A stretch of 64,000 nucleotides of DNA. Source: Phyllobates terribilis (taxonomy: Eukaryota). The stretch spans positions 6,014,001 through 6,078,000 of the forward strand of contig NW_027362846.1 in the NCBI RefSeq assembly GCF_046119375.1, in the 5' to 3' direction. Positions 1-64,000 of the stretch are shown one piece after another. The position numbers were made by a program, and so were the translations under genes. The notes beneath the pieces are model-generated. The model did not search any database and was not told where the DNA came from. It saw nothing but the letters and a program-made list of their open reading frames with translations. How positions within the stretch are numbered: position 1 is the first letter of the stretch; the number at the start of each line of letters is the position of its first letter.

Positions 1-52
1 TACTGGCGACATTAATCGACGCCAGAGTCAACGGGGTAGGTTCCGCCATCAT
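1..52 (-). CDS. Start of Tx1 ORF2 (APE endonuclease-RT), partial
   Basis: Reverse complement of 52..1 reads ATG ATG GCG GAA CCT ACC CCG TTG ACT CTG GCG TCG ATT AAT GTC GCC AGT; SINV resembles the S-x-N-V motif at the start of APE domains. Confidence 0.75.
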   Translation of the reverse strand, partial: MMAEPTPLTLASINVAS

Positions 53-199
53 GGGTGATTGAGTTAGACGGCCTTTTTTTTAACCGTACCCCCAGATTTT
101 TTGTGCTCACCTTCAGAGGAGGAGCCAGACTCTCCCCTCCTCTTTAGTGACACCGAGGTGTCCATAGCACCCGTCACCACCTTCCCAGTACCGGGTTCC

Positions 200-3100
200 T
201 CACCCCTGGACCCCAGAGCAGTCCCCCCCCCCAGAGGAAAGTGAGCCCTCCGGAGGACGGACCCCGCCGCTCCCTGAAGGCACCTCAGATGTTACCGCCG
301 GTCCCTCACCCCCGACCTCCGACACAGCAGAGTCATCGAGGGCATGGAACCGGTTGGAGAGGGGGATCAGAGGGGAGCCGGTGAGCCCTTCCGTAGGCAC
401 CTTAGTGGCCAGGGGGGGGGCCTTAGATGTTTTTGCCCCCTTTCGGTTCCTCCTCCGGCTCTTACTGGTCTTACTGTCACCTTTTGTTTTAGGCTGCTCC
501 ACCACCTCCTCGTCCAGACTTTCATACTGGGAGGAGTCATCAGAAGCAGCCACCTCCTCCCTCTCCATCCTCCTGATCTCCTCGCTCACCGCCTCCTCCC
601 CCAGGGCCTCAGGGGCACTGGCTGCCGCTTCCGAGGAGGGTACAGACATCACCCCAGTCGCCTGGGGCTTATCCTGCCCCCTACCCCCACGGCGCCTCAC
701 CTGATGCCACTGGTGGGCAGATGTACTGGCCACGCCTTCCTTCACCGGCCCCTCAGCTCCTCTCCCGCCCCCACCTCCGGCTCCAGCAGAGGATGCACCA
801 CTGGGGACCCCCCCATGGCTCTCCCCCGCCTGACCAGAGATGGTGTTAGAAAAGGAGCGGGGGCAGCGGCTGTACGGGTGACCTAGGTCACCACATAGGT
901 GACACCTAATGTCACCACAGGCCGCGGCAAGATGACCTACCCCGCCACACAAGGCACATTTCTGCACCTTGCAGCCCGCGCTGAAGTGGCGGGGATCACC
1001 GCACCTGTGGCAGACCTTTGGTTGCCCCTGGTAGAAGATCAGGATCCTGTCCCTCCCCAGGAATGCTGAGGAGGGGATGTGGGTGACAGTACCGCCTGAG
1101 ACCTTCAACCTCATCATGAAGGTCCAGCCCCCTGACCAGATGCCAAACTCGTCCCTGTTCTTTTTTGGGACGTCCGTGACCTCCCCATAGCGGGAAAGCC
1201 ACGTCATAATATCGACCCCAGAGAGCGACTCGTTACTAGTTAGAACGGTCACTCTCTTTACTCCATTTTGGCGAGACACCGCCTGCACGGCAAAGTCTCG
1301 CCAGCCGGGCTCCCCCTTCACCAGTTCAAAATTCGACCAAAAAAGCTCTAGGCCCTCCGGCCGAACAAAACTGATGTCGAAGATGGGGGTACCAAAAGGA
1401 TGGATCAGGGCAAAGATGTCAGTCGCCCTGAAGTTCATCTTCAGGAGGAGCTCCACGACCCTTGCTCTTGGCGGGCACGCTTCACTGCCCCTCCACCGAA
1501 GACGAACTACATTCCTCCTGGCCACCCCCTGCCCGGCTGTCGGGAGGGACCACGCTGTCTCCCCCTCCTTTTTATCTTGGAAGGCGGCCAGGCCATGTCT
1601 ATCTAGCCAAAAGGCCAGGTCCACCTCTCTTCCCTCTACCTGGATCGTCCGTTCTCCCTTCTTGAGGGCCTCCAGGAAACGGCGTCGCAAGTCACCATCC
1701 CTGAGGTCCAGAGGTGAGGAAGCCCCCCGAGAAGACCCCGAGGCCCCGGCTACTACCCCCGCAAAACTCCGGGGACCAGCAGCCGGGGGGGCAGATGGAC
1801 CAGCCCCACCCCCACTCCCCCCACTAGCAACAGACACGCCAGCACTTGCTTCCTCCACCACAGACACATCCATACCGACAGTCACCCCACTTGCCCCACT
1901 CCCACTCACATGCACACTGGGGTCACAGTTGTTTTTCTTCTCCACACACTTTCTGCCAGCAGGTTTTTCAACAGCATTACTACTGCTGCCACCTGCTGGC
2001 AGCACCTTCCCTGCCGGGGGGTTTTGGGAGCCTGGTGCTGCAGCTATTTTTGCCGGCGCCCCTGCCCCAGATAAGCCCGTGGGCACAGAGGACACCGGCA
2101 GGCAGGCACCACCTCCATTTTTAGCCACAGCTGTGGCACTACTGCTCCCAGCAGCTGCCGGCGCTAAGCCCCGCCCCTTTTCGGGTGAAGCCACGCCCAT
2201 TTGTGCGGGATTTACCCGCGAGGACACGCCCCCTGCACCAGGCAGCACAGTGGGGGCCCCAGAGGCCACTCCCACCGGTGCCTTGGGTGACAGGGAGGCC
2301 ACGCCCCCCGCACCAGGCAGCACAGTGGGGGCCCCAGAGGCCACTCCCACCGGTGCCGTGGATGACAGGGAGGCCACACCCCCCACACCAGGCAGCACGG
2401 TGGGGGCCCCGGAGGCCACCCCCCCTCGTGCCGTGGACGGCTGGGAGGCCACGCCCCCCGAAGCCGGCCGCGCCGGGACCCCCGAAGCCGACCCGGAACT
2501 GGGTCTACTCACAGGGGCCCCTGGACCAGCGGCACCAGCTCTCAGGGGCATAGCACCCCCTACCGTCACACCCTTTACGACAAACAGCCTGGCCACCCCA
2601 GCTCCGGCGGCCGGCCCCAGGCTAGGCCACTCCCCCTCGGCACCCAGCGGCGGTGGAGCCCCCCGCGCTGACCCATTACTGGGCCCCTGCGCAGGGGGCC
2701 CCGACCTCGCCACGGATTTTGCCAGGGGAGCAAGCCCCACCTTTCCTTTATGAGCCGGCTCTGCCGGAGCCGCAGGCCCCGCGCCCTTCACCTTACCAGG
2801 TCTCTGGGTCCCTGAAAGTGATCCAGATTTAGTGGATCCGTGCGTGAGGGACCCAGACACCCCAGCACACGCCGCCGGAGATGCGGCCCCGGCTGTCGGT
2901 GCGCCGCCAGCAGAGCAGGAGGCAGCGGCAGATGTACAAGCCGCCCCCTGCACGCCAGCAGGCGCACCAGGTGCCAGGCCAGACCTCCCTTTTACAGGGG
3001 ATCCAGCCTGAGCACCACCACAGATCACACCCACCGTTGGGCCGCCCTCCGAGCCATGCTCCATATCAGACACCTTGGACCCACTGCCTCCATTACCACA

Positions 3101-4024
3101 AACAGAGGCAGCGCTCTGCGTGCCATGGCCTATGTTCTCCCCGCTCCCTCGCTGTGGACCCACAACAGAGTCCAAGCCAGGGTGGGTGGCGGGTGCCGCA
3201 CAACGGGACAGGGGGGCCCCAGAGAGGGGGACATACACAAACTTGTGCGCAACAGTTGTTTTTCTCTTTTTTTTTGCTTTTCTCTTCATCCCCCTCACGG
3301 GTGCCTCATCCTGGCAGATCTCATCCCCGAACGTAAGCTGACCAAAACGTACCGGGGACTCGATCTGCTGGATCTGCTGCATGATAAGGCAGCCCCCCTC
3401 ACTGCTACTGCTCCCATCCTCCTCATCCTCCCCCTCGCTCCCGCTGCCCTCTGAAGGGCTAGAATCAGACGGGAGAGCCATCTGCTCAGGGGCTATCCCG
3501 CTATGCGATGCCTGGAGATCACTTACCAGGCCACCAGGCGGTGGGTAGGGTGCAGCCTCCTCCACGCATACCTCTTCTTCCTCCTCCTCCACCGCCTGGC
3601 TGGGGCCCTGCGACCCCTCCAGAGCCCCACCGGTCATGGCTCTGAACCGGTCATCATTAAGCAGCTTCTCCATGAAGGGTCCACTTCCTGCCAGTATGGT
3701 GCTCCTGCGGTCTTCCAGGTCTTGAATGGCCCGCTTGATCTTCCGGACCGCGGCGGATAGCTCAGGCTTCTTACTGCCAGAGGCCCTCACGGACCTCTCC
3801 TGAGCCACCCTCAACTCCCCCCAGAGGGAACTTAGCTTCTTTGTGGCGTCCTCATACTCGCAGAGGTGCGCATGTATACGGGAGGCATAGGTGACGGTTG
3901 CCTCCCTCGACGCCTTGGTACCCCAATCAGGGGGCACCGCTGCAGCACCTCCGCTCGTACTCGACCCACCTCCGGAGGGAGGAGCCGCCGCGGTCATAGC
4001 CTCGGGGGTCCTCCGGGTCCTCAT
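200..4024 (-). CDS. Tx1-type ORF1p (Gag-like, ZCCHC3-like RRM/zinc-knuckle region), ~1274 aa from the first ATG
   Basis: Open frame 200..4240 with first ATG at 4024. Motifs RNVVRLRW, FDISF, CHRCGDPRHFSAGC, CALCGGVGHLAAAC, CHLCGDLGHPYSRC; long Ala/Gly/Pro/Ser-rich linker. Confidence 0.88.
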   Translation of the reverse strand: MRTRRTPEAMTAAAPPSGGGSSTSGGAAAVPPDWGTKASREATVTYASRIHAHLCEYEDATKKLSSLWGELRVAQERSVRASGSKKPELSAAVRKIKRAIQDLEDRRSTILAGSGPFMEKLLNDDRFRAMTGGALEGSQGPSQAVEEEEEEVCVEEAAPYPPPGGLVSDLQASHSGIAPEQMALPSDSSPSEGSGSEGEDEEDGSSSSEGGCLIMQQIQQIESPVRFGQLTFGDEICQDEAPVRGMKRKAKKKRKTTVAHKFVYVPLSGAPLSRCAAPATHPGLDSVVGPQRGSGENIGHGTQSAASVCGNGGSGSKVSDMEHGSEGGPTVGVICGGAQAGSPVKGRSGLAPGAPAGVQGAACTSAAASCSAGGAPTAGAASPAACAGVSGSLTHGSTKSGSLSGTQRPGKVKGAGPAAPAEPAHKGKVGLAPLAKSVARSGPPAQGPSNGSARGAPPPLGAEGEWPSLGPAAGAGVARLFVVKGVTVGGAMPLRAGAAGPGAPVSRPSSGSASGVPARPASGGVASQPSTARGGVASGAPTVLPGVGGVASLSSTAPVGVASGAPTVLPGAGGVASLSPKAPVGVASGAPTVLPGAGGVSSRVNPAQMGVASPEKGRGLAPAAAGSSSATAVAKNGGGACLPVSSVPTGLSGAGAPAKIAAAPGSQNPPAGKVLPAGGSSSNAVEKPAGRKCVEKKNNCDPSVHVSGSGASGVTVGMDVSVVEEASAGVSVASGGSGGGAGPSAPPAAGPRSFAGVVAGASGSSRGASSPLDLRDGDLRRRFLEALKKGERTIQVEGREVDLAFWLDRHGLAAFQDKKEGETAWSLPTAGQGVARRNVVRLRWRGSEACPPRARVVELLLKMNFRATDIFALIHPFGTPIFDISFVRPEGLELFWSNFELVKGEPGWRDFAVQAVSRQNGVKRVTVLTSNESLSGVDIMTWLSRYGEVTDVPKKNRDEFGIWSGGWTFMMRLKVSGGTVTHIPSSAFLGRDRILIFYQGQPKVCHRCGDPRHFSAGCKVQKCALCGGVGHLAAACGDIRCHLCGDLGHPYSRCPRSFSNTISGQAGESHGGVPSGASSAGAGGGGGRGAEGPVKEGVASTSAHQWHQVRRRGGRGQDKPQATGVMSVPSSEAAASAPEALGEEAVSEEIRRMEREEVAASDDSSQYESLDEEVVEQPKTKGDSKTSKSRRRNRKGAKTSKAPPLATKVPTEGLTGSPLIPLSNRFHALDDSAVSEVGGEGPAVTSEVPSGSGGVRPPEGSLSSGGGDCSGVQG
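2200..2460. repeat. 75-bp (25-aa) tandem repeat, ~3 copies, inside ORF1
   Basis: The (g/a)caccaggcagcac motif recurs at 2235, 2310 and 2385; unit encodes APTVLPGAGGVASLSPKAPVGVASG. Confidence 0.9.
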
Positions 4025-4429
4025 GCTGGAACCCCTGCTGCCTTGGCCAGATCTTGTTGCCTTAGCCGGCTTGGTGTTTCTCCCACCCCCCGCCAGCTTG
4101 GACCGGGAGGTGGGAGCCGGGGGCCCAGCCCCGGAGGCCAGTCCCACCACAAGCTTTCCTTCCTGGGAAGGGGGCAGACAAAAAGTCCCAGATAGAAAAA
4201 AAAAAACCTCCCTTCCCAGGAGCTCTCTCCACAGCAGCACTCAGTCCAGGAAGCACACTCAGCACAGCTCACTGCAGGCTCCACCTCCACCACTTCCTGT
4301 AGGGAACTGCAACAGGCTGAACTGGAATGGAGCCTCTTGCTATGTGCACTGCAGTCTGCTATATACCGTGCCTGCCTGCCTAGCACTGATATCTATGCAG
4401 CTGGATTAGTCCTCAGAAGGACTGTTAGT

Positions 4430-4814
4430 TGCGATGGATATGTGTCTCTAATATAGTTTGATACACCTACACTAACTAGAAACAAGTGAATCTCTCCCTA
4501 GCTCAGCAGCAGCTCTCCTTACACTGTCTGATCCGGAGTGACTGTGATGAGCATGGCGGCGCCAGGTCTGATATAGAACTGACGACGCTGTGCGGCCAGC
4601 CAATCACTGTAATGCCCACAACCAACATGGCTATGGCATTACAGTGCATGGCAGGCAATCCCTGCATGTTCATTGGCTCTCTAAACAGCACCAAACATGC
4701 AGGGAGGGGACCCGAGCTCCTGCGCGAACAACCCCGGAAATTCTCGGCGAGCTCCGAGCATCTCGAGTAGTGAGATACTCGGGCGAGTAGCGAGCATGCT
4801 CGCTCATCACTAGT
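4430..4814. mobile_element. Right end of a non-autonomous DNA element/MITE (TIR ...CTCGCTCATCACTA)
   Basis: Ends gcatgctcgctcatcactagt. The same terminus is at 22110, and a related TIR pair is at 48759-49057. Left boundary uncertain. Confidence 0.6.
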
Positions 4815-4816
4815 TA

Positions 4817-5110
4817 GAAGCTGTGATCCCTCCCTAAGGTGTTTGTTCTATATAAATCTCTCAGGTGGCGCTATCATGCGAGAAGGGGAAAAATATTAGT
4901 TACTTACTGATAACGGGATTTCACAAAGCCCATGACCGCACCCTTATATTCCCTGCCTTTTATCACTGCTTGGTGTGCTCTACGTTATTGGGTGTATAGT
5001 TAGGAATGTTTTGGTTGGTGATGATTGTATTAGTAACTGTCTGGAGGTCCTCTCATGCTCTGAAACCCAACTGATGCGGAGGAAAGGTACTGCCATCCCT
5101 GATTTGCCAT
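4817..5110 (+). mobile_element. DIRS 3'-terminal remnant (ICR plus part of right ITR)
   Basis: gctgtgatccctccctaa, cccatgac(c/a)gca and ggaggtcct...caactgatgcggagga match 55796-56040 of the DIRS element later in the window. Confidence 0.7.
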
Positions 5111-5274
5111 GCTGTCACGCAGAAGTTATCTATTCTGAGGTTAAGACTGCTAAAGACCTTTTGGTGACATCACGGTCATGTGACCATAATGTCACCCAAG
5201 GTCCTTTAACTGCAGGAGTCTAGGAACTGAAGAGGAGCCAGGCTGGTATGTACCGTATGTGCTGTATGTGTGTA

Positions 5275-6703
5275 CAGTGGGGAAAATAAGTATTTGATAC
5301 ATTTCCGATTTTGCAGGTTTTCCAACCTCCAAAGAATGGAGAGGTCTGTAATTTTTATCGTAGGTCACTTCATCTGTGAGAGACAGAATCTAAAAATAAA
5401 ATCCAGAAAATCACATTGTAGGATTTTTACATAATTAATTAGCATTTTATTGTATGAAATAAGTATTTGATACAATAGAAAGCAGAACTTAATATTTGGC
5501 CCAGAAACCTTTGTTACAATTACAGAGCTCAGACGTTTCCTGTAGATCTTGACCAGGTTTGCACACACCGCAGCAGGGATTTTGGCCCCCTCCTCCATAC
5601 GGATCTTTTCCAGATCTTTCAGGTTTCGGGGCTGTCGCTGAGCAACATTGAATTTCAGCTCCCTCCAAAGATTTTCTATTGGATTCAGGTCTGGAGACTG
5701 GTTAGGCCACTCCAGGACCTTGAAATGCTTCTTACGGAGCCACTCCTTAGTTGCCCAGGTATGTGTTTCGGGTCATTGTCATGCAGAAAGAGGAGGGAAG
5801 GAGGTTTTTGGCCAAAATCTCCCCATCCATCCTCCCTTCAATACAGTTCAGTCGTGCTGTCCCCTTTGCGGAAGAGTACCCCCAAAGTATGGTGTTTCCC
5901 CCACCATACATCCCGGTTGGGACGGTGTTCTTGGGGTTGTACTCGTCCTTCTTCTTCCAAACATGGCGAGTGGAGTTGATACCAAATAGTTCTATTTTGG
6001 TCTCATCTGACCACATGACCTTCTCCCATGCCTCCTCTGGATCATCCATACGGTCATTTGTGAACTTCAAACAGGCCTGAACATGTGCTGACGTGACCAG
6101 GGGGATCTTGGGTGCCCTGCAGGATTTTAATTTTAATCCATGACGGCGTAGTGTGTCACTAACAGTAATGTTTGAGACTGTGGTCCCAGCTCTCTTCAGG
6201 TCATTGACCAGATCCTCCCATGTAGTTCTGGGCTGATTACTGACCTCTCTCAGAATAATACTTACTCCATGAGGTGAGTCCCAGACCAAGGAAGATTGAG
6301 GTCATCTTGTGTTTCTTCCATTTTCTAATAATTGTGCCAAAAAATGTTGCCTTCTCACCAAGCTGCTTGCCTATTGTCCTGTAGCCCAACCCAACCTTGT
6401 GCAGTTCTACAATTTTGTCCCTGGTGTCCTTGCACAACTCTTAGGTCTTGGCCATGGAGGAGAGGTTGGAGTATGATTGAGTGTGCGGACAGGCGTCTTT
6501 TATACAGATAACGAGTTCAAACAGGTGTAATTAATACAGGTAATGAATGCAGAGTAGGAGGGCTTCTTAAACCAAAAAAAACAGCAGAATTCTTTCTGGT
6601 TGGTAGGTGATCAAATACTTATATCATGCAATAAAATGCAAATTAATTATGCAAAAATCGTACAATGGGATTTTCTGTTTTTTATTTTTAGATTCTGTCT
6701 CTA
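5275..6703 (-). mobile_element. Tc1-like DNA transposon, degenerate, one TIR truncated
   Basis: TA|CAGTGGGGAAAATAAGTATTTGA terminus at 5275. Transposase fragments on the - strand ([12 protein letters not shown]-type N-terminus, [19 protein letters not shown]). Partial inverted TIR at ~6605-6703. Confidence 0.92.
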
Positions 6704-7009
6704 CCATTTTATGAGCTGCCTTGAATAATAACCAAGCTTATTCTATGGAAAAGTCTTATTTGTACAAGTACCCTGTGAATTGTAAAGTGCTGCCAAATAT
6801 AAAAGTACTTATTATACATATAGTTGCATTAAAAATTATTCACCTTCCTTTCCAAATTCCGTTTATTTCCAAAATTTACAAACGTTTTGCTGTTTGCAAT
6901 AAACTAATAAAACAAGAACAATATAAAAAGCTCAACACAACTAATATAACATGTGGTTTCTCTAAATTCACCACAAAATTGGACGTTTAATGATTCCTGC
7001 CATCCAAGA

Positions 7010-10000
7010 ATGATTCCATCCCTTCATGAGCTGCATCTTGAGTACTTAGTAGAACCCTTTCCCTGCTACATTCAGAAACCCTGCTAACCTCATTAATATT
7101 CCTTGCATGCCTTCTGTCTCTTTCAATTGTGCCCTTTGAAATGTGCAGTCAGCATGTAATAAACTCTCCTACATCCATGACTTTTTCCTCTCAATTCCCT
7201 CAACCTTCTGGTTCTCACTGAAACATGGATCCCAGCAGTTGGATACTGTCACGCTGTCTCTGTATACTGGAGGTAGGGGGCCTAAGCTGACCCTAAGCTG
7301 GGGCCCTGACTAATCCCTCAACCTGGAGGTACTGTTAAAGGTACAGAGGTCCAGGCCGCCAGCGTAACCCCTACCTCCTGAGGATCCCTGCACCTAAGTA
7401 ATCTAGTCCTGAGAAGGACCCCGATCACAACAAAAGGGGACAAGTAATAATATGCCCACACACAGTACTTAGACGAACGAGACAGTACAAGGGAAAAACC
7501 AAAACCACCTTGCATACAAAAACTACACAACTACAACAGAGGGAACACCAACGGGAAAGGAGATAAATGATAAAGCGAGGAAGGGAAAAAACACTCCAAA
7601 TACACTTATCTCTGAAACTCCAAATACCACGATCCGCTCTGTTAGTCTGCATGAAATGCTTTCACCGACACTTCCCTAACAGACCAGCAGGCATTTGAAG
7701 GAGTCTCACTACAGCAGCATTGATTGCAGCTGGGCGAGGCTGGACCTCGTCTAGCACAGAGAGAGAGAGAATTAACTCCCTCACTGCCGAAAAACACAAA
7801 GTACCAAAAAGTCAGCTGCGAGAAGTCAGGCTGTGTAATCGTGACGATCTTCGTGGCGACACACCCGTGACAGATACCACGGCCGCTGCTGCTCTCTCTC
7901 ATATGGTGACCTACACTTTTCTCATACCCCGAGAACTGACAACAGATCAGGCGGAGGTGTTGGTCTGCTCCTTTCAACAAAATGTACTTTTCCCCCCCAG
8001 TACCCTCCCTTATCTTCCCTTTTTTTGAGGTCCAGACTGTCAGACTCTACCGGCCTTTCTCCCTGCGAGTGGCGGTTGTTTATCACCCCACCGGGCACCT
8101 CCAGTCAGTTTCTGGATCACTTTTCCACTTGGCTTCCAAATTTTCTATCTTGCGACATCTCCACTCTCATCGTGGGGGACTTTAACATCCCAATTGTCGA
8201 TCCCCTTTCCCCATCTGTCGCTCATCTTTTATCGCTAACATTCTCCTTCGGCCTTTCACAACTTACTAATTCTCCTACACATGAAGACGGGAACACACTG
8301 GACCTGATCTTCTCCCGGCTATGCTCAGTACATGACTTTACTAACTCTCCTCTTCCGCCCTCTGACCACAACCTTCTTTCGTTCTCTGTCAAGAACTGTA
8401 ACCCTACTCATGACACCCCCACTTTCCACACTTATAGAAATATACATGCCATTAACACCCAGAGATTTATGAAAACGTTGCAATCATCATTGGCCCCAAT
8501 CTCCTCCCTCTCATGTCCTGACCCTGCACTGATGCACTATAACGAAATATTGCAATGCGCCCTGAATGAAGCCGCACCTCTTACACATAGAACAACTCGG
8601 CACAGACGGCGACAACCCTGGCACATGCCGCAAACACGTTTTCTCCAGCGGTGCTCCAGGTGTGCCGAACAGCTGTGGAGAATATCTAATCTGGCCAAAG
8701 ATTTCATCCAGTCTAAATTTATGCTTAAAACATATAACTCTGCCCTTCACCTCTCCAAACAAACCTACTTTAACAACTTCATCATCTTACTGTCCAATAA
8801 TCCTGAACACCTCTATGACACTTTTCATTCTCTCCTTAATCAAACAGCACAGGCCCCGACCACCGACCTCAGCACTGACAATCTGGCCAACTATTTCAAA
8901 GAAAAATTTGACCATATCCGATAGGAAATTTTCTCCTAATCCCCAAATGTTATGCATGCTCCTCCCTCCAACATTGGTATGAAGTCAGAAAATGAGCAAG
9001 ATGCAGTCATGGAAAAAGAAGTGACCAGGCTCCTTGCATCTTCTCGCCCTACCACCTGCACCAGTAACCCTATTCCCTCACATCTCCTTCAGTCCCTTTC
9101 TCCAGCTGTCACCACTCACCTACCTAAAATATTCAACCTCTCCCTCTCATCTGGTATTTTTCCCCTCCTCTTTTAAACATGCCAGCATACATCCGTTACA
9201 TAAAAAACTATCCCTTGACCAGAACTGCGCTGCTAACTACAGACCAGTTGCCAATGTTCCCTTTATCTCTAAACTCCTGGAATGCCTGGTCCACTCCCGT
9301 CTAATCCGCTATCTCTCAGACAACTCTCTTCTTGACCCTTACCATTCTGGTTTCCGCTCTTTAGACTCTACTGAAACTGCACTCCCTAAAGTCTCTAATG
9401 ATCTACTAACAGCTAAATCTAATGGTCACTACTCCCTGCTGATTCTCCTGGATCTCTCTGCAGCATTCGACACTGTGGATCACCAGCTCCTGCTCCCTAT
9501 GCTCCGCTCTATTGGCCTCAAGGACACTGTTCTCTCCTGGTTCTCCTCCTATCTCTCTGACCGCTCCTTCTCTGTGTCATTCGCGGGCTCCTCTTCCTCT
9601 CCCCTTCCCCTTACTGTCGCGGTTCCTCAAGGATCAGTCATAGGCCCCCTTCTTTTCTCTCTATACACTGCTCCTATTGGACAAACAATCAGCAGATTTG
9701 AGTTTCAGTACCATCTCTATGCTGATGACACCCAATTATACACCTCTTCTCTGGACATCACCCCTGCATTACTACAAAAGACCAGTGATTGTCTTTCTGC
9801 TGTCTCTAACACTATGTCCTCCCTCTATCTAAAACTGAATCTGGCAAAAACTGAACTCCTCGTATTTCCTCCCTCCACTAACCTACCTGTGCCCGATATT
9901 GCCATTTCCGTTTGTGGCTCTACCATTACTCCCAGCAACATGCCCGCTGTCTTGGGGTCATATTTGATTCAGATTTTTTCCTCTCTCCTCACATCAAATC

Positions 10001-10490
10001 ACTCGTTCGTTCATGTCATCTACACCTCAAAAACATCTCTAGACTCAGGACTTTTCTTACCTTTGACTCGGCAAAAACTCTTACTGTAGCTATTATTCAT
10101 TCTCGCCTGGACTACTGCAACTCTTTACTAATCGGTCTCCCTCTTTCTAAACTCTCCCCTCTCCAATCCGTCCTGAATGCAGCAGCCAGGATCATATTCC
10201 TCACCAACTGCTACACCGATGCCTCTTCCCTGTGCCAGTCATTGCACTGGTTGCCCATCCAATACAGAATTCAATATAAACCTATCACGCTTACTCACAA
10301 AGTGCTCCATGCTTCAGCACCGCCCTACATCTCCTCCCTCGTCGCAGTCTACCACCCTACCCGGGCCCTCCGTTCTGCCAATGACTTTAAACTAAAATCC
10401 TCCATAATCCGAACTTCCCACTCTCGTCTCCAAGGTTTCTCATGTGCTGCGCCAATTCTTTGGAATGCACTACCCAGGACAATTCGAAGC
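7010..10490 (+). mobile_element. L2-clade LINE ORF2 (APE endonuclease + RT), frameshifted, interrupted by a solo LTR
   Basis: TETW, GGGVG, GDFN, GNTLDLIF, SDHNLL (endonuclease); [38 protein letters not shown] (RT); SRLDYCNSLL...LHWLP C-terminus. Confidence 0.93.
7247..7872. mobile_element. Solo LTR (626 bp) with 5-bp TSD GATAC
   Basis: TGTCACG...CGTGACA termini; GATAC at 7242-7246 and 7873-7877; absent from the paralogous site near 61570. Confidence 0.92.
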
Positions 10491-11252
10491 AGGATTTTGC
10501 CAACTCCCTTCTCAGATTCACAGATTTTCCATTCTCTTGAAAATTAATTTGATTCCTCCCCGAGTCTCCCATCCAATGGTACTAGATTTCACCTCTGCGA
10601 AGCATCAGTAATAAAAGTTACAATCTTAGCTATGACTACTTTCTGTTCTTGTATATGTTCTTGTCTCCTCTTGACGTACCATCCTACTCAAGTGAATGAG
10701 AGAACCATTACTATGAGAGAGAGTTCCACTGAGCAGCTGATTCACTTAACCCTAATCAACATCTTCAATGGATATCGCGCTATTCGCAAGGATTTTATGA
10801 ACAAGTTTATTTGACCTGTACAGGCATTCGCACAATTTCTCCCTCTACATTTCCGCCCTCTGTCAGTCACTGCAATGGAGCTGAGTTGCAGTGGCCGCAA
10901 AGAATAAGCTGAGCTGCAGTGGCCGCAAAAGTGGCTGAGCTTAAGTAGCTGGTGTTATATAGATTGTAAAAAAAAAGACTCCGGTCCATCGAATTCAACC
11001 TTCCTCCACCAGTTATACATTCTCTATCACTAGATTATGTAAAACCCACAATGCCATTTGTTGTGATAAAAATATTCAGCCATTTTTTAAAAACTGTTCT
11101 AGTGTCTGCCATTACTACCTCTTGTGATCGGCATTCCACAGTCTCACTGCTCTAACTGTAAAGAACCCTTTCCTATTTAGCTGCCGGAATCTCCTTTACC
11201 CCAAACGTAATGAGTACCCCTGGTTCTTGGAAGGAATAAGTCATGGGCAAGT

Positions 11253-12043
11253 TGTAGAGCCTGCGTCTCAACCTCCTGCCCCTCTCCCGCGGCAGAGACG
11301 CCGACCGCCTTACAGCCACGGCCGCCGGCTAGAGTGTCCCACTCCTCCGTCCTCCTTACACACTGACACTGCCCGGGGTACACGCACAGCTAACAGATCC
11401 CCGAGTACTGTGCTTGTGAGGGGGGGGGCACGCCATTCTGAAGTGTCCCTGGCCAATGGTTGGATTACACTAAAAGGACAACATCTGCAAGGAGTTTGTG
11501 TGGGTTTCCTCCGGGTTCTCCTATTTCCTCCCACACTCCAAAAGACATAATGATAGGGAATGTAGATTGTGAGCCCCAATGGGGACAGTGCCCATAATGT
11601 CTGTAAAGCGCTGTGGAATTAATGGCGCTATGTAAGTGAGTAAAATAAATAAATAAAATAAACTACTTAAGGCACCTCCTCCAACTCGGAGGTGCCTGTG
11701 CAACGTTGTAAATTTGTTTGCTAAACACTCTTGTTAGTTCTCAGGTCCCAGTGCATGTATCTCCATTTACCTGCCTGTCCGTCAGCCTGTCTACCAGCCG
11801 TGCCCGCCTGCCAGTCTACCAGCCATGCCCGCCTGTTCCTGCCTCCTGTCCCTTGGGGGTCAGTTGCTATCTTCCCGAGGTCAGACCCGGATTAGCACCT
11901 GGTCCACCTTCCTTGTCCCTCCTTGGGTCATGGAGTAGTGAAACCGCTGTACATCCGAAGTCTGATTTGGTGAGGTCCATAGGTTATGCCCCGAGTCTCT
12001 CCTTGCACCACGGCACTGTGGTTCCACCACCCATCCCGTTACA
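11253..12043. mobile_element. Solo LTR with 5-bp TSD CAAGT
   Basis: TGTAG...GTTACA termini; CAAGT at 11248-11252 and 12044-12048. Confidence 0.85.
11471..11663 (+). mobile_element. 5'-truncated V-SINE-like element with L2-type tail
   Basis: V-domain-like core gtgggtttcctccgggttctcctatttcctcccacactccaaaagaca; tail gtaaagcgctgtggaattaatggcgctat; A-rich end. Confidence 0.8.
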
Positions 12044-12782
12044 CAAGTCCTTTGTATTGATCTCACATGTATTTATACATATAAGTGAGATCTCCTCTGA
12101 GGTTTCATTTTTGTAAGCTAAAAAAGCCCTACTTTTCCAACCTCTCATCATATGAGAGGCCTCCGTCCCTTGTAATAATCTAGCTGCCGCCTTTGAACTG
12201 ACTCTGTTTTAAAATGTGAAGCCCAAAACTGGATCCCACATTCTAGATGTGGCCTCACAAGTTATTTGTAGTGACTACTACAGATTAAATGCAGCTATAC
12301 TTTGCAGCTTTGCTCTTAGTGTTTCTAACCTGCAGACACCAGAACAAATAACAGTTGATTACGGGGTTGTTAGATGTTGGACCCTACCGATCTCCTATGG
12401 ATGACCGATCCAATGAATCAGTATTCTGTGACCAAACAACCACTTTAATCATCTGTACTCCCCACCATGCTGAGTCTTCACAAGTTGATTCACAAGCTTG
12501 TGTATAACGGTGATGAACATCATCTGAGCTTGCCCATCATCTGAAGCCTCAGTTTTACGCCACTGGATACAACTCTGGTAGACTCCATACTAAATAAGGA
12601 AGGAGTCACTGACTGTGGTGGCCCCTCCCCGGGCCGTGGCGATTGGTGACCCCCCTTCGCTGCCCCTTACTGACCAGTGATCCTGAAGTCCCCGGAAGGG
12701 TCCAATAGAGCGGAAGGGATGGCTGCTACAAGCCGTCCCATGGATACATAAACACCGGGACATCCCACCTTCCTCCCTTTCT

Positions 12783-15512
12783 TTGTTGGTCCCGGAGTCG
12801 AACATCGATATGGACAATCCTGGATCAGGTCAGATTGCTGAGGCCCTCCAGGCTGGGTTTGCACAGGGGGGCGAGCGCTGGTTACAGGCCCTAATGTCTG
12901 GGCTCAGCGCTCATCCTCCTGGCCCCAGCTTTAAATCCCCGATCACCCTGCTCCAGGCCCTCAACCTCTCATGGGACTATCTTGCTCCCCAGACCCAGTC
13001 CCCTCTCCCCTTGGGCCCACTCACCCACTCCAGCAGGAGGAATTACCCACAGTTTGCCGATTCCCACACCTGGGACTTGGGGCTTCATTCCTGTCCCCCG
13101 TTCTCGCCTGGCCACTGTAGCCACACAGCGGCAGAGGTCTCAGGTGGCTGCGCGCCCCGGCGCTGGGGAGCTGGCGGCCGTTTTGAAGCGTCGTGCGCGC
13201 GCTGGTGCCGGGGAGCGGGCGGCCGCGTCGGTCCGACGGGCGCATGCCGGCGGGGGCGCTCAGCTGCGGCGGTGCGACGGGCACTGTTCGGCGAGGTGCT
13301 GGGGGGTTTTGCGCCGCGGTCACGCGCAGGAACTGGGGAGCGGGCGCGCGACTCCTCTGGCCCGGATATGCTTCCTGGGGGAGGCGTGACTAGAGAGCCT
13401 GTAGCGCATCACGTGACTCGGCAGGCCGCGCCCCCCAGTCCAGGATGCTGCGGGGCAGAGGAGGAGGCTGCTCCTCATGCGGCGGCGGGCCCTGCGCCTC
13501 ACTCACAGCGGGCGCAGGGCTCCGCTGCACTAATACCTGAAGGTGTGCTGTCTGCAGGGTCTGCGGCGGGCGCAGAGCGGATTCAGGGCTCCTGCCCGCC
13601 GCCAGCTCTGGAGACAGCACAGAGCCCATTGTTCCCCACCCCCAAGACCACTCCTGTCCCACATCCCGCCGAGGAGCGCCCTGGAGAGCAGAGGTCCAGC
13701 CGGCACTCCCGCCCTCCAGAGCGCTTTAGGCACAGCACCTCGCAGCCTCACAGAAAAAGCTGCTGGCCAGATATTACACAGTCCTCACCCCCTCAGCACA
13801 CAGCAGGGGCTGTGGCAGAGCAGAGCCCCAGACAGGAATCCTCTGCCGGGGGCTGTGCTCTGCCTCCCCCCCAAACACTCCCCCGCAGAAACCCCTCTAA
13901 TAAAAATAACAGAAAAAGTTCCCAAAACAGAACACATGACATTACACAACCAGGGGACATAGCGGCCCCTGTAATCACCGCAGCCCATCTATCGCCCATT
14001 CCCGGTATCAATACCCCCCTAATGGACACTACGCGCAGCTTAAACGCTTCAGCGCCCATCCTCGCCTCCTCCATGTACCCCTATAATAGCGCAGCGACGC
14101 ACGCGCCTGACACCGCTATAGCATCGCAGCGCCCATTTGATCATTTATCAGTTAATGTTCCCCTGACCCCCTCCAGCTGGCCACAAATAGCACCAGCATG
14201 TCCCGGCGGGACGCTTGTAAATGGCGCAGAACCCCCCATACACCCTCAGGCACAGAGAGACTCCAGGCATACTCGCTCCAGGCGAACTCGCTGTAGTTCC
14301 TCCTCCGACAGATCTACGCCATCGCACACAAGTCACCGGCGAAGGAAGCGGTCGTATCAAACAAAGCGGAGATCGGCATCCCACAGGAGGGGTCGCAGGT
14401 CAAGGTCCTCAAGGTGGCGCTCACCATCCTCCATTTCAGAGATGTCGAGCGCATCGTCAAGCCCCTATAGCCGCCTGCTCCGATCCCGTCCTCCGTGGGA
14501 CAGAAATAGTACAATGGCACCCTCCAGAGCTTACAGCCTGCACGATGCATCGATTTCACGCAGGTCTACGAGCAGAGGCACGCCGCTCACCCCTCTCGAG
14601 TCTGGTGCCGGAGTTCCTCCACACATCGGAGTCCCTCCTCCAGCCGCAGGAATTGGTGAGTGCAATATGATGATAACTGAAATGGGAAATAGTAACAGCA
14701 ACTTAATAGCGGCCCTTAAGGCCCTGGTCGAACAACTATCCGCGCCACCCGGCGCAATACATAATTCTACGAAAACAACTCCACCATTAGCCAGTATACA
14801 CAAGGACGCATTCTTTTGCGGGATTAGCCCACTAGGTTCACACATAGACGAGGAAACAAGAATTAAAATTTGGAATAATGACTACATCGACATTTGGTCA
14901 CTAGTATCCACGGACCAACATACTATAGACAAAGAGAGAAGGATAGATGACAGACCATTCGACAGAAACAGGCAAAGGGTCGCAAAGACAATGAGTAACT
15001 GGTTACATGTGTTCTCAGTGCTGGGTTGTATAATGGGCCAAAAGCATCCGGAACGCTGCTCGGAACTATTCATACACCAGGATACAGTGTATAACTCGTA
15101 CAAAGCCCACGGCGGTTCAGCGTGGTGGCGCTACGATGAAGAGTTCCGGAGGCGGTTGGCCCTGCAACCACAGCTGGGCTGGGGGGTAAAAGCTACAGAC
15201 GTATGGTTGCGACTAATGCTGTCACAGAAACACCATCCCTTTCCAACTACGACTACTGGACAACCGGCAACAGCAGGCCAAAATTCAGTGGTCGTACGTA
15301 GACCAGGGGCCTGCTGGAAGTACAACGAGGGACATTGTCGCTTTTACGCCTTATCCAGATACAAGCATGAATGCTCAGCCTGCGGAGGAGCCCACCCTGC
15401 AGCGAGATGTTCTCGCCCCGCAAGCAAATTATCAATTAAACTCCCACAGTCAGAATCCAAGGACCCCGGTGAGCGTAAACGCGATGGGCCCCTGGCTAGA
15501 CCAATATCCTAA
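12783..15512 (+). CDS. Ngaro Gag-like ORF1
   Basis: 909-aa open frame (first ATG ~12810); Arg/Ser-rich middle; IWNNDYIDIWSL, WWRYDEEFRRR; C-terminal CWKYNEGHC...HECSACGGAHPAARC zinc finger. Confidence 0.82.
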   Translation: MLVPESNIDMDNPGSGQIAEALQAGFAQGGERWLQALMSGLSAHPPGPSFKSPITLLQALNLSWDYLAPQTQSPLPLGPLTHSSRRNYPQFADSHTWDLGLHSCPPFSPGHCSHTAAEVSGGCAPRRWGAGGRFEASCARWCRGAGGRVGPTGACRRGRSAAAVRRALFGEVLGGFAPRSRAGTGERARDSSGPDMLPGGGVTREPVAHHVTRQAAPPSPGCCGAEEEAAPHAAAGPAPHSQRAQGSAALIPEGVLSAGSAAGAERIQGSCPPPALETAQSPLFPTPKTTPVPHPAEERPGEQRSSRHSRPPERFRHSTSQPHRKSCWPDITQSSPPQHTAGAVAEQSPRQESSAGGCALPPPQTLPRRNPSNKNNRKSSQNRTHDITQPGDIAAPVITAAHLSPIPGINTPLMDTTRSLNASAPILASSMYPYNSAATHAPDTAIASQRPFDHLSVNVPLTPSSWPQIAPACPGGTLVNGAEPPIHPQAQRDSRHTRSRRTRCSSSSDRSTPSHTSHRRRKRSYQTKRRSASHRRGRRSRSSRWRSPSSISEMSSASSSPYSRLLRSRPPWDRNSTMAPSRAYSLHDASISRRSTSRGTPLTPLESGAGVPPHIGVPPPAAGIGECNMMITEMGNSNSNLIAALKALVEQLSAPPGAIHNSTKTTPPLASIHKDAFFCGISPLGSHIDEETRIKIWNNDYIDIWSLVSTDQHTIDKERRIDDRPFDRNRQRVAKTMSNWLHVFSVLGCIMGQKHPERCSELFIHQDTVYNSYKAHGGSAWWRYDEEFRRRLALQPQLGWGVKATDVWLRLMLSQKHHPFPTTTTGQPATAGQNSVVVRRPGACWKYNEGHCRFYALSRYKHECSACGGAHPAARCSRPASKLSIKLPQSESKDPGERKRDGPLARPIS

Positions 15513-17045
15513 GAAAGACGCGGCGGGGCAGTTACGTTTTGGTTTCACATACGGTTTTTTCATCCCCTTCAAACTTAATAAAATGTCCACCTTTGCAAAT
15601 AACCTTAAATCTGCAAGAGAGCACCCCGAAATACTTAGGAAAAAAATACAAAAAGAAGTAGCCCTAGGCAGAATAGCGGGCCCCTTCCCAACACCACCAT
15701 TCAGTAATCTAAGAGTTTCCCCTCTGGGATTAATCCCCAAAAAAGAGGCTCATTACGTCTAATCCATCATTTATCTTACCCGAAAGGAGAGTCTATAAAT
15801 GACGGTATTTCGTCTGAAGACGCCTCGGTCTCCTACGCGTCGTTCGACAGAGCAGTAATGTTAGTACGCGATGCGGGGCCCGGAGCGCTGCTCGCTAAAT
15901 CCGACATAGAATCCGCCTTTCGCCTACTTCCGGTGCACCCAGATTGCTACCACCTGTTAGGATGCCAAGTGGACAACGACTACTTCTACGACACTTGCCT
16001 CCCAATGGGTTGTTCAATATCTTGCTATTACTTCGAGTTATTCAGTTCCATCCTGGAATGGGTGCTGAGGTATGAAACCGGCAATAGGTCCATCACACAT
16101 TACCTAGATGACTTCCTATTCGTCGGACCCAAAGACTCAAATCAATGCCAATCACTACTGAACTAATTCACAAACATCTCGTGAAGGTTCGGAGTCCCTT
16201 TATGCCCAACAAAAACCATAGGCCCCACAACAAAGCTTTCGTTCTTAGGCATCGAAATCGACACAACGGAAAGGTTGTTCCACCTCCCAACAGAAAAAAT
16301 TCAAAAAACGCTGCACCTCATCGAGGGATTTTGCGCGGTACGGAAAGTAACACTACAACAGATGCAAGTGTTACTAGGCCTCCTCGTGTTCGCGAGCCGG
16401 GTGATGCCAGTTGGAAGGGTTTTTTCTCGTCGCTTATCCCTCGCAACAAAACGTGCATTAAAACCGAGTCATAGAATCAGAATCACCAGGCAGCTTCGGG
16501 CGGACTTAGAGGTGTGGAAAACCTTCTTACAATCATTCAACTGGCACATGTTATTTATGTCAGAGGAGCAGTCCAACATTGAATTAAGATTATTCACCGG
16601 GACGGCAGAATCAGGCGGATATGCAGCGATACTAGAAAACCAATGGAGCACAGGCTTATGGCCTCCGTATTGGTCTGAACAAGGGTTTAGAAGTAACCAC
16701 ACACTACTAGAACTCTTCTCAATAGTGGTAACAATAGAAATATGGAGTACGCACCTGGCGAACAAAAATATACGCTTCATAACAAGAAACACCAGCCTAG
16801 CGCACTTCATTATTAATATGGCATCATCGTCTCTCCCAGTGCTAGGCCTACTACACCGGCTAGCATTCCTGTGCCTAAAACACAATGTATGGGTCCGCGC
16901 TAGCCACGATGCTGAGGGGTCTAACGCTGCTGCTAACGCTTTATCACAATTCAATTGGCAGGTTTTCAGAGAGCTCCTCCCCAACGCACATCCGTCGGGC
17001 ACCACTTGCCCCCAATCCCTCTGGGATTTAGTGGCGAACAGCTGA
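15367..17045 (+). pseudogene. Ngaro RT / RNase H (frameshifted)
   Basis: GRIAGPF, SPLGLIPKK, KSDIESAFRLLP, LPMGCSIS, YLDDFLFVG; RNase H-like LFTGTAES, LLELFSIVV, NAAANALS. Overlaps the 3' end of gag in another frame. Confidence 0.88.
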
Positions 17046-17932
17046 TGCCATTAATAAGAGCGTCAGTTGCCCCGTCGATGTGGCAAGCATACGGTAAGGC
17101 ATGGGAAGAGTGGACACGACTAGTAGCATGCAGACGGGTTGACCAATGTGAACAAGCCAGATCACAAGTCACCATAGAATTTCTCCACCAGTTAGTGATG
17201 AGGGGCATATCAGGGGCGTCAGCGCAGCGGAGTCTGACCGGAGTAGCATTTCACTTTCAACTACTGAATTGGGGAGATGTGACAAAGAGATTCATCATTA
17301 GACAATCCATAAAAGGGTGGAAAAGGGGTCAGCCAAGTCAGGAGTGTAGACGTCCCGTCCCGTGTCACTAAAACTGATTTCTCACATCATATCCCTAACA
17401 CCATTAACATGACACTCACAATTTGAAGCAACACTACTGTCTACTGCAATTGCGATCGCCTTCTTCGGGGCGCTACGCATAAACGAATTAGTCCTTCAAT
17501 CCAAAATCACCACCAGTGGAGGCTTATTACACCAGGACGTAGTCATAGCCAATAATGCAATATGCATACGCATGCGCAAATCCAAAACGGACCCAGCGGG
17601 CAGGGGCACTTGGGTACTTCTACAACCCACAAACGGTACGCTGAGTCGGGTAACAATAGTAAAAAACATATACAGCCATCAGGCCACAAAGTAATTTCTT
17701 CCTATCACACATTGACGGAACTCCATTATCAAGATACCAGTTCCAATCTATATTTAATAAATGCCTAACATCAGCAGGGAACCACCCCAAAGATTACGGG
17801 ACACACTCATTTCGCATAGGCGCAGCCACGGATGCAGCAAGAGCAGGACTGTCAGAAACGGAAGTGCAGAGGATAGGGAGATGGCAATCCGCGTGTTTTG
17901 CGAGATACATAAGACCGGACTTGTTGTCCTAA
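17040..17932 (+). pseudogene. Tyrosine recombinase (frameshift and stops)
   Basis: Catalytic set readable: FFGALRINE (R), RKSKTD (K), GTHSFRIGAAT (HxxR), GRW, ARYIRP (Y); stop at 17930-17932. Confidence 0.9.
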
Positions 17933-17953
17933 CGTCATTTGTTTCTTTTACAG

Positions 17954-18580
17954 GTCACACAAAGCCAACAGTTTGGGTGATAGGCCATTCGTATATATAC
18001 TGGGCAGAAAAAAGGGCGAGTCCGCCCAGGCGGGAGGAATATGGGGTTTCATAACACATATTTCAACTGGAGAGGTATTAGAGGCCTGCTATGGCCACAG
18101 GTGCTAATGGAGGTGATCGAGATAGGGAGAGAAGCGACAGGTCCGGTCATATTAGTGATACATGCCGGGGGAAACGACCTAGGTCATCACAAGAGCGCAG
18201 AACTAATGGCAATAATGAAGCTAGACACTGAGCGCTTCAAATAATTTTTTAGAAAACTAACGATAGTATGGTCTGAGATGGTGCCGAGAGCGGTATGGTG
18301 AGGTGCGCGAGACATCACGGCCATCGAACGGACAAGGCGGGTAATAAATATTCGGATGGCAAAATTTGTAAAAGAAAGAGGTGGTGTAGTGATAAGACAC
18401 CGACAACTGGAAGGAGATAAAGCAGGCCTCATACGGCCCGACGGTGTTCACTTAACAGATATTGGACTGGACATATTCCTGTCAGGACTCCAGGACGGAG
18501 TGGAACAAGCGTTAAGAGTGATGGATGGGGGTCAGAGTCCTGCATACGAGTACGCTGGATCCTCTGTGGCCTGGAAATAG
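17954..18580 (+). pseudogene. SGNH/GDSL hydrolase ORF of the Ngaro element (no own ATG; frameshift and stops)
   Basis: Blocks VWVIGHSY (Ser), GIRG (Gly), HAGGND (Asn), PDGVHL (DxxH). Confidence 0.85.
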
Positions 18581-19338
18581 AAAGGACATGTTGGAGAGTT
18601 ACACTTGTTGGCCAACTTGCCGGTGTGGAGACACAGGGCATGCTGCAACAAGCCGAATTATTGTGGAATAAAATGCCTTTCTAATGGAATGAGTATAAAG
18701 AATTAATAAAGCTGTGACCGATCCTCACCCATCCAGTTGTAAGAGTTACATTATTGTATTGTTAAAGGGGGGAGAGCGGTAGGGGGGCTGAGCGTCGGGG
18801 TTTGGTTTGGGGTCCTCACAGTCTCCATATTCACCCCAGTTCTTTTGACACAGAGGTAACTTGAACATTCTTCAGTCTTGTAGCCATTGTGCAGGTTTGA
18901 GTCCTCTATCGGGGTCATTTCAGGAACCACTAAAGCTTATCTGAAGGTTTTATTATGGGGGGTATATGGTACAAGAAAATAAACTGGGACTCTATTGTTT
19001 AACCCCTTCTTGTGATGTGCATTACCAGATAAAGACAGTTTGGCAAAGTACACTGCTCAAAAAAATAAAGGGAACACTTAACACAATGTAACTTCAAGTC
19101 AATAACACTTCTGTGAAATCTACCTGTCCAGTTATGAAGCGACTGATTGTGAATCAATTTCTCCTGCTGTTGTGCAAATGGAACAGACAACCGGTAGAAA
19201 TGATCGGCAATTAGCTAGATAAAGGAGCAGTTCTGCAGGTGGTGACCACAGACCATTTCTCTGTTCTCATCCTTTTTAGATGTTGTTTTGATCACTTTTT
19301 CATTTTGCCATTGCTCTCACCTCTAGAGGTACAGTAGC

Positions 19339-20350
19339 ATGAGACGGTGTCTACAGTACAACCCACAGAAGTTGCTCAGGTAGTGCAGTTCATCCAGGAT
19401 GGCACATCAGTTCTAGCTGTGGAAAGAAGGTTAGCTGTGTCTGTCAGCACAGTGTCCAGATCATGGAGCAGATACCAGGAGATGTGGAGGGAGCCATAGG
19501 AGGGCAACAACCCAGGAGCAGGACCACTACCTCCTCCTTTGTGCAAGGAGGAACAGGAGGAGCACTGCCAGAGCTCTGCAAAATGACCTCCAGCAGGCCA
19601 TAAATGTGCATGTGTCTGCACAAACGGTTAGAAACCGACTCCATGAGCGTGGTATGAGGGCCCGACGTCCACAGATGGAGGTTGTGCTCACAGCCCAACA
19701 CCGTGCAGGACGCTTGACATTTGCCACAGAACACCAGGATTGGCAAAGTCGCCACTGGCGCCCTGTGCTCTTCACAGATGAAAGCAGGTTCACACTGAGC
19801 ACATGTGACAGACGTGACAGAGTCTGGAGACGCCGTGGAGAGCAATCTGCTGCCTGCAACATCCTTCAGCATGACCGGTCTGGCAGTGGGTCAGTAATGG
19901 TGTGGGGTGGCATTTCTTTGGAGGGCCGCACAGCCCTCCATGTGCTCACCAGAGGTAGCCTGACTGCCATTAGGTACCGAGATGAGATCCTCAGACCCCT
20001 TGTGAGACCATATGCTGGTGCGGTTGGCCCTGGGTTCCTCCTAATGCAGGACAATGCCAGACCTCATGTGGCTGGAGTGTGTCAGGAGTTCCTGCAAGAT
20101 GAAGGCATTGAAGCTATGGACTGGCCCGCCCGTTCCCCAGACCTGAATCCGATTGAGCACATCTGGGATATCATGTCTCGCTCCATCCACCAACGTCACG
20201 TTGCACCACAGACTGTCCAGGAGTTGGCGGATGCTTTAGTCCAGGTCTGGGAGGAGATCCCACAGGAGACCATCCGCAACCTCATCAGGAGCATGCCCAG
20301 GCATTGTAGGGAGGTCATACAGGCACGTGGAGGCCACACACAATACTCAG
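19339..20350 (+). pseudogene. Tc1 transposase (N-terminus frameshifted, catalytic domain open 19606 onward)
   Basis: ATG at 19339; ORF 19606..20451 carries the DDE domain and runs into the tandem array. Confidence 0.85.
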
Positions 20351-21208
20351 CCTCATCAGGAGCATGCCTAGGCGTTGCAGGGAGGTCATACAGGCACGTA
20401 GAGGCCACACACAATACTCAGCCTCATCAGGAGCATGCCCAGGCGTTGTAGGGAGGTCATACAGGCACGTGGAGGCCACACACAATGCTCAGCCTCATCA
20501 GGAGCATGCCCAGGCATTGTAGGGAGGTCATACGGGCACGTGGAGGCCACACACAATACTGAGCCTCATCAGTAGCATGCCCAGGCATTGTAGGGAGGTC
20601 ATACAGGCACGTAGAGGCCACACACAATACTCAGCCTCATCAGGAGCATGCCCAGGCGTTGTAGGGAGGTCATACAGGCACGTGGAGGCCACACACAATA
20701 CTCAGCCTCATCAGGAGCATGCCTAGGCGTTGTAGGGAGGTCATACAGGCACGTGGAGGCCACACACAATACTCAGCCTCATCAGGAGCATGCCCAGGCG
20801 TTGTAGGGAGGTCATACAGGCACGTGGAGGCCACACACAATACTCAGCCTCATCAGGAGCATGCCCAGACGTTGTAGGGAGGTCATACAGGCACGTGGAG
20901 GCCACACACAATACTCAGCCTCATCAGGAGCATGCCCAGGCGTTGTAGGGAGGTCATACAGGCACGTGGAGGCCACACATAATACTCAGCCTCATCAGGA
21001 GCATGCCCAGGCGTTGTAGGGAGGTCATTCAGACACGTGGAGGCCACACACAATACTCAGCCTCATCAGGAGCATGCCCAGGCGTTGTAGGGAGGTCATA
21101 CAGGCACGTAGAGGCCACACACAATACTCAGCCTCATCAGGAGCATGCCTAGGCGTTGTAGGGAGGTCATACAGGCACGTGGAGGCCACACACAATACTC
21201 AGCCTCAT
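20280..21208. repeat. 71-bp tandem array, 13 units, inside the Tc1 element
   Basis: cctcatcagg recurs at 20280, 20351, 20422, 20493 and so on; terminal cctcat at 21203; (21203-20280)/71=13. Confidence 0.95.
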
Positions 21209-22029
21209 TGTGACTTGTTTTAAGAACATTACATCACAGTTGGATCGGCCTGTAGTGAGTTTTTCCACTTTAATTTTGGGGGTGACTCCAAATCCAGGCC
21301 TCCATTGGTTAATAAATGTGATTTCCATTGATGATTTTTGTGTGATTTTGTTGTCAGCACATTCAACTTTGTACAGAACAAAGTGTTCAATGAGAAGATT
21401 TTATTCATTCAGATCTAGGATGGGTTACTTGAGTGTTCCCTTTATTTTTTTGAGCAGTGTATATAATCCTGAGAACATAAGGCAGGGATGTCAAGCTCCA
21501 ACACACAGAGGGTCAAAATGAAAAACTTGGACAAAGTCACGGGTCAACCAATATACAGTATGATGGGTCCCACCTAGTCCTCCATAGAAATAATAGCCCC
21601 ACATGGGGTTGGCATGTCAGAGTGAGGAGACTTATAAGCCATGCATGCTCCTCTGGGAAATTGTGGAGCTAGAGCTCTAGTCCTCTTCCTCTCTGAAGAG
21701 GCTGCTTTACAAAAGTAATTGATAAGTAACACCAGAACTTTCCTGGCACAGTCAAAAGTGTTTAATCCACGAAAGTGTGTAAAATGACCAGACCGCGCTC
21801 CTAAAGTTAACTTACACCCAGCTCACTTCAAGAGGTTGCACTAAATTGCGGAGGAGCCATCATCAAAATGATTGGGGCGACAATAGACTACCGTAAGTGC
21901 GTTGTGCATCATTTGATGATACAGGGGCAAGTAAACAGAAGACCCGACCAGAAGCGCACTAATGCTTAAGAAACAAGCATTCCTTACATGTATTAAAGCT
22001 GTCAAACAGTCGCAAATCATGCACACGGG

Positions 22030-22110
22030 AGTGATACGCTGAAAATACTCGGTACTCGCCCGAGCATACTCGCCGAAAGGGTTAACTGAACATACTCGCT
22101 CATCACTAGT
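22030..22110. mobile_element. MITE terminal fragment (same TIR as 4814)
   Basis: ...catactcgctcatcactagt. Confidence 0.55.
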
Positions 22111-22854
22111 CAGCACACTACGGCCCCCTCCAGGGCTCAACACCCTTATCGACCCATCTTTCCAACACAAGGTTTGGCACATAGAGAGGTAGGACATATA
22201 GTCGTTAGGGACCATCCATATTAAAAGGTCACCTTGACGTGGTTGGAAGCTTTGTGCTTGTTGATCAAAAACCACTAACTAAGCACCTAATGTTTACAGA
22301 AATATTGGAGTTCATGTAATCAGTAGTCGCAGTGCGCTGACACATCGAGTATTAGTATGTTGGTATATTGGCCACATAGAGGATTAATTAAATACTAAAG
22401 GTGTGCGGGTCCTATTTTTTTTGTATTATCCATTGTACAATATTCCACAGCTACGACTCTCTCATTTCATTCAACAGAAGCCGCCTATGTGGTCAATTCG
22501 TTTCATCATTTATACCTTATTCAGGACATTCTGCAACAACTGGGCGTCGCCTTACTGGAAAGGGGCGTGGTCTAGAGCGAGGCACCGCGCACTGAAAGAT
22601 GCTGCAAAACGGAAGCACACATTCCTGGCACAAAGGAAGCGCCACCTAGTGGTTTGTGTAAACTTAGCCTAAACACGTGCACATTGATCAAACAGCATGA
22701 ACCTGCGATAAATCTGCCCCATCGTCTCCACTGCCTCAATGAAGAGCTCAGCATGGATGAAATAAAGGAGGCGCAGTGTCAGGCCTAGGGCTCGTTCACA
22801 CCTCTGCTGTTCACGTTCATGTTCTATCCATGTTTTTGACAGACAGAATATAAA

Positions 22855-24932
22855 CACACGTGGCTCCGCTCCATACACCTCGTACACACACGGCTCCGCT
22901 CCGTACACCCCGTACACACACGGCTCCGCTCCATACACCTCGTACACACACGGCTCCGTACAGCTCGTACACACGCGGCTCCGCTCAGTACATCTCGTAC
23001 ACACACGGCTCTGCTCCGTACACCTCGTACACACGCGGCTCCTCTCCGTACACCTCGTACACACGCGGCTCCTCTCCGTACGCCTCGTACACACACGGCT
23101 CTGCTCTGTACACCTCGTACACACGTGGCTCCTCTCCGTACGCCTCGTACACACACGGCTCCTCTCCATACACCTCGTACACACATGTGTGACGCCTACT
23201 CACTCGCTAGCCCACCCTGAGAGACGGGGGTACTCGGAACCGGGCCTCCAGGTAGAGGGTGGATGCAGTCGTGGCCTAGGCCCGGCCCGTGCCCAGGGTT
23301 GTCACATCAAAATAAGGGCCAGGAGGGACGGTGGTAATCGAGTGGATGTATTGACTACTCCACCTGTGGAGTCCGGTGATTCGCCACCAGCGCTGCAGCA
23401 GTCCTCTGAGGTGGGGATGTAGTGGCAGCAGAAGATGGTACTACTCCCCACAGGCGGAGCAGGGCCTGAGGGCAGAGAGGACGGATCAGAGGGAGTCGTA
23501 GTGGGTGGTGCGGTGTTGCGCTGAAATAAGGGACCGGAGGCTGTCTTCCAAGCTTTACTCACGTTGTTAGATGTCAGCTGCAAGGCTTCTCCTTGCTCCT
23601 CGCGGCGCGCTGCAGCCACCAGGAAGGGGTTCAGCACACTCCGGGTAGTTCGGGTGCATCAATCAGTACCCCCTGCACCAGAGTGTTCCTAGACTTTCCC
23701 ACTAGGTCCTCTCCTGTCCGTATGTGGTGCGTGTTGTAAGGCTGGGTCTCCCTCTGGCTATACACAGAACAAGGGTACGGGTAGCGACTCCGCTCCATCC
23801 GTTACCCAGCGGGATCCTCTAAGCCTCCGGGCTTTTCTGACTAGGACATGAAGTAGCAAAGCCAGATTTCGGGGGGCGGTACCCCTTTTGCAGCAGGAAT
23901 CCCTCTGACTAGGCCAGAATAGTGAGGACAGGTGGCGTATGCCGAAATGTCTGCATCCCCCTGGGATCCTTTTGCCTGTGGAGCTTGTCTCCTCTGCTCC
24001 CCTCCAGGCCTTCTTAGGTAGGGACCTTGACCGGGTAGAGACAGCCTTTAACTCTAGCCCGCTCCTCGTCTCAAGGCCAGAGAACGAGGACCGTTTATCT
24101 TCAATAGGCTGCAGGTTCACACAGAAAGCCACGTTCAGTGATGAAGATCACAGTCAAAGACCATGAACTTAAGATGGCCGTTTATTAAATATGAATTTTG
24201 TGGTGTAACCTAAAGTGCGTCCTCCACTACATGGTTCCCCCTATCTTTTGGTTCCCCCCATCTCCTCTTATCCCGGCTGGGGCAGCACCCAGGTGCATAT
24301 AAGCCCCCCCTCAGGTGGGAGAGGTGTAGTGTTGGATGGATGGCTGAGTCCTGAGAGGTGCTCCTTCCTTACCTCGGAGAGGAGATACCACACCTCGGTC
24401 TGAGGTGCAGTACTCCTGTGGTGACTGAACCCTCAGGGGCGCCACAATGGCTCCGCTCCGCACACCTCGTACACACGCAACTCTGCTCCGCACACACACG
24501 GCTCCTCTCCGTTCACCTCGTACATGCGCGGCTCCGCTCCGTACGCCTCGTACACGCGCCGCTCCGCTCCGTACGCCTCGTACACGCGCCGCTCCGTACG
24601 CCTCGTACACGCGCCGATCCGCACGCCTCGTACACGCGCGGCTCCACACACCTCGTACACGCGCGGCTCCACACACCTCGTACACACGCGGCTCTGCTCC
24701 GTACACATCGTACACGGGCGGCTCCGATCCGTACACCTAGTACACACTTGGTTCTGCTCCGTACACCTCATACACACGCGGCTCTGCTCCGTACACCTCG
24801 TACACACGCGGCTCTGCTCCGTACACCTCGTACACGCGCGGCTCTGCTCCGTACACCTCGTACACATGGCTCTGCTCCGTACACCTCGTACACACGCGGC
24901 TCCGCTCCGTACCCCTCGTACACACGCGGCTC
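22855..24932. repeat. 30-bp CpG-rich minisatellite upstream of ZNF gene A, split by a solo LTR
   Basis: Unit cacgcggctccgctccgtacacctcgta(ca), with variants, at 22855-23187 and 24447-24932. Confidence 0.93.
23188..24446. mobile_element. Solo LTR (~1.26 kb), TGTGACGC...GGGGCGCCACA family
   Basis: TG...CA termini; imperfect short duplication (atg) of the flank; same family inverted at 37001-38358 and related at 50859-52039. Confidence 0.85.
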
Positions 24933-25105
24933 TGCTACATCCACACTGTAAACCCCTCCTGACCCCACACATAAACTTCAGCTCATCCAGCACCATGACA
25001 ACCAGCACAGCAGAGTCCTGCATCCACTGAGGCCCCTGATCATGTGACCCCTGACTCCTCCCCTCCTGTGACCTCATCACAGGTCCTGTGCGCACAGAGC
25101 AGCCA
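24933..25105 (+). promoter_or_regulatory. Putative promoter block of ZNF gene A
   Basis: Near-identical to 45448-45612. Contains TCATGTGAC (E-box-like), TGACCTCA and TGCGCA (NRF1-like). A candidate first-exon donor ggag|gtatgt follows at 25134. Confidence 0.55.
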
Positions 25106-25739
25106 TATATGTGGTGGCGGCTCTGCAGGTGGAGGTATGTGGAGTCTCCATTACTCGCAATCAGGATTAGCCGTTATTCACACTCGTGCGTCTATTTTGT
25201 GTCTGCTTTTCTTGCATGGTGACATAAATCATCCCTCTGATTGACAGCTGGCTGCTCGCAGGGAGGCTGCTGACAATCAGTGTGATGTCGTCAGTCACGT
25301 CCCATCAAGAAGCAGAGCCAAAGAGAAGCCGCTGCTCTGTCTACGTGACTCATCAGGAGCCGCAGGAGCAGTCCATCACCGATCTGTTCTCGCAGACATT
25401 GAGACAGGCTGTTAGGAACTATCTGCCTTTTACTTTTAATATGTCCGTGTTCACACCACGAGTGCAGCGTTCAGGCCAAACCTCCTCTGGTCCTCAAAGC
25501 GAAGCTCATTAATGGCCGCCATAAAAATCCACTTCTTCTTCTTCTTCCGACATCATCCAGGATCAGATCCACAGATTACTGCTTTATACCAGAATCAGTG
25601 ATTGTATTATTACATAGAATTATTGATGACGTTACATCTTCTCATCTTCTTCTCATTCAGGTCTCTACAATATCGGATCCTCTCAGTGAAGATCTTCTAT
25701 AGAAGAGAAGTCTCCTCGACGGATAGGGACAGAGACAAG

Positions 25740-28700
25740 ATGGTGGAGAGGATATTCCACCTCACCCTAGAGATCCTCTTCCGGCTTACTGGAGAGGTGA
25801 GAGATTCTGATGACGTCACATTACATCATTCTTATCTATGGGAATAACAGATGGACAGAACTGGAGAGGTGAGGACTCTGGAAATGTCTGGAGGGAGATT
25901 TATTAATGTGTCTCTCCATAACCAGGATTACACAGTAGTGAAGAAGACCTCTAGTGAGCGCTGTCAGGACCCTGTGTCTGAGGGATGGGGAAGACCCCTG
26001 AGCCCAATCATGGGGCCTCCACCTCACCCCCTGATACATGAGGACATCAATGACCAGAAGATCCTAGAACTCACCTACAAGATGATTGAGCTGCTGACTG
26101 GAGAGGTGACACTGCTGGGAATGCTGGGACATTATACAGTAACGCTATGGAGGGATCGGGGGATGACTGTATCATTGTATGTGTCAGGTTCCTATAAGGT
26201 GTCAGGATGTCGCTGTCTATTTCTCCATGGAGGAGTGGGAGTATTTAGAAGGACACAAAGATCTGTACAAGGACATCATGATGGAGGTTCCCCAGCCCCT
26301 CACATCACCAGGTAATAGACAGGACTAAATACACACGGCCTATAATTATCTGTATGTAAAGAATGAATTCAGCCCCTGTATGTGTTTCCTCCAGATCTAT
26401 CCAGTAAGAGGACAACACCAGAGAGATGTCCCCGTCCTCTTCTTCCACAGGACTGTAAACAAGAAGACCCCAATGTTCCTCAGGATCATCAGGTAGATGG
26501 AGAGAAGGTGTCATGAGATCTCCCCTATGATGTGTAGACGGCTGTGAAGGTCTTGTGTTCAGTCTTGTTTTATCCACCAGTATTATATGTTTTATACTTG
26601 TGTAATGAGAACGGTGGAGATGGCAGGATTAGAGCTGATCATAGATGGGACTTCTCCATCTGTCTGTGACTTTTACAATATTTGTTTCAGGGTGAAGATC
26701 TGACCCATATTAATACTACAGAGACATATGTGAGGGGTGATGAGCGGTGTAAAGAGGAGATTCCTACATATGACCACCCAGGTGAGTAGTGACCACTAAA
26801 TGCAGAGAAGTCACAGATCCTGTGGTCATTATATTATGAGTTTGATCACACAAGTAAGTGACGTGCATTTTACTTGCAGATAGATTTGATGCGTAATAAA
26901 ACAAAAGCTTTTTTTTCACTTTTTTTGATTAACGCGTTTTGGCAGCAAATCTTTAATGCTCAGAGTTTTATTTGCTGCAGAAAGGCGCCATGTCTCCAAT
27001 TGTAATGTAATTGTGAGTTGCCAGATTACAGCTGAATGTCAAGAAGAGAGCCGGGTCACACACAGAAGTCAGGCAGGTGGACATCTAAGATGGAGAAGCC
27101 AAGGTCAATATCTAGCAGCAGTACACGTCCCGGAAGAGCAGTCAAGTGAGAAGCCAAACCGTTCTGCGGTCAACAAGAAGTATGTAGGCAGATCAGGAAA
27201 GGGTTGAGAAGTAGGGTCAGGTAATTATCTGGTCAAAGCCCAGTTTTGATTCTCCATTGAACATTTCACTAGAAAAGATCAGTGACAATACACACAAAGG
27301 AAATAAACGTGTCTATAACAAAACAGGTGTAATTGCAATAATGTCCTAGGAGAAATACTTCATTTTCTGGAACAATTTTAATGGCGCCAACTATTTCAAC
27401 CATGACTGTGTACAGAGAAATGTGAGACAATATAGAGATTAAAAATACAATTTATTAGATCGCAGTTGAAAACACATAAAAATACAAAAAGCCATTTAAG
27501 AGGGATCAATGTAATCACAAAAAACAATGGAATGAGGCATCTGGATGAGTCCTGGATAAGTCCTAAGCATACAGCCTTGAAGGGGTATTCCCATCTCCAA
27601 AATCCTATCCCAAAATATAGTAGGTGTGATAATAATAACAGAAAATACCTCCAATTAGAAATGTACTCCGAGTGTCCTGGGATCACCACGCTGACGTACC
27701 GACCTCCATCCCCTTACAGCAGAAGCACAAGGTGGCAGAGATAACATTCGTGACTGTGCCGCACACTGGAATGTTATTGTCGGGGGAGTTGCCAATTCGG
27801 ACCTCGGCCCCCATGAGTGGCTCAGGGCAACAGTCCATCCTGTTGGTTATGGCGACGCTGGATGTCTTGTAGCTCTTGCCCAGGTCCAGCTTCCACCAGG
27901 GATCCTTCTCCAGGTTGGTGTGGGTGCAGAAGTCACTATTGAAGTCGGTGTCTTTGTTCTCATCGATGGCGTTCTTAGCCAATATGCTCCTGGTGGCATA
28001 CGGATAGTCCGACACCTGGGAGGCCACTCCGGTCCTTGCTATGTTTGTGGTCCAGGTGCAGGAGCAAATCCCAGAGCCAGAACCACAGATCCCAGTAGAA
28101 TCAGAGAAGATACAAGATTCATCCAGATTGTGCAGGAGCAGCTCCTGTGAGTACAGACTGCAGGGAATAGTCACTGATTACCAGGGAACCAGCATTTATC
28201 AGATGTGGAGATTACACAGGACCTTCACTTACATCTCCTGCAGGATGAATCTTGTATCTTCTCTGATTCTACTGGGATCTGTGGTTCTGGCTCTGGGATT
28301 TGCTCCTGCACCTGGAGCCACAAACATAGCAAGGACCGGAGTGGCCTCCCAGGTGTCGGACTATCCGTATGCCACCAGGAGCATATTGGCTAAGAACGCC
28401 ATTGATGGGAACAAAGACACCGACTTCAATAGTGACTTCTGCACCCACACCAACCTGGAGAAGGATCCCTGGTGGAAGCTGGACCTGGGCAAGAGCTACA
28501 AGATATCCAGCGTCGCCATAACCAACAGGATGGACTGTTGCCCTGAGCGACTGATGGGGGCCGAGGTCCGAATCGGGAACTCCCCCGACAATAACATTCC
28601 AGTACGCGGCACAGTCACGAATGTGGTCTCTGCCACCTTGTCCTTCTGCTGTAAGGGGATGGAGGGTCGCTACGTCAGCATGGTGATCCCATGACACTCG

Positions 28701-30208
28701 GAGTACCTGTCGATGTGTGAGGTCGAGGTTTATTCAGACTCCAATTAGAAATGTGGTATAGTTCTCCTGATTCTTTGTCACTTACCCCATGTGCAGAGCA
28801 TTGCAGTAGCTTAGGTATCCATAGTTATGACCACTAGCAACTAACTTGCAATGCCCTGAACATGGGGTAAGTGACATAGCGAATCAGAAGAACTATACTA
28901 CATTTCTAATTGGAGATATTTGCTAATCTTATTTTTATTACACCTCCTACATATTGGTATAGTTTCTCGGAGATGTGAATACCCCATCTTACATGTTTTT
29001 ATGGCGTGTATTTTTATCTGTTGCTGTAGATTGTAATGTAATAAAGCTTATTTTTAATCCTCCTTTTATTGCCTGAAACGTTTCTGCCTGTATGTATGTA
29101 TAGAGAAATGTTATAAAATATAAGGAATTGATATAAAAAAATAATAAAATCAGATTTATTCTTGGCAGATGACTGTGGTGTCAAACCAGATACCCATGAA
29201 AAGCGTGCCATTATTCCAGCTATACCTCCAGCCCTTCAGAGCAAAAATCAATCATCTGAGCCTTTTCAATCCGTCATCTACTTGGATTCATCACAGACTG
29301 TTAAGCAAAATGAAAGCCAGAGAAGGGATGTCGAACATCAAATAATTCCCACAGGGAAGAAACCATTTTCCTGTTCAGAATGTGGGAAATGTTTTAAAAC
29401 TAAATATAAATTGCTTAAACATCAAAGATTTCACACAGGAGAGAAGCCATATTCATGTTCAGAATGTGGGAAATGTTTTATCCAGAAACCAGATCTTCAT
29501 AAACATGAAAAATTTCACACAGGAGAGAAGGCATATTCATGTTCAGAATGTGGGAAATGTTTTATCCAGAAATCAGATCTTCATAAACATCAAAGAATTC
29601 ACACAGGAGAGAAGGCATATTCATGTCCAGAATGTGGGAAATGTTTTGAACATAAATCTAAATTGCTTATGCATCAAAGAAGTCACACAGGAGAAAAGCC
29701 ATTTTCATGTTCAGAATGTGCGAAATGTTTCAGCAATAAGTCAAATTTGCTTAAACATTACAGAAGTCATACAGGAGAGAAGCCATATTCATGTTCAGAA
29801 TGTGGGAAATGTTTTATCCAGAAATCAGATCTTCATAAACATCAAAGAATTCACACAGGAGAGAAGCCATATTCATGTTCAGAATGTGGGAAATGTTTTA
29901 TCCGGAAACCAGATCTTCAAAAACATCAAAGAATTCACACTGGAGAAAAGCCATATTCATGTTCAGAATGTGGGAAATGTTTTATCCAGAAACCAGATCT
30001 TCATAAACATTACAGAATTCACACAGGAGAGAAGCCATATTCATGTTCAGAATGTGGGAAATGTTTTATCCGGAAACCAGATCTTCAAAAACATCAAAGA
30101 ATTCACACTGGAGAAAAGCTATATTCATGTCCAGAATGTGGGAAATGTTTCACGCAGGGTTCATGTTTAATACAGCATATACAGTTACACAAAATAAAAA
30201 GGGATTAA
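25740..30208 (+). CDS. KRAB-like C2H2 zinc-finger gene A (XlCOF/XlCGF type), 10 fingers, ~529 aa; coding exons 25740-25796, 25926-26105, 26188-26311, 26395-26492, 26691-26781, 29169-30208
   Basis: All introns GT-AG with consistent phases (total 1590 nt). KRAB-A-like [33 protein letters not shown]; [15 protein letters not shown] linkers. Confidence 0.9.
27663..28122 (-). pseudogene. Fucolectin (F-type lectin) copy 1, inverted, frameshifted, 3'-truncated
   Basis: Reverse complement of 28245-28708 with a few substitutions, two 1-nt deletions, and RMDCCPEP in place of RMDCCPER. Confidence 0.9.
28245..28748 (+). pseudogene. Fucolectin (F-type lectin) copy 2 with signal peptide; premature TGA at 28692
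   Basis: [20 protein letters not shown] signal peptide; [16 protein letters not shown]-x26-RMDCCPER fucose-binding motif, [34 protein letters not shown] intron at 28147-28243 lies just upstream of the ATG. Confidence 0.92.
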
Positions 30209-30971
30209 TAGAAGGACTTACTAGGCCGATCGCAGAGACGATTCAGTTTAGCTGGAGGGAAGCAGTCAAACGAACCGTTATGGAACAGGACCCCCGCTTA
30301 CACAAATATGTATAACCCGGCATGAGTATAGATCAATATTCGGCCTGATCTTTTATGCCGACAGGGGCACTGCCCACACACTCCCCTGTGATGACCTCAC
30401 GTGGGCTGGTCTCCGCCCTTCTTGGTTTTATTAAATCTCTAATTTTCTGCGATAACTCCTCACTGGTTGATCGCAGAAGTTAGCAAGTGATGCCATCTTT
30501 TTTATTGCAAATTTACCTGTGACGGATCAACCCCGTACTCCAAGATTTTGCCACATGGGGGTTGTCGTAGCGCCTATGCAGCTAATGGGACATAATGTTA
30601 CAAAGTGGGGTGAATATTGTGGATCACATATTGTTGGACATTTTGTGATGTGACCAAAGCACTCCTGGCCCCCACCTTCCTGTGCTCACTTAGCAGTGGC
30701 AAACAGACAATGTGCTGATTAATGGGTTGTTGCCTAACTGCTGTCTGGGAGCCTACTGTGGGTATTATCTGGTGAGAACAATGGGTGCTAAATATAGCCT
30801 GTGTGATTCTCTATAAAACCTGCTTGTAAGAATAAAAGTTTTAGTTCATCTTGGAGACACAGTGCGATAGTCATATTTTATATATCCCAGTGTAAGAAAA
30901 GCCTTTCCATGTCCGGGGCCGGCAGAAGAAGATTGGACATCTGCGGATGGGGTAACTAGCTCCCGTCACAC

Positions 30972-30989
30972 TGGTGGCAGCGGTGGGAT
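30972..30989 (+). other. Primer-binding site, complementary to the 3' end of tRNA-Leu
   Basis: TGGTGGCAGCGGTGGGAT starts 1 nt after the 5' LTR. Confidence 0.8.
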
Positions 30990-31021
30990 GCGGTCCATCT
31001 TCTTCAGGAACCAAGGACTGA

Positions 31022-32468
31022 ATGGAAGATATCTACCGGAAGCTAAAGAGGAATACTTTGAAGAACCTTGTGGAAGCTCGAGGGTTAACCGCCAGCAACA
31101 AAACAAAAGCGGATTTGATAGCAGCCATTATGGAGCTCGACAATGCAACAACCTCCAACGGGAACGTGGAAGAGACTGAATTCCAGAGGGAGGTAAAGAG
31201 CAGACTGGCACTTTATGCTCCCAACCCGGCAGTACAGATCATAGATAAGGTGATGGCTGATGTGCGTACTGATCTGGATAAAAAGATGGAGATGGAGAGG
31301 ACAGAGCGGATGGAGCTAGCCAGGATGGAGATGGCAGAGCGGACCAAGATAGAGCTAGCCAAGATGGAGATGGCGGAGCGGAGACAGGAGATACAGCGAG
31401 CTGGGGAAGCCCTGGCTTCCTCCCCGGTACCAGCAGGGGTAAGCCACAAAATGATCCAATACAATGCCTTCCGACAGTTGGGGGAGGCAGAGGAAGACAT
31501 TGATGGCTTTCTGCAGGACTTTGAGCGGCAGTGTACACTTCATAAAGTGGAGCCGGAGGATTGGGTCCAGATTCTGGCCAACAAGCTGACAGGCCGGGCA
31601 GCGGATGCCTATCGCACTGTATCGGATCAGGACTGTATGGACTATAAGCGAGTCAAAGAAGTGATCTTGGCCCGGTATGCTCTAACACCAGAGGCATACC
31701 GTCAAAAGTTCCGCAAAACCACAAAACGGGAAACGGATACCCACGCTGAATGGGCCTGTAAACTATGGCAGTCACGCTTACAGTGGGTACAAGGTAGCAA
31801 AGCAGACACGAAGGAGGACGTCCTACAGCTCATCATGTTAGAACGATTCTTTTACTGGGTTAACTCCCGAGACGCAAGAATGGCTTCGGGACTGACCGAT
31901 GAACATTATGATGCCAGGAGGGCCCAATTGTCAGGGTCCAAAACTGTCTCAAGGGGCCCTCCCATGGGTCTGGAGGCCCCTAAACCACAGAAGCTTGGCG
32001 GGGGACCCACCAATACCCCGGCCTACCAGAGTCCTCCTGGGGTGCGATGCCACACCTGCCATCAACTGGGTCACCTGCAGAGACACTGTCCCAACCGGAC
32101 CCAGCGCACCCAGTGGCCAAAACCGGAAACGACTACCTTCAACCGGGCCGCTGTACACTGCTACCAAGACGAAGCCGACCCGGCATCGGTGGCTATGGCT
32201 GAAACATATCCTGTCACTACCCGGAGACAAGCTCGAGCTGCGGAGGCGGAATCACACTCGGAGGAGGCCCAGGTAAGACACTACAGCTCTTCTCGTATTC
32301 CCATAGCCAGACACATTTCATGGGACACCCCAGCAGAATTTAGGAAGGAGGTACTAGAGGATCCCTCATTGCAGGGGTATCGCGGGAAGGCACAGGAGGG
32401 AAGAGGGGTACTGGAAGGTGAACAGTTTATATGGCATCAGGGACTCCTCTACAGGGTTACCGGGCAAA
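31022..32468 (+). CDS. Gmr1-like Gag (SAP-like N-terminus, SCAN-like capsid region, CCHC knuckle) continuing into the pre-integrase region
   Basis: LKNLVEARGL...KADLI, FLQDFERQC, LTGRAADAY, PEAYRQKFR, LIMLERF, CHTCHQLGHLQRHC; no D(S/T)G protease motif. Confidence 0.8.
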
Positions 32469-33339
32469 AAACCAGACAATGTGAACTGAGGTCTAAGATG
32501 GCAGACATACAAGAAACAGAGGCATGTTCACACTAGCAAAAAAGAAGCAAGACAAAAATATATCTCATACCCTACCATAATTATATATAAATGTAAAGCA
32601 AAGTTGCATAATAAATATAGGGTACTTAGTGAACTATTTTTGATCAAAAAAAGTATACAAGCCGTCCCACCAGCGGCAAGGTGACCCTAAATTGGGACGG
32701 TACCTATACTGCCTATATTAAAAACCTTACTGTATATCAAAGTTGAAGTAATGCATATAAAAGGGTAGACAAATAGGACCGGGTCCCAACTCCAGACCAC
32801 CTAGGCCCGTGGTAAGCTACATATATACCAATCAGCTCAACAAAGGGCATGCCACACCCTTAAATTGCACAGAATGCAAACAAGTCAAAAAACCAGACAA
32901 TGTGAACTGAGGTCTAAGATGGCAGACATACAAGAAACAGAGGCATGTTCACACTAGCAAAAAAGAAGCAAGACAAAAATATATCTCATACCCTACCATA
33001 ATTATATATAAATGTATATAAATGTAAAGCAAAGTTGCATAATAAATATAGGGTACTTAGTGAACTATTTTTGATCAAAAAAAGTTGGGACCCGGTCCTA
33101 TTTGTCTACCCTTTTATATGCATTACTTCAACTTTGATATACAGTAAGGTTTTTAATATAGGCAGTATAGGTACCGTCCCAATTTAGGGTCACCTTGCCG
33201 CTGGTGGGACGGCTTGTATACTTTTTTTGATCAAAAATAGTTCACTAAGTACCCTATATTTATTATGCAACTTTGCTTTACATTTATATATAATTATGGT
33301 AGGGTATGAGATATATTTTTGTCTTGCTTCTTTTTTGCT
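32469..33339. mobile_element. 871-bp insertion with tandem plus inverted internal repeat and 16-bp TSD (Penelope-like architecture)
   Basis: AGGGTTACCGGGCAAA at 32453-32468 and 33340-33355. Segment A (32469-32790) is partly repeated at 32887-33085 and inverted at 33086-33339. Confidence 0.75.
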
Positions 33340-35950
33340 AGGGTTACCGGGCAAACTCACTCAGGGACGAGCCCCACTGTAAAACGACAGCTGGTAGTTC
33401 CCAAAAAGTATAGGCAGGAGTTGCTGCGAATCTCTCATGACATACCCTTGGCGGGGCACCTCGGAGTCAGCCCCACCAGGCATCATCTGACACAAAACTT
33501 CTTTTGGCCAGGGTTATTCCATGATGTTCGTCAGTACTGCCAGACCTGTGACAGTTGCCAGCGCATTGGCAAGAGGGGAGATCGCTGCAAGGCCAAATTA
33601 CACCCCCTTCCCATTGTGGAGGAGCCATTTAGCCGAGTAGCGGTCGATCTGATAGGGCCGTTAGCCAAACCCAGTCCATCAGGGAAAAGGTATATATTGA
33701 CAGTGATAGATTACACCACGCGGTATCCAGAGGCGGTTGCCTTACCTAACATACTGGCAGAGACGGTGGGGGCTGCTCTGCTCCAGGTTTTCTCACGGGT
33801 TAGATTTCCCCGGGAGATTATCTCGGACCAGGGCACCCAATTTACGGCAGAGGTGACCAGCCAACTGTGGAGACTGTGTGGTGTAAAGTCCATTAGAAGC
33901 GCCCCATACCACCCGCAAACCAATGGGTTGTGTGAGCGCTTTAACGGAATGTTAAAACAACTCATTGGGACGTTCACCCGGACCTACAGGGACTGGGAGA
34001 AATTCTTGCCGCACCTCCTGTTCGCCTATCGGGAGGTGCCCCAAGAATCTACGGGGTTCTCCCCATTTGAACTGTTATATGGGAGGCGGGTGAGGGGGCC
34101 CCTAGACTTAGTACGAGAACTCTGGGAAGGGGAGGAAACCATAGCAGGAACCCCTATCGTGCCCTTCGTGCTGGAACTCCGGGACCGCCTGCAGGAGTTG
34201 ACTCAGGCTGTGTGCGTGAACATGCAGGCGGCCCAACGGCTCCAGCGCGTATGGTACGATCAGAGGACTAGAGAATGCACCTTCGAGATAGGACAGAAGG
34301 TCCTGGTACTAGAACCAGTTAGGCAGAACAAATTCCAGGCCGCATGGCAGGGGCCTTACCGGGTAGTGGGGAAAATAGCCGACACCACCTTCAATGTCGC
34401 CGATTGTGACGACCCCAGGGTTATCCGCATGTTCCACGTGAATATGCTGAAGCCCTACCGGGAGCGCCCTGAAGAGGTAGCTTCCATCTGCGCACCCGAA
34501 GCAGAGGATTTAGCCGAACTCCCCTTACCTGATGTCTTAGGTGAGAGGACTCAGTCGAAAACCTGGGACCAGGTACACTTAGGAGAAAACCTAGGGACCC
34601 GGGAGAGAGAGCAGGCCGAGACATTGCTGAGGCAGCGTCAGAGGATGTTCTCAGAGAGACCGGGGTTCACCCGACTTGCACAACACAAGGTTGAGACACA
34701 AGATCAGACCCCCCTGAGACAACCCCCCTTCCGCGTCCCGGAGTCTGTATGAGAAGGGATGCGACAAGAGATACAGGAGATGTTGCGTTTAGGGGTCATT
34801 GAGGAGTCAGATAGTCCCTGGGTGTCCCCTGTAGTGTTAGTGCCTAAGAAAGATGGGACTACCCGGTTTTGGGTAGACTATCGCAAGCTAAATGAGAAAA
34901 CTGTGACAGATGCGTATCCCATGCCGCGTGTGGACGAGTTGTTAGACCGGCTGGCTGGGGCAAAGTATTTGACCACCATCGATCTATGCAAAGGCTATTG
35001 GCAGATTCCCCTAAGTCCTGATGCTATTCCCAAGTCTGCATTTGTCACCCCGTTTGGCTTATTCCAGTTTTGGGTTATGCCATTTGGGATGAAGAATGCC
35101 CCCGCGACCTTCCAGAGGCTGGCTGACCGGCTTCTGGATGGTCTCCAGGACTATGCTTGTGCCTACCTGGATGACATCGCCGTCTACAGCGCGACATGGG
35201 ATGAGCATCTAAATCATCTAGAGACAGTATTGGATAGGATCCACAAAGCCGGACTCACCCTGAATCCCAACAAGTGTCACGTAGGCAAAGCAGAGGTGCA
35301 GTATTTAGGACATTGGGTGGGGGGTGGAAAACAACGACCGGAACCCGCCAAGATTGAGGCCATAGCCAAGTGGCCCACCCCACATGCTAAAACCCAAGTC
35401 ATGGCCTTTCTAGGGACAGCAGGGTATTATAGGAAATTTGTCCCTAATTACAGCAGCATTGCCAAGCCCCTCACTGATCTGACACGTAAGAACCTCCCCC
35501 GCCAGTTAACTTGGACCCCCGAGTGTGAGGAAGCCTTCCGCCAGCTAAAGGACGCTCTCACAAATACCCCGATATTGGCCGCACCCGATCCAACTAAATG
35601 TTTCCTTGTTCACACGGACGCATCTATGTTTGGGTTAGGGGCAGTACTGAGCCAAGTTGGGCCGGACGGCCAAGAACACCCAATAGCTTATCTGAGTCGG
35701 AAATTACTGCCTCGAGAAGTCAGCTATGTGGCCATCGAAAAGGAATGCCTGGCAGTAGTATTTGTAAATATATTTGTATGGAAGATAGTATTCCCTCATA
35801 ACGGATCATAACCCCCTGGTATGGCTTAATCGGGTCTCCGGGGACAATGCCAGACTACTACGGTGGAGTTTGGCGCTACAACCGTTAGACTTCACCATCC
35901 ACTATAGACCCGGCAAGCAAAATGGTAACGCCGATGGACTAAGCCGACAA
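33340..35950 (+). pseudogene. Gmr1-like pol: integrase then RT-RNase H (stop at 34750, 3' lesions)
   Basis: ORFs 33319..34752 and 34759..35811 with canonical motifs. Confidence 0.9.
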
Positions 35951-37000
35951 ACTGACCTGCTACCAACCTCATAAATCGTGGACCTCCTCCAGCTGATCCG
36001 TCGGGGAGCAGACTGGGTAGGCCGATCATGTCCGAGAAGGGGGAGGATTGTGACGGATCAACCCCGTACTCCAAGATTTTGCCACATGGGGGTTGTCGTA
36101 GCGCCTATGCAGCTAATGGGACATAATGTTACAAAGTGGGGTGAATATTGTGGATCGCATATTGTTGGACATGCTGTGATGTGACCGAAGCACTCCTGAC
36201 CCCCACCTTCCTGTGCTCACTTAGCAGGGGCCAACAGACAATGTGCTGATTAATGGGTTGTTGCATAACTGCTGTCTGGGAGCCTACTGTGGGTATTATC
36301 TGGTGAGAACAATGGGTGCTAAAAAATAGTCTGTGTGATTCTCTATAAAACCTGCTTGTAAGAATAAAAGTTTTAGTCCATCTTGGAGACACAGTGCGAT
36401 AGTCATATTTTATATATCCCAGTGTAAGAAAAGCCTTTCCATGTCAGGGGCCGGCAGAAGAAGATTGGACATCTGCGGATGGGGTAACTAGCTCCCGTCA
36501 CATTACCTTTACTTAGAGACCACACATTACATGACTCACTGTCCGTTATTTTCATTTTCAGAAAGGCTCTAACTTGCTTCTTTAAGAGTGGTCTTGGCCA
36601 GTTTTGGATTGCATCTACTTTACTGATCTGGGGTTTGATCTCGCCTCTACCTACTACATATCCTAGTTATTTGGCCTCTTTATTTCCCATGGCAAAATGT
36701 TTTCAGATTTATAGAAAACCCTGCCTTCCTGAGAGGATCAAACGCCGCCTGGACCTTTTGCAGGTGACATCTCCAATCTGGGCTGAAGATTACGATATAT
36801 AAAGTATGATGCAGTGTAATTCTTACGGATTGCGAGGATCCAGTCCATGGCACTCTGGAAGGTGGCCAGGGCTCCCTGCAGACCAAACAGCATCCGGACA
36901 TATTGGAAACATCCGTCGGGCATAGAGAAGGCAGTCTTCTTCTTGGCTTCTTGTGACATGGGGATTTGCCAATATTTCTTAGTTAAATCCAAGGTGGTTA

Positions 37001-38358
37001 TGTGGCGCCCCTGAGAGTTCAGTCGCCACAGGGGTACTGCACTTCATGGAACGAGGTGTGGTATCTCCTCTCCGAGGTAAGGATGGAGCACCACACAGGA
37101 CCCCACCACACATCCAACACTACACACTCCCATTCTGAAGGGGGTTTAGAGCACAATGTGCTGCCCCGGTCCTGAATGGAGGAGTAAGGGGGGAACCAAA
37201 AGTAGGGGGAACCTTGTAGTGAGTAGGGTGGAGGAAGCACTTTACGGTTACACTAATACATCCATATAAATATGGATGCCATCTTTAATACCGGGTCTTT
37301 TGTCGCAGTTCCCTGGAGGTGACAGTTAGTACAAGCTGCAGCTGCCTCAAGATGCTGCTATTCCCGGTCTCAGGCCTTGAGATTGGGGGCTGGGGCAGAG
37401 TTGAGTTACAGCTGGCTGTGTCCTATGTCTTAGTTCACACCAGAAGGCCTAGGAGGGGAGCAGAGGAGAAGAGCTCCACAGGCGAAAGGATCTCAGGGGA
37501 TGTGGACGGAGCGGAGTCGCCACCTGCTACCCTTATTCTGGCCCCGCCAGAGAGACTCCTGCCGCAAGAGGGGGTACCGGTCCCCGATTATCTGACTTTG
37601 TACTCCAGGTCTCTGTCAGAAAAGTCCGGAGGCTGAAGTGGATCCCAGGGGGAATACGGATGGAGCAGAGTCGTCACCTGTATCCCCTTAATCTGCGTCT
37701 ATCCAGAGGGACCCCAGCATTACGCCACGTTTACACCCCAGTCACCAATAAGGGACCTAGGCGGTCCGGGGGCTACAAGCCACCTTCAGCGGACATTGCG
37801 GTGCCCGTACGGGACTTAGTAGGGGCACGAGGCGGTTCTAGTACAGCAAGTGAGAGGAACACACTGGTGCTGGGGTTTTGTCTGGTGCACCCGAGCTACC
37901 CGGAGTGAGCTGAACCCCATCCTGGTGGCCGCAGCGCGCCGTGAGGAACAAAGAGATGCTTTGTGGCTGAAAACAAGTCTACCGTGAGTAAAACCTGGAT
38001 GACTTCATACATCGCCTCTTCTCTCTCATTTCTGCGCGGCACCGCACCCACCATTCCTCTGCACTGCACTTCTACTCTGCCCTGAGGCCTAGCTCCACCT
38101 GCGGGGAGCTATTCCATCCCAAGCTGCTAGAACACCGGCCTCAGAGGACTGTCGCAGCGCTGGTGGTCCTCAGCAGAAACCACAGGAGGCGTTGCAGACA
38201 AATAACCACTCATCCACTACCCTATATTTTTAATGTGTGCTCCCTGGCCACGGACCGGGCCAAGGCCACGACTGCATCCCCCTCTGCCACCGGCCCGCAG
38301 TCCGAGTACACCTTTCCCAGGGAGGGCTAACGCTACCTGAGTAGTAGTGGGTCACACA
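37001..38358. mobile_element. Solo LTR, same family as 23188-24446, opposite orientation
   Basis: TGTGGCGCCCCTGAG...GTCACACA; flanks GTTA/GTTG; splits the Gypsy RT motif ARY|TTLDL. Confidence 0.87.
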
Positions 38359-38838
38359 GTTGTATACCTTGCCAGCCCACGTCTCACGATCAGGTCATCG
38401 ACACACGGCATCTGATATGCGTTGAACTTGGACTTCATTCAGCTTCCTATAATCGTTACAGAACCTCCATTCGCCATCAGGTTTTGGAACCAGGACAATA
38501 GGGCTAGACCACCCTCTCTGATTCCTCAGTGACTCAGAGATTCCTTGGAGAATAGCTCTCGCCAGGCCTCAGGAATTAGATAGGGCTTCAAGTTCACCCG
38601 CACATGGGATTAAATCAGAACCTCATGTTCTATGACCTTTGTACAAAAAAGCAAATCTAAGAACAGGTCCCTGTTCTGCTGCAACAACTCCCGCACTGCT
38701 ATTTTTGAGCCTTCAATGGCATCTTTGCTATTATGACTCTTTCAACATCTGCTTCAGGCTTGTCCAGAAAACACGGAGTTTCAACTGGCTCCCTATCTTG
38801 CCACCTACGTACACTTGGTACAGTTTTAGTCTTCCTGG

Positions 38839-39880
38839 TTATTATTATTAATTAATATAGTGCCATTAATTCCATGGCGCTTTACATGTGAAAAAGGGGT
38901 ATACATAGCAGACAACAAGTACAATAGTTTAAACAAAAACAAGTCACCGACTGGCACAGGAGGCGAGAGGACCCTGCCCGTGAGGGCTCACAGTGTAGAA
39001 GGGGTGGGTGAGGATACCGTAGGTGAGGGTACAGCTGGTCATGCAGTGAGGGTTACTGCAGGTTGTAGGCTTGTCGGAAGAGGTCGGTCTTCAGGTTCCT
39101 TTTGAAGGTTTCCACGGTAGGCGAGAGTCTGACGTGTTGGAGTAGAGAGTTCCAGAGTAGGGGGGATGCATGGGAGAAATCTTGTATGCAATTGTGGGAA
39201 GAGGAGAAAGGAGCAGAGTAGTGAAGGTGGTCCTGTGAGGATCGGAGGTTGCATGCAAGTAGGTACCGGGAGACTAGGTCATAGATATATGGAGGAGATA
39301 GGCTATGGATGGTTTTGTATGCCAAGGTTAGGGTCTTGAACTTGAGTCTCTGGGCAATGGGGAGCCAGTGCAGGGATTGGCAGCGGGAAGAGACAGGAGA
39401 ATAGCGGGGGGACAGGTGCATTAGTCGGGCAGCAGAGTTTAGGATAGATTGCCGGGGTGCGAGAGAGTTAGAAGAGAGACCACAGAGCAGGAGGTTGCAG
39501 TAGTCGAGGAGAGAGATGATGAGGGCACGCACTAGTGTTTTTGCAGATTCATGGTTGAGGAATGTGCGGATCCGGGAAATATTTTTGAATTGGAGTCAGC
39601 ATGAAGTGGAAAGGCCTTGGATATGAGGTTTGAAGGAGAAATTAGAGTCAAGGGTTACCCAGAGGCAGCGAGCTTGCGAGACTGGGGAGAGTGGGTGGCC
39701 ATTGACTTTGATAGATAGGTCAGGAGGGGGGTTGAGTGAGATGGTGGAAATATGATGAATTTGGTTTTATCCATATTAAGTTTTAGGAATCTAGCAGAGA
39801 AGAAAGATGAAATAGCAGACAGACATTGTGGTATTCTGGTTAGTAAGGAGTTGATATCGAGTACAGAGAGGTAGATCTGT
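38839..39880 (-). mobile_element. 5'-truncated L2 LINE with intact 3'UTR and (TAA)n tail
   Basis: ORF 39053..39532 (SLLDYCNLLL, LHWLP, LFRQAY); 3'UTR ending gtaaagcgccatggaattaatggcactat, then taa repeats. Confidence 0.9.
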
Positions 39881-42677
39881 GATGAACCTTGCAGTTCACT
39901 TCACCAAGCTTCTCTACCACCTCATAGGGGTCTTACCATTTGGCCCAAAACTTACTCTCCACTGTGGGAATTAGTACAAGGACTCTGTCCCCGGGCCTGA
40001 ACTGCCTCACCCTGGCTGCCCAGTTGTAGACCCTAGATTGAGCCCCTTGTGCCTGGAGGAAATGTCCTTTTATTATGGGCATCACCTTCGCAATCATCTC
40101 CTACATTTTGGTGACATCCTCAATGATGCTCCGATGGGGCGTAACCTCGGCTTCCCAGGAATCCTTTGCTATATCAAGGAGACCCCTTGCATGTCGACCA
40201 TATAGTAGTTAAAATGGAGAGAATCCGGTCGAGGCTTGTGGAACCTCCCGGATAGAAAACAACAGATACGGGAGGAGACAGTCCCAGTCTTGACCGTCCT
40301 ATATGACCTTCTTAAGCATACTCTTCAATGTTTTATTTAACCTTTCCACAAGGCCGTCCATCTGGGATGGTACATGGATGTCTTCAGTTGTGTAATTTGT
40401 GGGCCTTACACAGTTCCCTCATCACCTTACTCATAAAGGGTTTTCCTTGGTCGGTAAGTATCTCCCCCGGTAATCCGGTCCAGGATAAAATGTGTACCAA
40501 CTCGTGGGCTTTACTTACCACCGAGGAGTTTCTCAGGGGAACCGCTTCAGGGCACCACGTAGCATAGTCAAGGATGAACAATATGTATTGATGCCCACAA
40601 GCAGATTTAACCAGGTGATGGACCAAGTCCATGGCAATTCGCTCAAACGGCACTTCTATGATGGGTAATGGTACGAGGGGATGTCGAAAGTGAGAGGAGG
40701 GGGCGATTATCTGGCAGGTGGGACAGGACCTGCAATACTTTAAGATTTCCTGGTGACAACCAGGCCAATGGAACCTCCGCACAACCTGTTCTAAAGTTTT
40801 ATCCACTTTTATCCACATCCAAATGGTCAAGACATGTGAATGGACCATGTCCATCATCCTTCGTCTACATGGTCAGGGTACCAACAATTGCTCCACTATT
40901 TCCTCTCTGACCTTAATAACGCTGTACAATAACTCCCCACTCAACATAAAATAGGTAAACCTGGTGTCAGCCCCTGGCTCTTGCGCTATACTGTTTAAGA
41001 CGGTTACATTATTGAATGCCTCCTTTAGCATTAGCTCCCTATCAAGGGCGGACCTAACATTTTCACTAGTCACCCCTACATCAGGTATGTTGGCCCCAAG
41101 GGACACTACCTTGTCATCCCCCACAAGGACACAGAAGGGAAACCCGTCAGACTCTGAGTGTGGTGACAGTTCTTTAGGGGCGACCCGTCTCTTAATCGAG
41201 CACTGTCACCCTCCCCCAAAAGTCCCAAAACAAACAAAAGTCCTGGCCTATAATAATGGGGTGCAGTAAGTCCTAGACCACGCCAATCTCGTGGGACTCA
41301 GTACCTTGGCCCATTCCAATGTCCACTCTCGCCACTGGATAGCCTTTAGCATCCTCGTGAAAGCAATTGACGTCAACCTTCTTTCCAGGGATCAGCTGGA
41401 GAGGAAATGTGGCCCTCACGAGGGTCAACAAACTTTCTAAGCCTAGCAGTCCAGTCACTTGCCGGCCATTCCCGATTACGGGACAAGCTTGTGGCCCCTT
41501 GTTGCGTGGAAAGATCGAACTGCAAACTGGATACACATAGTATGAACAGTGGCAACCCAGGCTACAGTCCATCTGCTCGGAAGTCAGGGGACAATGGGGG
41601 GCTATATGGCCTGGGCCGTGATATTTCCAGCATATATTGCCAGCTGGGACCTTTGGTATAACCTCCCCTGAGCCTTTTGACCTTGGACGCCCCACCCCTT
41701 TTTGAGGGTCCCCAAGGAACCATCGACCCCGTGATATCTTTCGAACAGTCTGACCAGGTCATCTGCATTCCGGGGATCCCCCTGGGCAACCCAAGTCTGT
41801 ATTGGCCTCGGAAAGGAGTGCACAAACCGGTACATTACCACTCGCTCTACCATCTGCACAGGGGTAGAGGTCTTTGCCTGCAACCATTTTTGGACGTGGT
41901 TCAGCAAATCAAACACTTGGTAGGGAGGGGGTTTGTCACAGTGATATGCCCAGCGGTGGACACGTTGTACCCTGGCAGTCATTGTCACTCCTAAGCGCAT
42001 CTTTTAAGGCTAAGTCAGAGTAGGCCTTCTGGAGCTCCCCCATTAAGTATTGCATCAGCACATTGCTCTGGCGAGAGTTTCTCCCTCTCGGCGAATCTTT
42101 CAAAAATGGCCTCTGTGTCATCACCCTTGGTCATTTTCTGCAGAGCTCTCCTTACTGCCTTCTGGATGGAGAAATCAGCTGACCTTGGAGTCGAAGCTGC
42201 CGCCATGCCACGAACCTCTGTTGCATAAGCAGCTTATTTGTCTTCTGTTGCGCCAGCTGTTGTCGGTACTGCTGCTACAGCTGGGCTTGTACCAGGTGTT
42301 TCACTAGGTTCTCCATGCTATCTGACGTTATTTACTGGCTTATGGCCGCCTTCACTGGGGGCATGCAGTACCTCTGTAGTAGTTACACATGTTCCCTAGG
42401 AACGCTGCCCGCAATTCTAACACCAATTGTGGGAATGCTACTCACTTGGGTGCGTGGTGAGGTAACACGGGAACTGTTTCCATTTATATGTCCTTGCTGG
42501 GTTATTGGTTCTTCATAAACCACATCACAAGCATAGGAAAATAAACGGCCTTTCAATGGAGGCAAAGCAAAGTAAACCGTTCCAACAATGACACTTTAGA
42601 GACAGTCTAGGACAGGGGTCTCAAACACGCGGCCAAATGTGGCCCCTCCGGCTGCTTCTTGCGGCCCGCAGGCAAAT

Positions 42678-42945
42678 AGACTCCGTAATGATTGCGGCTC
42701 TCTCCAGCAGCCGCCGATATCAGCGCTGTAGTGCAGTATATGGCCGTGCAGAGACCGGCTCTGTGCACAGCAATATCAGTGCCAGCCTATCAGAGGCCAG
42801 CAGCTGACATCTGCGTCCCAGCGCGGCGGCGTATGACGTCACTGACATGGGCAGATGTCAGCTGCTGGCCTCCGCGCGGCAATACACTGCACTACAGCGC
42901 TGATATCGGCGGCTGCTGGAGAAAGCCGCGATCGTTACGGGGTCT
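42678..42945. repeat. Nested palindromic MITE-like hairpin inside the hAT element
   Basis: agactccgtaatgattgcggct... and ...agccgcgatcgttacggggtct are long inverted arms. Confidence 0.75.
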
Positions 42946-43049
42946 GTGCCTGCGGCCACAGGTGCAGAAAGGACGCTGAGGGAACGGAGGACAGGTGAGA
43001 ATCTTTTTTTAGTTTTTTCTCTGTCATGCGAGATACAGCACAGGGGACC

Positions 43050-43940
43050 TGTGCTCAGTATAGGGGGGGGGCACCATGCGCAGTATGGGGGGACGGGGAC
43101 CCTGAGCGCAGTATGGGGGGGCGGTGACCCTGAGTGCAGTATGGGGGGACGGGGACCATGAGCACAGTATGGGGGGGGGACCCTGAGCGCAGTATGGGGG
43201 GATGGGGACGGGGACCATGAGCGCTATATGGGGGGGGACCCTGAGCGCTGTATGGGGGGGGGGATCCTGAGCGCTGTATGGGGTGGGCTGGGACCCTGAG
43301 CGCTGTATGGGGGAGGGGGCGGGGACCCTGTGCGCAGTATGGGGGGGCGGCCCTGTGCGCAGTATAGGGGGACACCTGGATGGGGGACATGTCTGCAACA
43401 TGGGTACCTGGATGGGGGACATGTCTGCAACATAAGGACCAGGATGGGGGACCATGTCTGCAATATGGGGAACCATGTCTGCAATATGGGGGACCTGGAT
43501 GGGTGACCATGTCTGCAATATTGGGGGACCTGGATGGGGGACCATGTCGGCAATATGGGGACCATGTCTGCAATATGAAGGCCATGTCTGCAATATGGGG
43601 GACCATGTCTGCAATATGGGGGACCATGTCTGCAATATGGGGACCATGTCTGCAATATGAAGGCCATGTCTGCAATATGGGGGATCTGAATGGGGGACCA
43701 TGTCGGCAATATGTGGGACCATGTCTGCAATATGGAGGACCTGGATGGGAGACCATGTCTGCAATATGGAGGACCTGGATGGGAGACCATGTCTGCAATA
43801 TGGGGGACCTTGATGGGAGACCATGTCTGCAATATGGGGGACCTGCATGGGAGACCATGTCTGCAATATGGGGGAGCTGGAGGGGAGACCATGTCTGCAA
43901 TATGGGGGACCTGGAGGGGAGACCATGTCTGCAAGATGAG
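43050..43940. repeat. Two G-rich minisatellites inside the hAT element
   Basis: gggaccctgagcgcagtatggggg units (43050-43375); ggaccatgtctgcaatatgg 20-bp and longer variant units (43375-43940). Confidence 0.88.
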
Positions 43941-44324
43941 GACCAGTTCAAAAGGTGTATAGAAAATAAAATGGTATCACTAAAAATGTCACTTTGTCAT
44001 GCAAACAATGCGGCCCCCCAAATTAAATGTTTTTCCGTGTGCGGCCCTTATACCCAGCTGAGTTTGAGACCCCTGGTCTAGGACAACCACCTCTGTGATA
44101 CATAATTCCCATCAACTATGTGTCCGAAAGCCACCTTACATCATCTTAGACCGAACAAGGAGTTAATGGCTGAAATACATACAAACATGTATACAGCCAT
44201 AGTGAGGTAAGTGAAGGTGCATAGAAACTGACAGCTTCCTTCATGCACGTACACTCCCATCATCATTCGTCTTAGTGACCAGAACTCGCTCTATTCAGAG
44301 GGTGCAGATAGATAAATCGGGATA

Positions 44325-45447
44325 CTCCTCTCCGTACACCTCGTACACACGCGGCTCCGCTCCGTACACCTCGTACACGCGAGGCTCCGCTCCGTACACC
44401 TCGTACACGCGCGGCTCCGCTCCGTACACCTCGTACACGCGCGGCTCCGCACACCTCGTACACGCGCGGCTCCGCTCCGTACACCTCGTACATGCGCGGC
44501 TCCGCTCCGTACACCTCGTACACGCGCGGCTCCGCTCCGTACACCTCATACACGCGCGGCTCCGCTCCGTACACGCGCGGCTCCGCTCCGTACACCTCGT
44601 ACACGCGCGGCTCCGCTCCGTACACCTCGTACACGCGCGGCTCCGCTCCGTACACCTCGTACATGCGCGGCTCCGCTCCGTACACCTCGTACACGCGCGG
44701 CTCCGCTCCGTACACCTCGTACACGCGCGGCTCCGCTCCGTACACCTCGTACACGCGCGGCTCCGCTCCGTACACCTCGTACACGCGCGGCTCCGCTCCG
44801 TACACCTCGTACACGCGCGGCTCCGCTCCGTACACGCGCGGCTCCGCTCCGTACACCTCGTACACGCGCGGCTCCGCTCCGTACACCTCGTACACGCACG
44901 GCTCCGCTCCGTACACCTCGTACACGCGCGGCTCCGCTCCGTACACCTCGTACACGCGCGGCTCCGCTCCGTACACCTCGTACACGCGCGGCTCCGCTCC
45001 GTACACCTCGTACACGCGCGGCTCCGCTCCGTACACCTCGTACACGCGCGGCTCCGCTCCGTACACCTCGTACACGCGCGGCTCCGCTCCGTACACCTCG
45101 TACACGCGCGGCTCCGCTCCGTACACCTCGTACACGCGCGGCTCCGCTCCGTACACCTCGTACACGCGCGGCTCCGCTCCGTACACCTCGTACACGCGCG
45201 GCTCCGCTCCGTACACCTCGTACACGCGCGGCTCCGCTCCGTACACCTCGTACACGCGCGGCTCCGCTCCGTACACCTCGTACACACGCGGCTCTGCTCC
45301 GTACACCTCGTACACACACGGCTCCGCTCCGTACACCTCGTACACACGCGGCTCTGCTCCGTACACCTCGTACACACGCGGCTCCGCTCCGTACACCTCG
45401 TACACACGCGGCTCCGCTCCGTACACCTCGTACACACGCGGCTCCGC
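44325..45447. repeat. 30-bp CpG-rich minisatellite upstream of ZNF gene B, ~37-38 highly homogeneous units
   Basis: gtacacctcgtacacgcgcggctccgctcc repeated perfectly over long stretches. Confidence 0.97.
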
Positions 45448-45612
45448 TACATCCACACTGTAAACCCCTCCTGACCCCACACATAAACTTCAGCTCATCC
45501 AGCACCATGACAACCAGCACAGCAGAGTCCTGCATCCACTGAGGCCCCTGATCATGTGACCCCTGACTCCTCCCCTCCTGTGACCTCATCACAGCTCCTG
45601 GGCGCACAGAGC
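45448..45612 (+). promoter_or_regulatory. Putative promoter block of ZNF gene B
   Basis: Near-identical to 24933-25105 up to cagagcagccat. Confidence 0.55.
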
Positions 45613-45703
45613 AGCCATCTTCCTTCCATTTAGGATCCTGTAGATTCAGTCGTTCTCATCATTATCTTCCATCTTCTAGAAAATTTACCTTAAACCTTAG
45701 TGG

Positions 45704-48700
45704 ATGGAGAAGGAGAAGAAGAAGATGGTGGAGAGGATATTCCACCTCACCCTAGAGATCCTCTTCCGGCTTACTGGAGAGGTGAGAGATTCTGATGACG
45801 TCACATTACATCATTCTTATCTATGGGAATAACAGATGGACAGAACTGGAGAGGTGAGGACTCTGGAAATGTCTGGAGGGAGATTTATTAACGTGTCTCT
45901 CCATAACCAGGATTACACAGTAGTGAAGAAGACCTCTAGTGGGCGCTGTCAGGACCCTGTGTCTGAGGGATGGGGAAGACCCCTGAGCCCAATCACGAGG
46001 CCCCCACCTCACCCCCTGATACATGAGGACATCAATGACCAGAAGATCCTAGAACTCACCTACAAGATGATTGAGCTGCTGACTGGAGAGGTGACACTGC
46101 TGGGAATGCTGGGACATTATACAGTAACGCTATGGAGGGATCGGGGGGATGACGGTATCATTGTATGTGTCAGGTTCCTATAAGGTGTCAGGATGTCGCC
46201 GTATATTTCTCCATGGAGGAGTGGGAGTATTTAGAAGGACACAAAGATCTGTACAAGGACGTCATGATGGAGCTTCCCCAGCCCCTCACATCACCAGGTA
46301 ATAGACAGGACTAAATACACACGGCCTATAATTATCTGTATGTAAAGAATGAATTCAGCCCCTGTATGTGTTTCCTCCAGATCTATCCAGTAAGAGGACA
46401 ACACCAGAGAGATGTCCCCGTCCTCTTCTTCCACAGGACTGTAAACAAGAAGACCCCAATGTTCCTCAGGATCATCAGGTAGATGGAGAGAAGGTGTCAT
46501 GAGATCTCCCCTATGATGTGTAGACGGCTGTGAAGATCTTGTGCTCAGTCTTGTTTTATCCTCCAGTATTATATGTTTTCTACTTGTGTAATGAGAACGG
46601 TGGAGATGGCAGGATTAGAGCTGATCATAGATGTGACTTCTCCATCTGTCTGTGACTTTTATCATATTTGTTTCAGGGTGAAGATCTGACCCATATTAAT
46701 ACTACAGAGACATATGTGAGGGGTGATGAGCGGTGTAAAGAGGAGATTCCTACATATGACCACCCAGGTGAGTACTGCCACTAAATGCAGTGAAGTCACA
46801 GATTAAAAAAAATTGTGTTACATGTAATAATCTGTGTCCTGTCCGGATTTGTAATCTTTATATTAATTGTTTATTAACCCCTTACTGACAATGTCAGTAA
46901 TAGTACGTCCCTGTGCCCTGGGCCTTATGGCTAACACCCGGTAATATGTGCCAGGAGCGGTCCCACAGTGGCACATTAATCCCCAAAATGCTGCGATCGA
47001 AGTCGATTGCAGCATTCCGGGAGCAAGGGAAGGTAACCCCTCTTACCTTGTATCCAGGATCCCGCGCTCTCTCTGCTGGGTCTGGTAGTTGCCATGGTGA
47101 CCTGATGTCATCATGACGACATCCGGGTCACCAGGCATCAGCAAGTTAGTTAGATCGTTCTCAGTGCACGTTCTAACTAACTTGTGCCAGTGCAGGACTG
47201 ACAGCCCGCATAGCACAGAGATGCTCCTGCACCTCTATGCTATGCAAGTGATCAGGCTGCAAAAAGTGAAAGTCCCATAGTGGGACAAAGTGTAAAAGTA
47301 ATTAAAAAAGTGCTAGAAAGTGGGTAAAATTAAAATAAAAATTGCAAAAATATTAAAAAAATGAAAAATAATGAAAAAATAAAAATAGTGTACCCATAAA
47401 TAAATATTATTATAAAAAAAAAAAAACATTAAAAGTACACACATTTGGTATCGCCACATCCGGAACGACCAGACCTATAAAACTGTCCAACTAGTTAACC
47501 CCTATAGTGAACACGGTAAAAAAATAAAAAAACGAAGAAAAAAATGATGCTTCATCATCATACCGCCAAACAAAAAATGAAATAAAACGCGATAAAAAAG
47601 ACGAATGTAATTAAAAATAGTACCGCTGAAAACGTCATCTTGTCCTGCAAAAAACAAGCCGCCATACAGCTCCATCAGCCGAAAAATAAAAGTTATAGCC
47701 CTCAAAATAAAGCGATACAAAAAAATATTTTTTTCTATAAAATAGTTTTTATTGTATAAAAGCCCCAAACCATAAAAAACTATATAAATGTGGTACCGCT
47801 GTAAACGTACTGACCCGAAGAATAAATTTTACCACACGCGGAATGGCATAAAAAACAAAAAGCAATTTCTGAATTGTTGGTTTTTGTTTATTCTGCCTCC
47901 CAAAAATCAGAATAGAAAGCGATCAGAAAATGTCATGTGCCCGAAAACGGTACCAAGAAAAGCGTCAACTTGTGCCGCAAAAAAACAAGCCCTTGTATGA
48001 CTCTTCAGCCGAAATATGGAAAAATTATTTTTCTGCCCTTTAGGGTGTGACAGCTGCCAAATATAGAAACCCGATATGAATCTGGTATCGCTGTACTCGC
48101 ACCGACCTGAAGAATAAAGTTGTCTAATCACTTATACCGCACGAGGAACGGTGTAAAAAATAAACTCTAGAGTTAGGCTTGTGCTAGGGTTAAGGTTGTG
48201 CTAGGGTTAGGTTTGTGTTAGGGTTAGGGTTGTGCTAGGGTTAGGATTGTGTTAGGGTTGTGCTAGGGTTAGGTTTGGGTTAGGGTTGTGCTAGCGTTAG
48301 GTTTGTGTTACTGTTAGGGTTGTGCTAGGGTTAGGATTGTGCTAGGGTTAGGGTTAAGGTTGTGTTAGGGTTAAGGTTGTGCTAGGGTTAGGTTTGTGTT
48401 AGGGTTAGGGTTGTGCTAGGGATAGGATTGTGCTAGGGTTAGGTTTGTGTTAGGGTTGTGCTAGGGTTAGGGTTGTGCTAGGGTTAGGTTTGTGTTAGCG
48501 TTAGGGTTGTGTTAGGGTTAGGGTTGTGCTAGGGTTAGGTTTGTGTTACTGTTAGGGTTGTGCTAGGGTTAGAGTTGTGCTAGGGTTAGGGTTGTGTTAG
48601 GGTTAGGATTGTGTTAGGGTTGGGGTTGTGCTAGGGTTAGGGTTGTGCTAGGACTGTGCTAGGCTTAGGGTTGTGCTGGGGTTAGGATTGTGTTAGGGTT

Positions 48701-51700
48701 GGGGTTAGGGTTGTGTTGGGGTTATGATTTTTTTAAAAGTAAAGAAAAAAATGATGACTAGTGTTGAGCACAAGTGCTCGCTACTTGAGCTTGCATCGGG
48801 TGCTCGGGTATGCACCAAGTATAGCGGGTGCTTTAGTGACATGCTCGAGTTTCTGCCCCATATGCTTTGCGGCCAAAAAAACCTTGCGGGGATTGCTTGC
48901 CATGTACGAGCGATCCCCACATGTTTTTTTTGGGTGTCTAACAACCGTGAAACATGCGGGGCGGGGACTCGCACATGTCACTCAAGCACCCGCGATACAT
49001 GGTGCATACCCGAGTACCCGATGCAAACTCAAGTAGCGAGCACTTGCACTCAAGAGTAATGACAACTTATTCAATATGATGACCTAATGTTATCAAATTC
49101 TGTGTCGTACCTCTGGGTTCAAAATGTTCACCATACCCCTTGATAAAATCATTAAGGGGTCTAGTTTTCAAAATGGGGTCACTTGGGGGGTTTCCACTAT
49201 ATAGGCGCATCAGGGGCTCCCCAAACGCTACATGGCGTCCCCTCTTGATTCCAGCCAATTTTGAGTTCAAAAAGTCACACAGTGCTCCTCGCCTTCTGAA
49301 CCCTGCCGTGCGCCCAGCGTATTTTCTCCATATATGGGGTATCTGCGTACTCAGAAGAAATTGCACAACAGTTTTTGGGGTCAATTTTCTCCTCTTACCC
49401 CTGTGAAAATAAAAAAATTGGAGCTAAAAGATAATTTTTGTGGAAAAAGTTAATTTTTTTTTATTTTCACAGCTCTACGTTATAAACTTCTGTGAAGCAC
49501 CTGGGGGTTCAGGGTGCTCACCACACATCTAGAGAAGTTCCTTGAGGGGTCTAGTTTAAAAAATGTGGTCCGTTGTGGACGGTTTCCACTGTTTAGGCAC
49601 ATCAGGGGCTCTCCAAACGCGACATGGCATCTTCTAATTATTTAAGCAAATTTTACATTCAAGAAGTCAAATGGCGCATCTTCCCTTCCGAACCCTGCAG
49701 TGCGCCCAAACAGTGGTTTTCCCCCACATATGTGGTATCGGCGTGCTCAGGAAAAATTGCACAACAATTTTTGCGGTCAATTTTTTTCCAGTCATCCTTG
49801 CGAAAATAAATAAATTTGGGTCTAAATTAACATTTTTGTGAAAAAAAGTTAAATGTTCATTGTTTTCTTCCACATTCCAAAAATTCCTGTGAAGCACCTG
49901 AAGGGTTAATAAACTTTTTGAATGTGGTTTTGAGCACCTTGAGGGGTGCTGTTTTTAGAATGGTGTCACTTTTAGGTATTTTCTGTCATAAAGGCCCCTC
50001 AAAATCACTTCAAATGTGATGTGGTCCCTAAAAAAAAAAAAAAATGGTTTTGTAAATTTTGTTGGAAAAATGAGAAATCGCTGGTCAACTTTTAACCCTT
50101 ATAGCTCCCTAACAAAAAAAAATTTTGATTCCAAAATTGTGCTGATGTAAAGCTGACATGTGGGAAATGTTATTTATTAACTATTTTGTGTAACATATTT
50201 CTCTGATTTAAGGGCATGAAAATTCAAATTTAGAAAATTGCAAAATTTTCTAAATTTTCTGACAAATTTTCAGATTTTTTTTCCACAAATAAACGCAAGT
50301 CATATCGAATAAATGTTGCCACTATCATGAAGTACAATATGTCATGAAAAAACAGTCTTGGAATCAGTGGGATCCGTTGAAGAGTCCCAGAGTTATTACC
50401 TCATAAAGTGACAGTGGTCAGAACTGTAAAAATTTGCCCGTTATTAACGTAGAAACCACCCTCGGGTGTAAAGGGGTTAAAGAATACTGCCACTTAAATG
50501 ACTTTTATGTTACACCGACATGGATACTGTTCTTGTGGCAAGTGCTGCAGGTCAAAAATATCTGGAATGACTTGGTAAACTTAAAGCGCACCTGTCAGCA
50601 GGATTGTGCTCCGTAAACTACATACACTGTCTGGTGGGTGACATTACACTGGTTAATACAATACCTTGGTTGATGAAATCTTGTGGTTCTTGTGTAATCT
50701 TTACTTTCAGTTTGGAGATAATGCTATGCTTTGGGGCAGTCTATGGGGGGTGCTCTATCTGGTGCGCTGCTTACATATTCATCTGTATGCTCTTATGACA
50801 GCTCACTGTGCCTTCACTGACCTGCCTCCTATTTTACCTAGGCCCGAACTACTAGATGTGACGCACCCCCTGGGCCGTGGGGTACACGGTGTCGGGCTGG
50901 TCGTTGCTAGGGGAGATGTCACAGTGGCGGTGACCCGGTCCGTGACCCAGGGCGGTCAATCAAAAGGGGAATATTTATTTACAGGGGATTTATAGTTCTT
51001 AGATACAGTTCGTGACGCCACCTGTGGTATGCGGCTAAAGGGAGCCGCCGCTGCGGAGCAGGTCCTCTGGAGGTGTTGGTAATGCAGCAGAGTTGGTTCA
51101 GCTCTCCACAGGTAGAGCGTAGCTCCAGTGCAGTGTAGATGTTGCTGTTATGGTGTAGTGCAGAGGATGGCGCAGATAATGATCACAGAGACAGTAAGGT
51201 GCAGTCCTTCAGGGTTTACTCACGGTTTCTTAGACTTCCAGTTACCAGTACTAGAGTAACTTCCCACGGCGTTCTGTGCTTACTCAAGGAGGGGTTCAGC
51301 AAACTCCCAGGTCTCTCCGGAGTACGTAACGGGACCCCCTTCTGTGTCTTCCTTCTGGCCGTCTCCCTGCACCTCGCACCCAGTGTCTCAGGCCAGTGGC
51401 TGCGGACCTTGCCGGGCGACGTCTTCTCTGTCCCCTGGGTCCTCTATGGCCACCTTTCTGGTGATTAGATGTGGCTTGTGGCTACAGTACCTGAAATACT
51501 GCAGCCTCTGGTTTCCTAGTTGAGGCTTAAAGAACTCTGCTAATTTAGGGACCTGACCCCTCCACCTGCTGGCAGATTCGGGCGTATGGGTGGCCTCCAG
51601 CACTATCTGTACCCCTGGGGTCCCTTCCACATTCCTGGAGCCTTTCCTGCTCCTCTCTCTCTCTCTCTCTCCAGCCTTGGGCCTCTCTGGCTAGGCCCTC

Positions 51701-54700
51701 CTCCAGAGCAGAGCTCCTACAGAGCTCCTGCTCCTCTCACTGTCCTCCTCTGACTGAGCTGATCTCTTCAAGATGGCTTCTCTCTATATACTATCCCTAA
51801 CAAGTGCTCCCCTGAACTTCTTCCTCCACCCACACCCACTACATGGTTCCCGATCACTTTGGTCCCCCCCCCTCCAGCCAGGGACAGGGCTCAGCAGGAA
51901 GCGATGCATCTTGCCCCTCCTGCCGGTCTGGAGTAGTGTAGTGTTGGATGCAGGTGTTAGGGTCCCGGGCAGTACTCCTTCCTTACCTGAGCGTGAGATG
52001 CAGTACCTCTGTGGCGACTGAACCCGCAGGGGCGCCACAGATGCATTATGTAAAATATAATTGATGAATTATATAAAATGAATTGTATCGATCACCCATG
52101 ACAGCACTACGAGAGAGGGGATTCGTCCTTCAAGGACAGGATACCCACAGACTTAACAGGGCAGCACCTCTCCCACAGATCAGTTGTTTTCCTGTCCTTG
52201 ATGAGTGAATCTTTGTACTGGAAGATCATTTTCCCAGGCCCAGACGGACGGTTCAGGCAGCGGTATTTTCCCTGCCTTGGCCAGTGCAGGGTCCCTAGAA
52301 GCGCCACAGTGGGTCCAGGAGGACTTTAACGGTTGTGTGCGGGTGCAGGTGAGCAGCATCCTGGGCGAGGATAGCGTGGCTCATCGGGTGTTGGCACATG
52401 CCTGGAAGCGAGATACAGGGCAGCAGCATGTGCAGTGCTTCCTTGGAATTCAGGCCAGCTGGCGTTTTCCGGTCTGAAGGTGCGCCTCTCTGATGCGAAG
52501 AAGGCGTGTTCGATGCCAGGATGCGCCTGAACACCATTTTAGCAGCGGCCGGGGCGTGCCCAGATAGTGCAACTGGGGCATGCCTGGATGAAGCGTGAGC
52601 CGCTTGACCGGAAGTGTGAGGGAACCGGGCGTTCCGGAAGGGCCTGGAGAGGTGGGGAATAGCGTTTCTCCGGCATCTAAATAACGGCAGGAGCATCAAT
52701 CGGTGCTTCCTTGCTCATTGTTCCCTCCAGAATAATGGATATCACTGAGCAGCAGCAGCCTGATAAGAAGCCCCAGAAGCAGGCGGAACACCGTCGACCC
52801 CGTAGCAGTAGTTTTGGTGGCAGTGTCTGTGAGAGACAGAGGTCTGCGGGCATTGGCGAATCCAGACAGAGGAGCTCCAGGAAAGTAGACGAGTTTTCGG
52901 CCTCTAGAGATGGTCTTTTGACTGAGGTGGGTTCCCCTCTAAATCTCGTACTATTTGATTGCCTCACACTGGTAAGTGATCTTTGTGAAAGTTCACTCAG
53001 TGATGTAGCCTTTCCCTTTTTTGTCAGTTATTGCCAGGGAAAGAAGTGTACAGCAAAGTCTAAACACAAGGAGTGTGCGCTTTGCAGAAATCTATTGCCT
53101 GACTCCAACCAAAAAAAAACTTTGCCAGTCTTGTATAGAGCAGACAGTAGCGGAGGAGACCACTAACTCTGCCACCGATTTAAGATCAATTATCATGGCG
53201 AAAGTCCCTTAAATCCCTTTCCCAGGAAGAGGTTCATAGAGGTAAGAAGAGCCAAAAGGGCTAGCCAGTGGTCCCGGGGTTACATGTGTCTAGCGTTTCA
53301 AATAATGATGACGAATCCTCCTCAGACTGTAGCGCTGGCATTCTTTGTTTTCCTATAGATGAGATGGACAAACTCGTAAAGGCAGTTTGGACCACAATGG
53401 GGATAGTCGAGTCCAAACTCGAGAAATCAGTTCAGGACATTATGGGACCAAAAAAAGCAGAGGTCATTTCCTGTGAATGAAAAAATCAGCCCCCTAATTT
53501 AGAGGGAATGGAAAAGATCTGAAAAGAGAGGCTCCCTTCCCCTATCAATTAAGAGGAGATATCCCTTGGATGAGCCTTCCTTGTCAAAGGGGGACAAAGC
53601 CCCAAAACTGGATGCGGCCATAGGAAAGGCGGCTTAGATGTACATGGGAGATGTTGACTGGTGCTTTAAAGCCAACAATGGCTGCTACATGTGCAGCCAG
53701 ATCCTTAATCATCTGGTTGGATCATCTGGAAACAGTTAAAAGAAACTATGTCAAGACAATGTCAAGACACAATATCTTGGCCACTGTCCCACTTATGCGA
53801 GGGGCTGCAGCTTTTCTATCTTCGCTTCGGCTGATTCAAGTTTGTTTAGCGGCAAGGTCAGCAGCCATTTCTAACACTTATGGTTAAAATGTTGGCCAGG
53901 GAAACTCCAGGCTAGATTGAGACTGTGTGCCATTTCGTGTGAGGGGGAACACCTGTTTGGCCCAGCTTTGGAAAAGGCTGGCGATGCTAAAAAGGGATAT
54001 CCTAACTTGTCCATCCCAGCCTACAAGCGATCCTTCCAGAAAAGAAGGTTCATTCAAAGGAAGACCTCCACAGATCAAGACAAATGGAAAGATCAAAGAA
54101 GAAAAGGTAGCAGCTTCATGTTCGGAACCTCTTCCCAGGATTCCAAAAAAGTCAGTGATTTCCAGCCCAGGTGGGGGGAGACTTTCGTCCTTCTTCCCAG
54201 CCTGGGAAAAAATATCGGGAAACAGTTGGATTCTCGGCCTGATAAAATCCGGTCTAGAAATGGAGTTCTGCTCAATCCCGCATGGAACATTCGTGGTAAT
54301 ACCCTCTAGGTCTTTGTCAGCAGGGCAACGGACCCCAGAGGCCGAAGTCTCAGCTGGTACAGAAGGCTGTCCTATTAGAAGTTTCAGTGTCAGAAAGAGG
54401 GAAGGGGTTTTAAGCCCCTCTCTTTCTAATCAAGAAACCAGACTGCTCATCAGGATGATAATAAATTTGAAGGGCTTTATTAAATTCCTGAGAATCCTTT
54501 CATTCAAAATGGAATGTGTAAAATCTGCAATAAAGTTACTCTTCCCAGAAGAGGTGATGGCCCGTCTCCGGGAGAAGAATGTATTGATTATCCTGTATTT
54601 GTATAATTTTCTGGTTGTAGGCAATTCGACCCGGCATTGCACTAGTCAGTTACAGGAGGTGATATCCACCTAAGAATGTTTAGGTTGGCTATTGAACCTT

Positions 54701-57700
54701 AAAAAGTCAAAGATAGAGCCCCTAAAAATACAGGACTATTTTGGGCTTCTGCTGGACTCAGAGGTGCAGGAGTATCATTTCCCAAGCAATAGAAAAGAAA
54801 AGATCTGAGGCCAGATGTTAAGGGCCCTGAAATTCCTCATCCTGTCCCTTAGAAGCGCTATGTCCCTTCTAGGTTTCTAACTTCGTGCATTTCAGCAGTC
54901 TTGTGAGCCCAGTTCCATACTAGAGCTGTTAGAACTCTCCTGTTAGGTTTCTTCTATCTTGCTGGTCACATGACCTTTTTTGCCTATTTAATCCTGCTCC
55001 GCCCTCCTGGCCATGCTGGACCTCATTGTAATTTCTACTCTTAAGCTAGCCAGGTGCTTTGTTTCCTTTCTCAGTCTGTTTAGCTAGGTCTTTGGACCTC
55101 TATGTTCTATGTTGTTTGTTTGTCTTTTTACTGCTACAATTTCTGCTAGGAGGTGTCCATCTTTCTCCCAGTCCTAGTTCTTGTAGGGATCCCTCCCTCA
55201 CATCTATAGGTCTTCGTTCAGACTAGCCGAGGACTTTAGCGGGTCTGATCGCAGGATCAGGTTCCCCGTTACATCGTAGGGATCTAGCTTAGTTCTATTG
55301 TAGGGACAGATCTCCTGTCTTTCCTTAGTGCTTGTAGCAGATCATAACAAGAGCCTTGCAGTGGGATGTGTTAAGAAATGACATTTCCTTTAGAGGACAC
55401 CTGGAAGGAAGGTTGACGCTATCCCCAACGTCAATGCAGTCCCTCCTTTGGTGGCTGGATGTCACTAATCTGTCCAGGTGGGCTCCCTGGAAAGTCACAC
55501 CGTTGTTCACCACGGATGTGAATCACAGGTATTGGGGGGCTCATCCAGAAGACGTAGTAAACCAGGGCTTTTGGACAGGGGACGAGAGAGTTTTTTCCTC
55601 AAACTTGAAGGAATTACTTGCAGTTGAGTTGGCAGTAAGAAGACTCCTTGTGTTCCTACAGAGTGACAATGTCTGTCACTGACTCGTGGGTCCTCCCGCA
55701 GATTCCAAATCTCCTCTCTGGGGCCAATTCACCATCCACAAGTAGCCAATCTTCATTTGATGGCGTGGCCTCACCTTTGAAAGAAGGGTTCTCCAGGCTG
55801 TGATCCCTCCCTAAATTCTTAATTTTCTCTATAATTCTGTCATGGTGCTGTCATGGGTGAGTCTTATGAGTTTTTTCGGAACCCATGACAGCATCCTTAT
55901 AATCCCTCCCGTCACGTGTGTGTGAGCACTTCTTTCACTAGTGTTATAAGTTCACAGTTTTAGTTGTGATTTGTGTTTTGGCAACAACCAATGGAGGTCC
56001 TATCGTGCTCTGTAATCCAACTGATGCGGAGGAGAGGTGCCAACCTTTTAAGCCTGTAGGTTTCCTGTCCTTGAAGGGCGGATCCCCTCTCTCATGGTGC
56101 GGTCATAATCCTGTTATCGGTAAGACTTTATAATGAAAAATATGAGAACAAAAATTGAAATGCCGGGTGAAATTTTCTGGTTCCGCACTGTATTATCTCA
56201 ATAATTAATTATATTATTCTGTAAATAAAGTCTAAAAATAAGTGTTAAACAATGCAAGAAAAAAATCCCCAAATGGCCAATGCTGCCAATAAAAAATAGC
56301 TTAATTTGAAAGAAAAAAAACAAACCTGGAATATTTGGTATCACCATTTCCATAACAAGTTGTATGTATAAAACTATTTCAATATTTATGTAGCACGATG
56401 AACAGACTTAAAAAAAAGTTGAGAAACTATGTCTGAATTACAGACATGAATTATTCTACATAATAAAAAAAAATCAAAAAGTGACCAAAACACAAAAAAT
56501 ACACCATTAAAAAACACAGCTCGTTATGCAAAAATAATTCCCCATATAGAAATAATAGATCACGTAGGCAGAGGCCTGTCAATCTAAGACAGCGGGCGGA
56601 GAGAAGCCGCCAGGAACCCGCCTGTCCGACTAGTCTATTAAAGTATGAATTCCTCTAAAACGCCGCAGAGTTTCAGAATGAAACGTACCTGGCTGACATC
56701 ATACAGCCAGTGTCTTCTGTACACCGTCCGCGCATTGGGAGCCACTGGGGACCAACATGGCAGCCACGGGGGACTTTAGCAGACCCACAGCTGCAATAAT
56801 AACTCATGGGGGGGAAGCGATGTGTACCTAACTATTTAAATGCCACTCAGCCACTGCTGCTAAAGGCAGATGCAGCCTGTGTAACAAAATTCCTACTGCG
56901 CCTCGACCGCATGACATAATTTTAGATTATGTCATTGCACATAGATTAATAAATTCAGGCTTGCATCTGGTTTATTGGCAGGGCTTCACCGTTCATTACC
57001 GTACTGCTCCACCGCGCTGCCCTGCCCCATCGCGCTGCCCTGCCCCATCGCGCTGCCCTGCCCCATCGCGCTGCCCTGCTCCACCGCGCTGCTCTGCCCC
57101 ATCGCGCTGCCCTGCCCCATCGCGCTGCCCTGCCCCATCGCGCTGCCCTGCCCCATCGCGCTGCCCTGCCCCATCGCGCTGCCCTGCTCCACCGCGCTGC
57201 CCTGCTCTCTGCTAAAGTGCATTTAACGGTCAACACTGAAATCAGAAAACTGCTGAAAAACTGTGTAGTGTCCTAATATCATTATCTTTCTCTATCGATA
57301 ATTGAGATCTATTTTGACATCACACTTTTAGTTGGTTAATGACTGAATTTTGCTATTTCATATAGAAATCCTAATAAATATAACATTAACAATATAAAGA
57401 TACAGTTACATTATTACAAATATATTTGTTTTATTCTTGGCAGACGTCTTTACCGGGAACTCAGAGAGACATATGATATCCTCAGGTTTGAAAGCAGATG
57501 ATCATGGTATCACACCAGATACATGTGAAGAGCATGCCATTGCTTCAGATACAACCTCAGCCCTTCACAGAAAAGATCTATTTTATGATCAACAGGTCCT
57601 GTCTTCTGATTCGTTACAGAATGCTGAGCAAAGTAAAAATCACAGAAAGGGAGCTAAGAAGCGGAGAGCTCACTCAGGGGTGAAGCCACTATCATGTTCA

Positions 57701-59035
57701 GAATGTTGTAAATGTTTTAATCATAAATCAGATCTTGTTATACATCACAGAATTCACACAGGGGAGAAGCCATATTCATGTTCAGAATGTGGGAAATGTT
57801 TTACAGACAAATCAAATCTTCTTAAACATCAGAGAACCCACACCGGGGAGAAGCCTTTTTCATGTTCAGAATGTGGGAAATGTTTTATTTGGAAAGCGGA
57901 TCTTGATCGACACCAGAGAACCCACACAGGGAAGGGGCCTTTTTCATGTTCAGAATGTGGGAAATGTTTTAATTGGAAAGCGCATCTTTATATCCACCAG
58001 AGAACCCACACAGGGATGAAGCCTTTTTCATGTTCAGAATGTGGGAAATGTTTTATTCGGAAAGAGCACCTTGATAACCACCAGAAAACCCACACAGGGG
58101 AGAAGCCTTTTTCATGTTCAGAATGTGGGAAATGTTTTATTCAGAAAGAGCATCTTGATAACCACCAGAAAATCCACACAGGGGAGAAGCCTTTTTCATG
58201 TTCAGAATGTGGGAAATGTTTTATTCGGAAAGCGGATCTTGATCGACACCAGAAAAGCCACACAGGGGAGAAGCCGTTATCATGTTCAGAATGCTGTAAA
58301 CGTTTTAATTGTAAATCAGATCTTGTTATGCATCAGAGAATTCACACAGGGGAGAAGCCATATTCATGTTCAGAATGTGGGAAATGTTTTATGCGGAAAG
58401 CGCATCTTAGTAACCACCAGAAAACCCACACAAGGGAGAAGCCTTTTTCATGTTCAGAATGTGGGAAATGTTTTATAGACAAATCAAATCTTCTCAAACA
58501 TCAGAGAACCCACACCGGGGAGAAGCCTTTTTCATGTTCAGAATGTGGGAAATGTTTTATTCGGAAAGAGTATCTTGATAGCCACCAGAAAACCCACACA
58601 GGGATGAAGCCTTTTTCATGTTCAGAATGTGGAAAATGTTTTAATTGGAAAGCGCATCTTGATTTCCACCAGAGAACCCACACAGGGATGAAGCCTTTTT
58701 CATGTTCAGAATGTGGGAAATGTTTTATTCGGAAAGCGCATCTTGATTACCACCAGAAAACCCACACAGGGGAGAAGCCTTTTTCATGTTCAGAATGTGG
58801 GAAATGTTTTATTCAGAAACAGCATCTTGATAACCACCAGAAAACCCACACAGGAGAGAAGCCTTTTTCATGTTCAGAATGTGGGAAATGTTTTATTCGG
58901 AAAGCGGATCTTGATCGACACCAGAGAACCCACACAGAGGAGAAGCCTTTTTCATGTTCAGAATGTGGGAAATGTTTTTATCAGAGATCAAATCTTATTG
59001 AGCATGTGAAAACTCACACAGGGGAGAAGCCATAG
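45704..59035 (+). CDS. KRAB-like C2H2 zinc-finger gene B, 16 fingers, ~720 aa; coding exons 45704-45781, 45911-46090, 46174-46297, 46381-46478, 46677-46767, 57444-59035
   Basis: GT-AG introns with the same phases as gene A (total 2163 nt); KRAB-A-like exon; 10.7-kb TE-filled last intron. Confidence 0.88.
48172..48724 (+). repeat. Degenerate telomere-like (TTAGGG / TTGTG(C/T)) array
   Basis: Many TTAGGG hexamers interleaved with TTGTGC/TTGTGT. Confidence 0.92.
48759..49057. mobile_element. ~300-bp MITE with ~55-bp TIRs
   Basis: tagtgttgagcacaagtgctcgctacttgagcttgcatcgggtgctcgggtatgcacc versus its reverse complement at 49001-49057. Confidence 0.85.
50859..52039. mobile_element. Solo LTR (related to 23188-24446) with TSD GATG
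   Basis: TGACGC...GGGGCGCCACA; GATG at 50855-50858 and 52040-52043. Confidence 0.82.
52092..56126 (+). mobile_element. DIRS1-type retrotransposon, internally deleted and degenerate, with ITRs and ICR
   Basis: 52095-52154 is the reverse complement of 56050-56107. ICR at 55841-55897 is complementary to both termini. Gag remnant ([23 protein letters not shown]), RT ([11 protein letters not shown]), RNase H ([14 protein letters not shown]); recombinase essentially absent. Confidence 0.88.
54927..55349. mobile_element. Solo LTR (423 bp) with 5-bp TSD AGAGC inside the DIRS pol
   Basis: TGTTA...TAACA; AGAGC at 54922-54926 and 55350-55354; removing it restores QFHTRA|LQWD. Confidence 0.9.
57004..57205. 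repeat. 18-bp GC-rich minisatellite, ~11 units
   Basis: ccccatcgcgctgccctg repeated. Confidence 0.93.
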
Positions 59036-59195
59036 TAATGTTCAGAATGTGGGAAATGTTACAGGTGTAAAGTAGATCTCGTTAGACATCAAAGAAGCCA
59101 CACAAGGGAAAAGCTATTTTAATGCCCAGATTGTGAGAAATGTTTTAGTAGGAGATCAAGTCTTCTAGACCATCTTAAAAACTCACATTAAAATC
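59036..59195 (+). pseudogene. Two relic C2H2 fingers downstream of the gene B stop
   Basis: After TAG TAA the frame continues CSECGKCYRCKVDLVRHQRSH TREKLF*CPDCEKCFSRRSSLLDHLKTH. Confidence 0.85.
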
Positions 59196-59619
59196 ATAAT
59201 TATTTTTAGTATGTTGGAAATTTTTACCCACACAACTTCATAGTATTCAAACTGCTCACATGGGGAAATAATCATTTTTATTTTTTTAAACGTACTTATT
59301 TGACAGATCATACAAAAAATACAATAGTTACCAGCATATGCCAAAAAGGTTCTTTAACTGCAGGAGTCTAGAGGAACTGAAGAGGAGACAGGCTGGTATG
59401 CAGGGCTGGTATTGGAGGGAAGGGGGAGGGCAAACTGGGCAATTTCTCAAGGCTCTCACTCTTTTAGGGGCCCTCAGTATTTCTAGTCTGAGGTTAAGAC
59501 TGCTAAAGACCTTTGGTGACATCACGGTCATTTTACCATAATGTCACCAAAGGTCCTTTAACAGCAGGAGTCTATAGGAACTGAAGAGGAGATTGGCTGG
59601 AATGTGCTGTATGTGTGTA

Positions 59620-61043
59620 CCATGGGGAAAATAAGTATTTGATACATTTCCGATTTTGCAAGTTTTCCCACCTACAATGCATGGAGAGGTCTATAATTTT
59701 TATCGTAGGTCACTTCATCTGTGAGAGACAGAATCTAAAAATAAAAACCAGAAAATCACATTGTATGATGTTTACATAATTAATTTGCCTTTTACTGCAT
59801 GAAATAAGTATTTGATACAATAGAAAGCAGAACTTAATGTTTGGTCCAGAAACCTTTGTTACAATTACAGAGGTCAGACGTTTCCTGTAGATCTTGACCA
59901 AGTTTGCACACACTGAAGCTAGGATTTTGGCCCACTCCTCCATACAGATCTTCTCCAGATCTTTCAGGTTTTGGGGCTGTCGGTGGGCAACATTGAGTTT
60001 CAGCTCCCTCCAAAGATTTTCTATTGGATTCAGGTCTGGAGACTGGATAGGCCACTCCAGGACCTTGAAATGCTTCTTACGGAGCCACTCCTTAGTTGCC
60101 CTGGCTATGTGTTTCATGTCATCATGCAGAAAGAGGAGGGAAGGAGGTTTTTGGCCAAAATTTCACAATACATGACCCCATCCATCGTCCCTTCAATACA
60201 GTGCAGTCGTGCTGTCCACTTTGCAGAAGAGTACCCCCAAAGTATGGTGTTTCCCCCACCATACTTCCCGGTTGGGACGGTGTTCTTGGGGTTGTACTCG
60301 TCCTTCTTCCTCCAAACATGGCGAGTGGAGTTGATACCAAAAAGTTCTATTTTGGTCTCATCTGACCACATGACCTTCTCCCATGCCTCCTCTGGATCAT
60401 CCATACGGTCATTTGTGAACTTCAAACAGGCCTGAACATGTGCTGACGTGACCAGGGGGATCTTGGGTGCCCTGCAGGATTTTAATTTTAATCCATGACG
60501 GCGTAGTGTGTTACTAACGGTAATGTTTGAGACTGTGGTCCCAACTCTCTTCAGGTCATTGACCAGATCCTCCCGTGTATTTCTGCGCTGATTACTGACC
60601 TCTCTCAGAATAATACTTACTCCACGAGGTGAGTCCCAGACCGAGGAAGATTGAGGTCATCTTGTGTTTCTTCCATTTTCTAATAATTGTGCCAAAAATT
60701 GTTGCCTTCTCACCAAGCTGCTTGCCTATTGTCCTGTAGCCCAATCCAGCCTTGTGCAGTTCTACAATTTTGTCCCTGGTGTCCTTACACAACTCTTTGG
60801 TCTTGGCCATGGAGGAGAGGTTGGAGTATGATTGAGTGGACAGGCGTCTTTTATACAGGTAACGAGTTCAAACAGGTGTAATTAATACAGGTAATGAATG
60901 CACAGTAGGAGGGCTTCTTAAACCAAAAAAACAGCAGAATTCTTTCTGGTTGGTAGGTGATCAAATACTTATATCATGCAAATTAATTATGCAAAAATCA
61001 TACAATGGGATTTTCTGTTTTTTATTTTTAGATTCTGTCTCTA
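59620..61043 (-). mobile_element. Tc1-like transposon, paralog of 5275-6703
   Basis: [38 protein letters not shown]; same right-end truncation. Confidence 0.92.
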
Positions 61044-61319
61044 CCATTTTATGAGCTGCCTTGAATAATAACCAAGCTTATTCTATGGAAAAGTCTTATT
61101 TGTACAAGTACCCTGTGAATTGTAAAGTGCTGCCAAATATAAAAGTAATTATTATACATATAGTTGCAATAAAAATTATTCAACTTCCTTTCCAAATTCC
61201 GTTTATTTCCAAAATTTACAAACGTTTTAATAAACTAATGAAACAAGAACAATATAAAAAGCTCAACACAACTAATATAACATGTGGTTTCTCTAAATTC
61301 ACCACAAAATTGCACGTTT

Positions 61320-64000
61320 AATGACTCCTGCCATCCAAGAGTGATTCCATCCCTTCATGAGCTGCATCTTGAGTACTTAGTAGAACCCTTTCACTGCTAC
61401 ATTCAGAAACCTTGCTCACCTCATTAATATTCCTTGCATGCCTTCTGTCTCTTTCAATTGTGCCCTTTGAAACATGCAGGCAGCATGTAATAAACTCTCC
61501 TACATCTAGGACTTTTTCCTCTCAATTCCCTCAACCTTTATGTTCTCACTGAAACATGGATCCAGCAGTCGGACACCACCGCTGCTGCTGCTCTCTCTCC
61601 TATGGTGGCCTACACTTCTCTCATACCCCGAGAACTGACAACAGATCAGGCGGAGGTGTTGGTCTGCTCCTTTCAACAAAATGTACTTTTCAGGTTATTC
61701 CCCCAGTACCCTCCCTTATCTTCCCTTCTTTTGAGGTCCAGACTGTCAGACTCTACCGGCCTTTCTCCCTGCGAGTGGCGGTTGCTTATCACCCTCCGGG
61801 CACCTCCAGTCAGTTTCTGGATCACTTTGCTTCCAAATTTTCTATCTTGCAACATCCCCACTCTCATTATGGGGGACTTTAACATCCCAACTGGCGATCC
61901 CCTTTCCCCATCTGCCGCTCACCTTTTATCACTAACCTCCTCCTTCGGCCTTTCACAACTTACTAATACTCCTACACATGTAGACGGGAACACACTGGAC
62001 CTGATCTTCTCCCGCCTCTGCTCAGTACATGACTTTACTAACTCTCCTCTTCCGCCCTCTGACCACAACCTTCTTTCGTTCTCTGTCAAGAATTGTAACC
62101 CTACTCATGACACCCCCACTTTCCACACTTATAGAAATATACGTGCCATTAACATAGTTACATAGTTTATAAGGCCGAAAAAAGACAAGCGTCCATCCAG
62201 TTCAGCCTATTTCTTGTGCACTGCAGCATTTCCGCAGCGTTGATCCAGGGGAAGGCAAAAAAAAACCATGCGGTATAGGCCAATTTACATCATTGAGGAA
62301 AAATTCACTTCCCGAATCCAATCTGGCAGTCAGATTAAATCCCTGGATTAATTAACTGTCACTAAGCATAAGATGTAATTTTATTGTTCTCAAGAAAAGC
62401 GTCCAGGCCTCTCTTGAGAACATCACCACTTCCCCTCCCAGAGAGTTCCAGAGTCTCACGGCTCTGACCGTAAAGAATCCCCTTCTATGCTGGTGCAGGA
62501 ACCTCCTTTCCTCCAGACGCATAGTGTGCCCCCTCGTCTTTGTCACCATCCTTGGTATAAACAGGTCATGGGAGAGATCTCTGTACTGCCCCCTGATGTA
62601 TTTATACATGTTTATGAGGTCTCCCCTAAGCCTTCTCTTTTCCAACGTAAATAGGCCTAAATTTGACAACCTCTCTGGGTATTCTAGTCCCTCCATTCCC
62701 TTTATTACCTTAGTCGCCCTCCTTTGTACCCTCTCTAGCTCCAATATGTCTTTCCTGAGCACCGGCTCCCAGAACTGTGCACAATATTCTAAGTGCGGCC
62801 TTACCAGCGCTTTATACAGAGGAAGAACAATGTTCTCATCATATGCCCCTATTCCTCTTCTGATGCATGCCATGACTCTATTTGCCTTCGCAGCTGCTGC
62901 CTGACACTGGGCACTCCAATTTAATTTGCTGTTAACCAAGACGCCCAGGTCCTTCTCCATGTCAGATTTCCCCAATTGTTTCCCATTTAATATGTATGGG
63001 TGACTGCTGTTTTTCTTTCCCATGTGCATGACCTTACATTTATCAGCATTGAACCCCATTTGCCATTTTTGGCCCAACTCCCCAATTTATCTAAATCCTC
63101 CTGTAGCTGTGCCCTATCCTCATCTGTATTAACTACTTTACAAAGTTTAGTATCATCTGCAAATATTGCTATTTTACTATGCAACCCTTCCACTAGATCA
63201 TTAATAAATATATTAAATAATATAGCGCCCAAGACAGACCCTTGAGGCACCCCGCTAGTAACCCTGACACACCCTGAGCTTACTCCATTGATAACCACCC
63301 TCTGCTTTCTATCACTCAGCCAGCTATTTACCCACTTGCACACATTATCCCCCAGACCAAGCATTCTCATTTTATATACCAACCTTTTGTGTGGCACGGT
63401 ATCAAACTCTTTGGAGAAGTCCAGGTCTACAACATCCACTGACTCTCCCCGGTCCAGCTGTGAGCTCACCTCCTCGTAGAAGGCCATCAGGAGCGATCCC
63501 TCATGAATCCATGTTGATATGGAGTTAGACAGTTATTATCATTAAGATATTCTACAATAACATCTCTAAGAAATCCTTCAAACAATTTACCCACAACAGA
63601 CGTTAAGCTGACTGGTCTATAGTTCCCAGGGTCACTTTTAGACCCCTTTTTGAATATTGGTACCACATTTGCTTGGCGCCAGAGATTTATGAAAACGTTG
63701 CAATCATCATTGGCCACAATCTCCTTCCTCTCATGTCCTGACTCTGCATTGAAGCATTATAAGGAAATATTGCAATGCGCCCTGAATGGAGCCGCACCTC
63801 CTACATATAGAACAACTCGGCGCAGATGAGGACAACCCTGGCACACACCGCAAACACGTTTTCTCCAGCGGTGCTCCAGGTGTGCCGAACAGCTGTGAAG
63901 AATATCTAATCTGGCCGAAGATTTCATCTAGTATAAATTTATGCTTAAAACATATAACTCTGCGCTTCACCTCTCCAAACAAACCTACTTTAACAACCTC
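61320..64000 (+). mobile_element. L2 endonuclease region (paralog of 7010-8770), interrupted by CR1
   Basis: GGGVG, GDFN, GNTLDLIF, SDHNLL; resumes at 63680 with ccagagatttatg. Confidence 0.9.
62152..63680 (-). mobile_element. 5'-truncated CR1 LINE
   Basis: WRQANVVPIFKKG, NYRPVSLTS, DFSKEFDTVPH, GVPQGSVLG, FADDTKL, LVRPHLEY, EKRRLRGD, GFFTVRAVRLWN; (CTATGTAA)-type tail at 62152-62167. Confidence 0.95.

What the first reader, a model, noticed from the sequence alone, without database searches (positions are those of the whole stretch)
14655..18580. Ngaro retrotransposon appears to express its SGNH hydrolase as a spliced Gag-hydrolase fusion
Seen: the SGNH ORF (GHSY / GIRG / GGND / DGVH) has no ATG but begins exactly at a strong acceptor, tttgtttcttttacAG|GT CAC (17953/17954). 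A consensus donor ATT G|GTGAGT lies in gag at 14655/14656. 14655 is the first base of a gag codon, so joining gives GGT CAC ACA AAG in frame. The splice would remove the capsid/zinc-finger part of Gag, RT, RNase H and the recombinase. Known: hydrolase ORFs occur in some vertebrate Ngaro elements, and SGNH esterases occur in some LINE ORF1 proteins. Inference: a subgenomic spliced mRNA, like retroviral env, yields an Arg/Ser-rich Gag-N plus lipid-esterase protein. This copy itself carries frameshifts and stops.
Basis: partly seen in the sequence, partly recalled or inferred. Interest (0 to 1): 0.8.

Follow-up and report, generated by a model that had tools for sequence, protein, structure and literature searches.

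The report
Frog retrotransposon splices like a retrovirus
A frog jumping gene of the Ngaro type carries conserved splice sites, and public sequencing contigs that are probably RNA skip exactly between them, so it likely makes its recombinase and a lipase-like enzyme of unknown role, one form of it fused to the front part of Gag, by alternative splicing as complex retroviruses do.

Summary
The splice is real, but it is one of a set. The donor (14655/6) and acceptor (17953/4) are present and in phase. Contigs from 2 of 4 runs (one study, RNA status guessed) join them exactly. The same data show two more phase-1 joins: 12828>16962 (Gag leader to recombinase) and 17093>17954 (recombinase start to hydrolase). 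No fetched locus carries these joins as DNA. Three diverged Ngaro families in this genome keep the acceptor, a 132-nt recombinase exon and, in two of them, the mid-Gag donor. Frog gene models show the same isoforms. The SGNH fold is confirmed on an unbroken copy. This window copy is broken and not shown to be transcribed. I found no paper describing this splicing in 10 searches, but could not read the main review. Unchecked scan notes report splicing in other, non-frog Ngaro elements. New variant of a known kind; function inferred only.

The parts
12574..12806 (+). Split direct repeat A1 (5' end of element)
   Evidence: Recurs after B1 as A2 in copies L033, L034, L035, L043
12810..15512 (+). 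gag ORF, 900 codons: short N-terminal helical motif, Pro/Ala-rich linker, Arg/Ser block, conserved C-terminal part with zinc-finger-like Cys/His motif
   Evidence: Open frame 12687-15512; ATG at 12810; N-terminal motif matches a profile of frog SGNH-fusion N-termini, E 6e-7; no Pfam hit
12826..12834 (+). 5' splice donor CAG|GTCAGA (12828/12829), phase 1 after 6 gag codons
   Evidence: GT..AG joint to 16962 in X1 and X3, and to 14312 in X4; GT kept in 45 of 48 distinct copies
14250..14489 (+). Arg/Ser-rich block of Gag (29% Arg, 33% Ser)
14653..14661 (+). Mid-gag splice donor TTG|GTGAGT (14655/14656), phase 1
   Evidence: GT..AG joint to 17954 in X2 and X3; GT kept in 48 of 50 copies; phase-1 G|GTRAGT at the homologous place in families B and D
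15217..17045 (+). RT/RNase H ORF, broken in this copy (pieces 15217-15762, 15708-16166, 16185-17045)
   Evidence: RVT_1 E 1e-6, just under the Pfam cut-off; RNase H identity recalled from motifs, not tested
16962..17093 (+). 132-nt symmetric (phase 1-1) exon at the start of the recombinase frame, containing the conserved Met at 17045; acceptor 16961/2, donor ACG|GTAAGG 17093/4
   Evidence: Joints 12828>16962 and 17093>17954; 132 nt in families B, C and D; 44-residue insert between Bufo isoforms P0099 and P0100
16962..17932 (+). Tyrosine recombinase, broken in this copy
   Evidence: Phage_integrase PF00589 E 3.5e-7, above cut-off, on the last piece
17881..17883 (+). In-frame ATG upstream of the hydrolase, formed by the recombinase Arg-Trp codons; family-specific
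   Evidence: out of frame in 15 of 15 copies of families B, C, D
17929..17953 (+). Branch-point-like CTAAC (its TAA is the recombinase stop), pyrimidine tract and acceptor AG
   Evidence: AG kept in 56 of 57 copies; homologous phase-1 acceptor in 14 of 15 copies of three other families
17954..18580 (+). SGNH hydrolase exon; broken here by a frameshift and two stops
   Evidence: Unbroken 208-codon frame in copies L031, L032, L034, L036, L038; Lipase_GDSL_2 E 2.7e-4, below cut-off; model pLDDT 92, SGNH/GDSL fold hits TM about 0.7
18568..18824 (+). Split direct repeat B1; this copy ends here, without A2-B2
   Evidence: Recurs as B2 in L033, L034, L035

Best explanation
This is a broken copy of a frog Ngaro retrotransposon whose family has three phase-1 splice donors and two phase-1 acceptors, joined exactly in contigs that are probably RNA, so it likely expresses its downstream genes by alternative splicing. 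Unspliced RNA would give Gag and the genome copy (inferred). Splicing 12828>16962 puts the recombinase in frame behind six Gag codons (join shown, protein inferred). A further splice 17093>17954 would give a short hydrolase led by the recombinase's first residues (join shown; about 214 residues if it starts at the conserved Met at 17045). The most likely role of the fusion, by analogy with the ZfL2-1 ORF1 protein (coiled coil, Arg-rich motif, lipid-binding esterase), is to tie the element's RNA particle to membranes (inferred, about 0.4). How RT/RNase H is translated remains unexplained.
For: (1): of 15 joints shown (18 in all), 3 are labelled GT..AG: 14655>17954 (X2, X3), 12828>16962 (X1, X3), 12828>14312 (X4). 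Two more rows resolve to 17093>17954 (X1, X4) once the letters between the sides are placed. (2) The X1 contig across 12828>16962 has 19 gap letters near 12707-12731, and the 17093>17954 contigs lack 8 letters near 17066. Copy L035 alone among the 159 loci then held has both marks, and its DNA still holds the skipped stretches. (3) None of 19 distinct internal joins in 210 loci with family DNA matches a splice junction. (4) Families B, C and D (72-77% DNA identity to each other over the hydrolase, no blastn hit to the window there) keep the phase-1 acceptor 20 nt before the Trp codon in 14 of 15 copies, the 132-nt exon in 12 of 13 copies with both ends found, and G|GTAAG in those 13. Background: only 12 of 115 fourfold codons are identical across the four families and none of 13 conserved Gln is CAG in all four. 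(5) The mid-gag donor recurs in phase 1 in 4 of 6 family D copies and in 1 of 2 family B copies with gag. (6) Database gene models: of 156 homologues, 14 have an Arg/Ser-rich N-terminus directly on the hydrolase, 15 have it with the recombinase exon between, and 32 have that exon without an Arg/Ser block, by a crude pattern. Same-locus isoform pairs differ by just that exon in Bufo (44 residues) and Rhinoderma (45). (7) No ATG, readthrough or frame relation into the hydrolase is shared by the families.
Against: The runs are one study, assembled contigs, and RNA only by guess; they cannot give levels or link the joints into one molecule. The 14655>17954 join was seen in 2 of 4 runs, and its source copy is unknown. 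The copy behind P0097 (L034) has lost 16159-17016, including the recombinase acceptor, and its Gag frame stops after 275 codons, so this join may be favoured by a damaged copy. The copy behind the other joins (L035) lacks the mid-gag donor. No 14655>16962 join was among the rows shown. Within the family the sites are kept no better than neighbouring columns (median column share 0.96-0.98). The single family C copy and one of two family B copies lack the mid-gag donor consensus, and 2 of 5 family D copies read CGG instead of CAG at the recombinase acceptor. Gene models are predictions whose RNA support I did not see; many of the 37 in the 'no exon, no Arg/Ser' class join the hydrolase to odd points in RT, RNase H or recombinase. 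The window copy's own letters are absent from contigs at many positions, so it is not shown to be transcribed. No protein or enzyme data exist here.
Confidence: 0.8

Rival explanations
1. The hydrolase is mainly made as the short recombinase-leader form; the mid-gag donor serves to feed the recombinase exon, and the direct Gag-hydrolase join is a by-product, mostly from damaged copies.
For: L034, the copy with the annotated direct join, lacks the recombinase acceptor. Many models include the 132-nt exon (47 of 156), and several are 212-224-residue proteins that start at or just before the recombinase Met.
Against: Same-locus isoform pairs with and without the exon (P0099/P0100, P0135/P0136; P0191/P0193). 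In the second hydrolase clade most long models join a full Gag N-terminus directly to the hydrolase.
Confidence: 0.3
2. The hydrolase is translated without splicing, from the ATG at 17881, by an internal promoter or by re-initiation near the recombinase end.
For: The ATG is in frame and open in 50 of 56 family copies, with purines at -3 and G at +4.
Against: It is a by-product of the recombinase Arg-Trp codons and is out of frame in 15 of 15 copies of three other families. There the frame is closed by the recombinase stop 13 codons before block I. Spliced joints into 17954 are seen.
Confidence: 0.07
3. The joints are cryptic splicing of decayed copies caught in host read-through transcripts, with no role for the element.
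For: The source copies traced are damaged (L035, L034). Some contigs run past the element's 5' end (loose ends at 12576). Host genes capture the hydrolase exon (TRIM models).
Against: All productive sites share phase 1, the exon length is 132 nt in four families whose synonymous sites are largely diverged, and a non-coding acceptor with a branch-like motif is kept at the same distance. That pattern needs selection in active lineages.
Confidence: 0.08
4. The runs are DNA and the joints are pre-existing deletion derivatives or retrotransposed spliced copies.
For: RNA status is a guess; the family has recurrent internal deletions; only a sample of several hundred to thousands of copies was read.
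Against: None of 19 DNA joins matches; L035 keeps the skipped DNA while contigs with its private indels lack it. Even retrotransposed spliced copies would show that splicing occurs.
Confidence: 0.05

Closest known systems
Amphibian Ngaro-like elements, Xenopus DIRS-53_XT and DIRS-54_XT (10.1101/2021.08.05.455354, passages read)
   Same: gag, RT/RH, recombinase, then an SGNH ORF 'with no proven function'; split direct repeats A1...B1-A2-B2.
   Different: That paper describes four overlapping ORFs and has 0 occurrences of 'splic' or 'intron'; here the recombinase and hydrolase are reached by conserved splices.
Esterase-containing ORF1 protein of the zebrafish LINE ZfL2-1 (PMC3905857, passages and section 13 read; PDB 4c1b)
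   Same: SGNH domain (profile hit E 3.8e-4; fold hit) preceded by a helical N-terminus and an Arg-rich stretch, the layout the Gag-N/hydrolase fusion would have.
   Different: There it is one unspliced ORF1 in a non-LTR element, with dimerisation, esterase activity and liposome binding shown. Here the layout would be built by splicing, and none of these properties is tested.
Spliced ORF3/env of LTR retrotransposons, including GDSL ORF3 of rotifer Vesta elements (PMC5408684, passages read)
   Same: An extra 3' ORF, there too sometimes a GDSL/SGNH esterase; the paper says ORF3s are typically expressed from spliced messages.
   Different: Those are integrase LTR elements. Here the integrating enzyme itself is on a spliced RNA, and there are three donors and two acceptors.
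Complex retroviruses such as HTLV-1, with singly spliced env and doubly spliced tax/rex whose middle exon carries the env start codon (recalled, no call)
   Same: A middle exon that holds the start codon of one gene and is reused, by a second splice, for the 3' gene.
   Different: No homology, no envelope glycoprotein and no known export regulator; a resemblance of logic only.

Membership tests
Ngaro-like YR retrotransposon | Split direct repeats A1...B1-A2-B2 | tested here: met
   Complete in family copies L033, L034, L035 and L201; the window copy has only A1 and B1
Ngaro-like YR retrotransposon | gag, RT/RNase H and tyrosine recombinase in that order, overlapping | tested here: met
   RVT_1 (29.1 bits, cut-off 29.6) and Phage_integrase (30.6, cut-off 27.1); gag has no Pfam hit and is assigned by position and Cys/His motif
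Ngaro-like YR retrotransposon | No methyltransferase after RNase H; SGNH ORF after the recombinase in amphibians | tested here: met
   No methyltransferase hit on the pol pieces (weak test on a broken frame); SGNH after YR
Ngaro-like YR retrotransposon | RT groups with Ngaro in a phylogeny | not tested
   No reference RT set was fetched
SGNH/GDSL hydrolase | SGNH alpha/beta fold | tested here: met
   Model of unbroken copy L034, pLDDT 92, pTM 0.88; best Foldseek hits are GDSL/SGNH esterases, E 3e-8, TM 0.72
SGNH/GDSL hydrolase | Catalytic blocks I (Ser), II (Gly), III (Asn), V (Asp-x-x-His) | tested here: met
   G73 N74 D75, D163 G164 H166 invariant in 51 sequences; among 195 homologues with block I, Ser in 191, G.ND in 183, D-x-x-H in 170; triad geometry not measured
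SGNH/GDSL hydrolase | Esterase or lipase activity | not testable with these tools
   Needs an enzyme assay
U2-type spliceosomal intron | GT...AG ends, pyrimidine tract, branch-like motif, precise removal in RNA | tested here: met
   the RNA nature of the runs is a guess, supported by the L035 comparison
Retroviral env | Signal peptide, transmembrane fusion glycoprotein | tested here: not met
   The product is a globular SGNH fold; only the spliced mode of expression is env-like

The most novel reading that the evidence does not exclude
Frog Ngaro elements run a conserved, complex-retrovirus-like splicing programme that makes the recombinase and several hydrolase isoforms from one RNA, and the Gag-N/SGNH isoform rebuilds by splicing the same helix, Arg-rich, esterase layout that LINE ORF1 proteins evolved separately: a membrane-targeting accessory protein for the element's RNA particle.
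Probability: 0.4. Interest if true: 0.8.

Novelty: new variant of a known kind. Interest (0 to 1): 0.66.

Why it matters
How tyrosine-recombinase retrotransposons translate their overlapping downstream genes, and what the amphibian hydrolase does, is not explained in the papers I could read. The result gives exact, conserved junctions and defined protein isoforms that can be tested by RT-PCR, long reads and enzyme assays. It also explains a large set of 'uncharacterized' or 'serine/arginine repetitive matrix protein-like' frog gene models as transposon splice products, and shows why this exon is easily captured by host genes.

Tried and rejected
A phase-1 acceptor for RT at 15358/9: present in this family but the AG is absent in 9 of 9 copies of families B, C, D, and no joint was seen; rejected as a conserved site. 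Readthrough or frameshift from recombinase into hydrolase: the frames differ between families and family D has two stops in a row; rejected. Within-family conservation as evidence of selection: no better than background; not used. Many top 3'-end hits are parts of another composite repeat and are not independent elements. Depth is higher over the hydrolase than over gag or RT, but contigs cannot rank genes; not used. No listed holder is on record as RNA. Single-letter variants proved private to the window copy and did not identify source copies. A search with P0002 returned mostly the window's own family, and one with P0124 added nothing. A loose end at 17093 in X2 and X3 leads to sequence not found in the 99 loci then held. 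No genome-wide search for the joined forms was made, so a rare pre-spliced DNA copy is not excluded. Literature: 10 searches found no paper on splicing of Ngaro elements; Poulter and Butler 2015 is not held and Goodwin and Poulter 2004 was not looked up, so either may mention it. No supplementary files were read.
Full report
Element. The finding lies in a 6.25-kb Ngaro-type retrotransposon at 12574-18824 in a 10.6-Gb genome. It has repeat A1 (12574-12806), a 900-codon gag from ATG 12810, a broken RT/RNase H, a broken recombinase ending at 17932, a broken hydrolase (17954-18580) and repeat B1 (18568-18824). Copies L033, L034 and L035 have the full B1-A2-B2 end; the window copy stops after B1. 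The first look found 3489 candidates for the 3' end and 589 for gag. Homologous proteins are labelled by their sources as from frogs, and one that is identical to the L034 hydrolase as from Phyllobates terribilis.

Observation. The donor at 14655/6 and the acceptor at 17953/4 are as described and both are phase 1. The claim that the hydrolase has no ATG is wrong: the frame is open upstream of the acceptor with an ATG at 17881, kept in 50 of 56 distinct family copies. This ATG is spelled by the recombinase's Arg-Trp codons, and in 15 of 15 copies of three other families the equivalent ATG is out of frame.

RNA evidence. Four runs from one study, held as contigs and RNA only by guess, were laid on 12500-18900. 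Of 18 joints, 15 were shown. The predicted 14655>17954 join is a GT..AG joint in X2 and X3. Also GT..AG: 12828>16962 in X1 and X3, and 12828>14312 in X4. Two rows in X1 and X4 resolve to 17093>17954 when the intervening letters are placed on the copies. The other ten rows are not GT..AG and look like deletions in individual copies. The 12828, 14655 and 17093 donors and the 16962 and 17954 acceptors are all phase 1; 14312 is not, and would shift the frame. Contigs for two of the joins carry indels found together only in copy L035 among 159 loci, and L035's DNA still contains the skipped parts. Among 210 loci with family DNA, none of 19 internal joins matches a splice junction. I read the joints as splices. 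Contigs give no levels and do not link joints into one molecule. The window copy's private letters are missing from the contigs at many places, so this copy is not shown to be transcribed.

Conservation. Within the family the sites are kept (GT or AG in 45/48, 48/50, 53/53, 53/54, 56/57 copies) but no better than background. The informative test is across families. Searches with database homologues found three more families, B (8 copies read), C (1) and D (6), at 72-77% DNA identity to each other over the hydrolase and without a blastn hit to the window there. The hydrolase acceptor, with pyrimidine tract and a branch-like motif 20-28 nt upstream, lies 20 nt before the Trp codon in phase 1 in 14 of 15 copies. 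The recombinase exon is 132 nt in 12 of the 13 copies where both ends were found, all with G|GTAAG; two D copies have CGG for CAG at its acceptor, one B copy has lost the donor and one D copy lacks the region. Across one copy per family only 12 of 115 fourfold codons are identical, 2 of 34 conserved Gly are GGT in all, and 2 of 17 conserved Lys are AAG in all; with a B copy that keeps the site, the donor's Gly-Lys reads GGT AAG in all four. The families are related, so this is not a probability. The mid-gag donor recurs in phase 1 just before the conserved Gag domain in 4 of 6 D copies and 1 of 2 B copies; the C copy reads A|GTGAGT. In family D the 5' donors lie just before the gag ATG (2 copies read), so there the recombinase would start at its own conserved Met. 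A candidate RT acceptor at 15358 is not conserved.

Gene models in other frogs. Same-locus isoforms differ by the exon alone in Bufo (44 residues) and Rhinoderma (45). In a second hydrolase clade (Rana, Bufo, Hyla, Hyperolius and others) most long models are a Gag N-terminus joined directly to the hydrolase; a profile of 32 such N-termini hits residues 11-40 of the window Gag (E 6e-7) and family D Gag. These are predictions; I did not see their RNA support, and some clearly join odd upstream exons. A caveat on the fusion itself: L034 has lost the recombinase acceptor and its Gag frame is broken.

Hydrolase. The unbroken 208-residue domain of L034 folds with pLDDT 92 and matches GDSL/SGNH esterases (Foldseek E 3e-8, TM 0.72) and the ZfL2-1 ORF1 esterase (profile E 3.8e-4). 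Catalytic blocks are conserved. Activity and substrate are unknown.

Mechanism. Shown: sites, phases, joints in probable RNA, conservation across families. Inferred: unspliced RNA gives Gag and the genome; one splice gives the recombinase; a second gives a short hydrolase; the mid-gag donor gives Gag-N/hydrolase forms with or without the 44-residue exon. Speculative: the fusion would bind RNA by its Arg/Ser block and membranes by its esterase, as proposed for ZfL2-1 ORF1p, where a coiled coil and an Arg-rich motif precede a liposome-binding esterase (PMC3905857). RT translation is unexplained.

What is known. The amphibian Ngaro hydrolase is described as without proven function, with no mention of splicing (10.1101/2021.08.05.455354, passages). 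PMC6681497, PMC7192593, PMC3783388, PMC9341512, PMC3212892, PMC13465315 and PMC12477816 (passages only) do not describe it in the passages seen. Spliced ORF3s, some of them GDSL esterases, are known in LTR elements (PMC5408684, passages). Ten searches found no report for Ngaro; the main review was not available. Unchecked notes of this scan report phase-matched splice sites or introns in Ngaro elements of other genomes, one stating that no RNA data were available; I saw them after forming my reading and did not test them.

Verdict. Observation partly confirmed, interpretation partly supported and extended. New variant of a known kind. Interest 0.66.

Noticed in passing
proteins P0106, P0116, P0145, P0147: Gene models of a TRIM gene ('nuclear factor 7-like') end in the Ngaro hydrolase exon in two dendrobatids and two Bufo species, at the same host exon boundary. 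The bufonid and dendrobatid hydrolases fall in different clades, which suggests repeated capture; the bufonid ones lack the catalytic His. Predictions only.
   Followed up: partly
L040, L042, L044-L067 (window 16616 or 16716 to 18824): A very abundant composite repeat carries only the 3' part of this element (recombinase and hydrolase) between about 110-bp tandem arrays, with shared flanking blocks.
   Followed up: partly
L038, L058, L059; L032, L037, L039: Recurrent internal deletions 12671>16156 and about 12783>15056 shared by several loci, i.e. amplified non-autonomous derivatives.
   Followed up: partly
window 11200-19000; L068, L069: The element and its flanks are present three times at about 100% identity (C86 twice, C136): segmental duplication or unmerged haplotypes.
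   Followed up: no
window 18824: This copy and many others end at B1 without A2-B2; L034 has A2-B2 twice in tandem.
   Followed up: no
window 12828>14312: A GT..AG joint in run X4 enters an alternative gag frame (open 14221-14670) that would put the hydrolase out of frame; the acceptor AG is kept in all 12 copies where it mapped. Role unknown.
   Followed up: partly
window 15358-15370: RT frame has a Met spelled by the zinc-finger His-Glu codons in this family and family D; how RT is translated is open.
   Followed up: partly
window 19049-21461: Element with 33-bp terminal inverted repeats, a transposase-like frame at 19435-20451 (Tc1-like by recalled motifs) and a 71-bp tandem array inside its 3' part.
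   Followed up: no
window 7845-10547 (+): Broken endonuclease and RT frames of a LINE-like element (type recalled, not tested); 5129-8780 is repeated at 59482-64000 at about 93%.
   Followed up: no
protein P0156: An Alligator gene model fuses a UEV/LDH-like gene to a distant SGNH domain that lacks the block V Asp and His.
   Followed up: no

What the first reader, a model, noticed from the sequence alone, without database searches (positions are those of the whole stretch)
27581..28986. Head-to-head fucolectin gene pair captured inside a palindromic MITE, in a zinc-finger intron
Seen: two near-identical F-type lectin copies face outward (27663-28122 on -, 28245-28748 on +). The pair sits inside a long-palindromic MITE and is bracketed by a 16-bp direct repeat CTCCAATTAGAAATGT (27649-27664 and 28739-28754) that belongs to the MITE arm. 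The + copy keeps a GT-AG intron (28147-28243) before its ATG and has no poly(A), so capture appears DNA-level rather than retroposition. Its terminal codons and stop (..DSN TAG) overlap the MITE sequence. Known: H-x26-RxD-x4-R is the F-type lectin fucose-binding motif; it is intact in the + copy and mutated in the - copy. Inference: this may be a Pack-type DNA element carrying an innate-immune/skin lectin gene, a route for lectin amplification that I do not know to be described in amphibians.
Basis: partly seen in the sequence, partly recalled or inferred. Interest (0 to 1): 0.85.

Follow-up and report, generated by a model that had tools for sequence, protein, structure and literature searches.

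The report
Palindromic fucolectin pseudogene inside a MITE
Two broken, intron-less copies of a frog fucose-binding lectin gene lie head to head inside an old hairpin transposon in the intron of a KRAB zinc-finger gene of the golden poison frog. They became numerous most probably because the zinc-finger gene itself was duplicated many times, so this looks like an ordinary pseudogene and not a mobile lectin-carrying element.

Summary
The structure is real. Two F-type lectin arms of about 465 nt (27663-28124 minus, 28243-28742 plus; 15 substitutions and 2 indels) face away from a 118-nt spacer. They sit in a 320-bp palindromic MITE-like element and are bracketed by an exact 16-bp direct repeat.

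Neither arm is an intact gene. The minus arm has two frameshifts. The plus arm has an in-frame TGA at codon 150. Both lack the conserved C-terminal tail.

Both arms lack the two coding-sequence introns found in Spea and Leptodactylus fucolectin genes. The nearest chromosomal genes of the same frog span 2.9 and 7.8 kb. The insert is therefore mRNA-derived, not a DNA-level capture.

The window matches Phyllobates terribilis (GCA_046119375.1). RefSeq annotates at least 11 such cassettes on 8 scaffolds. All form one clade. In ten of them a gene model on the cassette's strand overlaps the cassette or lies within 10 kb of it. Model boundaries recur at identical offsets up to 2 kb away. That indicates passive copying with the host KRAB-ZNF gene, not transposition. 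No DNA of the other copies could be read.

Seven copies carry a central deletion of the palindrome.

Pack-type captures are already described in a frog. The scan noted this cassette before on three other pieces of this genome. Interest is low to moderate.

The parts
27579..27664 (.). Left arm of the palindromic MITE-like element; its last 16 nt (27649-27664) are copy 1 of the flanking direct repeat
   Evidence: Inverted repeats I3 and I6. 16-mer hits. Reconstruction of the 320-bp element.
27663..28124 (-). Minus arm: intron-less fucolectin pseudogene fragment running from 2 nt upstream of the ATG to codon ~154 (..HSEY). Two 1-bp deletions (near 28050/28051 and 27703/27704); RxDxxxxR changed to RxDxxxxP. 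GT at 27663-27664 is shared with the 16-mer (2-nt microhomology).
28125..28242 (+). 118-nt unique spacer at the palindrome centre. In plus orientation it reads as 22 nt of possible 5'UTR exon, then GTGAGT (28147), then a pyrimidine tract and CAG|G before the ATG. This is a possible retained 5'UTR intron. It contains a 15-nt mini-palindrome at 28132-28146.
   Evidence: The same pyrimidine tract plus CAG|G ATG stands before the start codon in Spea and Leptodactylus.
28243..28742 (+). Plus arm: intron-less fucolectin pseudogene, ATG at 28245, in-frame TGA at 28692-28694. Homology to the parental protein ends at ..YSDS. CTCC (28739-28742) is shared with the 16-mer (3-4 nt microhomology). The apparent stop TAG at 28746-28748 lies in MITE sequence.
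28739..28754 (.). Copy 2 of the 16-bp direct repeat (a duplication of MITE sequence, target-site-like)
   Evidence: The mirror position in the right arm holds a single copy (28900-28915).
28755..28988 (.). Inner hairpin and right arm of the MITE-like element
   Evidence: Inverted repeats I5, I7, I3.
25512..26313 (+). Upstream exons of the host zinc-finger gene, including the KRAB exon at 26185-26313
   Evidence: tblastn of the annotated 206-aa model P0069. PF01352 is on record for it.
28055..28150 (+). Terminal exon of the annotated KRAB-only model P0069. It is made of the antisense of the minus arm's signal-peptide part plus the spacer, and its stop is TGA at 28148-28150.
   Evidence: This is a gene prediction; no transcript evidence was seen here.
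29167..30208 (+). Zinc-finger exon of the host gene (10 C2H2 fingers), 179 nt downstream of the MITE end

Best explanation
This is a dead, processed (mRNA-derived) fragment of a Phyllobates terribilis fucolectin gene, present as an inverted duplication. It entered an old 320-bp palindromic MITE-like element once. That element lies in the intron between the KRAB and zinc-finger exons of a KRAB-ZNF gene.

The insertion duplicated 16 bp of MITE sequence. Both junctions show short microhomology.

The geometry fits target-primed reverse transcription from both ends of a staggered break (twin priming) or a snap-back cDNA. The left arm is antisense, the right arm is sense, and the mRNA 5' ends meet in the middle.

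The cassette then multiplied passively. The host gene was copied by segmental duplication within KRAB-ZNF clusters, giving at least 11 annotated copies. In one lineage (7 copies) the unstable palindrome lost about 550 bp around its centre.

The cassette most likely has no lectin function. Its visible effect is on annotation: it produces spurious 'fucolectin-like' genes and splits the host gene models.

Shown: the structure, the defects, the absence of the introns, the single clade, and the recurrent gene-model context.
Inferred: the reverse-transcription mechanism (about 0.45 on its own) and the passive mode of amplification (about 0.85).
For: Structure and defects.

Identity of the genome: P0063 (149 aa) equals the window's plus-arm ORF, and P0069 maps at up to 100%.

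Processed origin:
- Spea has exons 3001-3079 | 6350-6635 | 6759-6921.
- Leptodactylus has exons 3001-3076 | 3203-3485 | 3993-4170.
- The two species share both coding-intron positions: after the signal peptide, and at NP|VCG.
- Ranitomeya mis-models break at the same two points.
- The coding sequences of P0002 and P0068 span 7849 and 2909 nt.
- Both window arms are contiguous across both positions.

Insertion signature:
- That paper found 5' inversions in 13% of processed pseudogenes.
- The P. terribilis genome holds L1 and CR1 elements (PMC12208295).

Single origin: all cassette copies form one clade (100/99), sister to P0002/P0068.

Passive amplification:
- There are 11 loci on 8 scaffolds, three on one 4.9-Mb scaffold and two on one 8.8-Mb scaffold.
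- In ten, a gene model on the cassette's strand overlaps the cassette or lies within 10 kb.
- KRAB or C2H2 hits are on record at six.
- With the ORF at 10001, identical offsets recur on different scaffolds: start 8065 twice, start 10891 three times, end 12614 twice.
- Offset 8065 maps to within 15 nt of the host exon's ATG in this window.

Central deletion: the type II proteins start [16 protein letters not shown]. That is the plus-strand reading of 27661-27708. It is joined to codon 5 of the plus arm.
Against: - No DNA of the other loci or of the parental genes could be read. Colinearity of the flanks rests on gene-model coordinates, not on alignments.
- One locus (P0066) has no neighbouring model.
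- Some scaffolds may be haplotigs, so 11 is an upper bound on true paralogues.
- Unannotated copies at unrelated sites cannot be excluded.

Against a classical LINE event:
- There is no poly(A), and both arms are 3'-truncated.
- The target is not TT/AAAA.
- The two arms overlap by about 460 nt, whereas twin-priming overlaps have a median of 12 bp.
- The plus arm seems to retain a 5'UTR intron acceptor. That needs a retained-intron transcript as template.
Confidence: 0.62

Rival explanations
1. Transposition-independent DNA repair capture (a Pack-TIR in the sense of Tan et al. 2021). A break or stalled fork in the hairpin-prone MITE was repaired by template switching with microhomology. The repair copied an intron-less donor (an older retrocopy elsewhere, or free cDNA), folded back to give the inverted duplication, and re-entered the MITE 16 nt behind the exit point. 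Amplification was then passive, as in the best explanation.
For: - Microhomology is present at both junctions (2 nt and 3-4 nt).
- The breakpoint is internal in an old, 80%-arm TE.
- Such features characterise most animal Pack-TIRs, which have median microhomology of 2 bp (PMC8277862).
- Inverted duplication and a short duplication at the re-entry point are typical of fold-back template switching (established knowledge).
- This reading explains the lack of poly(A) and of an endonuclease target.
Against: - It needs an intron-less donor that has not been seen. The nearest genes have introns.
- The parental genes are on a different sequence record (the 816-Mb chromosome) from the cassette scaffolds, whereas about 60% of gap-filling captures come from the same chromosome.
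Confidence: 0.25
2. One reading: a mobile Pack-type MITE that picked up a lectin gene at the DNA level and spreads it by transposition.
For: - A non-TE insert sits between the TIR arms.
- The same junctions are present at many loci.
- Three other first-reader notes on other pieces of the genome describe such cassettes.
- Multicopy Pack-TIRs exist in a frog.
Against: - In ten of the eleven annotated copies a gene model on the cassette's strand overlaps or lies within 10 kb, with boundaries at recurrent offsets outside the MITE.
- The coding introns are absent.
- The MITE arms are only 80% alike and have no clean target-site duplication.
- The in-window paralogue, gene B, has neither the MITE nor the cassette.
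Confidence: 0.05
3. The cassette is functional. Either the 179-aa type II ORFs are secreted lectins, or the intronic palindrome is transcribed with the host pre-mRNA, folds into a double-stranded RNA of about 460 bp, and feeds small RNAs or RNA editing that act on fucolectin mRNAs.
For: - All seven type II ORFs are open and keep the hydrophobic leader core and the fucose motif.
- 451 of 467 left-arm bases pair with the right arm, MFE -999 kcal/mol.
- Runs guessed to be RNA hold 34-38% of the words of the palindrome centre.
- An annotated model splices into the cassette.
Against: - Type II copies lost one Cys of the conserved CC pair (DCGL) and the C-terminal ..VC[SW] tail present in every intact frog homologue.
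- Type I copies share a premature stop.
- Open frames in near-identical recent duplicates prove nothing.
- No run is on record as RNA, and no reads could be laid.
- Type II copies have lost the hairpin.
Confidence: 0.06
4. Assembly artefact: a chimeric fold-back read produced a false palindrome.
For: Long-read assemblies can contain false inverted duplications (established knowledge).
Against: - The arms differ at 15 substitutions and 2 indels.
- The same structure is annotated at four loci.
- Short-read runs from three samples in two studies hold 66-79% of the 31-mers of the centre.
Confidence: 0.01

Closest known systems
Pack-TIRs of animals (Tan et al. 2021, Nat Commun, PMC8277862), including 23-25 in Xenopus tropicalis
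   Same: - Non-TE, partly exonic sequence lodged inside an old degenerate TIR element.
- The breakpoint is internal to the TE.
- Microhomology is present at the junctions.
- The cassette is predicted to be chimeric with the host gene's transcript.
- Origin is probably independent of transposition.
   Different: - The insert is intron-less (RNA-derived) and is an inverted duplication.
- It is flanked by a 16-bp duplication of TE sequence.
- It is multicopy only through segmental duplication of the host gene, which that study filtered out, and not through transposition with distinct target-site duplications.
LINE-1-type processed pseudogenes with 5' inversion (twin priming; Ostertag and Kazazian 2001; PMC12016303)
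   Same: - Parental introns are lost.
- The target-site duplication is of typical length (16 bp).
- The inverted segment is on the side away from the sense 3' end.
- Priming is by short complementarity.
   Different: - There is no poly(A), and priming was internal on both sides.
- The target is not TT/AAAA.
- The two cDNAs overlap almost completely (about 460 nt against a median of 12 bp).
- One arm seems to keep a 5'UTR intron.
Pack-MULEs / Pack-CACTA of plants
   Same: A host gene fragment sits between terminal inverted repeats.
   Different: The plant elements capture genomic DNA (introns kept) and transpose. Neither holds here.
Lineage-specific expansion of KRAB-ZNF clusters by tandem segmental duplication
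   Same: - The cassette sits in the intron before the finger exon of many paralogues.
- The window itself holds a tandem duplication with a period of about 54 kb, and two paralogous genes.
   Different: Nothing unusual. The cassette is a passenger.

Membership tests
F-type lectin (fucolectin) gene | F-type / F5_F8 type C domain recognisable by profile | tested here: met
   PF22633 3.1e-23 and PF00754 8.4e-14 for the plus arm. It is 86-87% identical to P. terribilis fucolectin-6-like and fucolectin-like proteins.
F-type lectin (fucolectin) gene | Fucose-binding motif H-x26-RxD-x4-R | tested here: met
   Intact in the plus arm. In the minus arm the last R is P.
F-type lectin (fucolectin) gene | Uninterrupted full-length reading frame with the conserved C-terminal ..VC[SW] tail | tested here: not met
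   TGA at codon 150 of the plus arm; two frameshifts in the minus arm. Homology ends at ..YSDS, before the tail that is present in the intact frog homologues aligned.
Mobile Pack-type TIR element | Non-TE insert between the arms of a TIR element | tested here: met
Mobile Pack-type TIR element | Copies at unrelated sites, each with its own target-site duplication | tested here: not met
   In 10 of 11 annotated copies a gene model on the cassette's strand overlaps or lies within 10 kb, with boundaries at recurrent offsets up to 2 kb away.
Mobile Pack-type TIR element | Captured segment is a copy of genomic DNA (introns kept) | tested here: not met
   Both conserved coding introns are absent. The parental coding sequences span 2.9 and 7.8 kb. 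Only a possible 5'UTR intron is kept.
LINE-mediated processed pseudogene | Precise loss of parental introns | tested here: met
   The parental intron positions in P. terribilis are inferred from two other frogs and from Ranitomeya model breaks. They were not read directly.
LINE-mediated processed pseudogene | Target-site duplication of about 7-20 bp | tested here: met
   Exact 16-bp duplication of MITE sequence. The mirror arm has one copy.
LINE-mediated processed pseudogene | 3' poly(A) tail next to the target-site duplication, and a TT/AAAA-like nick site | tested here: not met
   The plus arm runs straight from ..TCAGA into CTCCAATTAG. No A-run stands at either junction.
MITE | Short non-coding element with terminal inverted repeats | tested here: met
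   320 bp after removal of the insert, 79% self-complementary, fold z = -20.
MITE | Flanking target-site duplication and many copies in the genome | tested here: inconclusive
   No clean duplication at 27578/27579 and 28988/28989. There is one copy in the window. Genome-wide copy number is not testable with these tools.

The most novel reading that the evidence does not exclude
The full palindromes (type I, at least four loci) are transcribed within KRAB-ZNF pre-mRNAs. They fold into double-stranded RNA of about 460 bp and act as a hairpin-RNA source, through small RNAs or editing, that modulates the chromosomal fucolectin genes. On this reading the cassette is a domesticated regulator and not junk.
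Probability: 0.06. Interest if true: 0.6.

Novelty: new member of a known kind. Interest (0 to 1): 0.25.

Why it matters
Practical value:
- At least 11 RefSeq 'fucolectin-like', 'fucolectin-1-like' or 'pentraxin fusion protein-like' genes of Phyllobates terribilis are truncated pseudogene cassettes. They inflate the apparent lectin repertoire of a poison frog.
- They also split or truncate the models of their host KRAB-ZNF genes.

Mechanistic value:
- The locus is a clean natural example of an RNA-derived insert with a target-site-like duplication and a complete head-to-head duplication.
- A derivative with a deleted centre is also preserved.
- The pair could serve as a case study for twin priming or snap-back in a non-mammalian genome, and for palindrome instability.

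The locus does not show a new route of lectin gene amplification.

Tried and rejected
There is therefore no read-level check of junctions, depth, empty sites or transcription.
- The look-up of encoding contigs returned no DNA for any P. terribilis or Ranitomeya locus because the files are too large. The flanks of paralogous cassettes and the parental genes could not be aligned.
- The search of earlier findings by sequence was blank.
- A search with the plus-strand open frame of the minus arm (27695-28147) found only the window's own KRAB model.
- The idea that the spacer holds the lectin promoter (a TATA-like TTTATC 44 nt before the ATG, as in Spea) was considered and dropped. It is too weak to weigh.
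- Snap-back at the 15-nt mini-palindrome 28132-28146 was considered. The structure is not symmetric about it.
- The reading that the minus arm comes from a spliced mRNA (CTG|GATG) rests on 2-3 nt only. It is not claimed.
- An assembly artefact was rejected because the arms differ at 17 positions and short-read runs of three samples hold the centre.
Full report
**What is in the sequence**

The region holds a large inverted repeat.
- Its arms are 27703-28050/28318-28665 (348 nt, 97%), 28051-28124/28243-28316 (74 nt, 100%) and 27658-27704/28665-28711.
- They surround a unique 118-nt spacer at 28125-28242.
- An exact 16-mer, CTCCAATTAGAAATGT, stands at 27649-27664 and 28739-28754. It occurs once more, inverted, at 28900-28915. 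That is three hits against 0.09 expected.
- Outside lie 60-nt arms at 27579-27638/28929-28988 (80%). Inside the right half is a hairpin at 28739-28915.
- Cutting out 27665-28754 leaves a 320-bp element that is 79% self-complementary from end to end. The 16-mer then appears once in each arm at mirror positions. The element folds at -159.8 kcal/mol, z = -20 against shuffles.

The insert plus one copy of the 16-mer is therefore a later arrival in a once-symmetric palindromic element. No other copy of that element is in the window. No clean target-site duplication flanks it.

**The lectin copies are pseudogenes**

- The plus arm (ATG at 28245) is a clear F-type lectin domain (PF22633 3e-23) with an intact H-x26-RxD-x4-R motif.
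- It carries an in-frame TGA at codon 150 (28692-28694), where the minus arm has GGA.
- The minus arm has two 1-bp deletions and an R-to-P change in the motif.
- Both arms stop before the ..VC[SW] tail found in the intact frog homologues aligned.
- The arms differ by 15 substitutions and 2 indels over 464 nt.

**Where the window comes from, and how many copies there are**

- The nearest proteins are Phyllobates terribilis 'fucolectin-like' models.
- One cluster member, P0063, is identical to the window's 149-codon plus-arm ORF. The 206-aa KRAB model P0069 maps onto the window.
- The window therefore matches a 6.38-Mb scaffold of GCA_046119375.1.
- That cluster holds 11 annotated loci on 8 scaffolds of 1.8-13 Mb. 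Three lie on one 4.9-Mb scaffold and two on one 8.8-Mb scaffold.
- Type I (four loci, including this one) shares the premature TGA.
- Type II (seven loci) begins [16 protein letters not shown]. This is the plus-strand reading of 27661-27708, the antisense of the minus arm's end, starting at the ATG of the 16-mer. It is joined directly to codon 5 of the plus arm and ends ..DSN-stop inside the MITE.
- Type II is therefore the same cassette with the same two outer junctions, after a deletion of about 550 bp around the palindrome centre.
- Three other first-reader notes describe such cassettes in ZNF introns on other pieces of this genome.

**Mobile or passenger?**

- In a tree, all cassette copies, including the window's minus arm, form one clade (100/99). 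It is sister to the two chromosomal P. terribilis genes P0002 and P0068, and is separate from the Dendrobates and Ranitomeya homologues. This indicates one capture in the Phyllobates lineage.
- In ten of the eleven loci a gene model on the cassette's strand overlaps the cassette or lies within 10 kb. KRAB or C2H2 hits are on record at six. At three loci a single KRAB-ZNF model on that strand (two loci) or on the opposite strand (two loci) spans the cassette.
- With the ORF placed at 10001, model boundaries recur at identical positions on different scaffolds: start 8065 twice, start 10891 three times, end 12614 twice.
- These points lie 0.1 to 2 kb beyond the ends of the MITE.
- Offset 8065 falls within 15 nt of the ATG of the host exon in this window.
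- This pattern is what segmental duplication of the host gene gives, and not what transposition gives.
- The window itself shows such duplication. Positions 5129-8777 match 59482-63997 at about 93%, a period of about 54 kb. A second ZNF gene has a 5' part 98% identical over 1083 nt, yet has no MITE or cassette.
- Caveat: this rests on gene-model coordinates. DNA of the other loci could not be fetched, and the one read-laying run was lost to a filter.

**DNA-level or RNA-level capture?**

- The fucolectin genes of Spea bombifrons and Leptodactylus fuscus both have three coding exons with the same two introns. One follows the signal peptide (..G|ATN/KN). The other lies at NP|VCG.
- Mis-predicted Ranitomeya proteins break at exactly these two points.
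- The coding sequences of P0002 and P0068 span 7849 and 2909 nt for about 530 nt of code.
- Both arms of the cassette are contiguous across both positions. The insert is therefore processed.
- Against a simple picture, all three species have a pyrimidine tract plus CAG|G immediately before the ATG.
- A retained-intron transcript would reconcile the two facts. The parental DNA is needed to settle it.

**How it probably got there**

[quoted passage not shown] P. terribilis has L1 and CR1 elements.
- At the right junction, CTCC belongs both to the 16-mer and to the D-S codons that the parental proteins also have.
- At the left junction, GT belongs both to the 16-mer and to the antisense of the conserved Tyr codon.
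- Take a 16-nt staggered break. The bottom-strand 3' end (..GGAG) could prime on ..CUCC of the mRNA and give the sense right arm. The top-strand 3' end (..TGT) could prime 37 nt upstream and give the antisense left arm. The two cDNAs would then meet at the mRNA 5' end.
- This is the geometry of twin priming. The differences are a near-complete overlap of about 460 nt instead of a median of 12 bp, no poly(A), and no TT/AAAA target.
- A snap-back cDNA gives the same topology. So does repair by fold-back template switching on an intron-less donor (the Pack-TIR gap-filling model).
- I put about 0.45 on the reverse-transcription route and 0.25 on the repair route.

**Function**

Most likely there is none.
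- The palindrome would fold into a double-stranded RNA of about 460 bp if transcribed. 451 of 467 left-arm bases pair with the right arm.
- RefSeq predicts a KRAB-only isoform ending in a 96-nt exon inside the cassette (28055-28150).
- Runs guessed to be RNA hold a third of the centre's 31-mers.
- None of this shows function.

**Comparison and verdict**

- Structurally this is a Pack-TIR, a kind already catalogued in 100 animal genomes, including 23-25 cases in Xenopus tropicalis.
- By origin it is closest to a twin-primed processed pseudogene.
- By spread it is a passenger of KRAB-ZNF cluster expansion.
The central inference, a mobile DNA-level lectin-carrying element, is not supported.
- Interest is low to moderate.

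Noticed in passing
window 5129-8777 and 59482-63997: Three collinear blocks match at about 93% with a period of about 54.3 kb. This is a large tandem segmental duplication of the zinc-finger cluster that spans most of the window.
   Followed up: partly
window 25737-26818 and 45722-46803; finger exons 29167-30208 and about 57664-59190: Two paralogous KRAB-ZNF genes. Their 5' exons and introns are 98% identical over 1083 nt, but their finger arrays (10 and 18 fingers) are only about 78% alike. Homology stops 760 nt before the MITE. This suggests recombination or conversion breakpoints inside the intron.
   Followed up: partly
window 28055-28150 and 28713: The RefSeq model P0069 ('oocyte zinc finger protein XlCOF8.4-like', 206 aa) splices the KRAB exons to a terminal exon inside the cassette. 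By the gene table, a second model begins 19 nt after the 149-aa ORF ends, which is window 28713; an ATG stands there (MCEVEV..). The cassette breaks the host gene's annotation.
   Followed up: partly
window 30518-30970 and 36049-36502, ORFs 31022-35811: 454-bp direct repeats (97%) bracket ORFs that look like gag, integrase and reverse transcriptase (read by eye, no profile search). This is an LTR retrotransposon just downstream of the host gene. The integrase-like ORF precedes the reverse-transcriptase-like ORF.
   Followed up: no
window 22854-23185, 24449-24944, 44325-45448: Arrays of a roughly 30-bp unit, 84-96% alike within and between arrays. They give long spurious ORFs on both strands.
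   Followed up: no
window 28132-28146: CAGGAGCAGCTCCTG is a 6-bp-stem, 3-nt-loop mini-palindrome at the left edge of the spacer. It sits just before the GTGAGT of the possible retained intron.
   Followed up: no
proteins P0001, P0062, P0064, P0067 compared with P0063, P0065, P0066: The centre-deleted (type II) copies carry 6-7 private amino-acid changes, including loss of one Cys of the CC pair. The full palindromes (type I) carry 1-3. The cause may be unequal rates, or arm-to-arm gene conversion in the palindromes.
   Followed up: partly
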